Part shown: piece after piece, positions 1 to 35,105 of the stretch
Layout: each line of letters opens with the position of its first letter
Numbering within the stretch: the first letter of the stretch is position 1
Origin: a virus
Taxonomy: Duplodnaviria > Caudoviricetes
DNA length: 35,105 nucleotides
IMG/VR virus record: IMGVR_UViG_3300033076_000113
Location: 1 to 35,105 of that record
Direction: 5' to 3' (one strand)
Notes under the pieces: generated by a model
Told to the model about the DNA's origin: nothing
Seen by the model: the letters and a program-made list of their open reading frames with translations, nothing else
Database searches by the model: none
Translations under genes and position numbers: made by a program

Positions 1-303
1 AAGGTGAAGGATAAGGTAGTCGCTATCCTCAAGCAGGAGGGTGCCTACTACTTCTTTCCCGCAACCCATGGCTTTGGACGCAGCGGCGTGCCCGATGTGG
101 TGGCCTGTGTGAACGGCTACTTCCTCGCCATTGAGTGCAAGGCTGGGAAGAACAAGCCGACTGCCCTGCAAATCCGTGAGATCGAGAACATCCGTCACGC
201 TGGCGGCGTAGCCGTAGTGGTGAACGAGACCAACTGGGACATGCTCCCCGAGCTTGTCCGCAAGCTCAAGCGGGGCACTTCTATCATAGATAAGCTTCTG
301 TAG
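1..303 (+). CDS. VRR-NUC domain nuclease (5' truncated by window edge)
   Basis: GRSGVPDVVAC...FLAIECKAGKNKPTALQ PD-(D/E)xK motif typical of phage VRR-NUC; frame is open from base 1. Confidence 0.9.
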   Translation, partial: KVKDKVVAILKQEGAYYFFPATHGFGRSGVPDVVACVNGYFLAIECKAGKNKPTALQIREIENIRHAGGVAVVVNETNWDMLPELVRKLKRGTSIIDKLL

Positions 304-313
304 GAGACGAGTG

Positions 314-496
314 ATGCGTAAGTTTTTGACCGGCCTGATCGCGGGCCTCGCACTGGGCACTGTCGTGCCAGCGGCTGCTGCTACGTTGGTAGGTGGCACC
401 GGCTACCTGACGGGCTGGACCGTCACCAAGGATGGCGATGAGATTTGCTACATGCCCTACGTCTGGACCAGCATCCGCGAGATCGAGTGCGACTGA
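314..496 (+). CDS. small exported/membrane protein
   Basis: AGGAG RBS at 302-306; MRKF plus hydrophobic stretch and AxA-like cleavage site; two Cys. Confidence 0.7.
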   Translation: MRKFLTGLIAGLALGTVVPAAAATLVGGTGYLTGWTVTKDGDEICYMPYVWTSIREIECD

Positions 497-621
497 TGCG
501 TAAGTGGATGGCGCTGCTGTTCTTGGGGCTGATCGGCGCGGCGAGTTACGTCAAGCTGGCGCAGCGCGATCCAGAAGATGATGGCTGGGGCGACCTTGGC
601 CCTGACTGGTGGGACCTCTGA
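496..621 (+). CDS. 41-aa single-TM peptide (not in ORF track)
   Basis: TGATG coupling at both ends; MRKWMALLFLGLIGAASYVKLAQRDPEDDGWGDLGPDWWDL. Confidence 0.65.
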   Translation: MRKWMALLFLGLIGAASYVKLAQRDPEDDGWGDLGPDWWDL

Positions 622-899
622 TGGCTATTAGTCGTGCCCGTATGGGCGACACGATCCGCCGTGTCTTAGTAGACGACCCAGTCTTATCCAACGATGGCCT
701 CCGCAGCTTCGCTGTCTGGACCCGGCGAGACTTCGCCAAGGATGAGGTGGTAGTCACCAAGATCGAAGAGTTTGACCCGACTATTCTCTACCCGCCTGAG
801 ATGAGCGGCGTGGTGCGGGCCAAGGATGAACTAGACGCATGGTCCTTTGTGGACCGGCTTAATCGGGAGCGAGACTATTATGACCGACTACGGGACTGA
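621..899 (+). CDS. hypothetical protein
   Basis: ATG overlaps upstream TGA; codon usage like neighbouring genes. Confidence 0.65.
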   Translation: MAISRARMGDTIRRVLVDDPVLSNDGLRSFAVWTRRDFAKDEVVVTKIEEFDPTILYPPEMSGVVRAKDELDAWSFVDRLNRERDYYDRLRD

Positions 900-1203
900 T
901 GCACACGAACTGTATCGGAGCGATGACCCTGATACGAGCGCAGAGGCTGCACACAGCATCGACAGCACCAAGCTGGAGAAGATGGTCCATGAGGCTATCC
1001 ATGCCTATGGGCGTAACGGCTGCATCGCCGCCGACCTGCTGAACAAATACGACTACCTTCCTTACTCCAGTGTGACCGCCCGCTTCGCTGCGCTTGAGCG
1101 CAAGGGCTACATCACCTGCGGGCCGGACAAGCGGCGCGGTCCGTCTGGGCGCAACCAGCGGGTTATGCGGGCTGGCGAGTACAAGATCGGAAAGACCCAG
1201 TGA
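880..1203 (+). CDS. putative winged-helix DNA-binding protein
   Basis: GGAG RBS; RSDDPDTSAEAA and SSVTARFAALERKGYI...RGPSGRNQRV resemble a common phage wHTH family. Confidence 0.7.
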   Translation: MTDYGTDAHELYRSDDPDTSAEAAHSIDSTKLEKMVHEAIHAYGRNGCIAADLLNKYDYLPYSSVTARFAALERKGYITCGPDKRRGPSGRNQRVMRAGEYKIGKTQ

Positions 1204-3020
1204 ACGTCATCACCGTAGACTTCGAGACCTTCTACGACCGGCACTTCTCGCTCTCGAAGATGACGACCGAGGAGTATATCCGCGACGAGTTGTTTGAGGT
1301 TATCGGCGTAGCTGTAAAGGTGGGTGACGGGGAGACCCAGTGGTTCTCCGGCCCCAAGGCGCAGACCAAGCGGTGGCTGGAGCAGTTTGACTGGGCGAAC
1401 AGCATAGCTGTGGCGCACAATGCCATGTTCGACATGGCGATCCTGAACTGGCACTTCGACATCCGCCCCAAGCGCATCGCTGACACGCTGTCCATGCTGC
1501 GCGCACTGGACGGGCCAGACGCTGGCAACAGCCTCGCCAAGGCAGCCGAGCGGTATGGGCTGGGGGTGAAGGGCGACGAGGTGGTCAACGCGCTTGGTAA
1601 GGGGCGCATCGACTTCACGCCCGAAGAGCTACACCGCTACGCGCAATACTGCATCAACGATGTGGACCTGACCTACGACCTGTTTAACCGCATCGCAGTT
1701 GGCTTCCCGGCAATCGAGTTTCGCCTGATCGACCTGACGCTGCGGATGTTCACTGAGCCAGTGCTGACGCTCGACGCTACCATCCTGCGGGACCACCTCT
1801 CCGAGGTGCAGCGCAAGAAGAACGAGCTACTGGGCAAAGCGCTCATCTCCAAGGACAACCTGATGTCCAACGGCCAGTTGGCCGAGACGCTGCGCGATCT
1901 TGGGGTAGAGCCGCCGACCAAGATTAGCCCGACTACGGGCAAGGAGACCTATGCCTTTGCGAAGAACGACGAGGCGTTCAAGGCGCTGCTGGAGCATGAG
2001 AACCCTATCGTTCAGGCGATTGTGGCGGCGCGTCTGGGTGTCAAGTCTACGCTGGAAGAGACGCGCACTGAGCGGTTCATCCGGATTGCTGAGCGCGGGA
2101 CCCTGCCCATCCCCCTACGTTACTATGCGGCCCACACGGGACGCTGGGGCGGAGACGACAAGGTAAACATGCAGAACCTCCCCCGGAAGTCGCCACTGAA
2201 GAAGGCGATCCGGGCACCAGAGGGCTATACCTTTATCGACTGCGACTCCTCGCAGATCGAAGCGCGAACCTTGGCGTGGCTGGCTGGGCAGGACGACCTC
2301 GTTGCGGCGTTCGACCGGGGTGAGGACGTTTACAAGATCATGGCCTCCGCCATCTACGGCGTGCCGGTGGACGAGGTGACGGACGACCAGCGGTTCGTGG
2401 GTAAGACCACGATCCTTGGCTGCGGCTATGGGATGGGGGCTGCCAAGTTCCAAGCGCAGTTGCTGACGTTCGGCGTCAAGATGGACCTCGACGAGTGCAA
2501 GCGCATCATTAGCGTTTACCGGGAGACCTACCCCATGATCCCGAAGCTGTGGCGGGCTGCGGGTGACGCGCTAGACGCAATGGCGAACAACCAGACCGCG
2601 CCGCTTGGCCGGGACGGAGTGCTTGTGGTCGAGGGCCGGGAAGGCATCCGGCTACCCAACACGCTGCGTCTACGCTACGAGAACCTGCGCTGGGTGCAGA
2701 CCCCAGAGGGCAAGTCCGAGATGGTCTACGACCAGAAGAAGGGCCGCGCCATCCTCACGACCCGCATCTATGGCGGGAAGTGCGTCGAGAACATCTGCCA
2801 AGCCTTGGCCCGTATCGTGATCGGGGAGCAGATGCTGATGGTCGCACGGCGTTTGCGCGTGGTGATGACGGTCCATGACGCGGTAGGGAGCATTGCTCCT
2901 ACTGAAGAAGCAGAAGACGCGAGACTTTTCGTTGAGCAGTGCATGCGCATCCGCCCCAAGTGGTCGGCCCTGCTGCCGCTGAACTGTGAGAGCAAGATGG
3001 GAGCAAGCTATGGCGGATAA
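1200..3020 (+). CDS. polA: DNA polymerase family A with 3'-5' exonuclease
   Basis: Exo motifs DFET, AHNAMFD, YCINDV; HTGRWGG; motif A DSSQIEAR; motif B RFVGKTTILGCGYG; motif C TVHDA. Confidence 0.97.
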   Translation: MNVITVDFETFYDRHFSLSKMTTEEYIRDELFEVIGVAVKVGDGETQWFSGPKAQTKRWLEQFDWANSIAVAHNAMFDMAILNWHFDIRPKRIADTLSMLRALDGPDAGNSLAKAAERYGLGVKGDEVVNALGKGRIDFTPEELHRYAQYCINDVDLTYDLFNRIAVGFPAIEFRLIDLTLRMFTEPVLTLDATILRDHLSEVQRKKNELLGKALISKDNLMSNGQLAETLRDLGVEPPTKISPTTGKETYAFAKNDEAFKALLEHENPIVQAIVAARLGVKSTLEETRTERFIRIAERGTLPIPLRYYAAHTGRWGGDDKVNMQNLPRKSPLKKAIRAPEGYTFIDCDSSQIEARTLAWLAGQDDLVAAFDRGEDVYKIMASAIYGVPVDEVTDDQRFVGKTTILGCGYGMGAAKFQAQLLTFGVKMDLDECKRIISVYRETYPMIPKLWRAAGDALDAMANNQTAPLGRDGVLVVEGREGIRLPNTLRLRYENLRWVQTPEGKSEMVYDQKKGRAILTTRIYGGKCVENICQALARIVIGEQMLMVARRLRVVMTVHDAVGSIAPTEEAEDARLFVEQCMRIRPKWSALLPLNCESKMGASYGG

Positions 3021-3453
3021 TATACACCCAGTGGTCGAGCTACTGGCAGCCCGGATGGAGAGCCACCCGGAGGAGTTTAAGTTCCACAACGGCAGCAGCC
3101 TCGCGATCACCGGGCGTTGGGAGACTTGGATCAACCAACTTGGCTGGTACTTCAACGAGGCTGAGAAGGAACTGATCTACGGCAAAGCCAAGGAGCTAAT
3201 CTTCCAGCGCGTCCACGAAGAGGTGCTGGACGAGCTACTCAACGGTGAGGAGCGCCGCGCCGAGGAGCGCCGCCAGCGGAAAGAGGCTGAGGAGCGGATG
3301 ATGGCTCAGGTGCAACAAGCTGCCCTTCAACCGGGCCAGTATGCGCAGGTGCAAAGCCTAGGTGCGCTTCAAAGCGCGGGTACCATCCGGCTTGGCAGCG
3401 AGACCATCGACGAGGGCATGCTTAAGCAAATCAAAAGGAAACTAGGGCTATGA
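3010..3453 (+). CDS. hypothetical protein with coiled coil
   Basis: GGAG RBS at 3000; overlaps pol stop; ATGA coupling to next gene. Confidence 0.75.
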   Translation: MADNIHPVVELLAARMESHPEEFKFHNGSSLAITGRWETWINQLGWYFNEAEKELIYGKAKELIFQRVHEEVLDELLNGEERRAEERRQRKEAEERMMAQVQQAALQPGQYAQVQSLGALQSAGTIRLGSETIDEGMLKQIKRKLGL

Positions 3454-4121
3454 GCGAATATCAATTCACCAAAGACTGGTTCAACTGGGCACCGGAGGTC
3501 TGGCAGCAGCTTATCCCGCACCTGCCGGAGCGCAAGTCGTTCCTTGAGATCGGCTCGTTCGAGGGCCGCAGTGCGGTCTGGATCATCGAGAACATGATGA
3601 ACCCCGGCGATTGGATCGACTGCGTTGATACGTGGCAAGGTGGCGAGGAGCATGGCGACGAAGACATGTACGCCGTGGAAGCCCGGTTCGACCACAACAT
3701 CATTAAGGCGCTCAACTGCCAGTCAGCGGATCATCGTAGCCGCGAAGGTAGCTGGGGGCATACCCGGTTCGCCAGCCCCGGCTCAGACGCAGAGAACAAC
3801 CGCGTCTACAAGTACAAGAGCACGTCCACCGAGTTTCTGGGACGCAAGCTGGCGCACTGGGTAGACGGCAAGAACCTCTACGACTTCATCTATATCGACG
3901 GGAGCCACACGGCCCCTGATGTTCTGACTGACGCTTGCATGGCTTGGCCGCTGCTCAAGCCCAAGGGGATGATGGTGTTCGACGATTACATGTGGGGCAA
4001 CCCGCGTGACATCCTCCACCGCCCCAAGCCCGCCATCGACGCCTTCTGCAACCTGTTCGCAGAGACGGCTGAGATCGTCCACGTTGGCTATCAACTGGTC
4101 GTACGCAAGAAGGGAGAGTGA
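3450..4121 (+). CDS. class I SAM-dependent methyltransferase (Methyltransf_24-like)
   Basis: FLEIGSFEGRS, CVDTW, DFIYIDGSH, LKPKGMMVFDDY motifs. Confidence 0.9.
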   Translation: MSEYQFTKDWFNWAPEVWQQLIPHLPERKSFLEIGSFEGRSAVWIIENMMNPGDWIDCVDTWQGGEEHGDEDMYAVEARFDHNIIKALNCQSADHRSREGSWGHTRFASPGSDAENNRVYKYKSTSTEFLGRKLAHWVDGKNLYDFIYIDGSHTAPDVLTDACMAWPLLKPKGMMVFDDYMWGNPRDILHRPKPAIDAFCNLFAETAEIVHVGYQLVVRKKGE

Positions 4122-4122
4122 C

Positions 4123-4308
4123 ATGATTGATCCATTGAGTGCAGCCCTTGGGGTGTTCGTGGGTGCATGTGTCGGTGTCGTGTTCGGCACGATCCGCACC
4201 GGCAAGGTGATCGACGAGCTTAGGGAAGAGAACGCAGCACTGGCATCCCGGCTGCGCCGTCTGACTACCCGTGGTCCGGGTGGTAAGTTCGTCAAGGTTA
4301 ATAAGTGA
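4123..4308 (+). CDS. small membrane protein
   Basis: GGGAG RBS; N-terminal TM helix followed by short coiled coil. Confidence 0.7.
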   Translation: MIDPLSAALGVFVGACVGVVFGTIRTGKVIDELREENAALASRLRRLTTRGPGGKFVKVNK

Positions 4309-4463
4309 CCTACGACCCGCGAAACGGGCCACCGGACAAATGGCTGAACGAGTGGAACGAACGCTCCAAGGCTCGTCTGGTGGCCTTGGGGGTAATGAAA
4401 CCAGAACCTAATTATGGGGAGGGGGTACCCGAAGACATCAAAGCATTTCTGGAGAAGATATGA
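4305..4463 (+). CDS. 52-aa hypothetical protein (not in ORF track)
   Basis: GTGA overlap upstream and ATGA overlap downstream; MTYDPRNGPPDKWLNEW...AFLEKI. Confidence 0.6.
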   Translation: MTYDPRNGPPDKWLNEWNERSKARLVALGVMKPEPNYGEGVPEDIKAFLEKI

Positions 4464-4636
4464 GCCACCGAGTTTTAAACGCTGAACGCATGACTTGGAC
4501 CCCAGCCGCTGACGCTAAGCTGCTACACCTATTTGCGCAGGGGTTAAACAAGATCGACGTCGCCCGAGAGATGGGTGCGTCAATCTCCGCCGTCGAGGCG
4601 CGGTATCGAAAGGTTAGGAATACACATGTCGGATGA
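4460..4636 (+). CDS. 58-aa GcrA-N/Myb-like HTH protein (not in ORF track)
   Basis: GGAGAAG RBS; MTWTPAADAKLLHLFAQGLNKIDVAREMGASISAVEARYRK matches the WT..L..L...G.....IA..LG....AV HTH pattern. Confidence 0.7.
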   Translation: MSHRVLNAERMTWTPAADAKLLHLFAQGLNKIDVAREMGASISAVEARYRKVRNTHVG

Positions 4637-5402
4637 GATTAAGGTGAAACCTGTGGAGCAGAAGCGCCCATCGCTGATGATCGCTACTCCCATGTACGGT
4701 GGTATGTGCACGGGCACCTATGTGCAGGGGTTGCTCTTTACCATGCAGAAAATGCGTGAGGTGGGTGTCAACGTGGCATGGTGCCAGATCATGAACGAGA
4801 GCCTCATCACCCGTGCCCGCAACGAACTGGCCCGTGTGTTTCTTGAGAGCGACCACGACTACCTGATGTTCATCGACGCTGACATCGGGTTCAACGGTGA
4901 GTCCATCCTCCAGCTTATGACTGCGGACAAGGACGTGGCTTGCGGCATCTACCCCAAGAAGGAAGTCAACTGGGATAGCGTAAAGCGCGCTGCACTCGCA
5001 GGTAAGCAGGACCTTGACGACCATGCCGGGGCATTCGTGTTCAACATGGTTGGGGGTGATGCTGAGACTGACGAGCACGGGTTCTTCGAGGTGCGCCATG
5101 GCGGCACCGGGTTCATGCTCATCAAGCGCGGGGTGTTCGAGCACCTCAAGCCACATGTGCCGACCTACCGGACCAATTCGTTCCAGAACCCAGACGGCAC
5201 TTACCAGAAGCCGCTGACCCATGAGTTCTTCGCTACGTCTATCGACGCATCCGGAGCGCTCCTGTCGGAAGACTACCACTTCTGCGAACTGGTGCGGGAG
5301 CATGGGGGCAGCATCTGGGCCAACCCGTTCATCCGCTTGACCCACACCGGAACCTACGTGTTCGACGGTGACATCCTGAAGTCCGGAGGCAATCTGAAAT
5401 GA
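4626..5402 (+). CDS. GT-A fold glycosyltransferase-like protein
   Basis: IATPMYGG, ESLITRARN, MFIDADIGF (DxD), GTGFMLIKR, LSEDYHFC. Confidence 0.85.
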   Translation: MSDEIKVKPVEQKRPSLMIATPMYGGMCTGTYVQGLLFTMQKMREVGVNVAWCQIMNESLITRARNELARVFLESDHDYLMFIDADIGFNGESILQLMTADKDVACGIYPKKEVNWDSVKRAALAGKQDLDDHAGAFVFNMVGGDAETDEHGFFEVRHGGTGFMLIKRGVFEHLKPHVPTYRTNSFQNPDGTYQKPLTHEFFATSIDASGALLSEDYHFCELVREHGGSIWANPFIRLTHTGTYVFDGDILKSGGNLK

Positions 5403-5668
5403 CCGATGTAACTGAAGTACTCGAAGAGCGTGGCAGCAGGTACGGCTCCTTTAAGGGGCACGCCGATATAACCCAGAAGCTCAAGCACGTGATGGGGCGT
5501 GGGGATAGCTGGCACAAGCTGGCCCCCGACCAGAAGGAAGCTCTCGACATGATCGCCCATAAGATCGGACGCATCGTTAACGGAGACCCTGACTACGCCG
5601 ATAGCTGGATCGACATCGCCGGGTACGCCAAGTTGGTGGCTGACCGGCTAGAAGGAACGGTGCGGTGA
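5399..5668 (+). CDS. DUF6378-like protein
   Basis: ERGSRYG...MIAHKIGRIVNGD...DSWIDIAGYA signature. Confidence 0.8.
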   Translation: MTDVTEVLEERGSRYGSFKGHADITQKLKHVMGRGDSWHKLAPDQKEALDMIAHKIGRIVNGDPDYADSWIDIAGYAKLVADRLEGTVR

Positions 5669-5874
5669 AACTGCCCGACGAGCTACGGGAGGTCCTCGAT
5701 AAGACGGGCCTCCCATGGGAGGTCGAGGTGGGGAAAAAACACAACAAAGTAAAGCTGGCAGGACGGCTCGTTGCAGTGTATCCCCATGGTAAGGCGCAGG
5801 AGCGGTATCGCCGTGCGCTGCTCAACACCATAACCCAAGTGCGCCGCACGGCGCGGGAGCTACGACCCTCATGA
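5665..5874 (+). CDS. small basic protein, possibly HicA-like fold
   Basis: GTGA/ATGA coupling; WEVEVGKKHNKV G-x-x-H turn followed by strands and C-terminal helix. Confidence 0.6.
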   Translation: MKLPDELREVLDKTGLPWEVEVGKKHNKVKLAGRLVAVYPHGKAQERYRRALLNTITQVRRTARELRPS

Positions 5875-6542
5875 CCGCTTGGTCCTACAGCAGCATCAAG
5901 ACCTTCGACCAGTGCCCCAAGAAGTACTTCCACCTCAAGGTGGTCAAGGACGTCAAGGATGACCCCGGTGAGGCCGCTGTCTATGGGACCGAGGTGCATG
6001 AGGCAGCCGAACTGTACATCAAGGACGGCACGCCGATCCCCAACAAGTTTGCCTTCATGCGCCCCATCGTGGAGCCGCTGGCAGCTAAGCCGGGTGAGAA
6101 GCTGACCGAGATGAAGCTGGGCCTCAAGAAGATCGAGGATGGCTACGAGGCTTGCGGGTTCTTCGACAAGGACGTTTGGTACCGGGGCATCGTGGACCTT
6201 CTGATCCTCGATGGCGACCGGGCTTGGATGATCGACTACAAGACCGGGAAGAACGCCAAGTACGCCGACATGAAGCAGCTTGACCTTATGGCTGGTGCGC
6301 TATTCGTAAAGTACCCGGACCTGAAGGTCATCAAGTCGGCGCTGGCCTACGTGGTCAGCCACGAGTTTCCGAAGAAGACCCACAAACGCGAGAACCTGAA
6401 CGAGTACCTATCGGTGTTCGATAATCAGTTGGATCGGTTGGAAGCCGCCATGGAAAATGGTATATGGAACCCAGTGTCGTCTGGCCTGTGCCCATGGTGC
6501 CCAGTGACCACCTGTGAGAACTGGCGACCGAGGAGGAAGTAA
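5871..6542 (+). CDS. PD-(D/E)xK Cas4-like exonuclease
   Basis: WSYSS...CP, GTEVH, GIVDL, IDYKTGK, QL..A, C-terminal CPWCPVTTC. Confidence 0.9.
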   Translation: MTAWSYSSIKTFDQCPKKYFHLKVVKDVKDDPGEAAVYGTEVHEAAELYIKDGTPIPNKFAFMRPIVEPLAAKPGEKLTEMKLGLKKIEDGYEACGFFDKDVWYRGIVDLLILDGDRAWMIDYKTGKNAKYADMKQLDLMAGALFVKYPDLKVIKSALAYVVSHEFPKKTHKRENLNEYLSVFDNQLDRLEAAMENGIWNPVSSGLCPWCPVTTCENWRPRRK

Positions 6543-6832
6543 TGGCCCGCAACTACCGCGAAGAGTACGACCGCTACCAAGGTCGGCCAGAGCAGATCAA
6601 GAACCGGGCGCAGCGCAACGCTGCCCGTGCCAAGATGATGAAGAAGGGCAAGGTTCACAAGGGCGATGGTAAGGACGTTGCCCACGTCAAGGCTATCGAC
6701 AAGGGCGGCTCGATCAAGGACGGCCTCCGAGTTGAGAGCAAGTCCACCAACCGCTCGTTCCGCAGGGACAGCAAAGGTAACCTCGTGAGTGAGACGAGCA
6801 AGCGCGAACGCGTCCGTAAGAAGATTAAGTAG
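6542..6832 (+). CDS. HNH-type endonuclease-like protein
   Basis: GAGGAGG RBS; GDGKDVAHVKAIDKGGS...LRVESKSTNRS. Confidence 0.8.
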   Translation: MARNYREEYDRYQGRPEQIKNRAQRNAARAKMMKKGKVHKGDGKDVAHVKAIDKGGSIKDGLRVESKSTNRSFRRDSKGNLVSETSKRERVRKKIK

Positions 6833-6853
6833 TACACCACTAGGAGCAAACTG

Positions 6854-8395
6854 GTGCAGATTATCGACAACAAAGCCCTCCTCTTGGAGGTGGCTGACCC
6901 CTCTGTGGTTACTGACCACATCCACAATAGCGCCGCAGTTAAGGAAGGCGTGGTTGTCAAATGGGGACACACTGAGACGGAAATCCTAGCCAAGCTGGGG
7001 TTCGAGGCTCCCTCGCCCATGCTCAAGTCCTACGAGTGGACGGGTAAGCTCACGCCCTTTGAACACCAGAAGACCACGGCATCATTCCTCTCGATCCGGC
7101 GCAGGGCTTTCTGCTTCAACGAGCAGGGCACTGGCAAGACGGCCAGCGTCATCTGGGCAGCCGATTACCTCATGAAGCGTGGGCTGGTGAAGCGCGTGCT
7201 GGTGCTGTGCCCCCTGTCGATCATGAAGTCGGCGTGGCAGCAGGACCTGTTTAAGTTCGCCATGCACCGGTCGTGCAGCGTGGCACACGGGACCGCCAAG
7301 CAGCGCGAGAAGATCATCAACGCAGGGGCTGAGTTCGTCATCATCAACTTCGACGGGCTGGCTATCGTGAAGGACCAGATTATCGCTGGTGGGTTCGACC
7401 TGATCGTGATCGACGAGGCCAACGCCTACAAGAACGCGCAGACCAACCGCTGGGGTGTCCTCAACAAGATCGTCAAAGAGACTGACCCGCGTCTGTGGTT
7501 GCTTACTGGTACGCCAGCAGCACAGTCCCCACTGGACGCTTACGGCCTCGCCAAGCTGGCCGACACGCCGAACTGCCCCAAGTACTACGGTCAGTACCGC
7601 GACAAGGTGATGATGAAGGTCACTACGTTTAAGTGGGTGCCCAAGGCCAACGCGCAGGACGTGGTGCATAGCATCCTCCAGCCAGCCATCCGGTTCGAGA
7701 AGAAGGACTGCCTCGACCTACCGGAGGTTACCCATATTGAAAGAGAGGCACCGCTCACGCCGCAGCAGGCTAAGTACTACGCCCAGTTGAAGAGCCAGAT
7801 GCTGATCGAGGCATCGGGCGAAGAGGTCAGCGCGGTCAACGCAGCGACCAAGATCAACAAGCTGCTCCAGATCAGCGGAGGCGCAGTCTACACGGACGAA
7901 GGCTCGGTGCTGGAGTTCGACGTCTCCAACCGCCTGAACGTGGTCATGGAAGTGATCGAGGAAGCCAGCAACAAAGTGCTGGTGTTCGTGCCGTTCACCC
8001 ATACCATCGAGCTTCTGCGGGCCAAACTGGAGAAGGCAGGGATCACCTGCGACGTCATCAACGGTAAGGTGCCAGTTAATCGGCGCTCGGAGATCGTCCA
8101 GCGGTTCCAGACCCACAAGGACCCCCATGTCCTGATTATCCAGCCACAGGCAGCCTCTCACGGCCTTACCCTTACGGCGGCAGACACAATCATCTGGTAC
8201 GCCCCGGTCACCAGCGTGGAGACTTATCTACAGGCAAATGCCCGTATCAACCGCCCGGGCCAGAAGAATGCTATGACCGTGGTCCACATCCGTGGCAGCG
8301 AGGTCGAGGAGCGCCTCTACCGGATGCTGCAAAACAACATTGAGAACCACGAGAAAATTATCGACCTCTACCGTCAAGAACTTGACATTGTATAA
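6854..8395 (+). CDS. SNF2-family helicase
   Basis: EQGTGKT, IDEA, LLTGTP, HGLTLT, QANARINRPGQ motifs; AGGAG RBS. Confidence 0.95.
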   Translation: MQIIDNKALLLEVADPSVVTDHIHNSAAVKEGVVVKWGHTETEILAKLGFEAPSPMLKSYEWTGKLTPFEHQKTTASFLSIRRRAFCFNEQGTGKTASVIWAADYLMKRGLVKRVLVLCPLSIMKSAWQQDLFKFAMHRSCSVAHGTAKQREKIINAGAEFVIINFDGLAIVKDQIIAGGFDLIVIDEANAYKNAQTNRWGVLNKIVKETDPRLWLLTGTPAAQSPLDAYGLAKLADTPNCPKYYGQYRDKVMMKVTTFKWVPKANAQDVVHSILQPAIRFEKKDCLDLPEVTHIEREAPLTPQQAKYYAQLKSQMLIEASGEEVSAVNAATKINKLLQISGGAVYTDEGSVLEFDVSNRLNVVMEVIEEASNKVLVFVPFTHTIELLRAKLEKAGITCDVINGKVPVNRRSEIVQRFQTHKDPHVLIIQPQAASHGLTLTAADTIIWYAPVTSVETYLQANARINRPGQKNAMTVVHIRGSEVEERLYRMLQNNIENHEKIIDLYRQELDIV

Positions 8396-8410
8396 TAGAA
8401 GGAGTAGAGC
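8382..8410 (+). promoter_or_regulatory. putative sigma70-type promoter
   Basis: TTGACA (8382-8387), 17 bp, TAGAGC (8405-8410) in an AT-rich gap upstream of the SSB/primase block. Confidence 0.5.
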
Positions 8411-8417
8411 AGGGATC

Positions 8418-8431
8418 GTGGCGCAAGCCAC
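8418..8431 (+). other. GNRA tetraloop leader hairpin
   Basis: GTGGC-GCAA-GCCAC immediately upstream of the AAGGAG RBS. Confidence 0.55.
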
Positions 8432-8446
8432 ATGAAGGAGCAACTT

Positions 8447-8851
8447 ATGTCAGAGCAACAAAACGTAGCCGACCTTGTGGCGGTGTACCGCAAACTGCGG
8501 GCAGCCATCGCAGAGGCGGAAGAAGAACATGAGACCAAGATCAAAGGTCTTAAGGAGCAGATGGACCTTGTGTCTGCTGAACTCCTCAACTTCTGCAATG
8601 AGCAGAACCTCGACAGCGTGAAGACGCCAGCGGGGACCATCTCACGGCGTGTCCAGACCCGTTACTGGACCACCGACTGGGAGCAGATGAACAACTTCAT
8701 CGTGGAGCACAATGCTGTGCACCTGCTGGAGAAGCGCATCCATAACGGTAACATGAAGCAGTTTCTGGAAGAGAACCCGGACGCTCTCCCCATCGGCCTA
8801 CAGGTCGATAACAAGTACGTGATCCAAGTCCGCAAACCGAGCGAGAAGTAA
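8447..8851 (+). CDS. conserved phage replication-module coiled-coil protein
   Basis: AAGGAG at 8435-8440 favours ATG 8447; coiled coil then SVKTPAGTISR...DWEQM. Confidence 0.8.
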   Translation: MSEQQNVADLVAVYRKLRAAIAEAEEEHETKIKGLKEQMDLVSAELLNFCNEQNLDSVKTPAGTISRRVQTRYWTTDWEQMNNFIVEHNAVHLLEKRIHNGNMKQFLEENPDALPIGLQVDNKYVIQVRKPSEK

Positions 8852-8852
8852 T

Positions 8853-9794
8853 ATGAGCAACATCACCATTTTTGAAGAACCATCCAACCTACCCACCGTG
8901 AAGCGCGAGTCGCGCCGCATGGACCGCATGTCCAGCGGTGGCAGCAGCACTCTGCGCCGCATCCAGCTTAGCAATGGCCGCACGTTCAAGCGCGTGGTCG
9001 GCGGCGAGCAGATCGGTAAGGCTGCCCCCAACCAGTTGGACGTTATCGTCGTTGACTGGCTCCCGGAGCCGAGCCGCAAGTTCTACGCATCGGCGTATGA
9101 CAAGGACGCTAAGCCGACCCTGCCTGACTGCTGGTCGAATGACGGCGTGGCCCCCGATGCAGGTGCCAAGAACAAGCAGGGTTCCTCCTGCGCCAACTGC
9201 CCCAAGAACGTGAAGGGTTCGGGCCAGAACGGTAAGGGCAAGGCATGCCGCTACGAGCGCCGTCTGGCTGTCCTCGTTGCTGGTGACCCCAGCGGCGATG
9301 TGTACCAGATTTCGATCCCGGGTGCTTCGCTGTTCAGCGACAACGATGGCAACGTCTACGGCTTTGAGGGCTACAAGAAGTTCCTCCTCGCCAACGGCGA
9401 AGCTCTGGATACGGTCGTAACCCGTATCATCTACGACGAAGAAGCTGACACCGCCAAGGTTGGGTTCAAGGCAGTTCGCCACCTGACCGAAGTCGAGTCT
9501 GGCTTCGTGGATCAGGCACAGGATGACCCGGCTACCGAGAAGTACATCCTGCTGACTGCTGGTGCGATTGATGGTGCCAAGGCTCCGGCTGCTCAGGCCA
9601 ACAAGCCGCTGGCTCTGGAAGCTGCGCCGAGCGCCGCTCCGGCCAATCCGTTTGGTGATGACGACGAGGACGAGGAAGAAGTTCCGGCTGAACCTGCCAA
9701 GCGTGCGGCAAAGCCGAAGGCTGCTGCTGAGGCCAAGCCGGAACTGGCTTCGGTTCTGGGCCAATGGCTGGATGACGACGGGGATGAGGACTAA
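8853..9794 (+). CDS. putative single-stranded DNA-binding protein
   Basis: Highly biased codons; CWS..G..P, CANCPKN...ACR; A/P linker and acidic tail WLDDDGDED; position between helicase and primase. Confidence 0.65.
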   Translation: MSNITIFEEPSNLPTVKRESRRMDRMSSGGSSTLRRIQLSNGRTFKRVVGGEQIGKAAPNQLDVIVVDWLPEPSRKFYASAYDKDAKPTLPDCWSNDGVAPDAGAKNKQGSSCANCPKNVKGSGQNGKGKACRYERRLAVLVAGDPSGDVYQISIPGASLFSDNDGNVYGFEGYKKFLLANGEALDTVVTRIIYDEEADTAKVGFKAVRHLTEVESGFVDQAQDDPATEKYILLTAGAIDGAKAPAAQANKPLALEAAPSAAPANPFGDDDEDEEEVPAEPAKRAAKPKAAAEAKPELASVLGQWLDDDGDED

Positions 9795-9796
9795 TC

Positions 9797-10024
9797 ATGC
9801 GAGGCTACAGCATCCGCGTAGCCGAGGCTATTCAGGGGGCTGATGCCAGTCTCCTCGGGGTGCAACTCGGGCGGGCTTGTCTCGCCCGGGACATCTCCGT
9901 CTCGGAAGCAGCGAAGGGGTTGAACGTCACGCGCCAAACGGTCTACCACTGGTTCCTTGGGCTGAGTGAGCCAAGGGGCAAGGCCCGGGACGCGATCCAG
10001 ACCTACCTAGCCTCGTTCGACTGA
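9797..10024 (+). CDS. XRE/Cro-like HTH protein
   Basis: ISVSEAAKGLNVTRQTVYHWFLG. Confidence 0.85.
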   Translation: MRGYSIRVAEAIQGADASLLGVQLGRACLARDISVSEAAKGLNVTRQTVYHWFLGLSEPRGKARDAIQTYLASFD

Positions 10025-10066
10025 GGCAACCATTAGAGCAAATTAATAGCGGGATTTCCCGCAACG

Positions 10067-12922
10067 GTGAGTGATGCAATGCAACAACCTGATCTCTTGA
10101 CCCTAGTGCAGCCAGCGGAAGGCTGGTTCGCCATCACGGGCATCAAGGGTAAGGGTAAGAACGCTGACGTCCGTCAGGAGCTTGTGGCTACGCGAGAAGA
10201 GGCAGATGCCCTCGTCGAGCAGTTCGTCCAAGCCGGGCGCAATGCGTTCTTTGGGGTGGCTAAGTACAAGACGGGTGACAACCGCAAGAAGGAGAACGTC
10301 CTTGGCCTCAAGGCGTTCTGGCTCGATGTGGACTGCGGCCCGGACAAAGCGGAACCCAACCCCAAGACCGGACGGCCTGACGGCTATGTGGACCAGAAGG
10401 CGGGGCTGGATGCCCTGATGGGCTTCTGCAAAACAATCGGTCTCCCTATCCCTACTCTCGTAAACTCCGGCGGTGGTATCCACGCCTACTGGCCTCTGGA
10501 AGAGACTGTATCCCGGCGCGACTGGGAGCCTGTGGCTGAGCGCTTCAAGGAAGTGTGCCGCACCCAGAACTTCTACGTTGACCCGGCTGTCTTCGAAGTG
10601 GCGCGCATCCTGCGTGTCCCCGGCACGTTCAACTTCAAGGAAGAAGAGCCGCGCCCGGTCGAGTTCATCCATGTGGGCAAGCCTACCACGCTGGAGGCTA
10701 TGCGCGCTGCGCTCGGTGTTAAGAAGCAAGCGTCGATCTTCGACGACGACTTCGAGATGACCCCACGCCAGAAGGCCATGATGAGCGGGGTGGGCTACAA
10801 CTTTAAGAAGATCATGCAGCGCACCGCCAAGGGTGATGGCTGCAACCAGCTTCTACACGCGTACCAGCACCGGGATAGCATCACTTACCACGAATGGTTC
10901 TACGCGCTCTCTGTGGCTGCCATGTGCGAGGACGCCGATAAGGCGGTGCACATGATGTCTGATGGGCATCCGGACTATGACCCGGAGACCGTGGACAAGA
11001 AGGTAGCCACCATCAAGAAGGCGACCAGTTGCGCCAAGTTCCGCAGTGTCAATCCTGACCTGTGCGATGGTTGTCCACATCTGGATAAGATCATGGGACC
11101 CAAGGAACTGGGCAAGGTGGTCAAGGAGTCCAACGAGGACTTTGTAGAGGTTGAGGTCGAGCCGGGTGTGGTCGAGCAGATCGACATCCCTAAGTATCCG
11201 TTCCCGTTCTACCGGGGCGAAGATGGCGGTATCTGGCGCAAACCACCCAAGGACGCGCCTCCTGAAACGGAACCCATGTTCGTCTATCCGTACGACTTCT
11301 ATGTCGTGAAGCGGATGCACGATCCGGGTGAGGGCGACTCGGCGCTAATGAGACTGCACCTACCACAGGATGGGTTGCGTGAGTTCATTGTGCCCATGGC
11401 GAAGGTAACCACGAAGGATGAGCTTCGCAAAATCCTCTCGTCCAACGGGGTCTACTCCTACGGGGCACGGTTCGACGCGCTGATGGACTACGTCCTCAAG
11501 TCAGCAGAGCAGCTACAAGACAGACAGAAAGCAGAGATCATGCGGCAGCAGTTTGGTTGGGTCGATAACAACAGCCGGTTCGTGCTGGGCGACCAAGAGA
11601 TCACCGTCGAGGGGAATGTCTACTCCCCTCCGTCTAAGGCCACTAGCAAGCTGGCCAAGTTCATCGGCCCGGTGGGCACGCTGGAGAACTGGAAGGAAGT
11701 CTGGGCGCTGTTTGGCCAAGAAGGGATGGAAGCACAGGCGTTCGCTGCGCTTAGCGCGTTTGGCTCTCCGCTGCTCAAGTTCCTCAACCAGACCGGGGCC
11801 ATCATCAACCTGTTCAACCCGCGCTCCGGTACGGGTAAGACCACGATCCTCAACATGGTGAACAGTGTCTACGGGCACCCGAAGGAACTGCGCCTCAAGG
11901 AGATCGACACTATGAACGGTCGGCTCCAGTGGGTGGGCATCCTCAATAACCTGCCGCCTACGATGGACGAGCTTACCAACGCCACGCCGAAGGAATATTC
12001 GGACCTGCTCTACATCATGTCCAATGGTAAGGGTAAGGAGCGCATGTTGGCGGGGTCCAACGAACTGCGCGAGAACAACACCACATGGCAGAACATCACG
12101 GTCTCGACATCCAACTCGTCGTTCGCTGAGAAGCTGTCGGTCCTCAAGGATAACCCGGAAGGCGAACTGATGCGCCTGATCGAGTACCCCATCGGGCTGG
12201 TAGACGCGATCAACACGGCGCATGCCAAGAACCTGTTCGATCAGGTGCTGTTCGCTAACTACGGGCACGCTGGACCGGTCTACATCCGCTACCTACTGGC
12301 CAACCTAGAGCAGGTTCAGACCAAGTGCCTCGCCATGCAAGCCAAGATCGACAAGGAGCTTCAGCTTCTTCCCAAGGAGCGGTTCTGGTCAGCCACGTTC
12401 GCTGCCAACATCCAAGGTGGGCTGTTCGCCAAGCGGTGCGGTCTGATCGACTGGGATATGACCCGTATCTATAACTGGTCGTGCAAGCAGATCGAGCGGC
12501 TGCGGGTCGAGACTGAGGCCCCTCTTGACGGACCAGAGCAGGCGGTCGGTGATTACCTCTACCGGCATATGCAGAACATCCTCGTCGTCAACGGTGAGGC
12601 TGACCGGCGCACTAACCTGTACGCAGGGCCGGTGCGCGAACCAAAGGGTGAGTTGCTGGTCCGCATCGAGCCGGACACCAAGATGATGTTCTTCATCGCC
12701 AAGCACTTCAAGGAATACTGCGTTAAGTACCAGATCAACTACAACCAGACCCTCGACAAGCTGGAGCAGCAGGGCCGTCTGGTGAAGAAGGCTGGGAAGC
12801 GCCTGTCCAAGGGTATGGCGGTCTCCGGTGAAAATATCCACTGCCTCTGGTTCAAGCTCTCGGAAGACTTCGTCGGGGTAGACGAGTACGTCCAGCCGGA
12901 CGCCGAGGACGATGCTGATTGA
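10067..12922 (+). CDS. primase-helicase (RepB-like primase plus DUF927-type ATPase); start may be ATG 10079
   Basis: WLDVD, NSGGGIHAYW, RILRVPGTFN primase motifs; Cys cluster; SGTGKTT Walker A, MDE Walker B, GKGKER. Confidence 0.9.
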   Translation: MSDAMQQPDLLTLVQPAEGWFAITGIKGKGKNADVRQELVATREEADALVEQFVQAGRNAFFGVAKYKTGDNRKKENVLGLKAFWLDVDCGPDKAEPNPKTGRPDGYVDQKAGLDALMGFCKTIGLPIPTLVNSGGGIHAYWPLEETVSRRDWEPVAERFKEVCRTQNFYVDPAVFEVARILRVPGTFNFKEEEPRPVEFIHVGKPTTLEAMRAALGVKKQASIFDDDFEMTPRQKAMMSGVGYNFKKIMQRTAKGDGCNQLLHAYQHRDSITYHEWFYALSVAAMCEDADKAVHMMSDGHPDYDPETVDKKVATIKKATSCAKFRSVNPDLCDGCPHLDKIMGPKELGKVVKESNEDFVEVEVEPGVVEQIDIPKYPFPFYRGEDGGIWRKPPKDAPPETEPMFVYPYDFYVVKRMHDPGEGDSALMRLHLPQDGLREFIVPMAKVTTKDELRKILSSNGVYSYGARFDALMDYVLKSAEQLQDRQKAEIMRQQFGWVDNNSRFVLGDQEITVEGNVYSPPSKATSKLAKFIGPVGTLENWKEVWALFGQEGMEAQAFAALSAFGSPLLKFLNQTGAIINLFNPRSGTGKTTILNMVNSVYGHPKELRLKEIDTMNGRLQWVGILNNLPPTMDELTNATPKEYSDLLYIMSNGKGKERMLAGSNELRENNTTWQNITVSTSNSSFAEKLSVLKDNPEGELMRLIEYPIGLVDAINTAHAKNLFDQVLFANYGHAGPVYIRYLLANLEQVQTKCLAMQAKIDKELQLLPKERFWSATFAANIQGGLFAKRCGLIDWDMTRIYNWSCKQIERLRVETEAPLDGPEQAVGDYLYRHMQNILVVNGEADRRTNLYAGPVREPKGELLVRIEPDTKMMFFIAKHFKEYCVKYQINYNQTLDKLEQQGRLVKKAGKRLSKGMAVSGENIHCLWFKLSEDFVGVDEYVQPDAEDDAD

Positions 12923-13106
12923 GGGCGTCACCTATGATGTGGACTGGCCGAGGTTCAAAAAGGGGAGGTCGCTCTTCTTCCCCTGCCTCGATCAGGCACG
13001 CGCCGAGACACAACTAATGGTGGTCCTCAACCGCCTCCGCATCAAGGTCTTGGTCAAGCACGTTATCGAAGACGGGATTAGGGGTTTACGGGTCTGGCGC
13101 ATGTGA
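12912..13106 (+). CDS. hypothetical protein
   Basis: GAGGA RBS; ends GIRGLRVWRM, a frequent ending in small phage DNA-binding proteins. Confidence 0.75.
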   Translation: MLIEGVTYDVDWPRFKKGRSLFFPCLDQARAETQLMVVLNRLRIKVLVKHVIEDGIRGLRVWRM

Positions 13107-13113
13107 GTATACG
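13085..13113 (+). promoter_or_regulatory. putative promoter for junction sRNA
   Basis: TTTACG (13085-13090), 17 bp, TATACG (13108-13113), ending 6 nt before hairpin 1. Confidence 0.55.
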
Positions 13114-13119
13114 GGCGCT

Positions 13120-13195
13120 GGAAGTTTGCTCCTTCCGTCGGGTGCATTGCATCACTCCCGAACCCCCGGCTGCCTCACTCAGCCGGGGGTTTTTT
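13120..13195 (+). ncRNA. candidate three-hairpin trans-acting antisense sRNA
   Basis: Hairpins GGAAG/CTTCC (13120-13136), TCGGG/CCCGA (13138-13161) and terminator; 11-15 nt exact complementarity to helicase and primase start regions. Confidence 0.7.
13161..13195 (+). terminator. intrinsic terminator between convergent modules
   Basis: AACCCCCGGCTG-cctcact-CAGCCGGGGGTT followed by T run. Confidence 0.9.
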
Positions 13196-16100
13196 ATTGC
13201 CCAAGCTCGGCTGCGCGCCGTTCCGCCTCAGACTGACGCACTGGGATTTTCGGATTGTAGCCAAGGCCACCTTCCCGCTGCGCAGCATCCGCGCTCTTAC
13301 TGGCGTAGGACTTCTGCTTGTCTTCCTCAGTGATCTCGTTCGACGGGTAGTTGAGGTTGTAGATTTTGATCGCCCGCTCGGCTTCCTGAAACTCCTTGGC
13401 GGTCTCAGGGGTCGGGTTGAGGTAGTAGGCCCGAGCAGCGCGGTACCGCTGACCCAGCAACTGGGTAGCCTCAGCAGCGATGCCCTTTTCGATGTCAGTG
13501 GCGGCGATGTCCAACTGCATGTTGCGCGAAGTCTCTGCGTCACCAAACCCGAGAGACTGCATCCCCGTCTTGTACAGGGTGTAGTAGCTGGGGTCCTTTA
13601 GCATAACATCACGGTCTGCCCCCACCACGAGACCTTCGTCCCGCAGCCGCTGGGCCTTGATGAAGTTGCGGATCATGGCGGGCATGCCCGTCTCAATGGC
13701 CTTATCAATGTCCCCAGCGTTGAACTGCTTCCACGACTTAAGGAACGAGGCATACATAGAGCCAGTGGCACCAGCACCGGCACGCCCCATGAACTCGAAC
13801 AGCCGCACCTCAGGGTCATCTGACTTAGTAGCAACCGGGTGCCACAGATCGCCCAGTGAGACCGATCCAGACAGGTCTACGTTAAAGAGGCCCGGAAGCC
13901 CGATGTCGGCGGCTGCCTCCAGCTTCTTCGCCGCAGTGTCACCAACACCCAGCATAGAAGCCAGTGTGCCGTTGGGTCCAAACATCTGGGGAATCCATTC
14001 GGTCCGGATGTAGTACTCCATATCCTTCTTGCTCAGTTCGTGCCCCTTTTCGTCGGCGTACTTGAGCATTTCCTTCTGGATGGTCTCGTCGGTCAGGTAG
14101 CCGCCAGCAACTTCCTTGTCCTTGTCCTCATCATCGTCACCCAGACCCTTGACGAACTCCATCAGACCGTAGCCCAGCATGGCGAGGGCATAGAACTGAG
14201 TAGCACGGAAACCGCCGTAGAGCGCGGTCATCGCCCCCACGCCGAAGAACACCTTGGCCGAGGCGACCTTACCTTCCTTGTTGAAGTACGGGAGCATCCC
14301 GTAGAAGCTACGGAACAGCAGCGACGACATGGTGATGCTGTACGAGCGCATCTGAAGTGCCAGCCGCCCGACCGGTGCCTTGGAGTAGCGCGACTTGTTC
14401 CAGTTGGTGAAGTCGAACATCGCCTTCCGGGTGAGCTTGTCTGCCTGTTTCATGGCAGCATCACCAGCAGCAGCCGGGTCCATGCCTCCCTTGAGATTGC
14501 GCTCGTAGGCCAGTTCGAAGGCCGACATATACATGATCTCACGCCCGATACGCTCGGTGCTATGGAAGAGCGCACCCATGGCATTGATGGCGTTCCCAGT
14601 AGCCCTCTGGGCTGCGGTCAGCACTTCCCCACGGCGCAGAGCCTGCACGGCCCCAAAGTCCCCGGTGGGGGTATCAGCACGCTCATAGATGTCTGCCCCC
14701 GCTGAGAACGTGCTCTCGGTGACGTCGTGGTCCTTGGCGTACTCCCATGCCTTCTGCATAGCAGCGTAGCGGTCAGGATCGGTCTCTTGCAGGCCACGGA
14801 TGTACGCGCTGTCTTCCGCCGTGAACTTGGGGAACTCCAGCTTCACATTACCTTCTTCGTCCCGGAACGGGACCGCCATGCGCTTACCGGTCAGCAGTTC
14901 TGCCGTGTAGCGGGTAGCCATGCCGTAGGTGGCCTTCTCACCAAACTCAGCCGACAGGGTGGGCAGACCCACGATGTGAAGCTGGGTAAGGTTCATGGCA
15001 GCCGACTTCACCCCGGACAGGAAGAAGAGGAAGGTGCCCTTGGCATTGACGCTGACGAAGCGGTCAAACCAGCCATTGATGTCTGGCGACATGATCCCTT
15101 CAACGCGCATCTCGATCTCGCGGGTCATCGTATCCAGCCGGGGCTTGGACGGATTACCCGCAGTCTCGGCGTAGGATGCCTCGATGAGGTTCTTCAGCCT
15201 GTAGTTGTACGCAAGCCTGCCAAGCTGGCTGGCAGAGGCTACCGCAGTAGACGCAAAGGTGCGCAGTGCGTCGGTGCTGAAACCAGTCTTGAACTCGCGG
15301 TGGATGAAGCGCCGACGCATGTCTGCCTCAGGCAGCGCCATCAGGTACATCTGGAAGATGTTGTCCTTGAGGACGTCCACATCGGTGACATTGTCCCCCT
15401 CGATCTTGTCGAGGATGTTCCGGAGTGCCACGCTGGCGTCCGCAGCCTTGCTACGCAGTCCGTTGCGCAGGGTGTCCTTACCTTGGCTGAAGTCGATAGC
15501 GCGCGTCTCACCCTCGGCCTTAATCTTCCGGACGAAGTCCTGCTGCTCTCCGAGGCTTTCGAACAGGTGAAACTCGCTGTTCGGACCCTTACCGACGCTA
15601 ACCCAGTATTCACCAAAGCGCTTGAGCGGGAAGTAGATGCTGCGTGCCCGCGCCTTGGCGAACATTTCATCGACCGCCGACTTAAGCTCGACAGCCTTCT
15701 CGTTCTCGAACTGAGATGCGTCGATGCGCTCCATGAGGAGACGGTAGTGCTCCTCGAAGGTATTGCGGTAATGGTCCCGGGCCAGACGGAAGATGCGCTT
15801 GCCAGCGCCGCCACCCATCTTGGCATCCGACAGGTCGTTCCAACCATACACCTTAGCGCCAGTGTCGGGGTCTTCACCACCATAGTAGACGCGCTGGATT
15901 TCCCCACGGCGGCGGCTGATCTGCCCCTTGAGCGCGTTCTTTTTCTTCGGGTCCGTTTCGGCTGCTAGCTTAGTAGCAAGCTCGATCAGCTTGGTATCAA
16001 CCTTGGCGTACTCTGCTGCCGACGCAGCCAGCGTTGGGTCCACATCGTACATGTTGGCGATGTACATTACATCGGCCAGCGCCTGATTGCCCTCCTCAAA

Positions 16101-19100
16101 GCGCGAGGCAAACTCAGTCCACTTCTCGGATACAGACGAAGCAGCCTGCATAAGCCGATTGATGTAGGGGCTGTACTCATCCCGGATCATATCGTCGATC
16201 TTCGAGATGTTCTCCATGCCAGCACGCTCAGCGAGGCGCACCACGTCCTCGGTCATCATCGGACCAAGCAGCTTCTGGAGGAGCGGTGGGGGGACGCTAT
16301 TGAAGAGGCTCGTCAGGAGATTGACGTCGTCGTTCTGACCACGCGCAAGCAGCATCAGCTTACCCGACAGGCTCAGGGCCTCTTCGGCATTACGGCTCTT
16401 AACGATCCGCTGCTGCATGTTGCTGAGCTTCATCCGGCGGATACCGGCGGCTTCTTCCAGTCGCTTGATCTGCCCCTTGGTCAGCTTGGCTGATACAACC
16501 TGATCGACGTTGGCGTCAGTTACCGGCTCCGTGCCACCCTGAGCGCCTGCTCCAGTGTCCCGCCCTGCTCCAGCACTGCCAGTACGTTCGAAAGATGGGC
16601 CGAGTACGGATTCCCCGGTGCTTCCTGCTCCGCTAGGTCCGCGTACGTCGCCAGTTCCGCCGTCGCCTGCTCCTTCGGATGCTTGCTCTGGGCTGCCTTC
16701 TGTAAAACGATTTCCGCGATATTCGACGGTGATGTCGGGGTTTTTGCCATTGAAAAGCTCCACGCCGAGTTGGACAATATCGGCATAATCGTTGGCGACT
16801 GTAGTCGCAAAAGCAGTCTTGAACCAGTCATAGTCGAACTGGTCATCAGCTTCCAAGTTCAACAGGATGTCCTGCATCTCGGCAGGGAAGTTAGCGTTAT
16901 GGCTGCGCACCTTATGGTGAGCAAGCTCGTGAACCATCGTGCCGACGATGCCGTAACCAGCGCGCAGACCATCCCCATACTTGGGGACCAACGGGTTGAT
17001 GAAGCTACCTGAGAACGGCAGCCGGATCGAGACACCACGATACTCAGGGTCAAACGAGACACCAATCGCTTCGTCGCGGAGGCTACCATAACCCATGACG
17101 CGAGCGACTTCGTTGCGCAGCGTGAGGAACGCGTCCCCGTTGTAGCGCATGAAGTCATCAAAGCGCTGCCCGAACCGGCGGCGCATATAGTCCGGGATCG
17201 ACATCTTCTCACCAGTGGCGTTGATGACCACATCGGTGTTGTCGTGGACCATGACCGCATTCGTGTCGATGAGGTCCGGGCTAACCGTAAGGTCGCTGGC
17301 GCTCGGGATACCAGCCTTCAGTTCATCCGGGGTCAGTTCGGGCATTTCCTGCCCGTTGACCAGCAGTTCCCCGTTCTCGCCAACCGTGATCTGGTCGCCC
17401 TCTGCAATGCGCGTGAAGGCCGTGTCCTGCACCGGGATGTCCGGCGTAAGGTCTACCATCGGGCCAAGCTGGCCATCGGGCTGAAAGTACTGGATGCTAC
17501 CGAAGCTCGTCGCTTCTCCAGCCCTACTCTTGTAGGCATAGATAGCGTCAACGTACTTCTTAACCTTACCAAACTCCATCTTGGCGTCGTCGGTAAAGTT
17601 TTGGCGGTTGAAGTTGAACGGGTACCCCGGCTGGTCCGGCTTCACGGACGGCACGATGTCCACATAGAAGGTATAAGGGACCGAAGGCCCCCACATGTCT
17701 GAAGGGTCTTTCTTCACCGCAGTCGAGAACTGCCACAGCCCGTTCGACAGGATGTGCATGTTCTCACCATAGGTCTGCGCGGTCTGGTTGCGAGTGACAT
17801 AGACCTTGGCAGTACCCCATGGGAACTTCACTCCGACAAACTGGGTGTAGTCCTCAACTGGGAAGTTCGAGCCGACCTTAACGTCTTCTGGCCCCATGTA
17901 GCTGCGACCTTGGAAGGTGACAGCGATGTTCGAGAACAGGGGGCTGAGTTCAAGTGACGGGACGCCATCCAGCCAGCGGGGAAGCTCCTTGATTTTGTAG
18001 TCGCCAGCTTCTTCCGGGATCGTCAACTGGATGATGGTGCCATGCCCGTCAGGGAACACCATGAAGTCCGGACCCGCAAAGTCACGGACCTCGATGTCCG
18101 GGGCCTGATTAGGATCGTCGAGTGAAGCGAAAAGCTGCTCGCCTGTCACGTCCATCTCAGCGATGCGCCCATCCCGCGCAGTGGTCACGCGGATGTTCTT
18201 GTTGGCGTAGAGGAACAGCATCTTGGCGATGCCGAAGCCGCCCGCGTTCTTGTCGCCTTCCTTGGCCGTACCAGCGATCTCAAGGAACTTACCGCCCAGC
18301 AGTTCGGGCGTCATACCGATCCCGTTGTCCTTGACCGTCAGCTTGCGGCCATCATCCGAGACGACGATGTCGATCTTACCCTGCTGGACCTGCCCTTCGT
18401 TAACCGCAGTCCGGGTAGCGTCGAACGAGTTCTGGAGGACTTCCTTGATGCAGACCTGACCCATATTGGTCGGGTCACCATAAAGCTGCGGGCCGAGCAT
18501 CTTAGCCATGCGGGTGGCGTTGATCCCCGGCTTGGCGCGGATCGTCTCGTACTCAGGATCGTAGGGCGTTACCTGCTCGACCATGTCCTCCTTTGGCATG
18601 GCATCGACTTCCGCCTGTGCCATGTTGAGGACCTTCTCAGCCGCAGTCTTACCGGGCTTGCGCTTAATGGTCGCCTTGACCGCCTTGGCCTTGGCACCCT
18701 TGGTACCGACCGCCTTGACCTTCTCCGGTGCGCGAGCGGGAGCAGCCTTAGCTGCTGCTTGCGTAGGTGCAGCCTGCGCTTCAGCGACGCGTTCTTGTGC
18801 CCACTGCTGCCCAGCCTTGTAGGCGTCCAGAGCGTCTTGGCCCTGCGCTTCTAGGATTTGCTGGTCGGGGAGCGGCTCACGCCCACGCTGAGTGTCCACT
18901 GCGCCTTCACGGAACATGCCCGGATCAAGGCCACGGTCCTGCGCTTCCGACACGGCGAAGCGGTCGAGGTTCTCCGCAATCTGCTGCGGAGTGTACTGCG
19001 GTTCTGGCGTGATAGAAGGTGCTTGGGTGGCGGGGCGCACCATGCTGCCGTCAGGCTGCTCTTGGAAGCCGAAGCCCTTGTACCATTCGGTCAGTTCGGT

Positions 19101-21146
19101 GGGCGACATCTGCTTGCCCGCTTCAGCCGCAAACGGCTCGGGGCTAAGCTGGATCGTGGTGCCATTATCGTCAGCCGCCTTGGTAAGCTGCTGCATGGCC
19201 TTGCGGCCACCACCCTTCTCGACTGCACGCAGGCTATCAAGCTGAACGATGTCTTCGCCAACAGGGGTAAGCTGGATGCCACCACCTTCGACCAATACCT
19301 CATTGGTGTTCTCGGGATTAACCGTACCGGCACCAGCCAAGTCGTTAAGGGTCTTCTGCGCCGGGGGCGTGACCTTCTCAACCGTAGCCGTCTCAGCCAC
19401 AGTGGGACCTTCGACGACCTGCTGTTCACCATTGACTTCGGTAACCGTGCGGAAGGTACCCGGGGCTTCACCCATGGGCTGTTCGGTCTTGGGCTGCTCG
19501 ACCTTAGGTGCAACAGTCTCACCACGCAGGCGCTGGCCGCGTTCCAGAACGGACCCAATCGCATCGTAGGGATCGACTTCCGGGCTTTGCAGCACGATGC
19601 GCGCAGCCTGCTTCTTCTGCTCGGCGTTGAGCTTCTTGACGCCATAGCTGTCTTCGAAGTCGATCTGGTTGTCCGCGAACGTCTGCTCGATGGTCGGGAT
19701 GGTAGCCTTGACCTGCGCGCCCGTGATCTTGGGTAGCTCAAGCGGAGGCGCGGTCGGAGCCGGAGTTAGTGCAGGCTCTCCCGCTCGCGGGCCAACATCA
19801 GGAACTGATACGCTAGGAACAGGTTCTCCCAGTCCTCCAGTGACAGCTTCTCCAATGTCGGGGATACCGGCTCCGGTCGGTGCGGCTCCGAGATCAGGAG
19901 CAACGCCTGCTCCAACTCCTCCGCTGACATCCACAGTGGTACCAGTAACGGGTTCTGCATTTGCTCCTCCCTCTCCCCTAGCCACCATGTTGGCTGCGGC
20001 TTTGGTGAGCAGTTCTTCCGCCCGCTCCGAAACTGCCTCGACAGCAGTCTTCTGGTCCATACCCGGGTTAGCAGCCATGACGGCGGCAACCTCTTGGGCT
20101 GCCAGCCGCTGAAACTCCTGCTTGATCTCCGGAGCGACCGGAACACCCTCACTGGTAACGTCCCCCTTGCGGCGGAACGGCGCGGCGACAGCCTCGGTAG
20201 CACCCGTAAACACCGTACCACCAAGGGCACCAGCCAGACCGGCTTCGAGCGTTTCAAGCATGGCCTTCTTGGTGAGAGGGTCCGTGCCGCCAGCGACCTG
20301 CTCAATTACGTTCTGGAGCATTTCGGTCCCGGCTTCCTCGCCGCCCGATTTAGCAACCCGGATCGCTGCCTGCTTCAATCCAGCCTCAAGCAGTTCCTTA
20401 GCAGCAATAGCTGCGGTACCGCTCAAAATCTTCCCACCAACACCGGTTAGTACATCAAGCGCAGAGGACGCGGCAGTACCGAAAACTGCCCTGTCTATGT
20501 TGCGAATGCCTTCGGCCTGTTGGCGCTCACGGATACCGCCGTAGGTCATCGGGACATTGCCCGCACCCATAACGAGACCGGCAGCCATAGGGCTACGAGT
20601 GAGAAGCCCAGTGGCTACACCCGCACCAACAGGGAGCGCGCTCTCCGCCACTGTTTCGGCCAAAGAACCTAGGCTGCGCCCAAAACCCTGCTCTTCAAAA
20701 AAGCCACCATATTTACGTGGGCCAATTTCAGCCAACTGCTTTTCAGCCGCTGCGCGCTCAGAGGCGACCATTTCGCCGGTGAGGCCCTTGTAGGTTTCCG
20801 ATTGGGCAGCAGCCGCGCCAAGACCCTTTGCCAATGGCGCAAGATAATTTGTGCCCGGTAGCGACGAGAAGAGAGACGCCGCGACTTCCGGAGCGTCTTC
20901 AACGATCTGCGCTAGCCCCTTACGGAGATTCGGTACACCGCGCTCTACCGCGCGCCCCAATGCCGAGAAGACACCTTCGTCTTCCGGAGCAGCAGAGGTC
21001 GGGGCCGGTGCAGGAACCGCTGGGGTTTGGACCGGGGCAGCCTGTGCATGGGTCATATTAGCCCATTGCCACGCCGTGTTTGCGTCAGGGGCCGTGACGA
21101 TATATTCTGCGTCTCCGACTTTTACCCTGTACTTGGCGTCAGGCAT
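13194..21146 (-). CDS. giant polyvalent internal virion protein with GNAT-like, GHKL ATPase and HEXXH zincin-like regions
   Basis: 2650 aa; EKGGGRKAM...LTEWYKGFGF; KEVLQNSFDA, VKDNGIGM, GGFGIAK; MVHELAHHKVRSH; helical C-terminal half; last gene of the virion operon. Confidence 0.88.
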   Translation of the reverse strand: MPDAKYRVKVGDAEYIVTAPDANTAWQWANMTHAQAAPVQTPAVPAPAPTSAAPEDEGVFSALGRAVERGVPNLRKGLAQIVEDAPEVAASLFSSLPGTNYLAPLAKGLGAAAAQSETYKGLTGEMVASERAAAEKQLAEIGPRKYGGFFEEQGFGRSLGSLAETVAESALPVGAGVATGLLTRSPMAAGLVMGAGNVPMTYGGIRERQQAEGIRNIDRAVFGTAASSALDVLTGVGGKILSGTAAIAAKELLEAGLKQAAIRVAKSGGEEAGTEMLQNVIEQVAGGTDPLTKKAMLETLEAGLAGALGGTVFTGATEAVAAPFRRKGDVTSEGVPVAPEIKQEFQRLAAQEVAAVMAANPGMDQKTAVEAVSERAEELLTKAAANMVARGEGGANAEPVTGTTVDVSGGVGAGVAPDLGAAPTGAGIPDIGEAVTGGLGEPVPSVSVPDVGPRAGEPALTPAPTAPPLELPKITGAQVKATIPTIEQTFADNQIDFEDSYGVKKLNAEQKKQAARIVLQSPEVDPYDAIGSVLERGQRLRGETVAPKVEQPKTEQPMGEAPGTFRTVTEVNGEQQVVEGPTVAETATVEKVTPPAQKTLNDLAGAGTVNPENTNEVLVEGGGIQLTPVGEDIVQLDSLRAVEKGGGRKAMQQLTKAADDNGTTIQLSPEPFAAEAGKQMSPTELTEWYKGFGFQEQPDGSMVRPATQAPSITPEPQYTPQQIAENLDRFAVSEAQDRGLDPGMFREGAVDTQRGREPLPDQQILEAQGQDALDAYKAGQQWAQERVAEAQAAPTQAAAKAAPARAPEKVKAVGTKGAKAKAVKATIKRKPGKTAAEKVLNMAQAEVDAMPKEDMVEQVTPYDPEYETIRAKPGINATRMAKMLGPQLYGDPTNMGQVCIKEVLQNSFDATRTAVNEGQVQQGKIDIVVSDDGRKLTVKDNGIGMTPELLGGKFLEIAGTAKEGDKNAGGFGIAKMLFLYANKNIRVTTARDGRIAEMDVTGEQLFASLDDPNQAPDIEVRDFAGPDFMVFPDGHGTIIQLTIPEEAGDYKIKELPRWLDGVPSLELSPLFSNIAVTFQGRSYMGPEDVKVGSNFPVEDYTQFVGVKFPWGTAKVYVTRNQTAQTYGENMHILSNGLWQFSTAVKKDPSDMWGPSVPYTFYVDIVPSVKPDQPGYPFNFNRQNFTDDAKMEFGKVKKYVDAIYAYKSRAGEATSFGSIQYFQPDGQLGPMVDLTPDIPVQDTAFTRIAEGDQITVGENGELLVNGQEMPELTPDELKAGIPSASDLTVSPDLIDTNAVMVHDNTDVVINATGEKMSIPDYMRRRFGQRFDDFMRYNGDAFLTLRNEVARVMGYGSLRDEAIGVSFDPEYRGVSIRLPFSGSFINPLVPKYGDGLRAGYGIVGTMVHELAHHKVRSHNANFPAEMQDILLNLEADDQFDYDWFKTAFATTVANDYADIVQLGVELFNGKNPDITVEYRGNRFTEGSPEQASEGAGDGGTGDVRGPSGAGSTGESVLGPSFERTGSAGAGRDTGAGAQGGTEPVTDANVDQVVSAKLTKGQIKRLEEAAGIRRMKLSNMQQRIVKSRNAEEALSLSGKLMLLARGQNDDVNLLTSLFNSVPPPLLQKLLGPMMTEDVVRLAERAGMENISKIDDMIRDEYSPYINRLMQAASSVSEKWTEFASRFEEGNQALADVMYIANMYDVDPTLAASAAEYAKVDTKLIELATKLAAETDPKKKNALKGQISRRRGEIQRVYYGGEDPDTGAKVYGWNDLSDAKMGGGAGKRIFRLARDHYRNTFEEHYRLLMERIDASQFENEKAVELKSAVDEMFAKARARSIYFPLKRFGEYWVSVGKGPNSEFHLFESLGEQQDFVRKIKAEGETRAIDFSQGKDTLRNGLRSKAADASVALRNILDKIEGDNVTDVDVLKDNIFQMYLMALPEADMRRRFIHREFKTGFSTDALRTFASTAVASASQLGRLAYNYRLKNLIEASYAETAGNPSKPRLDTMTREIEMRVEGIMSPDINGWFDRFVSVNAKGTFLFFLSGVKSAAMNLTQLHIVGLPTLSAEFGEKATYGMATRYTAELLTGKRMAVPFRDEEGNVKLEFPKFTAEDSAYIRGLQETDPDRYAAMQKAWEYAKDHDVTESTFSAGADIYERADTPTGDFGAVQALRRGEVLTAAQRATGNAINAMGALFHSTERIGREIMYMSAFELAYERNLKGGMDPAAAGDAAMKQADKLTRKAMFDFTNWNKSRYSKAPVGRLALQMRSYSITMSSLLFRSFYGMLPYFNKEGKVASAKVFFGVGAMTALYGGFRATQFYALAMLGYGLMEFVKGLGDDDEDKDKEVAGGYLTDETIQKEMLKYADEKGHELSKKDMEYYIRTEWIPQMFGPNGTLASMLGVGDTAAKKLEAAADIGLPGLFNVDLSGSVSLGDLWHPVATKSDDPEVRLFEFMGRAGAGATGSMYASFLKSWKQFNAGDIDKAIETGMPAMIRNFIKAQRLRDEGLVVGADRDVMLKDPSYYTLYKTGMQSLGFGDAETSRNMQLDIAATDIEKGIAAEATQLLGQRYRAARAYYLNPTPETAKEFQEAERAIKIYNLNYPSNEITEEDKQKSYASKSADAAQREGGLGYNPKIPVRQSEAERRAAELGQ
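16520..16750 (-). CDS. candidate overprinted 76-aa ORF nested in giant gene
   Basis: GGAG 7 nt before ATG; helical-looking product; host frame is a G/A/T linker with atypical GGA/GCA/ACT codons. Confidence 0.5.
   Translation of the reverse strand: MAKTPTSPSNIAEIVLQKAAQSKHPKEQATAELATYADLAEQEAPGNPYSAHLSNVLAVLEQGGTLEQALRVARSR
19766..19960 (-). CDS. candidate overprinted 64-aa ORF nested in giant gene
   Basis: GGGAGGAGCAA-ATG strong RBS; amphipathic acidic product; host frame is a low-complexity linker with A/T-ending codons. Confidence 0.65.
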   Translation of the reverse strand: MQNPLLVPLWMSAEELEQALLLISEPHRPEPVSPTLEKLSLEDWENLFLAYQFLMLARERESLH

Positions 21147-21147
21147 G

Positions 21148-22572
21148 TTAGTCTACCCTTTGGACTGCACCTCTCGGAGGAGCACCATAGTCACTCCCAC
21201 CACTCATACCACCCCTAGCACGTTGGACGGCCCCCTGAACATAGGCATCTTCGGCTTTTTGTAGCGCGGCGTATGCGGTGGCTGCCTGCTGGGAGTTACC
21301 TCCAAACTTCTGAAGCGCCAGCTTGTAGGCGTTGTTTGCCAGACCGATGGGGTTATTGAGCGCCGCACGCAGTTCGGGAAGCTGAGCAACTGCACCTGCC
21401 GCCACCTGCCGCTCCAACTGGACAAGCTGCTTATCCGCGAATGCCGTCTGTGCGTTAGCACCAATTTGGGCTGACCGGATTTGCGCACCTACCTGCTGCT
21501 GCGTGCGCCAGTTCGCCTGCTGCTCCTCGTACATCTTGAGGAACTTCTGCTGCTTCCGGTTGAGGTCAGCTTCACGGTAGTCGCCGTACTTACCCGACAT
21601 GTTAACAGCAATGTTGGCAACCTCGCGGGCGTCCTTGTTGCTGAGACCTTCCTGCTGAGCCAGCGTCTTGATGGCATCGCGCTGCTCGGCGCGGCGCTCC
21701 TTGGCGTTTGCCAAGATACCCGGAAGGGCTTCACCAATACCGGCGCTGGCAGCTTGAAGCAGCGAACCCGGAGTGCTGGCCATTTTGGCACCGATCTGGC
21801 CAAGAGCCATCCACATGTCTTCCTTGCGGCGGGCCTTCTGCTTCTCTGGGTTGAGGACATCCTCGTAGAACGTGTTGAGCTTGTCGCTGTACTTATGCTG
21901 CTGAGGAGCCAACTGATCCATGGTACGCAGGTTGAACTTGGGGTCACGGTAGAACCCATAGATCGACTCAGGCGTCGTATCACCTTCAACCACAATCTCA
22001 TCGGTATCGACGTTTTCAAGTGGCGCGTTGGGGTCGGTGACTTCCTCACCTGCGGCAAAAGCCACAAGGCCACCACCACGGTAGCCGTCATTGAATCCGC
22101 CATTGCTGGGTTCGTCGAACATCCCGTCAGGGAGCGGGAGGTCAGAGAGACCGCCGCCCGAGGCGTAAGGGGGTACCATACCACCCGCAGCCATACCCGG
22201 TGCGGCTTGCGCTCCGGGGGCACCCATCATCGCTTCAGCAGGCGCAGGCATAGCTGCCGCTTGCGGAGTAGCACCAAGACCAGCAGGGGCACCCATCGGG
22301 GCCTGAGGCATACCTTGCGGCATCTGGGGTGCCGGGGGAGTAAACAGCTTATCAAACACTGTCTGCTGGGGGACAGCTTCTGCCTGCGCAGCATCACGCA
22401 CTTCGTCGATGAAGTTAGCCGCAGCAGTAGCCAGCAACTGGTCCATCGGGGCAGGCGCAAACCGACGAAGCGCCCCGCTCTGGAGCGCCTGCAAAATCTT
22501 CTGCTTGTTACCACCAAAGAGCTTGGCGATACGCTCCGGAGACTGGAGGCTAAAAGATTTGGCTTCTTCCAT
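21148..22572 (-). CDS. putative internal virion/ejection protein
   Basis: A/Q/G/P-rich helical protein with AxGG motifs, directly upstream of giant gene. Confidence 0.7.
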   Translation of the reverse strand: MEEAKSFSLQSPERIAKLFGGNKQKILQALQSGALRRFAPAPMDQLLATAAANFIDEVRDAAQAEAVPQQTVFDKLFTPPAPQMPQGMPQAPMGAPAGLGATPQAAAMPAPAEAMMGAPGAQAAPGMAAGGMVPPYASGGGLSDLPLPDGMFDEPSNGGFNDGYRGGGLVAFAAGEEVTDPNAPLENVDTDEIVVEGDTTPESIYGFYRDPKFNLRTMDQLAPQQHKYSDKLNTFYEDVLNPEKQKARRKEDMWMALGQIGAKMASTPGSLLQAASAGIGEALPGILANAKERRAEQRDAIKTLAQQEGLSNKDAREVANIAVNMSGKYGDYREADLNRKQQKFLKMYEEQQANWRTQQQVGAQIRSAQIGANAQTAFADKQLVQLERQVAAGAVAQLPELRAALNNPIGLANNAYKLALQKFGGNSQQAATAYAALQKAEDAYVQGAVQRARGGMSGGSDYGAPPRGAVQRVD

Positions 22573-22574
22573 TC

Positions 22575-23852
22575 TTAGGCTCCCCCAGTGAACGCTTTAT
22601 AGATGCTGGCCGCGCCAAGCCCGGTACCCAGAAGCTGCTGACCAATACCCGGAGTAGGGGCATAGGCCGTCTGGGTCGAAGACGGTGTAACAGGAACACC
22701 ACGGAGCAAGCTGCTGTACTGCTGAAGCTGCTCAAGCGGGTAGTCACGCTGACGCAGGAAGTCCTGATACGCAGTGTCCATGTACTGCTGATTGAGCGCC
22801 TGCTGCTGGGCTGCCGTCTGGGTCTGGAGACCGAACCGTGCCTGATCTGCCTGCGATTGACCAATGCCGATATTGGCCAGCGTCTGGCTCAACTGACCAG
22901 CCTGAGCAAGACCAGCGAGACCCTGCTGCGAACCAAACTGGCGCGACTGCTCTGCCATACGCTGGGCTTCCATCCCAGCCTGCTGGTTAGCTAGCGCGGC
23001 CTTAAGGGCGTTCTCAGCGTTCATACCCTGAGCTTGGAACTGGAGCGCTTGGTTGTTGACCCGAGCCTGCTGCTCGTTGGTGAGGTTGGCCATCGCAACC
23101 GAAAGCCCAGTCTGGGTGCCAAGCTGCTGGACCCCCAGCATGGCTTGGAGGTTAGCCTGCTGAGCCTGCTGCTGTGCAGCGCGATCACGCTCGAACTGAG
23201 TCTGTGCGCTCTCATAGGCTGCCTGAAGGCCACGCGACTGGATGTCACCAAGCTGCTGGCCGAGGTTACGTTCGCGCTCCATCGAGGCGAGAAGCTGACG
23301 GCTACCACCGTAAGTACCCTGACGGGCTGCGCCAAGGTCTTGGGCAACCTGACCGCGCCGCGCACTGGTAATGGCTTCGCGCATCTGGGGTTCCAGCGCC
23401 TGCTGGATAAACGGCGACATGTACTGCGCTGCCTGACGCCCGCCAAACTGCTGCGGCCCAGCCATCTGGAAGTACTGGAGGCTAGGGTTATAACCCGACT
23501 GCGCTGCCTGCATGTCCTGTGCAGCAACGTCCTGTGCCCCGACCTTGTCGTAGCTGAACGCTCCCGGTTTGTACTGGCCCGCTGCAATCGAGCGCTGGGC
23601 TACGTCAGACGCCAAACCTGAAGCCGCGCCAAACTGGCCCGGGGTCTGCATACCAAGGATATTCTGCTGGACTTGCTGCTGCGCGGGGGTGAAGCCAGCG
23701 ATACGCTCTTGCCCATATGGGGTGTAGGGCTGAGACAGCAGCGACTCAGAGCGCTGCATCAGGTTCTCAAAGTACGGGCGCGCGTACTCCGGGAGGCTAG
23801 AAGTCTCAGACTTCACATACTGCGTAGAGGTTCCGCCGCCACCGCTGCCCAT
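22575..23852 (-). CDS. putative DNA ejection/pilot protein
   Basis: Q/A-rich coiled coil; MGSGGGG start; LPEYARPY; YMSPF; GA-rich hydrophobic C-terminus. Confidence 0.7.
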   Translation of the reverse strand: MGSGGGGTSTQYVKSETSSLPEYARPYFENLMQRSESLLSQPYTPYGQERIAGFTPAQQQVQQNILGMQTPGQFGAASGLASDVAQRSIAAGQYKPGAFSYDKVGAQDVAAQDMQAAQSGYNPSLQYFQMAGPQQFGGRQAAQYMSPFIQQALEPQMREAITSARRGQVAQDLGAARQGTYGGSRQLLASMERERNLGQQLGDIQSRGLQAAYESAQTQFERDRAAQQQAQQANLQAMLGVQQLGTQTGLSVAMANLTNEQQARVNNQALQFQAQGMNAENALKAALANQQAGMEAQRMAEQSRQFGSQQGLAGLAQAGQLSQTLANIGIGQSQADQARFGLQTQTAAQQQALNQQYMDTAYQDFLRQRDYPLEQLQQYSSLLRGVPVTPSSTQTAYAPTPGIGQQLLGTGLGAASIYKAFTGGA

Positions 23853-23854
23853 AT

Positions 23855-24298
23855 TTATTCTCCTAGTCCCTCATCCCCTAGAGGGAGTTCAAATACCTGC
23901 CACATGGGACGATAACCATCGTCCTTAAAAATCTTCGCCCAACCAAGCCGGGCGCAGGACTCGATACCATCGCAACTATTGTCGCGTGCCCAACGGCGCA
24001 TGGTATCAAGCATCTGGTCCTTCCACGTGAGACCTTCCTCACCGCCAATAAAGGCCAATTCTAGATACCGCTTGCTGGGGTACTGCTTGATTGCAGTTAC
24101 TAGCGCACCCTTAATACCATTATCGTCGAACACGATCCAGAGGTCGTGATTAAAATTGAAGAGCGCATCAAGGATGTCGAGAGGCGTGTACCGTCCGTTG
24201 GTGGCGTCGGCTGCCATAGCCATAAAGTGCTCGACCCGGTCCCATGCGTCCATGACGCGGTCCGAGGGGACTAGGCTGATATGGGTCTCCCCGCTCAC
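23855..24298 (-). CDS. GNAT-like protein of the virion module
   Basis: LELAFIGG...WARDNSCDGIE..ARLGWAKI pattern. Confidence 0.65.
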   Translation of the reverse strand: MSGETHISLVPSDRVMDAWDRVEHFMAMAADATNGRYTPLDILDALFNFNHDLWIVFDDNGIKGALVTAIKQYPSKRYLELAFIGGEEGLTWKDQMLDTMRRWARDNSCDGIESCARLGWAKIFKDDGYRPMWQVFELPLGDEGLGE

Positions 24299-25791
24299 GC
24301 CAGACCCTTCCGCAACTTGGTGTCCTTACCACGCGCAGACTTCTTGCGAGCCTTATGGGCCTTATCCATAAGCGCGTAGAGTTTCTGGGCACCGCGCTTT
24401 GCGTTACCCTTACCAACACGGCGCACCGCCTCCGGTGAAAAGACGACTTCGTCACGAGCCACACGGGCGGGTTGGTCACGACCAATCCGGGCGGGGACAG
24501 AGTCGCTCACCCCATCACCCGGACCCCGGACTGGACGACCCCCCATGCGGGCGAGAAGCTCTTGCCCTGCACCACTGCTACCGTTCCCAAGCTCTGAGAC
24601 CGTGCGGGCGTCAACGACAAATGCACCATCTGCTAGTTGGACTTCGCCGCCCTTGGCGTACCCTTCGTCACCACCCATGAACGGCGTACCCACCAGCGAG
24701 TACATTGGCTGGCCCTTCTTGGCCTTCGGGTTAGGCACGTTCTGGTAGATCATCGTACCCGGCGCGGTGTTCGTACCGGGCTGCACAACCTGACCCATGA
24801 CGTTGCGGACTTCCGGAACATCGACGGCAAAGTAATCGCGCTCCTTGGACGAGCCAAGGATGTCCTGTGTGGACGGAGCAAACGTAGCCTCGCGCTTCTG
24901 CGCAACGTACGGACCTGCGTACGAGTTGTCGATCTTGCCTTCGGAAGTCTGGTATCCGGGAGTAGTAGCTGCGTTCAACGTGTTGAGGACGCCAAGACCC
25001 GCCATCGGAACTGCGGCCTTCCCCAGCATACCGGTCATATTACCTTTGGCGGTCTGAGCGAAGCCCTGACCAAACCGGGAGAGAACACCCGGGGCTTTAG
25101 TCACCGCCTGCTGCGCAGCCTGTTGTGCCGCCTGTTGTGCCACAAACTCTGGGCTACCGGCAAGCGCCGCGTCAATCGGAGGAGGTACCGGAACACCGCT
25201 AACCGGGGCAATCGGAGGAGTAGCGCCGGGGACTGGCGCACCCGGAGTTGGAACCGCTGCCTTGCTTACCGCGCCTTGGATACCACCAGCGAGTGAAGCG
25301 CCGCCATAAGCGCCTAGGCCAGCCATAAGGCCCTTTTGCAGGTCGCCTGTAACCGCAGTGGTGCCAGCGGCAGTGAGGAGGCCAGCAGTAACGGCCTTGC
25401 CACCCAGCGAGGCTACGAGGCCACCACCGGGCAGTACGAAGTTTAGGCCGACCCCGAGGAGCATCGGGAGGATTTTGCTCAGGAAGCCAGCTTCGGGGAG
25501 GCCGGTGTGGGGGTTGATCGTCAGCGAACCACCGTGCGCCATAGCCAGCCCTTGGAGGCTGTTGACCTCTTGTGGGGTCATATGGACGAGCATGGAATCG
25601 TCGCCGCGTCCATAGCTCTGAAGCTGCTGCGCCATCGGGTTCTGAAGAACCGAGAGACCGCCCTGTGCTGGAAGCCCACCAGACATGCCCGGAACCTGCT
25701 GACCAAGCACAGGCGGATTACCCGCCGGGGGTCGAACACCACCTGCTGGGGTATATGTCGGCGGGGCAGCCTGTACGTCCATCACGATCAC
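24295..25791 (-). CDS. putative internal virion protein (start may be ATG 25782)
   Basis: GRGDDSMLVHMTPQEV...TINPHTGLPEA; G/A hydrophobic region; GPGDGVSDSVPA...EVVFS C-terminal module. Confidence 0.7.
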   Translation of the reverse strand: MIVMDVQAAPPTYTPAGGVRPPAGNPPVLGQQVPGMSGGLPAQGGLSVLQNPMAQQLQSYGRGDDSMLVHMTPQEVNSLQGLAMAHGGSLTINPHTGLPEAGFLSKILPMLLGVGLNFVLPGGGLVASLGGKAVTAGLLTAAGTTAVTGDLQKGLMAGLGAYGGASLAGGIQGAVSKAAVPTPGAPVPGATPPIAPVSGVPVPPPIDAALAGSPEFVAQQAAQQAAQQAVTKAPGVLSRFGQGFAQTAKGNMTGMLGKAAVPMAGLGVLNTLNAATTPGYQTSEGKIDNSYAGPYVAQKREATFAPSTQDILGSSKERDYFAVDVPEVRNVMGQVVQPGTNTAPGTMIYQNVPNPKAKKGQPMYSLVGTPFMGGDEGYAKGGEVQLADGAFVVDARTVSELGNGSSGAGQELLARMGGRPVRGPGDGVSDSVPARIGRDQPARVARDEVVFSPEAVRRVGKGNAKRGAQKLYALMDKAHKARKKSARGKDTKLRKGLA

Positions 25792-25794
25792 TTT

Positions 25795-26736
25795 CTACCT
25801 TGTGACTACGCTTATAGCGCCAATCTGTCCAAAACCAAATACCGGAAGTGGCGCAACCCGCGTAACAGGTGGGAACTGCGCCGAGATAAACTGCGCGGAG
25901 AGCAGAACTGAAGGTGTAGCCGGGATAGCCGGGGTCACACCGGGGCTGGCAGCGACAGCCGGAAGCTGCTGGATTGATACCGTCGTAACGGACGGACGCC
26001 ACATAATTTCGATGTAGTCACCAGCCGAAAGGTCGATCATAAACGGCGTAACGGCGATCAGCGATGCAGGGATACCCGCACTCTTACGGGCGGGCATCGA
26101 GAATTGGCTGTTTGAGTTGGGTACGTCTGTACCGTTCTTGCGGAACCAGACATCGACCGTCTCGGTGGCATTTGTGTCGTTCTGGAACTGGATGCTGAAC
26201 GTGAAGAGGTAGATGCCCTCATGCTGCACGTTGATGCGCGAGCTATTCGACAGGCTGATCCCATCGGGGTAGTCTTCGACATCATAGGTAACTGCGTAGG
26301 CAGTGTAGGTGTTGGCTGCGGTCTGGTCGCTGTTGCTCTGGAACTGATTGTAGGGCGTGTTGATATGCTGCCCGTCCCCAAAGAACATATCAGCGTAGAT
26401 GTTGTTCGCCATGATGTCGTCGGAGATTTGCCGACCGTTCTTGTGGCCATATGAAATCAGCGCCTGCGTCCGGATGCCATCCGACTGTTGGTAGCTAATC
26501 GCCGCCTGCTGCGCGCTCAGATTGGTCGTGCGGACGGTAGTCGCGTCGATCTCGGTACCGCTAAAGGTACCCCCAACAAACTCATCCGCCGTGTACTTCT
26601 GGGCATGATTGGGCGTGTTGGAGTCCAACTGCGAGAAGTAGTTTTCGAGGGTGCGGATAAGCTGCCGGATGTACTGCGGGTCGTACTGTGCCGGAGGGTT
26701 CGGTAGTGGGGCAGCTTTGAACTTGTCGAGAGCCAT
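25795..26736 (-). CDS. tail-associated protein with C1q/TNF-like beta-sandwich
   Basis: GIYLFTFSIQF...VWFRKNG...DLSAGDYIEIMW. Confidence 0.65.
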   Translation of the reverse strand: MALDKFKAAPLPNPPAQYDPQYIRQLIRTLENYFSQLDSNTPNHAQKYTADEFVGGTFSGTEIDATTVRTTNLSAQQAAISYQQSDGIRTQALISYGHKNGRQISDDIMANNIYADMFFGDGQHINTPYNQFQSNSDQTAANTYTAYAVTYDVEDYPDGISLSNSSRINVQHEGIYLFTFSIQFQNDTNATETVDVWFRKNGTDVPNSNSQFSMPARKSAGIPASLIAVTPFMIDLSAGDYIEIMWRPSVTTVSIQQLPAVAASPGVTPAIPATPSVLLSAQFISAQFPPVTRVAPLPVFGFGQIGAISVVTR

Positions 26737-28676
26737 CAGCGCCGCCCATCAGGTCGGGCGTCAAGGCGCGGTGCGCCAAGCTGCCATTGGACACCAAGGT
26801 TCTCGGACCTGATTTTGAACGCCATCTGGCGGGCACGAGCGCGGATAAAGACCTGATCGGTGTAGACCCCGACCGAGCTTTCGATGACCCGCTGGGTGTC
26901 CGCAGCATCCGAGGAGAAACGACCACCGGGGAAGTTACGGGGGCGGACCTGTACGGTGACCTCAGGAGCGTCAGCGGTCGAGCCTTCAAAACCAACGTCC
27001 GGCAGGATGCGGCGCGTCAGCATGAACTGGTCGCCATCGTCGAGGTCAAAGTCCGACGACTGGATGTAGCTGTCCATCGGCAGCGTATCGTCGTTGATAC
27101 CGTTCTCGTGGCTATAGAGGTAGCCCGGACCCGTTGTGACGCTGTTACCATCGACTGATACCGAGGTATTCGTAGCCTGCGGGTTCTGCCGCAGCGGGGT
27201 GTCAAGCCATGCCGTCCGGTCGATGGTGCCGTAGTACCAGATGCGCTCTAGGTGGTTATAGATCACATAGGCGTTGTTGTAGTCGCTGTCGGCAGTCGGG
27301 TAGAACCACCAGACCTCGTTCCACTGCTCATTGGTCCCGCAGACGATCTGGTCGGCTTGGTTGGTGTTGAGGTTGTTGAACACATGATTGCGCAGGGTGC
27401 ATGGCAGCGTCTCGACACGGCCAGTGTAGGCGTAGAACTTGTCCTGACCCATCCAGTAGGTGATGTTGGCAGCCGAGGCCACCGCACGCGGCGAGGCAAT
27501 CGAGATATTGTCCGCATACTCCTGAAGCCCAAAGACGTCGGTCGTACCAAGGAACTGGAGCGTGTAGAGGTTGGTGTCCGTCCAGACGAGGATTTCCTGC
27601 CGGGTAGGCAGCGCGCGGACGATCCGCGAACCACGTGAGATGCGTAGATCACCAGCGGTATTGGTCTGGGTTGGTGTCCAGTCCGCCGGAGTATCTTGGT
27701 CAGCCCAGCGGATGAGCAACGGATCAAAATCAGCGGCGTTGGTTGAGCCAAACGGTACCGCGCCAAAAGCGACGAGGTGCCTGTCCTGCTGCGATACCAG
27801 TAGCTGCATAACCTGCACGGGGACCGCGTTCGGGTCAAACCCTTGGCTGGTCGCATACTCGCTGAGCCGAATGGCTTTGGTGGCCAGAGCCGAGGCAGGG
27901 TCGTCGGATGTACCGCGCACCCACCAGTAGCCCTCGCCGTTACGGATGTTCATGACAAGGTCGTTGTCGAAGTTGTCGAAGAACCAGTCGCGCTGCGGCA
28001 GATAAATCTGCGAGCCGGTAGCCCCAAGACCCCATGAGTCACGGCTCCATGCACCAACGCCCCAGCCGTAGCCAGCCGTGGTGATGGCGTTGCCCGGTTC
28101 GATCTCAAACCCGATGGTGATGGCGGTCCCACCTTGGTTGCTGGCCGTAGACGTAGCAGCGGTAGTCACCGTGAATGAGAACGAGTCCGTGTCGATGACG
28201 GTGATCTCATGGTTACCATTGATCTGTGAGACCGGCACCCCGCCGATTGTCGTACCCGCAACCCCAGCGATCTGTACGTAGGAACCGGTCAGTGCCCCAT
28301 GCGCCGTACCAAGGTTAACCGTGATGGTGGTCGTACCATTAGAGGTGTTGATGCAGTTATCAGTGTCCGGCGACGACAGCGTAGGGATGCTATCGCGCAG
28401 CGGAGTGATGTCGTAATAATAGCCCGCAAGCTCGATGTAGACCTTCTCATTGGTCCCCAGCGAGAGCAGGTTGTCCTGATACGTCGTGATCCAGTTCCAC
28501 ATCTGGCGGCACACGCCAGTGAAGGAAGTCGGCGTGGATTTAACCCAGCCGCCGATCTTCTCAGGGTAACCCGAGCGAAACCTGATCTTATCGCACTCGT
28601 ACCACCCGCCCTCGTTCGAGTAGTCGGTCTGGTCGCGGTTGACGCCGGGTTTGAACTGGAGCTTGATGAACGCCAT
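26736..28676 (-). CDS. head-closure/tail nozzle (P22 gp10-like stabilisation) protein
   Basis: KPGVNRD, KIRFRSGYPEKIGGW, IRWADQD, EVWWFYP, RTAWLD, RARARQMAFKI; beta-rich 646 aa. Confidence 0.75.
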   Translation of the reverse strand: MAFIKLQFKPGVNRDQTDYSNEGGWYECDKIRFRSGYPEKIGGWVKSTPTSFTGVCRQMWNWITTYQDNLLSLGTNEKVYIELAGYYYDITPLRDSIPTLSSPDTDNCINTSNGTTTITVNLGTAHGALTGSYVQIAGVAGTTIGGVPVSQINGNHEITVIDTDSFSFTVTTAATSTASNQGGTAITIGFEIEPGNAITTAGYGWGVGAWSRDSWGLGATGSQIYLPQRDWFFDNFDNDLVMNIRNGEGYWWVRGTSDDPASALATKAIRLSEYATSQGFDPNAVPVQVMQLLVSQQDRHLVAFGAVPFGSTNAADFDPLLIRWADQDTPADWTPTQTNTAGDLRISRGSRIVRALPTRQEILVWTDTNLYTLQFLGTTDVFGLQEYADNISIASPRAVASAANITYWMGQDKFYAYTGRVETLPCTLRNHVFNNLNTNQADQIVCGTNEQWNEVWWFYPTADSDYNNAYVIYNHLERIWYYGTIDRTAWLDTPLRQNPQATNTSVSVDGNSVTTGPGYLYSHENGINDDTLPMDSYIQSSDFDLDDGDQFMLTRRILPDVGFEGSTADAPEVTVQVRPRNFPGGRFSSDAADTQRVIESSVGVYTDQVFIRARARQMAFKIRSENLGVQWQLGAPRLDARPDGRR

Positions 28677-28852
28677 CAGGGCCTCGCATTAAGCATGAGG
28701 ATAAGCTGCTGCACCTTGGCGTCTGTCTCCTCGATATTGCAGGAGCCATCAGGGTAGAACACAGCAGGCACTTCAAAGTAGCCGCCATTCTCAAGCGTAC
28801 CTTTGGCGTACCATTCGTCTTGATTGGCAGGGTAATGGATGTCTACGACCAT
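28676..28852 (-). CDS. 58-aa hypothetical tail-associated protein
   Basis: GGAGG upstream of ATG 28852; TGATG coupling to next gene. Confidence 0.6.
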   Translation of the reverse strand: MVVDIHYPANQDEWYAKGTLENGGYFEVPAVFYPDGSCNIEETDAKVQQLILMLNARP

Positions 28853-29244
28853 GTTACCAGCCTCCCAGCGCCGACAGAGGTACCAAAGACCGCTGGTGCC
28901 CCGAAGAAAATCCATGTAGTGGAGCCGCCAACAGCATAATAGGAGGCATCCGCTCGGTTGATGATCGTCCCGTTGACATTCATCGTGGACCAACCGGAAT
29001 TAGGAGCATCCCCAGCGACGGTAAAATCCAACCATGCGGGAGACCCAGAGGAGTACACGTCCTTCAGAGTATAAAAGGCAAAGCCAGTACCCGCCCAAGT
29101 AGACGGGTAGATGCTACCCTGACCGCCCGTGTTAAACCCATAGCTAGAGAAAGTGCCATCGGTCACAAAACCTACGGTGACGAAGGCATCACCCGCATAA
29201 GGCGAACCTACTGCCCCCGCTAAAGCGCAGACGATCCCGGTCAT
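28843..29244 (-). CDS. tail fibre tip/receptor-binding-like protein
   Basis: TGATG coupling; MTGIVCALAG start; G/S/T/aromatic-rich. Confidence 0.65.
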   Translation of the reverse strand: MTGIVCALAGAVGSPYAGDAFVTVGFVTDGTFSSYGFNTGGQGSIYPSTWAGTGFAFYTLKDVYSSGSPAWLDFTVAGDAPNSGWSTMNVNGTIINRADASYYAVGGSTTWIFFGAPAVFGTSVGAGRLVTWS

Positions 29245-30395
29245 CAGCTTACGTTCCCTGAGACCACCCAAGTAGTCGAGGCAACCTTGACGCAGGTGGC
29301 GAGGCCATAAGCTGCCAACGTACGAGAACCGGTACTGGCTGTACCGGCTAGGCGGAGAGTATCGCTCGTGATTGAGATCGTCTGGCTCGAACCGCTATTG
29401 TTGAAGAGGACGACCGCCGAGCCGATTGGAAAAGCCACTGAGGCGTTGGCCGGGATCACCCAGCCGCCCGTCGTGTTGGCGACCTGCTTACCCCGATCCG
29501 ATAGCGCAAGAGTATAGGAACCGGACTGCGAGTTCTGCGGTAGGTCCTTGTAGCCGGTCTGGTAAGCCGTGCTGCCGTCAAACCCGGCAGACACAAAGAA
29601 CGCACGCCAGTACGGGGGCGTGTTGCCATCCGAGATAAGCATGAGCGAAGTCTGCGCGGCGATAACCGTCGGGCCATCGGTCCCGGTAGACCCCGTGTAG
29701 GACAGGTTAACGTCCGACCCAGAAATATTCGAAAGCGAAACGACCTTACCGGCAGCAGCAACGGTGGGCAGCGTCAGAGTGATACCACCTACCGAGATAA
29801 GGATATTGGTGCCGAGGTTGTTCGCACCCAGTGCGGTGCTAGTCGAAATAACCTGCTGCCCAGTGGTCTGGAACCCAATGGCTACGTTTGCGCCGTTAAT
29901 GGTGATGTTGTTGGACGCGGTGACGTTGGTCGCCGCAACATTAGTCGCCGTGACGTTGGTCGCGGTCAGTGCAGGGGTGGTCAGCGACGTCAGGTAGGTT
30001 ACCACGTCTGCGACATTAGTACCGTCCGAGTAGACCCACATGGTCTTACCCGCAGGCACGGTAATGCCAGTGCCAGCAGCGGTCTTTACCAAAATGCTAT
30101 CCGCGCAGTCGTTCTGGACGATGTAGGGCTTCTCAATCGAGGGCACTACGAGGTTGCGGGTCGAGCCACCAGTCGTACCAGTACAGCGCAGGCGCATGTT
30201 ACGGGCGGTCTGCGTGGCGTTCGAATCGGTCAACGTCAGGGTCACGTTACCGCTGGAGAAAGTGACATCCGCAGAACCGACAATAGCTTCTTCAAGCGCA
30301 GTCCCCAGATTGACGTTCGTGACGTCACCCCACGTGGAGGTGTTCTCACCTGTGGCCATCAACTGGACTTTGAGGTTGCTGTACGTGCTAGGCAT
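29244..30395 (-). CDS. tail fibre-like protein
   Basis: MPSTYSNLK..GENTSTWG N-terminus; ATNV repeats; YTLALSDRGK...FPIG...WVVSG C-terminal module. Confidence 0.75.
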   Translation of the reverse strand: MPSTYSNLKVQLMATGENTSTWGDVTNVNLGTALEEAIVGSADVTFSSGNVTLTLTDSNATQTARNMRLRCTGTTGGSTRNLVVPSIEKPYIVQNDCADSILVKTAAGTGITVPAGKTMWVYSDGTNVADVVTYLTSLTTPALTATNVTATNVAATNVTASNNITINGANVAIGFQTTGQQVISTSTALGANNLGTNILISVGGITLTLPTVAAAGKVVSLSNISGSDVNLSYTGSTGTDGPTVIAAQTSLMLISDGNTPPYWRAFFVSAGFDGSTAYQTGYKDLPQNSQSGSYTLALSDRGKQVANTTGGWVIPANASVAFPIGSAVVLFNNSGSSQTISITSDTLRLAGTASTGSRTLAAYGLATCVKVASTTWVVSGNVS

Positions 30396-30404
30396 CTCTT
30401 TTCC

Positions 30405-31304
30405 TTACGTCGGTATCTGGACCCAAACGACGGTGTTCCCATCGTTGACCAAAGTCCAGTTGTCGGTCTGCGAGTCGTCAACGGGCACCCAGTTAGGTGT
30501 CTGATTATCGTTGATGATCCCCCACACCAACGGTGTCGTGATCCTGCCAACAGCTTGTACACCAGTGAGAACCACAATGGAACCACCTGCTGTAGTAGCA
30601 GTACCAACCGCACCCGAGGCTTCTACGCCAGTGACACGAATGCGGTTGCCGCTTCGCTGAGTGACGGTGCCAAGCTGCGCTTGAGCTTCAATTCCGGTGA
30701 CAACGACGCTGGCGATACCGGTAATAGCCACCGTGCCGACCGCACCAAGAGCCTCTACGCCATCTTCGATGACGACGGCTCCACCATCTGCGACGGCGTC
30801 ACCAACAGCGCCTGTGGCTTCTACACCCGAAACTGCCGCATTGGCGTTGGCTTGTGCGACCGCAGTACCGACTGTGGCAGTCGCCTGCACCCCGGTTAGG
30901 GTGAGGTTGCCTGTACCTTGAACGCTGGCGGTCCCGATGGACCCAACCATCAGCGTCTCAAAGACGTCAATAGAAATGCTGCCACCCGCAGCTACGCCGA
31001 CGCCATCATTGATGGCCTGCGCACTGACGCCCGTGAGGGTTACATTAGCTTTGTCTTGGACATCTACCGCGCCGACCGACCCGGAGGCAGAGACTCCGGT
31101 GACCGCTACGTTTTGGCCGACAGCGGTGGTAACGGTGCCGACAGAGCCAGTCGCGCTGACTCCTGTGGGGGTTACGTTCGCGTTGGATTGTACCGTTACG
31201 CTACCGACAGAGGCAGTCGCTGAGACTCCCGTAACGGCTGCTTCTACCGAAACAGTCCCGAGCGCGGCAAACGGAGTCTGGGCGAAGGAGGAAAAACCAA
31301 ACAT
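30405..31304 (-). CDS. repetitive structural protein
   Basis: GGAGGG RBS; many V/LTGVxAxGxVGT repeats; WxxV repeats at C-terminus. Confidence 0.75.
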   Translation of the reverse strand: MFGFSSFAQTPFAALGTVSVEAAVTGVSATASVGSVTVQSNANVTPTGVSATGSVGTVTTAVGQNVAVTGVSASGSVGAVDVQDKANVTLTGVSAQAINDGVGVAAGGSISIDVFETLMVGSIGTASVQGTGNLTLTGVQATATVGTAVAQANANAAVSGVEATGAVGDAVADGGAVVIEDGVEALGAVGTVAITGIASVVVTGIEAQAQLGTVTQRSGNRIRVTGVEASGAVGTATTAGGSIVVLTGVQAVGRITTPLVWGIINDNQTPNWVPVDDSQTDNWTLVNDGNTVVWVQIPT

Positions 31305-31348
31305 CAGTGATATTCCCTCCTTCTAGTCAGAGTGGCATTAGCAGATAA

Positions 31349-31528
31349 TCAACCGCCAAGATACTGCGACAGTGCGCCTGCGATGGCTGCGACCGCCGCG
31401 AGGATACCACCAATCTTAGCCTTGCCCGAGAGCTTTGGCTTGTCCCCGTCCATGGGGATAATCTTGTTGGTTGCCTGCTTGAGCAGGACGTCCTTGCCGA
31501 TACGGCCAATAGTCTTCTTCAGGTCCAT
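31349..31528 (-). CDS. 59-aa membrane protein, holin-like (not in ORF track)
   Basis: AAGGAGG RBS; MDLKKTIGRIGKDV...KIGGILAAVAAIAGALSQYLGG; follows endolysin. Confidence 0.7.
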   Translation of the reverse strand: MDLKKTIGRIGKDVLLKQATNKIIPMDGDKPKLSGKAKIGGILAAVAAIAGALSQYLGG

Positions 31529-31538
31529 AGGTACCTCC

Positions 31539-32150
31539 TTAGAGCCAAGTCGCGTACTTCTTGGTCTTCATCTTGCGGTCGTCGAGGCCGTGCGTGCCCC
31601 CATTGATCCGCTTGGTCAGCGCGAGGATCGCACTGTCTGTGATGCCCTGATCGCAGATCGACCAGAGCTTGTTCTTGTCGAAGAACCACAGTGCGCTCTC
31701 AAAGCAAAGCTCGCCCGCCACGAGGTCCGGGTTGTCCATGACGTCCGGGCGGTTCACGTAGTCCGAGAAGGCTTGGTAGTTCGACTTGCCGGTAAGCTGG
31801 AGCGCACCACGACCGCGATACTTCCAGCCATCACCTGAGGCTTCATCGCCGTTACCCATGCGATTGGCGTATACCCGGTTAGCGATCTTCTCTGGCTTGC
31901 GCTCGTAAGCAGCCGCCAGTGCGTCGGTCGGGAAGTACTTGCCGAAGATGCCGCGCAGGCCCTTTGCGCCATAGTTGAGGTTCTCCGAGAACGCCTTGAA
32001 GTTGCCGCTCTCATGCGCCGTCTGGGCGAAGAAGTGGGCAGCGCGGTTCTTGTTGAGGTGGTAGAACTCGGCAGCCTTCTTGAGCGTGCCGGGGCCAAAG
32101 GCCCCGTCAGCCGTGACGCCGATCTTCTGCTGAAGGTTTACGAGGCTCAC
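31539..32150 (-). CDS. GH19 endolysin with N-terminal peptidoglycan-binding motif
   Basis: ADGAFGPGT; FFAQTAHESG; ENLNY; YRGRGALQLTGKSNY; TKRINGGTHGLDDR; GTG 32150 with GGAGG RBS. Confidence 0.93.
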   Translation of the reverse strand: MSLVNLQQKIGVTADGAFGPGTLKKAAEFYHLNKNRAAHFFAQTAHESGNFKAFSENLNYGAKGLRGIFGKYFPTDALAAAYERKPEKIANRVYANRMGNGDEASGDGWKYRGRGALQLTGKSNYQAFSDYVNRPDVMDNPDLVAGELCFESALWFFDKNKLWSICDQGITDSAILALTKRINGGTHGLDDRKMKTKKYATWL

Positions 32151-32668
32151 AGGTTCTTCCTCCAATCAGGGAAATCGTTCTCATCAACCACGCCATCGCC
32201 GTTGGCATCGTAGCGCAGATCGTTGCGGTACTTCTCCCACGGGGCCATGTCGTCATCGTCGTCATCATCCGCAGGTACGTTCTCTACGGCTTCGACCGGC
32301 TCAGGGAAAATAACCCCGGCGGGCAGCGAGCGATCAATTGGCTCTTCTACAACGGGTGCAGGTGCTGGAGCGACCGGTTCGGGCTGCGGCTCTGGATCAG
32401 GATCGTTGCGATCCTCTGGCGGCGGGGGGACGAGTTCGCCCTTCATACCCATCAGGGTGGCATAGGAGCCAGCAACGGCACCGACAACCGAGGTCATGAC
32501 GTAGCTGAGCAGGCCAAAGACATCCTTGTTGTCGATGATGTCGTTCGAGACGAACAGGCCCACAATCATGGCACAGGTGATGGCGACGATGACGAAGGCC
32601 ATCACGCACGCAGCGAGCCAGAGTGCCTTGATTCGGGCAACGAGAAGCTTGTCTTCCATATCCATCAT
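32147..32668 (-). CDS. two-TM membrane protein with Pro/acidic linker and EF-hand-like motif (holin candidate)
   Basis: Two hydrophobic helices; DANGDGVVDEND; overlaps endolysin start. Confidence 0.7.
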   Translation of the reverse strand: MMDMEDKLLVARIKALWLAACVMAFVIVAITCAMIVGLFVSNDIIDNKDVFGLLSYVMTSVVGAVAGSYATLMGMKGELVPPPPEDRNDPDPEPQPEPVAPAPAPVVEEPIDRSLPAGVIFPEPVEAVENVPADDDDDDDMAPWEKYRNDLRYDANGDGVVDENDFPDWRKNL

Positions 32669-33198
32669 CAGTCCTTACCGTTGAGCGGGTTATCGAGGAC
32701 GCGCTTGATCTTGTCGTCCATCTGGGTTTCCAACTCTTTAATCCGACGCTGCTGGTCTAAGTCCTGCTGGCGTAGCTGGTCAAGCATAGCACGTTGGGTC
32801 TGAATAGTCATCGCATCACTTGCACGCACGCTACCCGACACTGCATCAACCGTCTGACGGGTGCTGGTGACGCTGCTAGAGATGCTATTGGTGAGATAAT
32901 TCAACGCCTCAGAGTTGCCTTTGGTCAACCGCTCGACGCTGGTGACGCGCTCGTCCAGCACGGAGATGCGCTGATTAATCCCAGAGAGGTCTGGCGGCAC
33001 ATAGGCAGCGGTGACTTCTTGCATAGTCAGGAACTGCTGGTAGACCTGAAAGCCAGCCCACAGACCACCGACAACCGTCGAGATGGCAGCAAAGATGATG
33101 GCGATCTTACCGCTGCTCAGGTTCCCTATCTTGAAGCTAAAGCCGCTCTCGTCGAATGCGACCTGCGGTTCTTCCTGCTCATTGTCCGTACTGGGCAT
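32668..33198 (-). CDS. single-TM coiled-coil protein
   Basis: TM IAIIFAAISTVVGGLWAGF followed by long heptad region ending LDNPL. Confidence 0.75.
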   Translation of the reverse strand: MPSTDNEQEEPQVAFDESGFSFKIGNLSSGKIAIIFAAISTVVGGLWAGFQVYQQFLTMQEVTAAYVPPDLSGINQRISVLDERVTSVERLTKGNSEALNYLTNSISSSVTSTRQTVDAVSGSVRASDAMTIQTQRAMLDQLRQQDLDQQRRIKELETQMDDKIKRVLDNPLNGKD

Positions 33199-34519
33199 TA
33201 ATCATCTCCTGCAATTTGTCGGTGTTCGTGCGGGTTAGGCGGTACATCTCGAAGTTCGCGTCTCTAAGGCGGCGGTTCTTGTAGATGTCACGCGGAGCGT
33301 AGAAGTCGGGGCGATCCTGTAGAGCTACTTGCGTATACGCAGTGAACCCCGGCACAGACGCAATCGCGTCCATTGTTTCTGCCTGCCCAGCACCAATCGA
33401 GTTTGCGGCCTGCTCAGTCTGGGCCGTAGCCATGGGGGCAGGCGCAGAGGACATGTTTAGGGCCTCCAGAGTGTTCGCTGCGGACGTAGGCGACGACGGT
33501 GAAGGCACAGCCTCAAAAGCAGCGGAGAACGCGGTAGACGAACTACCTCCCGTCTGGGTCGCGCCAAACTGCACAGCGCTAGCCGGGTTGATACCGGGGA
33601 GTTCACCAATCGGCGCAGAGGCAGCCAGCGCCATAACCTGATCGGGTGTGAGCCGTTCAGCGGCCACAGCTTCCGCAACCTGCTCGGTGATGCTGGCAGT
33701 CTCTTCCGGCGTATCTACCTGCGGCTCTACAACCACGATCTCCTGCTCCGGCTCGGGCAGGCTGGCGACAATCTCCTCAGCAGCATCGGCTGCGGCATCG
33801 GCAGTAGCCGCGTCAATCACCGTGTTGATGGGTGCAGAAGAGATGAAGTCAACCGGCGCTACCGCCTCTGGTGGGCAGCTTGGGTCCATCGGGGTCACGT
33901 TGCAATCGACGGTCGCCTTCGGCTCTGACCATGACAGGATACCCGACTGGTTGCTCATCGCGGAAGGGTCACGCCCATAGAACAGCAGGATGTTGTCACC
34001 AGTGTTCGGGCCAGTGATACCGGCAGTCGCCAAGTGGTAGGTGAACGGCGCGAGGTTGGCGTAGTTGAACTGGATTTTATTGTCGTCGAAGAGGCCGATC
34101 TCGAAGGTGTACTGGTTGTTCGTGCCGTACTCCTGCGTGGCATACCAGCCGAACAGAATAGAGCCGGGCTTCCTGACGTAGTAGGGATTGCCCCCACTAA
34201 TGAGGTCGGTCCACATCCCGTAGATCGTGTTGCGCGGGGCCTGCTCAAGCGGACGCCCATTGCAGCAGAGGTGGTTGCCGCTTTCAAACGACACAAAGCC
34301 GTTGGACGAAACCCACGCACTGGTGAAGACCTGCCCCCAGTAGGTAAACTCAAAGCCAAGGTCGATGCGCGCCGTGCTGTCATCGCCAAGGTACAGCGGC
34401 GTAGCCGTAGCAGGGCTTGCCACGATCTGTGGAGGGATGACGCCCGGCTCGTAGGTCTGTGCGGCTACGGACGTAGCCAGAAGGAGGCTAGCGGCTACGC
34501 TTCGCGTCAGGGCGTGCAT
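33179..34519 (-). CDS. exported protein with nidogen(NIDO)-like domain
   Basis: Signal peptide ..TSVAA/QT; GDDS..IDLGFEFTYWGQ..WVSSNGFVSF, WTDL, TFEI; CxxxPxxPSC; acidic linker. Confidence 0.7.
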   Translation of the reverse strand: MHALTRSVAASLLLATSVAAQTYEPGVIPPQIVASPATATPLYLGDDSTARIDLGFEFTYWGQVFTSAWVSSNGFVSFESGNHLCCNGRPLEQAPRNTIYGMWTDLISGGNPYYVRKPGSILFGWYATQEYGTNNQYTFEIGLFDDNKIQFNYANLAPFTYHLATAGITGPNTGDNILLFYGRDPSAMSNQSGILSWSEPKATVDCNVTPMDPSCPPEAVAPVDFISSAPINTVIDAATADAAADAAEEIVASLPEPEQEIVVVEPQVDTPEETASITEQVAEAVAAERLTPDQVMALAASAPIGELPGINPASAVQFGATQTGGSSSTAFSAAFEAVPSPSSPTSAANTLEALNMSSAPAPMATAQTEQAANSIGAGQAETMDAIASVPGFTAYTQVALQDRPDFYAPRDIYKNRRLRDANFEMYRLTRTNTDKLQEMINAQYGQ

Positions 34520-35105
34520 CAGCGTTCTCTTCCCACGCAGCGGTGGCCTCAGCACCGATCTTGCCCATGTAGGGGCACGGGGTGCCTGCCATCTCCATCG
34601 AGCGGAAGACGCGGTCGTCTTGGCACAGGAGGCTAACTGCGGCTACGCGCATGCCCATGTCGTACAGGGTCTTCGACAGTTTGATGCGTTCACAATTCTG
34701 GTCGCGTACAGCCTTACCACCAGAGATGCCAACAATCTGCGTCTGGACCGCGCCTGATACGCCAGTCGTGCAGAGGTCTTGGCTGTAGCTCATGATCGTC
34801 GGCGCGATGGCCGAGGGCGGGGGCGACTTGAGGTTCTGGTCAATCACCTGCCGAGAGACGTTCTCGCTGTAGCTGGTGGACTTGCTATCGCTCAGGTTGA
34901 CGTTGTTGTTCTGGTTGACGTTGGTGTTGTTCGTCGTCGCCACCGAGGTGCTGTTCACCGTCGAGGTAGAGACGTCCGTATTGAAGTTGTTGTTCGTGGC
35001 GGTGCTGGTGCTCGTCGCCGTCGAAGTGTTCTGGTTGATGTTGGTCATCGTCCCAGAGTTGATGTTCTGGTTGACGTTGGTGTTCGTCGAGGTGCTCGTC
35101 GAGGT
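34488..35105 (-). CDS. N/T/S-repeat, Cys-containing protein (start beyond window)
   Basis: Frame open to window end; NTNVNQN repeats; PPPSAIAP..DLC..NCERIKLSK..LLCQD..GTPCP domain. Confidence 0.8.
   Translation of the reverse strand, partial: TSTSTSTNTNVNQNINSGTMTNINQNTSTATSTSTATNNNFNTDVSTSTVNSTSVATTNNTNVNQNNNVNLSDSKSTSYSENVSRQVIDQNLKSPPPSAIAPTIMSYSQDLCTTGVSGAVQTQIVGISGGKAVRDQNCERIKLSKTLYDMGMRVAAVSLLCQDDRVFRSMEMAGTPCPYMGKIGAEATAAWEENADARPDAKRSR
34907..35084. repeat. 22-bp direct repeat within coding repeats
   Basis: TGTTCTGGTTGACGTTGGTGTT at 34907-34928 and 35063-35084. Confidence 0.7.

What the first reader, a model, noticed from the sequence alone, without database searches (positions are those of the whole stretch)
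3000..8446. Shared extended RBS GGAGCAA defines a putative regulon for sRNA hairpin 1
Seen: 13122-13136 (AAGTTTGCTCCTTCC) pairs with the helicase RBS AGGAGCAAACT (6842-6852, 11/11). It also pairs with GAAGGAGCAA-CTT (8434-8446, 10 nt plus 3 after one bulge) and GGAGCAAGCT (3000-3009, one G-U). A weaker GAGCAAATT site lies in the primase leader (10036-10044). The GGAGCAA copies I found on the early sense strand are all at gene starts. GGAG alone is just Shine-Dalgarno; the CAA(A)CT extension is the informative part.
Basis: partly seen in the sequence, partly recalled or inferred. Interest (0 to 1): 0.82.

Follow-up and report, generated by a model that had tools for sequence, protein, structure and literature searches.

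The report
Phage sRNA targets tagged early genes
An uncultured freshwater phage puts the same extended ribosome-binding tag in front of many of its early genes and carries, at the end of its replication genes, a predicted ~78-base RNA whose hairpin loop is the tag's exact complement; tag and loop change together across related phages, so the RNA likely turns down translation of the early genes as a group, although no transcript or effect has been shown.

Summary
Observation confirmed and much stronger than one window shows. The hairpin at 13120-13136 is the 5' end of a predicted ~78-nt RNA gene (conserved -35/-10 inside the upstream ORF, intrinsic terminator) in a large family of uncultured phages. 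In 14 carrier records, GGAG at early gene starts is followed by CAA in 120 of 283 cases, at late starts in 0 of 219; in 8 relatives without the element, 4 of 116. Distant relatives have the same gene with other loops, and their helicase, Gam-like and SSB-like starts match their own loop. A second seed (13143-13157) pairs 15/15 with the primase start and covaries with it; the cited primase GAGCAAATT site is not supported. Best reading: a trans-acting anti-RBS sRNA that damps early translation. Expression, sign of effect and host are inferred. No Rfam match and no description in my literature searches; this scan noted the same family on other genomes before (e1-6306455, e1-6274181, e1-6292114). 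Cluster K1 mycobacteriophages show the same logic for their unexplained SAS motif.

The parts
13085..13090 (+). Predicted -35 element TTTACG, inside the last codons (G-L-R) of the small ORF
   Evidence: Leu codon here is TTA in 68 and TTG in 11 of 79 carriers, never CTN, whereas early genes use TTA for 4.6% of Leu; element-less relatives lack it
13108..13113 (+). Predicted -10 element TATACG (17-nt spacer, no T at -7)
   Evidence: TA at 16-18 nt spacing in 79 of 79 carriers, also where the ORF's stop has moved; a TA hexamer 5-8 nt before the hairpin in 76 of 81
13120..13197 (+). Predicted ~78-nt small RNA (start inferred from promoter spacing)
   Evidence: Fold z = -4.0, 0 of 200 shuffles; relatives 59-82 nt, median 71; no Rfam match
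13120..13136 (+). Hairpin 1, GGAAG-UUUGCUC-CUUCC: seed 1, complement of AGGAGCAAAC
   Evidence: Loop predicted unpaired; stem variants GACAG/CTGTC, GCAAG/CTTGC, GGAAAG/CTTTCC around a constant GCTCCT
13143..13157 (+). Seed 2 in the variable linker, complement of the primase start region
   Evidence: 15/15 exact; covaries with the primase start in part of the family
13160..13197 (+). Intrinsic terminator (13-bp stem, U tract), at the meeting point of early and late arms
   Evidence: G-U pairs 93 on the + strand against 14 on the - strand in 105 loci (terminators were picked on +)
12912..13106 (+). Conserved 64-aa ORF of unknown function whose 3' end carries the promoter
   Evidence: no Pfam or PHROG hit
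3000..3009 (+). Tag before gene 3010-3453 (unknown function), 10 bp with one G-U
   Evidence: GGAGCA in 14 of 29 orthologue start regions
6842..6852 (+). Tag before the SNF2-type helicase gene 6854-8395, 11/11
   Evidence: GGAGCA in 41 of 62 carriers, 0 of 13 element-less loci; GAGCA predicted in a hairpin loop in 30 of 41
8434..8446 (+). Tag before the Mu Gam-like gene 8447-8851
   Evidence: 68 of 71 carriers
10069..10083 (+). Seed-2 site covering the SD-like GAG and the ATG (10079) of the primase-helicase gene 10079-12922
   Evidence: lowest duplex energy of 37 start regions
309..317 (+). Possible further seed-2 site GAGTGATGC at the start of gene 311/314-496 (9 nt; not tested in relatives)
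8382..8410 (+). Predicted sigma70 promoter (TTGACA, partly palindromic) for the Gam-like/SSB-like/HTH/primase genes
   Evidence: a TTGACA promoter sits at the helicase end in most of the 13 carriers listed there

Best explanation
The stretch 13120-13197 is likely a self-standing small RNA gene whose hairpin loop is the complement of a private extended ribosome-binding tag, AGGAGCAAAC, found at about a quarter to two fifths of this phage family's early gene starts, and which likely represses their translation in trans by pairing over the Shine-Dalgarno site. Shown: the complementarity, its restriction to early starts, its absence from relatives without the element, and the matched change of loop and tag between lineages. 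Inferred: host sigma70 makes the RNA from the TTTACG/TATACG promoter; the 7-nt loop makes the first contact (for the helicase possibly loop to loop) and pairing then extends into the stem; the variable linker is a second, fast-evolving seed that here covers the primase start codon. Because the promoter is host-type and the gene is copied with the genome, the RNA would build up with time and genome number and act as a delayed negative feedback that winds down early and replication proteins, while late starts, which lack CAA, stay open. That timing role is the weakest step.
For: Tag at early starts: 120 of 283 GGAG starts in 14 carriers, 0 of 219 late; 4 of 116 early in 8 element-less records; 3 of 142 in 10 other-loop records. 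On the early sense strand of 13 carriers 122 GGAGCAA copies are at called starts, 23 elsewhere; on the late sense strand 1 and 21. The complement of the element holds the commonest early-start 7-mer in 13 of 13 carriers, 7 of 10 other-loop records (small counts, ties) and 0 of 8 element-less records. Own-genome pairing beats swapped pairing: other-loop group Gam-like z -4.0 and SSB-like z -4.0; linker with primase z -7.4; control genes null. After one locus per cluster at 80% primase identity: Gam+SSB z -5.0 (14 clusters), helicase+Gam z -4.1 (19), linker-primase z -3.0 (28). Examples: L247 TTCTCCTGTTG with 11/11/10 nt at helicase, Gam-like and SSB-like starts; L264 ATGTTGTTCTCC 12 nt; L288 13 nt; L307; L308; linker-primase pairs change together in L026, L039, L083, L109, L131, L078. 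Promoter constraint; stem covariation, 3 of 5 pairs with changes on both sides. In G003 a predicted terminator at 20739 lies between five tagged genes and the element, and one 3' end cannot cover 7-12 sites in cis.
Against: No transcript shown: only assembled contigs were available. No functional test; repression is assumed from the position over the SD. The G-U asymmetry test for RNA-RNA pairing by the + strand was equivocal (8:3, 12:10, 17:15). Linker-primase covariation holds in only part of the family (6 nt or more exact in about a third of the rows) and weakens at 70% clustering (median z -1.9, worst p 0.23). G031 keeps the hairpin but has CAA at 1 of 35 starts (a rearranged record with late genes on the same strand; helicase, Gam-like and HTH starts keep GGAGCA). 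Several other-loop loci show no match of 7 nt or more to the orthologues tested (L259, L267, L280). Genomes are related, gene calls come from my own simple caller, 68 of 81 identical hairpins partly reflect the exact-pattern search, and the element-less group was chosen by eye.
Confidence: 0.72

Rival explanations
1. Same pairing, other purpose: the RNA is made mainly in a persistent or carrier state, or by the first infecting genome, and silences early genes of the resident or of a superinfecting relative (an RNA immunity factor, as c4 does in P1).
For: Host-type promoter; the tag is shared across a wide clade, so cross-silencing is possible; loops differ between lineages like immunity types.
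Against: No integrase, partition or CI-like family among the 43 early and divergence-region proteins of G002 and G003 scanned (many had no hit) nor among 37 window proteins; a nearly invariant loop over a clade with about 50% primase identity fits self-timing better than an escape race.
Confidence: 0.1
2. The element is only the 3' UTR of the early message and pairs in cis with one RBS of the same molecule (icaR-like; icaR is recalled and named in earlier scan notes, not read).
For: It lies between the last early ORF and the operon terminator; G001 and G025 show no predicted terminator in the early arm, so read-through messages would carry the seed.
Against: Conserved internal promoter at fixed spacing; 7-12 tagged starts over about 20 kb; an intervening terminator in G003.
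Confidence: 0.07
3. The tag is an operator for a phage RNA-binding protein (or DNA-binding protein) and the hairpin is a same-sense decoy on the late (-) strand.
For: The - strand also folds (z -3.9) and shows GAGCAAA in a loop; few loci have an A run that would stop late transcripts (7 of 81); the wobble test at seed flanks was equivocal.
Against: Promoter and U tract are on +; terminator wobble pairs favour + 93 to 14; a protein would have to follow many different tags and start-codon-spanning 10-15-nt matches that change from genome to genome.
Confidence: 0.05
4. The RNA pairs with the tags but raises expression, by opening leader hairpins or protecting the message.
For: The helicase SD is predicted inside a hairpin in 30 of 41 carriers.
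Against: The duplex covers the SD itself (and the AUG for primase), which blocks 30S binding in characterised anti-SD sRNAs (general knowledge).
Confidence: 0.04
5. Chance: a C/U-rich loop matches ordinary SD sequences.
For: GGAG is universal; total GGAGCAA count in the window is not above shuffles.
Against: Early/late and carrier/non-carrier contrasts, shuffle test keeping CTCC, own-versus-swapped pairing.
Confidence: 0.01

Closest known systems
c4 antisense RNA of phages P1 and P7 (PMC5320573, passages read)
   Same: Phage RNA of about 77 nt; two pairing segments, one occluding an RBS and one giving specificity; targets are the phage's own messages.
   Different: c4 has three stem-loops, is cut from a longer transcript by RNase P and maintains lysogeny and immunity. 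This RNA has its own predicted promoter and terminator, no Rfam match and 7-12 tagged starts across the early arm of a phage without a detected integrase.
Start-associated sequences (SAS/ESAS) of cluster K mycobacteriophages and cluster EF Microbacterium phages (PMC3203893, PMC7302621, PMC11373665, PMC12699233; passages read)
   Same: A private extension of the SD a few bases before starts of non-structural genes only, in one orientation, with a lone opposite copy; role stated as unknown, 'either RNA or protein'. In Adephagia the lone opposite copy is in the loop of a long intergenic hairpin kept in 6 of 6 aligned phages.
   Different: Different sequence, unrelated phage and host group, shorter tag (7-10 nt against 13). 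No opposite copy was found in the fetched parts of TM4 and Pixie, and the Adephagia hairpin follows a terminator-like stem rather than preceding one.
Trans-acting bacterial anti-SD sRNAs and phage sRNAs VpdS, PreS, SviR (PMC12197685 parts 1-2 of 6 read; SviR abstract read)
   Same: Short seed, several targets, intrinsic terminator.
   Different: Those act on host genes, on a helper phage, or on single phage switch genes (sar, OOP, aQ). The parts read describe none that reads a dedicated RBS tag on a whole class of the phage's own genes.
Plasmid counter-transcribed copy-number RNAs (RNAI, CopA; recalled, no call)
   Same: Predicted gene-dose negative feedback on replication proteins through loop pairing.
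   Different: Those are cis-encoded, fully complementary and have one target.

Membership tests
c4 antisense RNA (P1/P7) | Match to the Rfam covariance model | tested here: not met
   No hit at gathering score in the window; c4 not among 14 weak hits up to E 10
c4 antisense RNA (P1/P7) | Three-stem fold with a' and b' loops | tested here: not met
   5-bp hairpin, unconserved linker, terminator
c4 antisense RNA (P1/P7) | RNase P processing from a longer transcript | not testable with these tools
   A promoter 6 nt before the hairpin argues for a primary 5' end
c4 antisense RNA (P1/P7) | Controls an antirepressor operon in a temperate phage | tested here: not met
   Targets are helicase, Gam-like, AAA ATPase, VWA/metallopeptidase, nuclease and unknown early genes; no integrase or antirepressor family hit
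SAS of cluster K | 13-bp consensus GGGATAGGAGCCC | tested here: not met
   Tag consensus is AAGGAGCAAAC
SAS of cluster K | A few bases before start codons, at the RBS, conserved beyond 16S pairing | tested here: met
   126 of 143 GGAGCA sites are 4-6 nt before the start
SAS of cluster K | Restricted to non-structural genes | tested here: met
   120 of 283 early, 0 of 219 late
SAS of cluster K | Upstream inverted-repeat promoter (ESAS) on a subset | tested here: inconclusive
   Partly palindromic TTGACA promoters precede several tagged genes; not quantified
Trans-acting anti-SD sRNA | Own promoter and intrinsic terminator | tested here: met
   By sequence conservation only
Trans-acting anti-SD sRNA | Exposed seed complementary to several RBSs, co-varying with them | tested here: met
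Trans-acting anti-SD sRNA | A discrete transcript exists | tested here: inconclusive
   Only contigs available
Trans-acting anti-SD sRNA | Changes target translation; chaperone (Hfq) use | not testable with these tools
   Needs reporters or infection

The most novel reading that the evidence does not exclude
Phages use a general 'tag and reader' design: a lineage-specific barcode built into the ribosome-binding sites of the early genes and one modular small RNA that reads it and shuts the class down, with the barcode rewritten many times in evolution.
Probability: 0.45. Interest if true: 0.9.

Novelty: new variant of a known kind. Interest (0 to 1): 0.8.

Why it matters
How lytic phages without their own polymerase or sigma factor turn early genes off is poorly known. 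One 70-80-nt RNA addressing about ten of the phage's own genes through a private RBS tag would be a class-wide translational switch, seen here in more than a hundred distinct uncultured phage loci with primase identities down to about 30%. It gives a direct, cheap test of the open SAS question (role unknown in papers from 2011 to 2025), and a natural set of orthogonal sRNA/RBS pairs. The missing -7 T in this clade's promoters hints at alphaproteobacterial hosts.

Tried and rejected
Cultured relatives: no DNA match among 50,697 phage records; best helicase identity about 40%. Host: the genome scan gave 7 MAG contigs of mixed taxa, one binned as Caulobacteraceae and carrying the element; binning is not host evidence. 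Expression: 8 layings of 6 runs, all contigs; in the one metatranscriptome a 70-nt contig of a relative lies at 13120-13190, the predicted extent, but contigs break at branch points and cannot show RNA ends, so it is not counted as evidence. Minus-strand 51-aa ORF (12992-13147): an ATG ORF of 30 aa or more exists in 11 of 81 carriers; rejected. Primase GAGCAAATT site: 9 of 71, and in the wrong order for one colinear duplex; rejected. G-U asymmetry at seed flanks: equivocal; the commonest tag variants (G, G, T at the last three positions) fit wobble pairing but are also plain transitions. Raw duplex energy ranks non-targets high (exonuclease, 6542, a late gene), so it was used only in own-versus-swapped tests. 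30 of 119 exact 17-mer hits in viral contigs are unrelated coding sequence. Of 123 distinct downstream sequences, 14 were set aside as element-less controls and 4 (L146, L163, L268, L284) dropped for a miscalled or truncated terminator. G031 is in the totals but left out and of the genome counts. Literature: searches (listings) found no description of this RNA; 6 supplementary files of PMC10690425 (10,006 viral candidate RNAs) did not hold the hairpin, but files 1, 2 and 4 were not searched, so the motif may be in that catalogue. Subscription papers are not covered.
Full report
Setting. The window is a 35-kb fragment of an uncultured phage (own record G000, 56% complete). The + strand carries a family A polymerase, exonuclease, SNF2-type helicase (6854-8395), Mu Gam-like gene (8447-8851), a 313-aa gene that I label SSB-like from its position (no family hit names it), an HTH gene, a primase-helicase (10079-12922) and a 64-aa ORF; the virion and lysis genes run towards them on the - strand. 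The two arms meet in an 87-nt gap, 13107-13193.

Observation. Every string and pairing cited is present. The bare count of GGAGCAA is not unusual (9; shuffle mean 5.6), but the three early sense copies are all at starts. The two longest complements of the gap sequence in the whole window are the primase start (15 nt) and the helicase RBS (11 nt, tied with two sites inside genes). Keeping CTCC fixed and shuffling the rest, none of 1000 shuffles gave three start regions with 10 nt or more. The weak primase site GAGCAAATT is not conserved (9 of 71); the primase is matched by a second segment, 13143-13157.

Anatomy. The gap folds into a 5-bp hairpin with the loop UUUGCUC, a weak linker and an intrinsic terminator. 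Protein and pattern scans of IMG/VR gave 180 loci with the 64-aa ORF and 123 distinct downstream sequences: 81 with a GCTCCT hairpin, 24 with the same layout and other loops, 14 without the element and 4 dropped. The stem changes on both sides while GCTCCT stays. A promoter lies in the end of the ORF: the Leu codon of G-L-R is TTA in 68 and TTG in 11 of 79 carriers and never CTN (TTA is 4.6% of early Leu codons), a TA follows at 16-18 nt in 79 of 79, also where the stop codon has moved, and the hairpin starts 5-8 nt after a TA hexamer in 76 of 81. That points to a 59-82-nt RNA starting at the hairpin. Only 14 of 79 of these -10 hexamers end in T, whereas 16 of 24 other-loop loci have TGnTAnnnT; most alphaproteobacterial sigma70 promoters lack that T (PMC8407463, abstract read), so an alphaproteobacterial host is a reasonable guess, no more.

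The regulon. I fetched 31 related records, called genes with a simple codon model and recorded the three bases after GGAG at starts, the same way for all. In 14 carriers CAA follows at 120 of 283 early starts and 0 of 219 late starts; in 8 element-less records at 4 of 116 and 3 of 79; in 10 other-loop records at 3 of 142 and 2 of 58. Twelve near-complete carriers have 7-12 tagged starts; G031, a rearranged record, has 1 of 35. On the early sense strand of 13 carriers, 122 copies are at called starts and 23 elsewhere. Tagged genes include the AAA ATPase, VWA/metallopeptidase, resolvase-like nuclease, HTH-type proteins, helicase and Gam-like genes; polymerase, exonuclease and SSB-like starts are mostly untagged in this clade. 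The tag consensus AAGGAGCAAAC mirrors the loop and 3' arm.

Coevolution. In the distant group (median primase identity 37% within, 34% to the window's clade) the loop differs and so do the tags: L247 TTCTCCTGTTG with CAACAGGAGAA at helicase and Gam-like starts; L264 ATGTTGTTCTCC with GGAGAACAACAT; L288 GTCGTTTCTCCTT with AAGGAGAAACGAC; L307 GCACTCTCCT with AGGAGAGTG; L308 CTCATCATTCT with AGAATGATGAG. Own-genome duplexes are stronger than swapped ones for Gam-like and SSB-like starts, and remain so with one locus per cluster (z -5.0 and -4.8 at 80% and 70%), while primase and the 6542 gene are null. Without any prior motif, the element's complement holds the commonest early-start 7-mer in 13 of 13 carriers, 7 of 10 other-loop records (low counts, ties) and 0 of 8 element-less records. 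Within the window's clade the linker follows the primase start in several sub-lineages (GATGCA/TGCATC, GATGTG/CACATC, GATGTA/TACATC, GATGCC/GGCATC, GTGTGCC/GGCACAC, GGAGGGTTA/TAACCCTCC), overall z -7.4, -3.0 at 80% clusters, only -1.9 at 70%; in most other members it matches nothing at the primase, and in L044 it matches the Gam-like leader. These genomes are related, so the p-values are descriptive.

Mechanism. Matches that move with a separate locus and span SD and start codon are what RNA-RNA pairing predicts and what a protein operator does not. Promoter, U tract and terminator wobble pairs (93 against 14) put the RNA on the + strand; the wobble test at seed flanks was equivocal. Many sites, several promoters and an intervening terminator in G003 favour trans action, though read-through early messages end in the same sequence. 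Pairing over the SD most likely represses. With a host-type promoter the RNA would accumulate with time and genome copies: a delayed brake on early and replication proteins that spares late genes. No integrase or repressor family was found in the proteins scanned, which favours lytic timing over immunity without excluding it. No transcript could be shown.

Comparison. It works like c4 of P1/P7 (RBS-occluding loop plus a specificity segment; PMC5320573, passages) and like bacterial anti-SD sRNAs, but fails c4 membership (fold, targets). The target side is the counterpart of the SAS motifs of cluster K mycobacteriophages, whose role four papers call unknown (PMC3203893, PMC7302621, PMC11373665, PMC12699233; passages). 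PMC3203893 notes a single opposite-orientation SAS in four K1 phages. In Adephagia I found 16 forward copies and one reverse copy (record 58682-58694), in the loop of a long intergenic hairpin; the stretch is found in 131 mycobacteriophage records, and in 6 aligned phages the loop is kept while the stem takes compensatory and G-U changes. TM4 and Pixie showed no such copy in the parts fetched, so this is a lead, not a general explanation.

Novelty and verdict. Eight literature searches and a partial search of the viral candidate-RNA catalogue found no description (see Tried and rejected). Earlier notes of this scan describe the same family on other genomes and similar designs in unrelated phages; I saw them after my own tests, and they are not independent support. 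Verdict: a real, conserved phage sRNA candidate with a tag-defined early regulon; new variant of a known kind; interest 0.8; confidence in trans repression 0.72.

Noticed in passing
L438:30640-30740 (Adephagia JF704105, 58682-58694): The lone opposite-strand SAS copy of cluster K1 mycobacteriophages sits in the loop of a conserved, covarying intergenic hairpin: a candidate antisense reader of SAS; not found in the fetched parts of TM4 or Pixie.
   Followed up: partly
window 8382-8395 and equivalents in G001-G030: Early promoters often have a palindromic -35 region (TTGACA-N-TGT(C/A)AA) before the Gam-like/SSB-like/HTH/primase genes and other tagged genes; a candidate operator for the HTH protein 9797-10024, reminiscent of ESAS.
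   Followed up: partly
window 10049-10062: A small covarying hairpin (GCGGG...CCCGC) just before the primase SD is kept in most relatives shown; possible translational operator or processing site.
   Followed up: no
window 6835-6856: The helicase RBS folds with GAGCAAA in a 7-nt loop, complementary to the sRNA's 7-nt loop (kissing geometry); loop position predicted in 30 of 41 carriers.
   Followed up: partly
L331:2002-2031 (G001): The VWA/metallopeptidase leader holds both seed sites in colinear order (GAGTGATGCA, then AGGAGCAAAC): a two-seed target.
   Followed up: no
L040:16426-16500; L042:9550-9625: An extra hairpin with a CCCCTCC or CTCCTCC loop is inserted before hairpin 1, suggesting modular gain of seeds.
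   Followed up: no
L019, L021-L024, L224-L237; L271, L298: One lineage has no gap at all (the small ORF abuts the late giant gene) and has weak or absent SD sites at replication genes; L271 and L298 keep only the terminator.
   Followed up: partly
window 13171-13180: The terminator loop CCTCACT/CTCACT recurs in several sub-lineages and is C/U-rich; not tested as a third seed.
   Followed up: no
window 13194-21146: 2650-aa late protein with a C-terminal DarB-like PHROG match; its C-terminal part differs sharply between close relatives (25-60% identity).
   Followed up: no

Follow-up and report, generated by a model that had tools for sequence, protein, structure and literature searches.

The window, by which we mean the whole stretch of 35,105 nucleotides of record IMGVR_UViG_3300033076_000113, belongs to an uncultured phage and is 56% complete. 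Its genes are arranged in two arms that meet at 13107-13193. The plus strand encodes DNA polymerase A, an exonuclease, an SNF2 helicase, a Gam-like protein, an SSB-like protein (a label assigned from its size and acidic tail), an HTH protein, a DUF927 primase-helicase and a 64-aa protein, and the minus strand carries the virion and lysis genes. Gene starts were taken from a rough custom gene caller. The 64-aa protein had no Pfam or PHROG match, and its gene was conserved even at loci without the small-RNA element described below. Convergent with the early arm lies a gene (13194-21146, minus strand) for a 2650-aa DarB-like/large polyvalent protein with an embedded HATPase domain, whose content and size vary among relatives. 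Degenerate direct repeats with 78-nt and 66-nt spacing, found within the late genes at 34889-35105 and 31063-31232, are probably protein repeats. The features on which the analysis turns are as follows.

6842-6852, plus strand: RBS of the SNF2 helicase gene, predicted target of seed 1 (11-nt exact complement)
8382-8410, plus strand: predicted promoter-like motif TTGACA-N17-TAGAGC, ahead of the Gam-like-to-primase block
8434-8443, plus strand: RBS of the Gam-like gene (likely start ATG 8447), predicted target of seed 1 (10-nt exact complement)
10036-10042, plus strand: GAGCAAA in the leader of the primase gene, a complement of the hairpin 1 loop and a candidate auxiliary site with a putative role
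10049-10062, plus strand: small GC hairpin directly upstream of the primase RBS
10069-10083, plus strand: predicted target of seed 2, comprising an SD-like sequence, a spacer and the AUG (10079) of the primase-helicase
10079-12922, plus strand: primase-helicase gene, with a DUF927 domain and an N-terminal polymerase/primase-like part (PF06048, phrog_8841, phrog_2478)
12912-13106, plus strand: 64-aa gene, its 3' end containing the predicted -35
13085-13113, plus strand: predicted sigma70-type promoter TTTACG-N17-TATACG, the -35 lying within the last codons of the 64-aa gene
13120-13197, plus strand: predicted small RNA of about 78 nt with predicted ends, made up of hairpin 1, a variable middle and a terminator
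13120-13136, plus strand: hairpin 1, GGAAG-TTTGCTC-CTTCC (AGUUUGCUCCUUC), carrying seed 1 (13123-13135), which is antisense to the early-gene RBS tag
13143-13157, plus strand: seed 2, mid-element, antisense to the primase-helicase RBS and start (exact 15-nt complement)
13160-13197, plus strand: intrinsic terminator, a terminator-scan match, ending plus strand transcripts where the gene arms converge

The element at 13120-13197 is a real, conserved feature. It was found downstream of the 64-aa gene at about 122 of 128 distinct related loci, these being the distinct loci at which sufficient sequence follows the 64-aa gene, and such counts lean to close relatives and to the hairpin 17-mer, as the scan loci were chosen by that 17-mer and the protein searches gave the best 80 hits. 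A strict terminator test was passed by 119 of the 128; L191, L249, L252 and L293 were added by eye, the pass of L287 looks false, and the element was absent at L005, L007, L008, L208 and L291 as well as at L287. Scanning with the 17-mer yielded 119 stretches, about 30 of which, as judged among the matches listed, lay in unrelated contexts without a 64-aa gene and were left out; scans anchored on proteins gave more loci. The length of the element varies among loci through indels, and its conserved core is hairpin 1, whose 5-bp stem occurs in five different Watson-Crick versions around a loop that is about 90% unpaired. The region 13105-13200 folds with a z of -3.2. At L054 and L070 TTTGCTCC occurs a second time, within or close to the terminator hairpin. 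Besides, L264, L266, L275 and L187 carry a short element 3' of the 64-aa gene that has the promoter motif and terminator and no anti-RBS seed; it matched nothing (0 of the 17 early-gene starts of G011), the early genes there are untagged, and it is possibly a degenerate form.

Cultured relatives are distant, with primase identities of at most 29%. Pseudomonas phage Rollin was rejected as a cultured test system as it has no intergenic gap at the convergence point, and so was Rhizobium phage RHph_TM29 (MN988463.1), in which the GGTAAC present at some starts is half of a dispersed DNA palindrome found on both strands. The latter phage (L333-L335) has dozens of such GTTACC-N6-GGTAAC-type palindromes, some over gene starts, which are probably a DNA-binding site, and its primase-helicase homolog is annotated as 'putative integrase'.

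The layout of the element would fit a transcription unit of its own. The predicted -35 TTTACG was present at 93 of 119 loci, and the codon beneath it was Leu TTA in 63 of 73 representatives, compared with 5.7% in primase genes. The -10 position had TA in 76/79 (best of three spacings) and hairpin 1 began 6-7 nt past it in 57/79. The last T of the -10 was absent in 62 of 79, as it likewise is from most alphaproteobacterial sigma70 promoters according to PMC8407463. A consensus promoter scan of the window did not pick up the predicted promoter at 13085. At the other end, the terminator stems (n=77) contained 33 internal G-U pairs against 1 A-C, with a mean of 6.7 T in the next 8 nt, and this asymmetry together with the T tract sets the RNA strand as plus. 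In metatranscriptome X6 (share 0.09), contigs of relatives included one of 70 nt at 13120-13190 and none extending beyond 13190, but run X2, which is probably DNA, also has a contig ending at 13191, so such contigs are no firm sign of expression.

Seed 1, formed by the loop and 3' arm of hairpin 1, is complementary to AAGGAGCAAAC, the RBS of the Gam-like gene, and part of it is plain anti-SD. It is the main seed, and not the mid-element segment singled out by the sequence-only reading of this DNA. The tag that it matches is an SD-plus-spacer sequence (AGGAGCAAAC) found on about 9-11 early genes per genome, including those of the helicase and the Gam-like protein here. Its distribution is biased to early genes, as GGAGCAA occurred at 31 of 138 early-strand starts and at 1 of 90 late-strand starts pooled over the near-complete relatives G001-G003 (Fisher p 6e-7), the separate counts being 11/43, 9/36 and 11/59 for early starts and 0/33, 0/34 and 1/23 for late ones. 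When scored with the whole element, the early-versus-late enrichment was not significant in G003 or in the partial genomes, and in the window alone, which comes from a 56% complete record, 3 of 22 early starts match the element (p 0.22). Two complete genomes without the element held AGGAGCAA 0 and 1 times.

Comparison of each locus with its own element, under a lenient element definition that takes in 127 of the 128 loci including some without the element, gave matches of at least 8 nt at 105/120 Gam-like, 58/98 helicase and 26/122 primase starts. The corresponding counts were 1/88 for the exonuclease, 10/121 for the SSB-like gene, 6/118 for the HTH gene, 0/13 for the polymerase and 3/127 for the 64-aa gene, and seven genes besides Gam-like and helicase showed no own-genome match excess. 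The terminator loop was tried as a third seed (for the SSB-like start, and for the HTH gene with an 11-nt match at 9960) and rejected, as these starts gave no own-genome excess and the loop varies freely.

Seed 1 and its targets covary. Variant seeds with matching variant RBSs were found at L189 (11 nt), L203/L206 (11), L204 (9), L286 (12) and L290 (12), and further at the L292 helicase (11 nt), L293 (12), L165/L247 (12) and L140/L277 (12); these co-variants fall on separate branches of a FastTree tree of the primase segment. The element-target match at L191 and L199 was weak, at only about 6 nt. In G007 the AGAGGTA complement is part of the element, 8 of the 12 AGAGGTA sites on the early strand lie before a start, and AGGAGCAA precedes a start once, a pattern that we read as the whole tagged class having moved to AGAGGTA jointly with the seed. 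At L047, L063 and L072 the helicase and SSB-like starts share a different tag (GGA-ATA-C-CC type), unmatched by seed 1, hinting at a second regulator.

As seeds and tags diversify by lineage and the predicted promoter resembles a host sigma70 promoter, the element might instead be an immunity RNA that silences a phage residing in the cell without integration or excludes related superinfecting phages, with the tag switches marking immunity types. RNA-based exclusion has a precedent in STnc6030 (in the portion of PMC12197685 used). Such a role appears unlikely, because a search of 4 records, 3 of which are at least 90% complete, found no tyrosine integrase, and because one tag is common to phages whose primases are only 45-50% identical, a poor fit to immunity-type diversification.

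The arrangement of the targets bears on a second alternative. A transcript running from the promoter-like motif at 8382 to the terminator at 13160 would contain the Gam-like and primase starts as well as the element, so that the element could be the 3' end of a Gam-like-to-64-aa mRNA and fold back in cis onto its own RBSs. A motif resembling TTGACA-N17-TAGAGC was also present at the equivalent place in G001 and G002. We consider cis pairing quite unlikely, since the tagged starts span more than 20 kb behind several promoter-like motifs, a single 3' copy pairs with one site at once, and a -35 and -10 of the element's own are under constraint. As a separate observation, TTGACA in these early promoter-like motifs (window 8382-8400; G001, G002) precedes a stretch that is rich in A+T and in part palindromic, and that could be an operator for the HTH protein (9797-10024).

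Alternatively, the tag could be a protein-binding site (an operator or translational repressor site), with the copy in 13120-13157 serving as a DNA site or as a sense decoy on a late minus strand transcript. The minus strand does read like an RBS here, just beyond the end of a late gene, and part of the 15-mer is palindromic. But the G-U asymmetry, the U-tail and the promoter all indicate the plus strand, the copy is in every case antisense to the tags and placed in a loop whose stem varies, and seed 2 tracks a different site, all of which make a protein site very unlikely.

The sequence-only reading had centred on seed 2, and it gave the right sequence and coordinates, since the reverse complement of 13143-13157 is identical to 10069-10083. 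The true start of the primase is probably ATG 10079, as judged from a database protein of 947 aa and from the GTG being out of frame with the ATG in the L029 group; with this start, the 15 matched nt take in the AUG, the spacer before it and some of the SD-like GGTGAG. Seed 2 and its target are both on the plus strand, 3074 nt apart, so a plus strand RNA from 13143 would pair with the primase mRNA. The duplex of seed 2 with the primase start was predicted at -24.9 kcal/mol, compared with -16.4 and -15.1 for the seed 1 targets. The proposed 'hairpin 2' folds only weakly in the window, and relatives have a different 5' arm.

The rarity once claimed for this match, 1 in 10^9, is misleading. The window holds 3 maximal inverted matches of at least 15 nt (17, 15 and 15), Markov simulations of order 1, 3 and 5 gave on average 1.5, 1.8 and 2.2, and 80-90% of the 40 simulated windows per order had at least one. 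A count of inverted matches in the window, which had been proposed as the background check, thus finds the length ordinary; what is unusual is the position at a start. When 2271 random 78-nt phage stretches were compared with 36 start regions, a 15-nt match arose 0 times and a 12-nt match 9 times, and none of the 2271 had three matches of at least 10 nt; the element scores 15, 11, 10 and 9, for the primase, the helicase, the Gam-like gene and the site at 309 respectively. The last of these, a 9-nt match at 309-317 that had been taken to cover a further gene start, does pair with 13149-13157 and was rejected as a target, as it is not kept in G001, where the only homolog was found.

Among relatives, the middle segment matched the locus's own primase start over 7-17 nt at 16 distinct loci with primase identity of at least 69%, reaching at least 8 nt in 14 of the 16. 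The full 15 nt were not kept in four relatives (9, 8, 9 and 9 nt), five others had 13-17 nt, and the seed 2 match was 8-9 nt in five close loci. Paired changes in seed 2 and primase occurred in L132/L048 (two positions), the L068 group, L047 and the L017 group, and in L083 and L217 the pairing changes only to G-U. The primase was the best start-region match of the middle segment in 10 of 11 representatives with at least 69% identity, being tied in L217. Over 37 loci with at least 54% identity, the own-primase match averaged 7.65 nt against 5.41 when shuffled (p 5e-5, in a permutation that ignores kinship). At all 17 loci with 59-67% primase identity the middle-segment match was only 3-7 nt and the pairing missing, and 42 distant representatives had no own-primase excess (5.90 vs 5.82 nt, p 0.30). 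From this loss and the lack of a distant excess, seed 2 is, as far as sequences can tell, a clade-restricted addition that would extend control to the untagged primase-helicase; the idea that the middle segment serves distant phages generally as a second seed found no support, given the lack of own-genome excess in the same 42 representatives.

The check for compensatory changes proposed along with the match thus had a divided outcome, with four paired variants in the close clade and complementarity missing at 59-67% identity. Control of the primase start by antisense pairing in trans likewise held up in part, the compensatory changes in one clade speaking for it as a secondary activity; the rarity argument made for the match fails. 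The primase match might also, even with a working seed 1, be a currently functionless extension of an anti-SD segment, arisen by chance or left as a relic, since 15-nt inverted matches are expected in a window of this size and seed 2 is lost in several related lineages. We regard this as extremely unlikely in view of the four paired variants, the 13-17 nt retained in several relatives and the rank of the primase as best middle-segment target in the close representatives. Apart from seed 2, GAGCAAA was present in the primase leader of 9/17 close loci and 0/101 distant loci. The hairpin at 10049-10062 keeps its stem with loop and pairs changing in about 20 of 24 representatives with at least 55% identity (by eye), and could be a processing or standby element.

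Taken together, 13120-13197 is likely to be a small RNA gene whose predicted trans pairing with the RBSs of the phage's own early and replication genes would block their translation. The RNA would arise either by transcription starting at the promoter within the 64-aa gene or by processing of the replication mRNA at its 3' end. Pairing may begin between the open loop of hairpin 1 and the spacer, upon which the 5-bp stem would open and the SD would be covered, and seed 2 would cover the primase SD and AUG. Pairing across the SD and the start codon usually represses. Ribosomes would be excluded from the paired starts, and as the RNA accumulates, delayed negative feedback could cap or shut off early-protein synthesis. 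Such feedback is the most likely of its possible roles, because no other gene follows the RNA gene in the early arm and replication would raise the copy number of the RNA gene. We hold at even odds the wider reading that a widespread, apparently lytic phage family carries a class tag in its early RBSs, that one modular guide RNA turns the whole class off, that tag and guide are rewritten together, and that a swappable second seed recruits the primase-helicase.

Known phage antisense RNAs mostly tune a single gene of a temperate switch. The candidate RNA appears to reach all the genes of one temporal class by way of a tag in their RBS spacers, and natural compensatory variants already reveal its pairing rules. 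If true, this would be an RNA-only route by which small phages without known regulators stop early-protein synthesis, a sequence signature for early genes in uncultured phages and a compact, retargetable repressor of 60-90 nt.

The papers searched contained no description of such a phage RNA, and Rfam gave no match in the element region at E<=5, its one weak hit in the window lying elsewhere and being unrelated. The covariance models of c4 antisense RNA (RF01695) and of the alphaproteobacterial anti-SD sRNA families gave no match to the element. The c4 RNA of P1/P7 and the CI RNA of satellite phage P4 are structured phage RNAs whose short exposed segments pair with non-overlapping sites on their own mRNA; they arise by processing from the operon under their control, and their action is on a single immunity operon in temperate phages. 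The element resembles them as a phage-encoded, structured RNA with short segments and own-mRNA targets, as predicted here, and differs in its position at the convergence of gene arms, its own predicted promoter and terminator, and its matches to a class of about ten genes. Its neighbours are the primase-helicase, the 64-aa gene and the convergent 2650-aa gene, and not the c4-icd-ant operon context. RF01695 is the c4 antisense RNA listing in the part of PMC2864571 used. Motifs of the element had no match in part of the supplements of PMC10690425, and the structure may sit among the 10,006 unannotated candidates of that source.

Early genes as a class are also controlled in T4, where, in the part of PMC3014915 drawn on, RegB cleaves GGAG/U within the translation initiation regions of early mRNAs and leaves late ones intact, and RegA competes with ribosomes at about 30 mRNAs. 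These are alike in purpose, and both are proteins, whereas a base-pairing RNA seed is proposed here. A likeness to plasmid copy-number antisense RNAs, a kind that includes CopA and RNA I, had been suggested; it gives way to that of a multi-target sRNA, hairpin 1 targeting a tag on about 9-11 early genes per genome. The plasmid RNAs lie opposite a single target, to which they have long perfect complementarity. According to PMC12197685, the same holds for phage OOP, sar and aQ. The element shares with these plasmid and phage RNAs antisense control, here of a replication gene start by seed 2, and is unlike them in that seed 2 lies on the same strand and 3 kb from its target and in that seeds are 8-17 nt long. 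Cis-encoded antisense RNAs lie on the opposite strand with full complementarity, in place of the 15 nt on the same strand at 3074 nt found here.

PreS of lambda acts on host dnaN and VpdS of VP882 on Hfq networks, both trans-acting phage sRNAs like the one proposed here and both affecting lytic growth, and the part of PMC12197685 that we draw on describes for them no common RBS tag on own genes such as is seen here. The element shares with trans-acting sRNAs in general an exposed seed that complements translation initiation regions and is conserved along with these. Multi-target bacterial sRNAs with anti-Shine-Dalgarno seeds are known as the AbcR, cuckoo/CcsR and MmgR types. The element shares with AbcR/CcsR/MmgR types, as predicted, a short RNA, a CU-rich hairpin seed, an intrinsic terminator and many RBS targets, and is unlike them in being phage-encoded, in having same-genome targets that coevolve with the seed, and in drawing its specificity from the SD-to-start spacer.

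Follow-up and report, generated by a model that had tools for sequence, protein, structure and literature searches.

What is encoded where the two gene arms of this phage converge, in an 87-nt gap that is the site of promoter-like boxes, an anti-Shine-Dalgarno hairpin and an intrinsic terminator? The stretch analysed, referred to here as the window, is a 35,105-nt phage fragment that makes up the whole record (IMGVR_UViG_3300033076_000113), with replication genes on the plus strand and virion and lysis genes on the minus strand. An initial annotation regarded the junction as a promoter followed by three hairpins, the last a terminator, and proposed a modular riboregulator in which each hairpin addresses its own gene set, tuning replication genes or a lytic/latent switch. 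To our knowledge, the way in which the early phase ends in lytic phages without an RNA polymerase or sigma factor of their own is poorly known outside T4 and T7.

The early arm on the plus strand carries the genes of a VRR-NUC-type endonuclease, a DNA polymerase, an exonuclease, an SNF2-type helicase, a Mu-Gam-like protein (Pfam 29.7 bits against a cut-off of 28.3), a 313-aa protein, called SSB-like as a guess from its position alone, an HTH protein, a primase/helicase and a conserved 64-aa protein. The late arm ends in a 2650-aa protein, in which a HATPase_c domain, a C-terminal part similar to DarB and a weak LPD39 match were observed; it is a polyvalent protein that is probably ejected. The features of the junction are as follows.

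12912..13106, plus strand: conserved 64-aa gene, last of the early arm and marker for collecting relatives
13085..13090, plus strand: -35-like box TTTACG, within the final codons (G-L-R) of the 64-aa gene
13108..13113, plus strand: -10-like box TATACG, without the -7 T, 17 nt from TTTACG
13120..13195, plus strand: predicted small RNA (sRNA) of about 76 nt, its start placed by the -10 spacing; layout conserved
13120..13136, plus strand: hairpin 1 with seed 1 (13122-13135), anti-extended-Shine-Dalgarno
13143..13157, plus strand: seed 2, fully complementary to the primase start region, inside a weak variable hairpin (13138-13161)
13163..13195, plus strand: intrinsic terminator, end of the early arm and of the RNA
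13194..21146, minus strand: gene of the 2650-aa virion-type protein, closing the late arm and running towards the RNA

The boxes, hairpin 1 and the terminator lie where the initial annotation had placed them, but hairpin 2 is marginal and the promoter is not called by a strict consensus scan, which missed it because the -10 box lacks its last T. Hairpin 1 consists of a stem (13120-13124/13132-13136) and the loop UUUGCUC, and the terminator of a stem (13163-13172/13180-13189), the loop CCUCACU and a U-tract (13190-13195) that coincides in part with the stop codon of the opposing late 2650-aa gene (13190-13196). The predicted RNA as a whole (13120-13196) folds with a z of -4.08, but the part 5' of the terminator, with a z of -0.66, folds no better than shuffles, and hairpin 2 alone reaches -0.91. 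Because of this marginal value, and because it is variable or missing in relatives, hairpin 2 was rejected as a conserved fold. Only one terminator is counted in 4 kb, which is not above shuffled sequence. Its orientation is indicated by 36 G-U pairs on the plus versus 13 on the minus strand and by a poor U-tail in the minus-strand reading (1.5 A in 6 nt). Since a good minus-strand U-tail is missing, late read-through is plausible, and it could produce a complete antisense transcript by which the RNA is titrated.

A further promoter-like site, TTGACA-17-TAGAGC (8382-8410, plus strand), is located directly 5' of the Gam-like gene, with TTGAC kept in 43 of 47 representatives and a TATAAT only 3 nt 3' of the TTGACA. 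In the window, the -10 boxes of both this site and the junction lack the -7 T, and the state of this T is the same at the two promoters in 30 of 40 representatives (our own tally). A -10 box without the -7 T is described as typical of Alphaproteobacteria (PMC8407463), which gives no more than a hint of an alphaproteobacterial host.

Relatives were gathered by means of neighbouring proteins rather than the RNA itself. The 64-aa protein is encoded by 439 relatives in the viral collection, and 80 of these 439 stretches were among the matches listed; after loci of the second set that repeat an RNA body of the first were dropped, 119 loci were left, with L006, L007, L043 and L057 of the first set uncounted for want of a usable marker gene end. 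Behind the marker gene, a terminator could be parsed in 112 of the 119, and the seven failures comprise two at contig edges and five without the element (L005, L008-L010 and L049). Among 53 representatives under 85% alike, the anti-SD (anti-Shine-Dalgarno) CTCC is found in 51, and the Leu/Val codon at the -35 is TTA, TTG or GTA in all 53. The 3-nt -10 slot holds TA in 52 of 54 representatives, as against at most 24 of 54 for any of the other ten slots. In 28 sequences hand-picked from the hairpin-1 type, 95% of the cells of the hairpin 1 stem are paired, with changes on both sides at three of the five pairs, versus 41-71% paired in slid controls. In a distant lineage (L042-L046, L050 and L053-L071), the anti-SD sits in the linker 3' of a different hairpin, and exposure of the seed is therefore kept though the fold changes.

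No coding frame is conserved in the locus; on the minus strand, frames of at least 30 aa with an SD and a start occur in only 4 of 54 representatives. On that strand, the L053 locus reads as a perfect SD with an ATG that starts a 98-aa frame, likely a by-product given the rarity of such frames. When the junction was compared by blastn with 50,697 annotated phages, no match was obtained. The nearest cultured relative by primase, with 28.7% identity, is Pseudomonas phage Rollin (L072, OR577172.1), whose gene order at 8975-10275 is similar; there, convergent genes overlap at the equivalent junction, so Rollin has no room for the RNA. Four of the 12 sequencing runs listed were compared with the junction; they consist wholly of assembled contigs of relatives, mostly under 90% alike, whose coverage has no bearing on expression. 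We regard the element as real and conserved and its RNA as probably functional; the predicted 76-base RNA is likely transcribed.

If an RNA is made here, which genes would it reach? The matches in the window that fall at gene starts are listed below, with energies from a ranking of 35 starts by pairing energy in which opening costs are included.

309..317, plus strand: start of a 60-aa early gene, possible second target of seed 2 (9-nt match)
2999..3009, plus strand: possible weak target of seed 1, with one G-U pair
6842..6852, plus strand: ribosome-binding site (RBS) of the SNF2-type helicase gene (GTG 6854, plus strand), candidate target of seed 1; 11 nt, rank 2 of 35, -9.8 kcal/mol
8434..8446, plus strand: RBS of the Mu-Gam-like gene (ATG 8447, plus strand), first gene behind the TTGACA promoter, candidate target of seed 1; 10 nt at 8434-8443, -9.2 kcal/mol
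10069..10083, plus strand: SD, spacer and ATG of the primase/helicase gene with DUF927 (ATG 10079, plus strand), candidate target of seed 2; rank 1 of 35, -17.9 kcal/mol

The longest antisense match of the junction in the whole 35 kb is the 15 nt between seed 2 and the primase start, and any 15-mer match anywhere in the window was obtained with 9 of 2000 shuffled junctions. Shuffled RNA bodies paired equally well with the primase start in 0 of 40 cases, with the helicase start in 0 of 40 and with the Gam-like start in 2 of 40. The earlier proposal that hairpins 1 and 2 are complementary to several start regions is thus borne out, with matches of 15, 11 and 10 nt above shuffled chance. The same ranking places late-strand genes third (-9.6 kcal/mol) and sixth (-8.7 kcal/mol), and the 60-aa early gene (-9.5 kcal/mol) between the former and the Gam-like gene. 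The segment at 2999..3009 may be constrained by coding, because it overlaps the coding end of the DNA polymerase gene. A small GC hairpin or palindrome (10049-10062, plus strand), retained in relatives with other stems, adjoins the primase SD on its 5' side; it may be an RNA element, or else an operator bound by the HTH protein encoded upstream. Two further 11-nt matches, both from the terminator, fall inside coding regions, one of them, from its loop, in that of the HTH gene (9960-9970). As a third seed the terminator loop was rejected, as its matches lie at starts in 11 of 144 cases and those of the RNA body in 65 of 259 (our own sums).

On both the Gam-like and the helicase gene, the ribosome-binding site is extended to a tag, AAGGAGCAAAC, that seed 1 complements. 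RNAs prefer their own Gam-like leader over foreign ones both in the first set (-23.3 versus -19.1, p 5e-5, n=27) and in the held-out set (p 5e-5, n=22), and a run of at least 8 nt between RNA and Gam-like leader is present in 40 of 47. Over 20 seed types, own leaders give 4.80 pairs outside the GGAG/CUCC core and foreign leaders 2.34; the own leader ranks first or equal first in 11 types and outright first in 2. Lineages with other tags carry the matching seed, such as ATCAAGGAG in L044 and AACCAAGGAG in L054; moreover, the seed UCGCUCC of L040 and L047 pairs with the tag GGAGCGA, UUAGCUCCUUCGU of L051 with ACGAAGGAGCUAA, and CUCCUUGGUUG of L054 and L067 with CAACCAAGGAG. Exceptions are L034 and L066, the RNAs of which do not match their own Gam-like leader. 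For the helicase leader, the preference for the cognate RNA has p values of 0.029 in the first set and 0.017 in the held-out set, weak given seven tests per set. No consistent preference was seen, in the first and held-out sets respectively, for the leaders of the SSB-like (0.018 and 0.67), HTH (0.93 and 0.31), exonuclease (0.27 and 0.67) and 96-aa (0.94 and 0.034) genes.

The tag is not confined to these two genes. The seed complement is repeated at 12 starts in L027, 13 in L033 and 10 in L036, and in a survey of starts in the window and nine near-complete relatives (10 phage records), at least five extra pairs were found for 45 of 156 GGAG-led genes on the strand of the RNA (early) versus 1 of 126 on the opposite strand (late), a tally in which one self-hit was removed, strand serves as a proxy for early and late, and a single seed type accounts for six of the ten records. 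L053 contributes no early gene above this cut-off and L062 a single one. RNAs from other lineages score mostly 0 on the GGAG-led genes of these genomes. The letters 3' of AGGAG in the tag differ from the complement of the 16S tail, and hence shared ribosome mimicry does not explain the tag. All of this supports the prediction that seed 1 reads a tag common to many early genes.

Seed 2 is of narrower distribution, as it is found only in a 28-row clade that holds the window and in which the primase leader has GAGTG in place of the tag. Seed 2 and the GAGTG leader are both present at 26 loci and both absent at 77, an agreement of 103 of 109; the six discordant loci include L119, an apparent pattern artefact. 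The match with the primase start measures 15 nt in L011 as in the window; one paired change leaves 13-16 nt in L012-L018, two leave 11 nt in L015/L016, a paired deletion leaves 8 nt in L027-L031, and L033 has 10 nt, so that four compensatory variants are known (L012-L018, L015/L016, L027-L031 and L033). In L024, L149, L155 and L175, seed 2 is present and the primase leader is unmatched, which suggests a swapped RNA or another target. No primase pairing signal was obtained in the held-out set outside the clade (p 0.55). The data support seed 2 as a clade-specific addition, predicted to be aimed at primase. The modular organization put forward initially is accordingly upheld for two seeds, by conservation, target position and covariation, and fails for the terminator loop.

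How far do these patterns reflect pairing, rather than kinship? In relatives, seed and target vary together in a lineage-matched manner, and the held-out Gam-like result agrees, but tree-aware tests do not reach significance. At the best position near the core, the tree-aware sign test has six pairs, about four of them (3.9) in the same direction and none opposite (p 0.125), and no position is significant, with too few independent pairs at every one. With so few such pairs and none significant, kinship inflates the p values obtained by permutation. Where pairing beside the seed is first interrupted, G-U and A-C mismatches number 43 to 43, a neutral outcome by which RNA-RNA pairing is not told apart from a copy of the sense strand. 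Taken together, base-pairing in some form with the primase, Gam-like and helicase starts is nevertheless very probable.

Because two segments complement gene starts and vary in step among relatives, the RNA likely lowers the translation of replication genes as a group. We consider it fairly probable that the predicted 76-nt RNA pairs with the start regions of early and replication genes, blocks ribosome loading and so shuts these genes down together. From the layout and conservation of the locus, the complementarity, its restriction to early-strand starts and the lineage-wise agreement of seed and target, we infer promoter use, pairing steps and timing as follows. Host sigma-70 polymerase would make the RNA from the promoter at 13085-13113; the RNA would double as the 3' end of the early operon. 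Pairing with the AGGAGCAAAC tag would nucleate in the loop of hairpin 1, whereupon the 3' arm would unzip, covering the SD. In the clade of the window, where the primase leader is without the tag, the second seed would cover the primase SD, spacer and AUG. Being structured and made alongside its targets, the RNA would build up and exert delayed negative feedback, by which the early phase would end and ribosomes would be free for late mRNAs, which lack the tag. The timing role is read solely from which genes bear the tag. That a large, apparently lytic phage family thereby possesses a private extended SD code on its early genes, read by one sRNA as an early-to-late switch and extended to new targets through seed modules such as the primase seed of this clade, has in our estimate an even chance of being correct.

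The same pairing might serve another purpose, namely to keep a carrier or pseudolysogenic state or to exclude superinfecting kin that share the tag, for which the c4 RNA of P1 and P7 offers a precedent (PMC5320573). A promoter of host type needs no phage proteins, silencing of the primase, helicase and Gam-like genes would stall replication, and one seed type is common to distant lineages, so that cross-exclusion is possible. The gene content and distribution of the family point the other way: a tyrosine integrase is found in none of 10 near-complete relatives, a serine recombinase, ParA or S24 repressor in none of 5, and no lysogeny gene is named among 55 of the 79 ORFs of one genome scanned against PHROGs. 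Furthermore, 185,579 prokaryote genomes yielded a single match, on a contig of phage size, 60 kb, from a Nanopelagicales MAG (L179, JBBARV010000010.1), which is probably a binned phage rather than a prophage. A carrier state that does without such genes is possibly compatible with their absence; we regard carriage or exclusion as unlikely. Early shut-off is preferred to a latent switch because lysogeny genes were not found in relatives, and the lytic/latent switch of the initial annotation thus draws no support from gene content.

If the tag were read by a protein instead, be it a RegB-like nuclease, a translational repressor or a factor binding a DNA operator, the junction would be a decoy made by minus-strand late read-through, or a binding site. 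T4 RegB does read an extended SD tag on early mRNAs (PMC3014915), the poor minus-strand U-tail makes late read-through plausible, the wobble test is neutral and the operon contains an HTH gene. Promoter and terminator, however, both indicate a plus-strand RNA, the motif lacks palindromic symmetry and holds a constant position relative to the SD, and two unrelated seeds track their own targets, one of these a single gene, a pattern for which one protein site would not account; a protein reader is therefore distinctly unlikely. Action in cis is very unlikely, too. The 3' end of the Gam-to-primase operon mRNA could fold back on its own RBSs with no separate small RNA, as the predicted transcript from the promoter at 8382-8410 to the terminator includes the Gam-like and primase genes, but the helicase gene is upstream of that promoter, many tagged genes of relatives are 10-25 kb off, and a conserved -10 stands directly 5' of hairpin 1. 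The highly improbable reading, already largely refuted, is that the terminator alone is functional and the matches are chance or relics of a short inverted duplication. Pyrimidine runs of anti-SD type will pair with any SD, there are few independent covariation events, and one terminator in 4 kb is not above shuffles; yet the matches reach past the SD core and are lineage-matched, the stem of hairpin 1 is kept by compensatory change, and the chance of the 15-nt match, 9 in 2000 anywhere, is lower at a start.

Among known RNAs, the c4 RNA of P1 and P7 is the closest in form, being described as about 77 nt long with three stem-loops whose loops pair with RBSs of the phage's own genes and occlude them in part, with specificity set by changes of seed and target; RNase P releases it from a precursor, and it acts in immunity and lysogeny (PMC5320573). 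The predicted junction RNA is of similar length and likewise has segments complementary to RBS regions of its phage's own genes. Unlike c4, it is flanked directly by a promoter-like site and a terminator and does not match the c4 covariance model, and its predicted targets are dispersed early and replication genes with a common tag, in phages in whose relatives lysogeny genes were not found. The Cuckoo or alpha-r14 RNAs of Alphaproteobacteria have two to four short adjacent hairpins, each with CCUCCUCCC in its loop (PMC4615179), and resemble the junction in the adjacent hairpins and in an anti-SD motif exposed in a loop. The junction loops are UUUGCUC, a variable one and CCUCACU, in contrast, and the phage-borne seed UUUGCUCCUUC occurs once only and varies by lineage with the phage targets. 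Membership in the c4 and cuckoo families was rejected on the lack of an Rfam match and, for cuckoo, on the loops; an Rfam scan of the window up to E 5 gave no relevant match, apart from a chance snoRNA match at 873-928.

In logic, the nearest analogue is T4 RegB, a protein that cuts an extended SD tag on early mRNAs and spares late mRNAs (PMC3014915). In both cases early mRNAs would be tagged and inactivated as a class, whereas the reader predicted at the junction is an RNA acting by base-pairing. The junction RNA may thus be viewed, by analogy, as c4-like in form and RegB-like in logic. Other phage RNAs control translation by pairing, including sar of P22, OOP and aQ of lambda, VpdS of VP882 and PreS of lambda, but these are one-gene antisense RNAs or, in temperate phages, RNAs that work through Hfq on mRNAs of host and phage, and none reads a shared early-gene tag as far as the part of the source covered describes them (PMC12197685). 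A conserved seed complementary to distant gene starts, a general mark of trans-acting sRNAs, is found at the junction. No description of such an RNA was found in the literature searched, most subscription papers being outside its scope, and the seed motif does not occur in the searched part of the PMC10690425 supplements.

If the proposal is true, a 76-nt RNA silencing an early regulon through a co-evolving RBS tag would be a protein-free solution to ending the early phase, across a family of 439 relatives. The natural seed/target pairs of different lineages would provide orthogonal reporter controls and candidate parts for engineered translational switches, and the clade-specific primase seed would illustrate target gain by an sRNA. 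The length of the RNA body varies freely among relatives. At the junctions of L037, L050, L051, L111, L119 and L170, the predicted RNAs are longer and contain an additional hairpin or one more anti-SD segment, which suggests further modules.

Follow-up and report, generated by a model that had tools for sequence, protein, structure and literature searches.

The giant gene and its nested reading frame

The window (the whole 35,105-nucleotide stretch of phage DNA analyzed here) carries on its minus strand a giant gene (13194..21146) encoding a polyvalent, DarB-like protein of 2650 aa (phrog_10089). It is probably an ejected virion protein, a role suggested by its neighbors phrog_4287 and phrog_3287. 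The protein is LPD39-like, with a GHKL ATPase domain at residues 897-996 and an HExxH motif near residue 1407. Inside this gene, on the same strand and in its +1 frame, we identified a nested gene of 64 aa (19766..19960) that reads exactly as an earlier note on this DNA had quoted it, from an ATG at 19960 to a TAA at 19766. Helices are predicted in its product at residues 13-24, 34-37, and 41-63, and it covers residues 396-461 of the giant protein, a minus-strand segment that we regard as a passenger linker for the reasons given below.

The nested gene has its own ribosome-binding site (RBS; 19961..19971, minus strand), in which GGAGG (19970-19966) is followed by a 5-nt spacer to the ATG and which, in this phage, is complementary to the hairpin of a candidate sRNA. 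The earlier note had given the site as 19960-19971; the RBS is present, but the first of those positions is the A of the ATG. An SD-like element precedes the chosen start in most homologues, and most carriers have an SD of the AAGGAG type.

In the window, the nested frame is open upstream to 20305 (115 codons), and a database protein (P0061) joins 455 giant-protein residues to the C-terminal half of the nested protein. Both would be expected of a programmed +1 frameshift into the nested frame, yielding a short giant-protein isoform with the nested C-terminus. We consider the chances of such a frameshift very remote: homologues keep both the SD and the ATG, while P0061 was found on one contig only, with its junction mid-gene and indel-like. 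Further, an in-frame stop directly abuts the ATG in L009, L010, L022, L027, and L028, so the upstream open extension is not conserved. No internal promoter was found in the 300 nt upstream of the nested gene in the window, and none was conserved among 33 loci; matches occurred in 7 of the 33, and only those of three close relatives lay at the same position.

Conservation, selection, and codon usage in the overlap

Homologues of the nested ORF were identified in 33 distinct phage loci, including the window, and all were nested in the same frame. The profile gave 43 matches (33 distinct), every one of them in the giant gene's +1 frame; L013, L139, and P0021 were left out of the homologue set as false positives. 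The gene is conserved in its start, RBS, and stop, and its product ranges from 57 to 79 aa, with the variation being N-terminal. In all but one of the 33 loci, it lies at giant-protein residue 455-650, after an N-terminal Gly-rich region, the exception being L068 (residue 940). The nested gene was absent from this site in 14 of 44 related loci and is therefore accessory, and no free-standing homologue occurred among the loci examined, the context of P0018 and P0022 being left out.

Selection in the overlap follows the small frame. In clade A (15 loci), amino acid identity over the overlap was 0.76 in the small frame vs 0.54 in the giant frame, and pN/pS was 0.29 vs 2.16; in clade B (8 loci), pN/pS was 0.43 vs 1.92. 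Mismatches at giant-frame codon position 3 fell to 0.12 in the clade A overlap, against 0.63-0.66 in other regions of the giant gene. Counted by codon position of the small frame, 15 disjoint pairs had 102/67/175 mismatches (chi-square P 3e-12), and 14 of the 15 had fewer amino acid changes in the small frame. Among 17 strain variants scored, 11 leave the small-frame protein unchanged, compared with 2 for the giant frame. The earlier note had proposed a hidden gene with its own RBS; this is supported, and the pN/pS ratios of clade A and the pair counts show it to be conserved more strictly than the surrounding linker. Purifying selection specific to the small frame was seen in clades A and B and in the disjoint pairs.

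On these patterns of sequence change, the nested ORF is almost certainly a real protein-coding gene, and it is likely translated. The alternative that no protein is made, and that a DNA or RNA element or a constraint on the giant frame accounts for the conservation, draws on the lack of any family match for the peptide. It is scarcely credible given a codon-position pattern that agrees with the small frame and rules out the giant one, and given substitutions that are conservative down to 21-35% identity, with the stop fixed.

The giant frame over the overlap has the linker composition noted earlier (G14/V10/A9/P9/T5 of 64 codons). GGA provides 10 of 14 Gly codons there, compared with 30 of 256 in the whole giant gene, and GC3 is 0.33, compared with 0.71 in the rest of the giant gene. 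The small frame had the higher CAI in 33 of 33 loci and carries the genome-typical codons, and in 30 of 33 loci the overlap was the worst window of the giant gene by CAI. Since the genome-typical codons sit in the small frame at every locus, we regard the linker as the passenger frame: the G/A/P/V/T linker is a Leu/Glu-rich, GC3-rich protein read one base shifted. The direction implied when the small gene was called overprinted may thus be reversed, with codon usage pointing to the small frame as native. De novo overprinting is expected to leave the new frame further from genome codon usage, and the small frame was not further in any of the 33 loci; this age test is a CAI comparison and not the Hotelling test described in PMC8227390. 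The giant gene is more widespread than the nested gene, and the overlapped linker was absent or different in the non-carriers examined.

Embedded same-strand genes are known from lambda, with Rz1 in Rz, and from B. subtilis, with comS in srfA. A further case is phiX174 E in D (PMC8227390). As in these 3 pairs, the large gene encloses the small one completely, the two share a strand but not a reading frame, and the small gene has an RBS of its own; unlike them, the nested gene, which has no sequence relation to them, does not encode a lipoprotein or membrane lysis protein, and its small frame holds both the genome-typical codons and the selection. The same logic of codon usage applies to hepatitis B virus, the polymerase spacer over pre-S having been proposed as a multidomain-protein linker arising as a new frame over an older short gene (PMC8227390). 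That short gene encodes a eukaryotic-virus envelope protein, whereas ours encodes a 64-aa soluble phage protein for which the order of events is read from codon usage only. The overlap provides direct evolutionary evidence that what passes for a "disordered linker" in a giant phage protein can be the by-product of another gene, itself well conserved, and such nested genes are discarded by whole-genome annotation. In the literature searched (titles and abstract starts, with few subscription journals), no nested gene in a giant or polyvalent phage protein was described.

Searches beyond these loci were negative. Among cultured phages (50,697 records), no nested-gene homologue was found, one row reaching E = 1. 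The nearest virion-gene relatives there were only 21-33% identical, 5 of these gave no match to the nested-gene profile when scanned over 31-42 kb, and the best primase match was 29%. The sole match to the profile in GTDB genomes, L133, was a false positive, so no bacterial host was found.

The candidate sRNA and the ribosome-binding site

The candidate sRNA (13120..13197, plus strand) comprises a 5' hairpin (GGAAG-TTTGCTC-CTTCC), a spacer, and an intrinsic terminator (13160-13192) with a T run. It was identified in 60 distinct loci (folding z -3.97), and the loop is retained in L005 and L140, whose stems differ. An Rfam search with it returned nothing at gathering level, and no such phage sRNA was described in the titles and abstract starts searched, again with few subscription journals. 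A putative promoter (13085..13113, plus strand; TTTACG-17 nt-TATACG) lies inside the end of the 12912-13106 gene. A TA-starting hexamer follows the -35 by 16-18 nt in all 60 sRNA loci, with the last T missing in 52, the -35 itself also lying within conserved codons and having been part of the locus filter.

The 12-nt pairing between this sRNA and the nested-gene RBS, reported earlier, is real: the 12-mer pairs with TTTGCTCCTTCC (13125-13136, plus strand) with one G-U. Allowing at most 1 mismatch, the 12-mer had 3 matches (mean in shuffles 0.16), of which one is the sRNA itself and one a same-sense coding match at 24871. Among 27 start regions scored in the window, this one forms the strongest duplex (-20.8 kcal/mol), stronger in this phage than the duplexes at the conserved sRNA targets. 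These predicted targets carry the tag AGGAGCAA in the RBS of a Gam-like/DUF7307 gene (ATG 8447; tag 8436..8443, plus strand) and of an SNF2 helicase gene (GTG 6854; tag 6842..6849, plus strand).

Conservation separates the 2 kinds of site. The loop-specific tag GAGCAA precedes the Gam-like gene in 49 of 54 orthologues and the helicase in 26 of 41, compared with 1 of 33 distinct nested-gene RBSs. It was in none of another 12 nested-gene RBSs, a set that includes the closest relative (84% identity) and several duplicates of earlier loci. At least one GAGCAA among 33 nested-gene RBSs would arise by chance with P = 0.50. Further, the tag was found in none of 67 late-strand genes, and 14 of 44 loci have the sRNA but no nested gene. 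Antisense control of the nested gene, inferred in the earlier note, is therefore not supported as a conserved circuit, and neither is the proposed tie between late transcription and the sRNA.

In type I toxin-antitoxin pairs, too, a small RNA can base-pair with the RBS of a small ORF. The nested gene differs from them in that relatives do not keep the pairing, that the sRNA has conserved targets elsewhere and is also found on its own, and that the protein lacks a membrane helix. It is distinctly improbable, on these grounds and on the tag counts, that the nested gene encodes a toxic or regulatory peptide silenced by the sRNA through the RBS pairing, despite the strength of the duplex and 2 further points. 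The RBS is unchanged in contigs from three runs that span it, although two of these may be one strain and about half of such spans would show no change by chance, and in most carriers the AAGGAG-type SD could base-pair with the 3' arm of the stem. We considered covariation between the RBS and variant sRNA stems and rejected it, as it was seen in L140 and not in L005. Most likely, the sRNA targets early-strand RBSs, where its conserved targets lie, and its match to the nested-gene RBS is probably incidental; the nested gene and the sRNA are thereby separated.

The nested protein and its C-terminal tail

The nested protein is predicted to be soluble, helical, and acidic (net -2 to -8 in 26 of 33), with a conserved core of W44, L39, L47, L54, and A19. 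Its structure model (pLDDT 88) has a long C-terminal helix and then a tail. None of the 33 homologues reached a 19-residue Kyte-Doolittle mean of 1.6 (maximum 1.38), and the idea of a membrane-type toxic peptide is not upheld. The peptide had no match in Pfam or PHROGs, where 34 members gave only isolated weak matches, and none in NCBIfam or PADLOC; the best PDB match by sequence, GOLPH3 (E 0.0045 over 38 positions), was rejected as noise. The family is thus without a match in Pfam, PHROGs, NCBIfam, PADLOC, and PDB. Foldseek on the model returned nothing at E up to 0.001, the best VIA match had Z 4.9, and the best BFVD row, Caulobacter phage Kronos A0A386KQ20, was not significant (E 0.43). ESM Atlas had no entry for either sequence tried, and homodimer prediction, with a score of 0.01 against a mark of 0.42, was taken as evidence neither for nor against a dimer.

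The protein ends in S-L-H before the stop (19766..19777, minus strand), an instance of a near-invariant [VLI]-H tail that resembles Lon C-degrons. Terminal [VLI]-H occurs in 32 of 33 loci vs 3 of 337 background C-termini; the terminal His is present in 32 of 33, the L073 homologue ending in Asn, and the penultimate residue is V/L/I in all 33. Position -3 is Ser/Thr in 27 of 33 (S 21, T 6) and position -4 Glu/Ser/Gln in 31 of 33, and the tail therefore misses the x-L/I-L/I/V-H consensus. Lon degrons with a terminal His include -VTLH, -FTVH, and -DLSLH, all validated with T or S third-last and the last of them weak (KD 30 uM; PMC11986505). By this likeness, the chances that the nested-protein tail is a Lon signal are about even. 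Such a degron may merely shorten the life of the protein, which would leave the binding partner of the conserved core unspecified.

A close analogue is LarA (DUF1150, PF06620), which engages Lon with the helix at its C-terminus and the few residues after it, the last of them V88-H89 (PMC10665427). Both proteins are small, with a C-terminal helix and then a short hydrophobic-His tail. Unlike LarA, the nested protein is phage-encoded and nested, has Ser/Thr at -3, and lacks an equivalent of V86, which LarA mutants implicate in activation (PMC10665427). It also has no DUF1150 match: at E up to 0.1, none of 34 members matched the PF06620 profile, and nothing in this genome did, with a Caulobacter control positive.

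We tentatively propose, by analogy, that the nested protein could be a late-expressed Lon decoy or modulator, a possible reading that falls short of a probable one. The nested gene would be translated from its own RBS on late mRNA, the timing being suggested by its place on the structural-gene strand without a conserved internal promoter. The product would be small, soluble, and helical, and the Lon protease of the bacterial host is predicted to recognize its [VLI]-His C-terminus. Late in infection, it would then act on Lon as a competitive decoy or modulator and might, for instance, protect ejection proteins that are loosely folded, or other late products, from being degraded.

The genes of CIII and PinA, phage proteins directed at host proteases, are free-standing. 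Lambda CIII, which is small, amphipathic, and helical, serves FtsH as a substrate and also inhibits it competitively, T4 PinA is an inhibitor of Lon, and three intracellular inhibitors were counted in 2007 (PMC1838920). The working model for the nested protein takes the substrate and competitive-inhibitor mode from CIII; CIII, unlike the late role proposed here, acts on FtsH early, in the lysis-lysogeny decision, and the nested protein has no Pfam or PHROG match to CIII or PinA. If the nested protein is a Lon decoy, it would join the few phage proteins listed as inhibiting ATP-dependent proteases. A fuller account is improbable as a whole: an older, free-standing phage gene would have been absorbed as a linker by a giant gene reading through it, would represent a new Lon modulator family with a LarA-like His tail, made as a decoy from each giant mRNA, and would have had its RBS recruited to the sRNA regulon in this lineage.

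Small exclusion genes can adjoin ejection genes, as sieA does in P22. The nested protein, being small, acidic, and accessory with a conserved hydrophobic core, might likewise be a host-directed effector that is short-lived and has a target other than Lon (in superinfection exclusion, or in the inhibition of a host enzyme or defense system), with the Lon-type tail setting its lifetime. We hold this to be unlikely, as PADLOC, PHROGs, Pfam, and NCBIfam gave no match beyond noise, and neither a transmembrane segment nor a conserved internal promoter for early or lysogenic expression was found.

The constant place of the nested gene and its conserved folded core would also suit a co-translated helper, a chaperone or packaging factor for the giant ejection protein or its neighbors, with nesting setting the stoichiometry and the tail clearing the protein after assembly. 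The upstream helical segments are related among many carriers, although this test is circular. Such a helper is rather doubtful, since carriers differ freely in the flanking domains, central modules, and C-terminal clade of their giant proteins, 14 of 44 giants have no nested gene, and L043 and L053 keep the downstream module without it. Presence of the nested gene was not associated with the GHKL or HExxH modules. Its presence required 3 changes on a primase tree vs 7 on the tree of the giant C-terminus (quick builds with different row sets, 40 and 44), and this, with the variation of the giant modules, fits a target outside the giant protein, such as the Lon protease proposed above.

The nested reading frame of the giant virion gene

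The window is a whole linear virus record (56% complete), with replication genes on the + strand (family A polymerase, PD-(D/E)XK nuclease, SNF2 helicase, Gam-like/DUF7307, HTH, and DUF927 primase) and virion genes on the - strand, the last of which (13194-21146) encodes the 2650-aa giant protein; this has a GHKL ATPase and an HExxH motif, matches LPD39 weakly, and belongs to a DarB-like PHROG. No close cultured phage was found (virion protein identity 21-33%; primase best 29%), and near-identical DNA was present in riverine, marine, soil, and lake metagenomes.

The 64-aa ORF at 19960-19766 (-), in the +1 frame over a G/A/P/V linker (giant residues 396-461), is almost certainly a real and conserved gene, small and unannotated, that lies within a giant phage gene and represents a new family. 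The earlier note's description held for the ORF, for its GGAGG element, for the codon anomaly, and for the 12-nt complement to 13125-13136. The peptide search matched 14 of 14 candidate proteins (72-83% identity), a 34-sequence profile yielded 52 matches, and an iterated local profile (132 loci and the window) identified 43 matches at E < 1e-5, 33 of them distinct and all 43 lying +1 relative to the giant gene's own frame; the gene was placed likewise in twelve more loci, among them several duplicates. Identity to the window's protein dropped as low as 21%, with W44 invariant, and the stop codon directly followed a His codon in 32 of 33 loci. Initiation appears independent, since a stop lies immediately 5' of the nested ATG in five relatives. 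Embedded genes as such are already a known kind; our literature search found no description of this family or of the sRNA.

The peptide was conserved beyond the host linker, in keeping with the hidden gene that the earlier note had proposed. Over the last 54 codons of the overlap, pN/pS from all-against-all, non-independent pairs of clade A (15 loci) was 0.29 for the small, 2.16 for the host, and 1.00 for the third frame; in the same order, clade B (8 loci) gave 0.43, 1.92, and 0.78. Because such pairs are not independent, the count was redone on 15 disjoint pairs, picked by us for closeness, in which mismatches by small-frame codon position were 102/67/175 and amino-acid changes were lower in the small frame in 14 pairs (totals 126 vs 234; exception L057/L073). 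Mismatch at host codon third positions was 0.12 in the overlap, the lowest value there, vs 0.59-0.66 elsewhere in the gene, the highest there. Among 17 variants within the ORF in aligned metagenome contigs (one second allele and two unlisted rows unscored), 11 left the small-frame protein unchanged and 2 the host protein. Several more distant contigs lost the match on or close to the stop codon (19766-19790) and close to the start (19934-19970).

Homologues of clade B (L047, L034, L032, L067, L056, L040, and L026) carry a Lys/Arg-rich N-terminal extension before the conserved core, whereas clade A proteins are acidic. In P0061, a database protein from one contig, giant residues 1-455 run on, in frame, into the nested protein's C-terminal half; it resembles a frameshifted L050-like gene, either an assembly error or a natural variant.

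Distribution and age of the nested frames

In 60 distinct loci with the sRNA, a sample defined by an exact 17-mer of that RNA with some carriers first found via the peptide, 44 had a complete giant ORF, with the nested gene in 30 and absent from 14. Its presence requires 3 changes on a quick primase tree (40 rows) and 7 on a FastTree of the giant protein's last 650 residues (44 rows), and the giant-protein flanks and central modules varied between carriers; this distribution makes it an accessory gene not bound to any one giant-protein domain. Mosaicism of the giant gene was strong across the 44 loci, with two unrelated C-terminal types and the GHKL ATPase motif in only 6. Two non-carriers, L043 and L053, have a shorter G/V/A/P/T linker at giant residues ~470-520, followed by the same module as in carriers; its +1 frame has no resemblance to the nested family, and it may represent loss or a pre-insertion state.

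In every one of the 33 loci, codon fit to the giant gene was better for the small frame (mean CAI 0.70) than for the overlapping host frame (0.55; rest of the giant gene 0.76), and the overlap was the poorest window of the host gene in 30 of 33. By the codon-usage criterion of PMC8227390 the nested gene would be the older frame, the same age order as proposed there for the HBV spacer, a newer frame over an older one. A linker long relaxed beneath a constrained partner would show this pattern too, and no free-standing homologue of the nested gene was found, so the greater age of the small frame is an inference.

A second +1-frame ORF (76 aa; 16520-16750, -), with GGAG 11 nt 5' of its ATG, overlies a Gly/Ser/Thr linker after the HExxH region. 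Homologues are likewise nested in L026, L027, L028, L148, and L151, with mismatches by own codon position of 0.12/0.19/0.27 (6 pairs), and it is probably another hidden gene that moves together with the GHKL/HExxH module. Antisense at its start, 16722-16778 (+) holds a terminator-like hairpin and the sole sigma-70-like consensus match of 12500-21500; hairpin and promoter-like counts there fall within chance.

The nested protein and its C-terminal tail

The AlphaFold2 model (34 sequences; pLDDT 88) has helices at 13-24, 34-37, and 41-63. Nested proteins are mostly acidic, match no family, and contain no transmembrane segment; we consider the protein not to be a membrane toxin. The free C-terminus gives the strongest functional clue: position -2 held Val, Leu, or Ile in 33 of 33 and position -1 held His in 32 of 33, compared with 3 of 337 such endings for long ORFs from these phages. 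Nothing in the host frame forces the His, because the A that its codon requires is a host third position.

Lon recognises C-terminal His degrons but no longer does so once the His is changed to Asp (PMC11986505). In Caulobacter, LarA both binds this protease and activates it, using a helix and a tail that ends in V88-H89 (PMC10665427). The small helical protein CIII of lambda is a substrate as well as an inhibitor of FtsH, and T4 PinA inhibits Lon (PMC1838920). Against a Lon signal, the nested tail has Ser/Thr at -3, which marks a weaker class among those degrons, and misses the second valine of the LarA tail. We regard a Lon signal in the tail as a prediction with even chances, and a role as Lon decoy or modulator as a more tentative one; the most likely description is a late, soluble protein predicted to engage Lon.

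The sRNA and its targets

The conserved candidate sRNA (13120-13197, +; with putative promoter 13085-13197; 60 distinct loci) comprises the hairpin GGAAG-TTTGCTC-CTTCC and a terminator where the two gene arms meet, and has no Rfam family. At least 119 viral stretches contained its 17-mer, part of them as unrelated coding matches, and two loci found via the peptide have an altered stem and the loop kept. An extended RBS tag (AGGAGCAAAC) on replication-strand genes is complementary to the loop: GGAGCAA occurred at start-codon position in 137 of 248 cases, vs 826 of 7141 when all GGAGNNN heptamers are pooled, with 133 of the 137 on the replication strand.

The pairing behind the antisense control that the earlier note inferred for the nested RBS (19961-19971) did not extend to relatives. 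With nested starts selected by us, the GAGCAA tag was identified in 1 of 33 loci (the window itself) and 0 of 12 further loci, vs 49 of 54 for the Gam-like gene and 26 of 41 for the helicase; two late genes lacked it in all 29 and all 23 orthologues. On the late strand CAA followed GGAG in 40 of 1948 cases, so the chance of the tag in at least one of 33 nested RBSs is P = 0.50. We do not count the nested gene as a conserved target of the sRNA, and the sRNA with replication-strand tags is the better-supported RNA story. Two results favour the earlier note: the window's pairing is the strongest of 27 window starts, and the AAGGAG-type SD of the nested family pairs more strongly than other late genes (mean duplex -13.7 vs -9.9). 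The relatives' RBSs, however, do not match the loop, the part that must nucleate pairing; a lineage-specific recruitment of the window's RBS is improbable.

A third GGAGCAA tag lies at 3000-3006 (+), 5' of the gene that follows the DNA polymerase (ATG at 3010), and also occurs in several relatives. L057 and L073 have a second seed copy (TTTGCTCCC) within the terminator loop, and other members have C-rich or TTGCTC-like loops. In 52 of 60 loci the -10 of the putative sRNA promoter is without its last T, which is reported as an alphaproteobacterial trait (PMC7703639) and is a weak hint at such a host rather than an assignment. The putative -35 of this promoter falls within the last codons of a conserved 64-aa gene that matches no known family (12912-13106, +), whose product ends in G-L-R-V-W-R.
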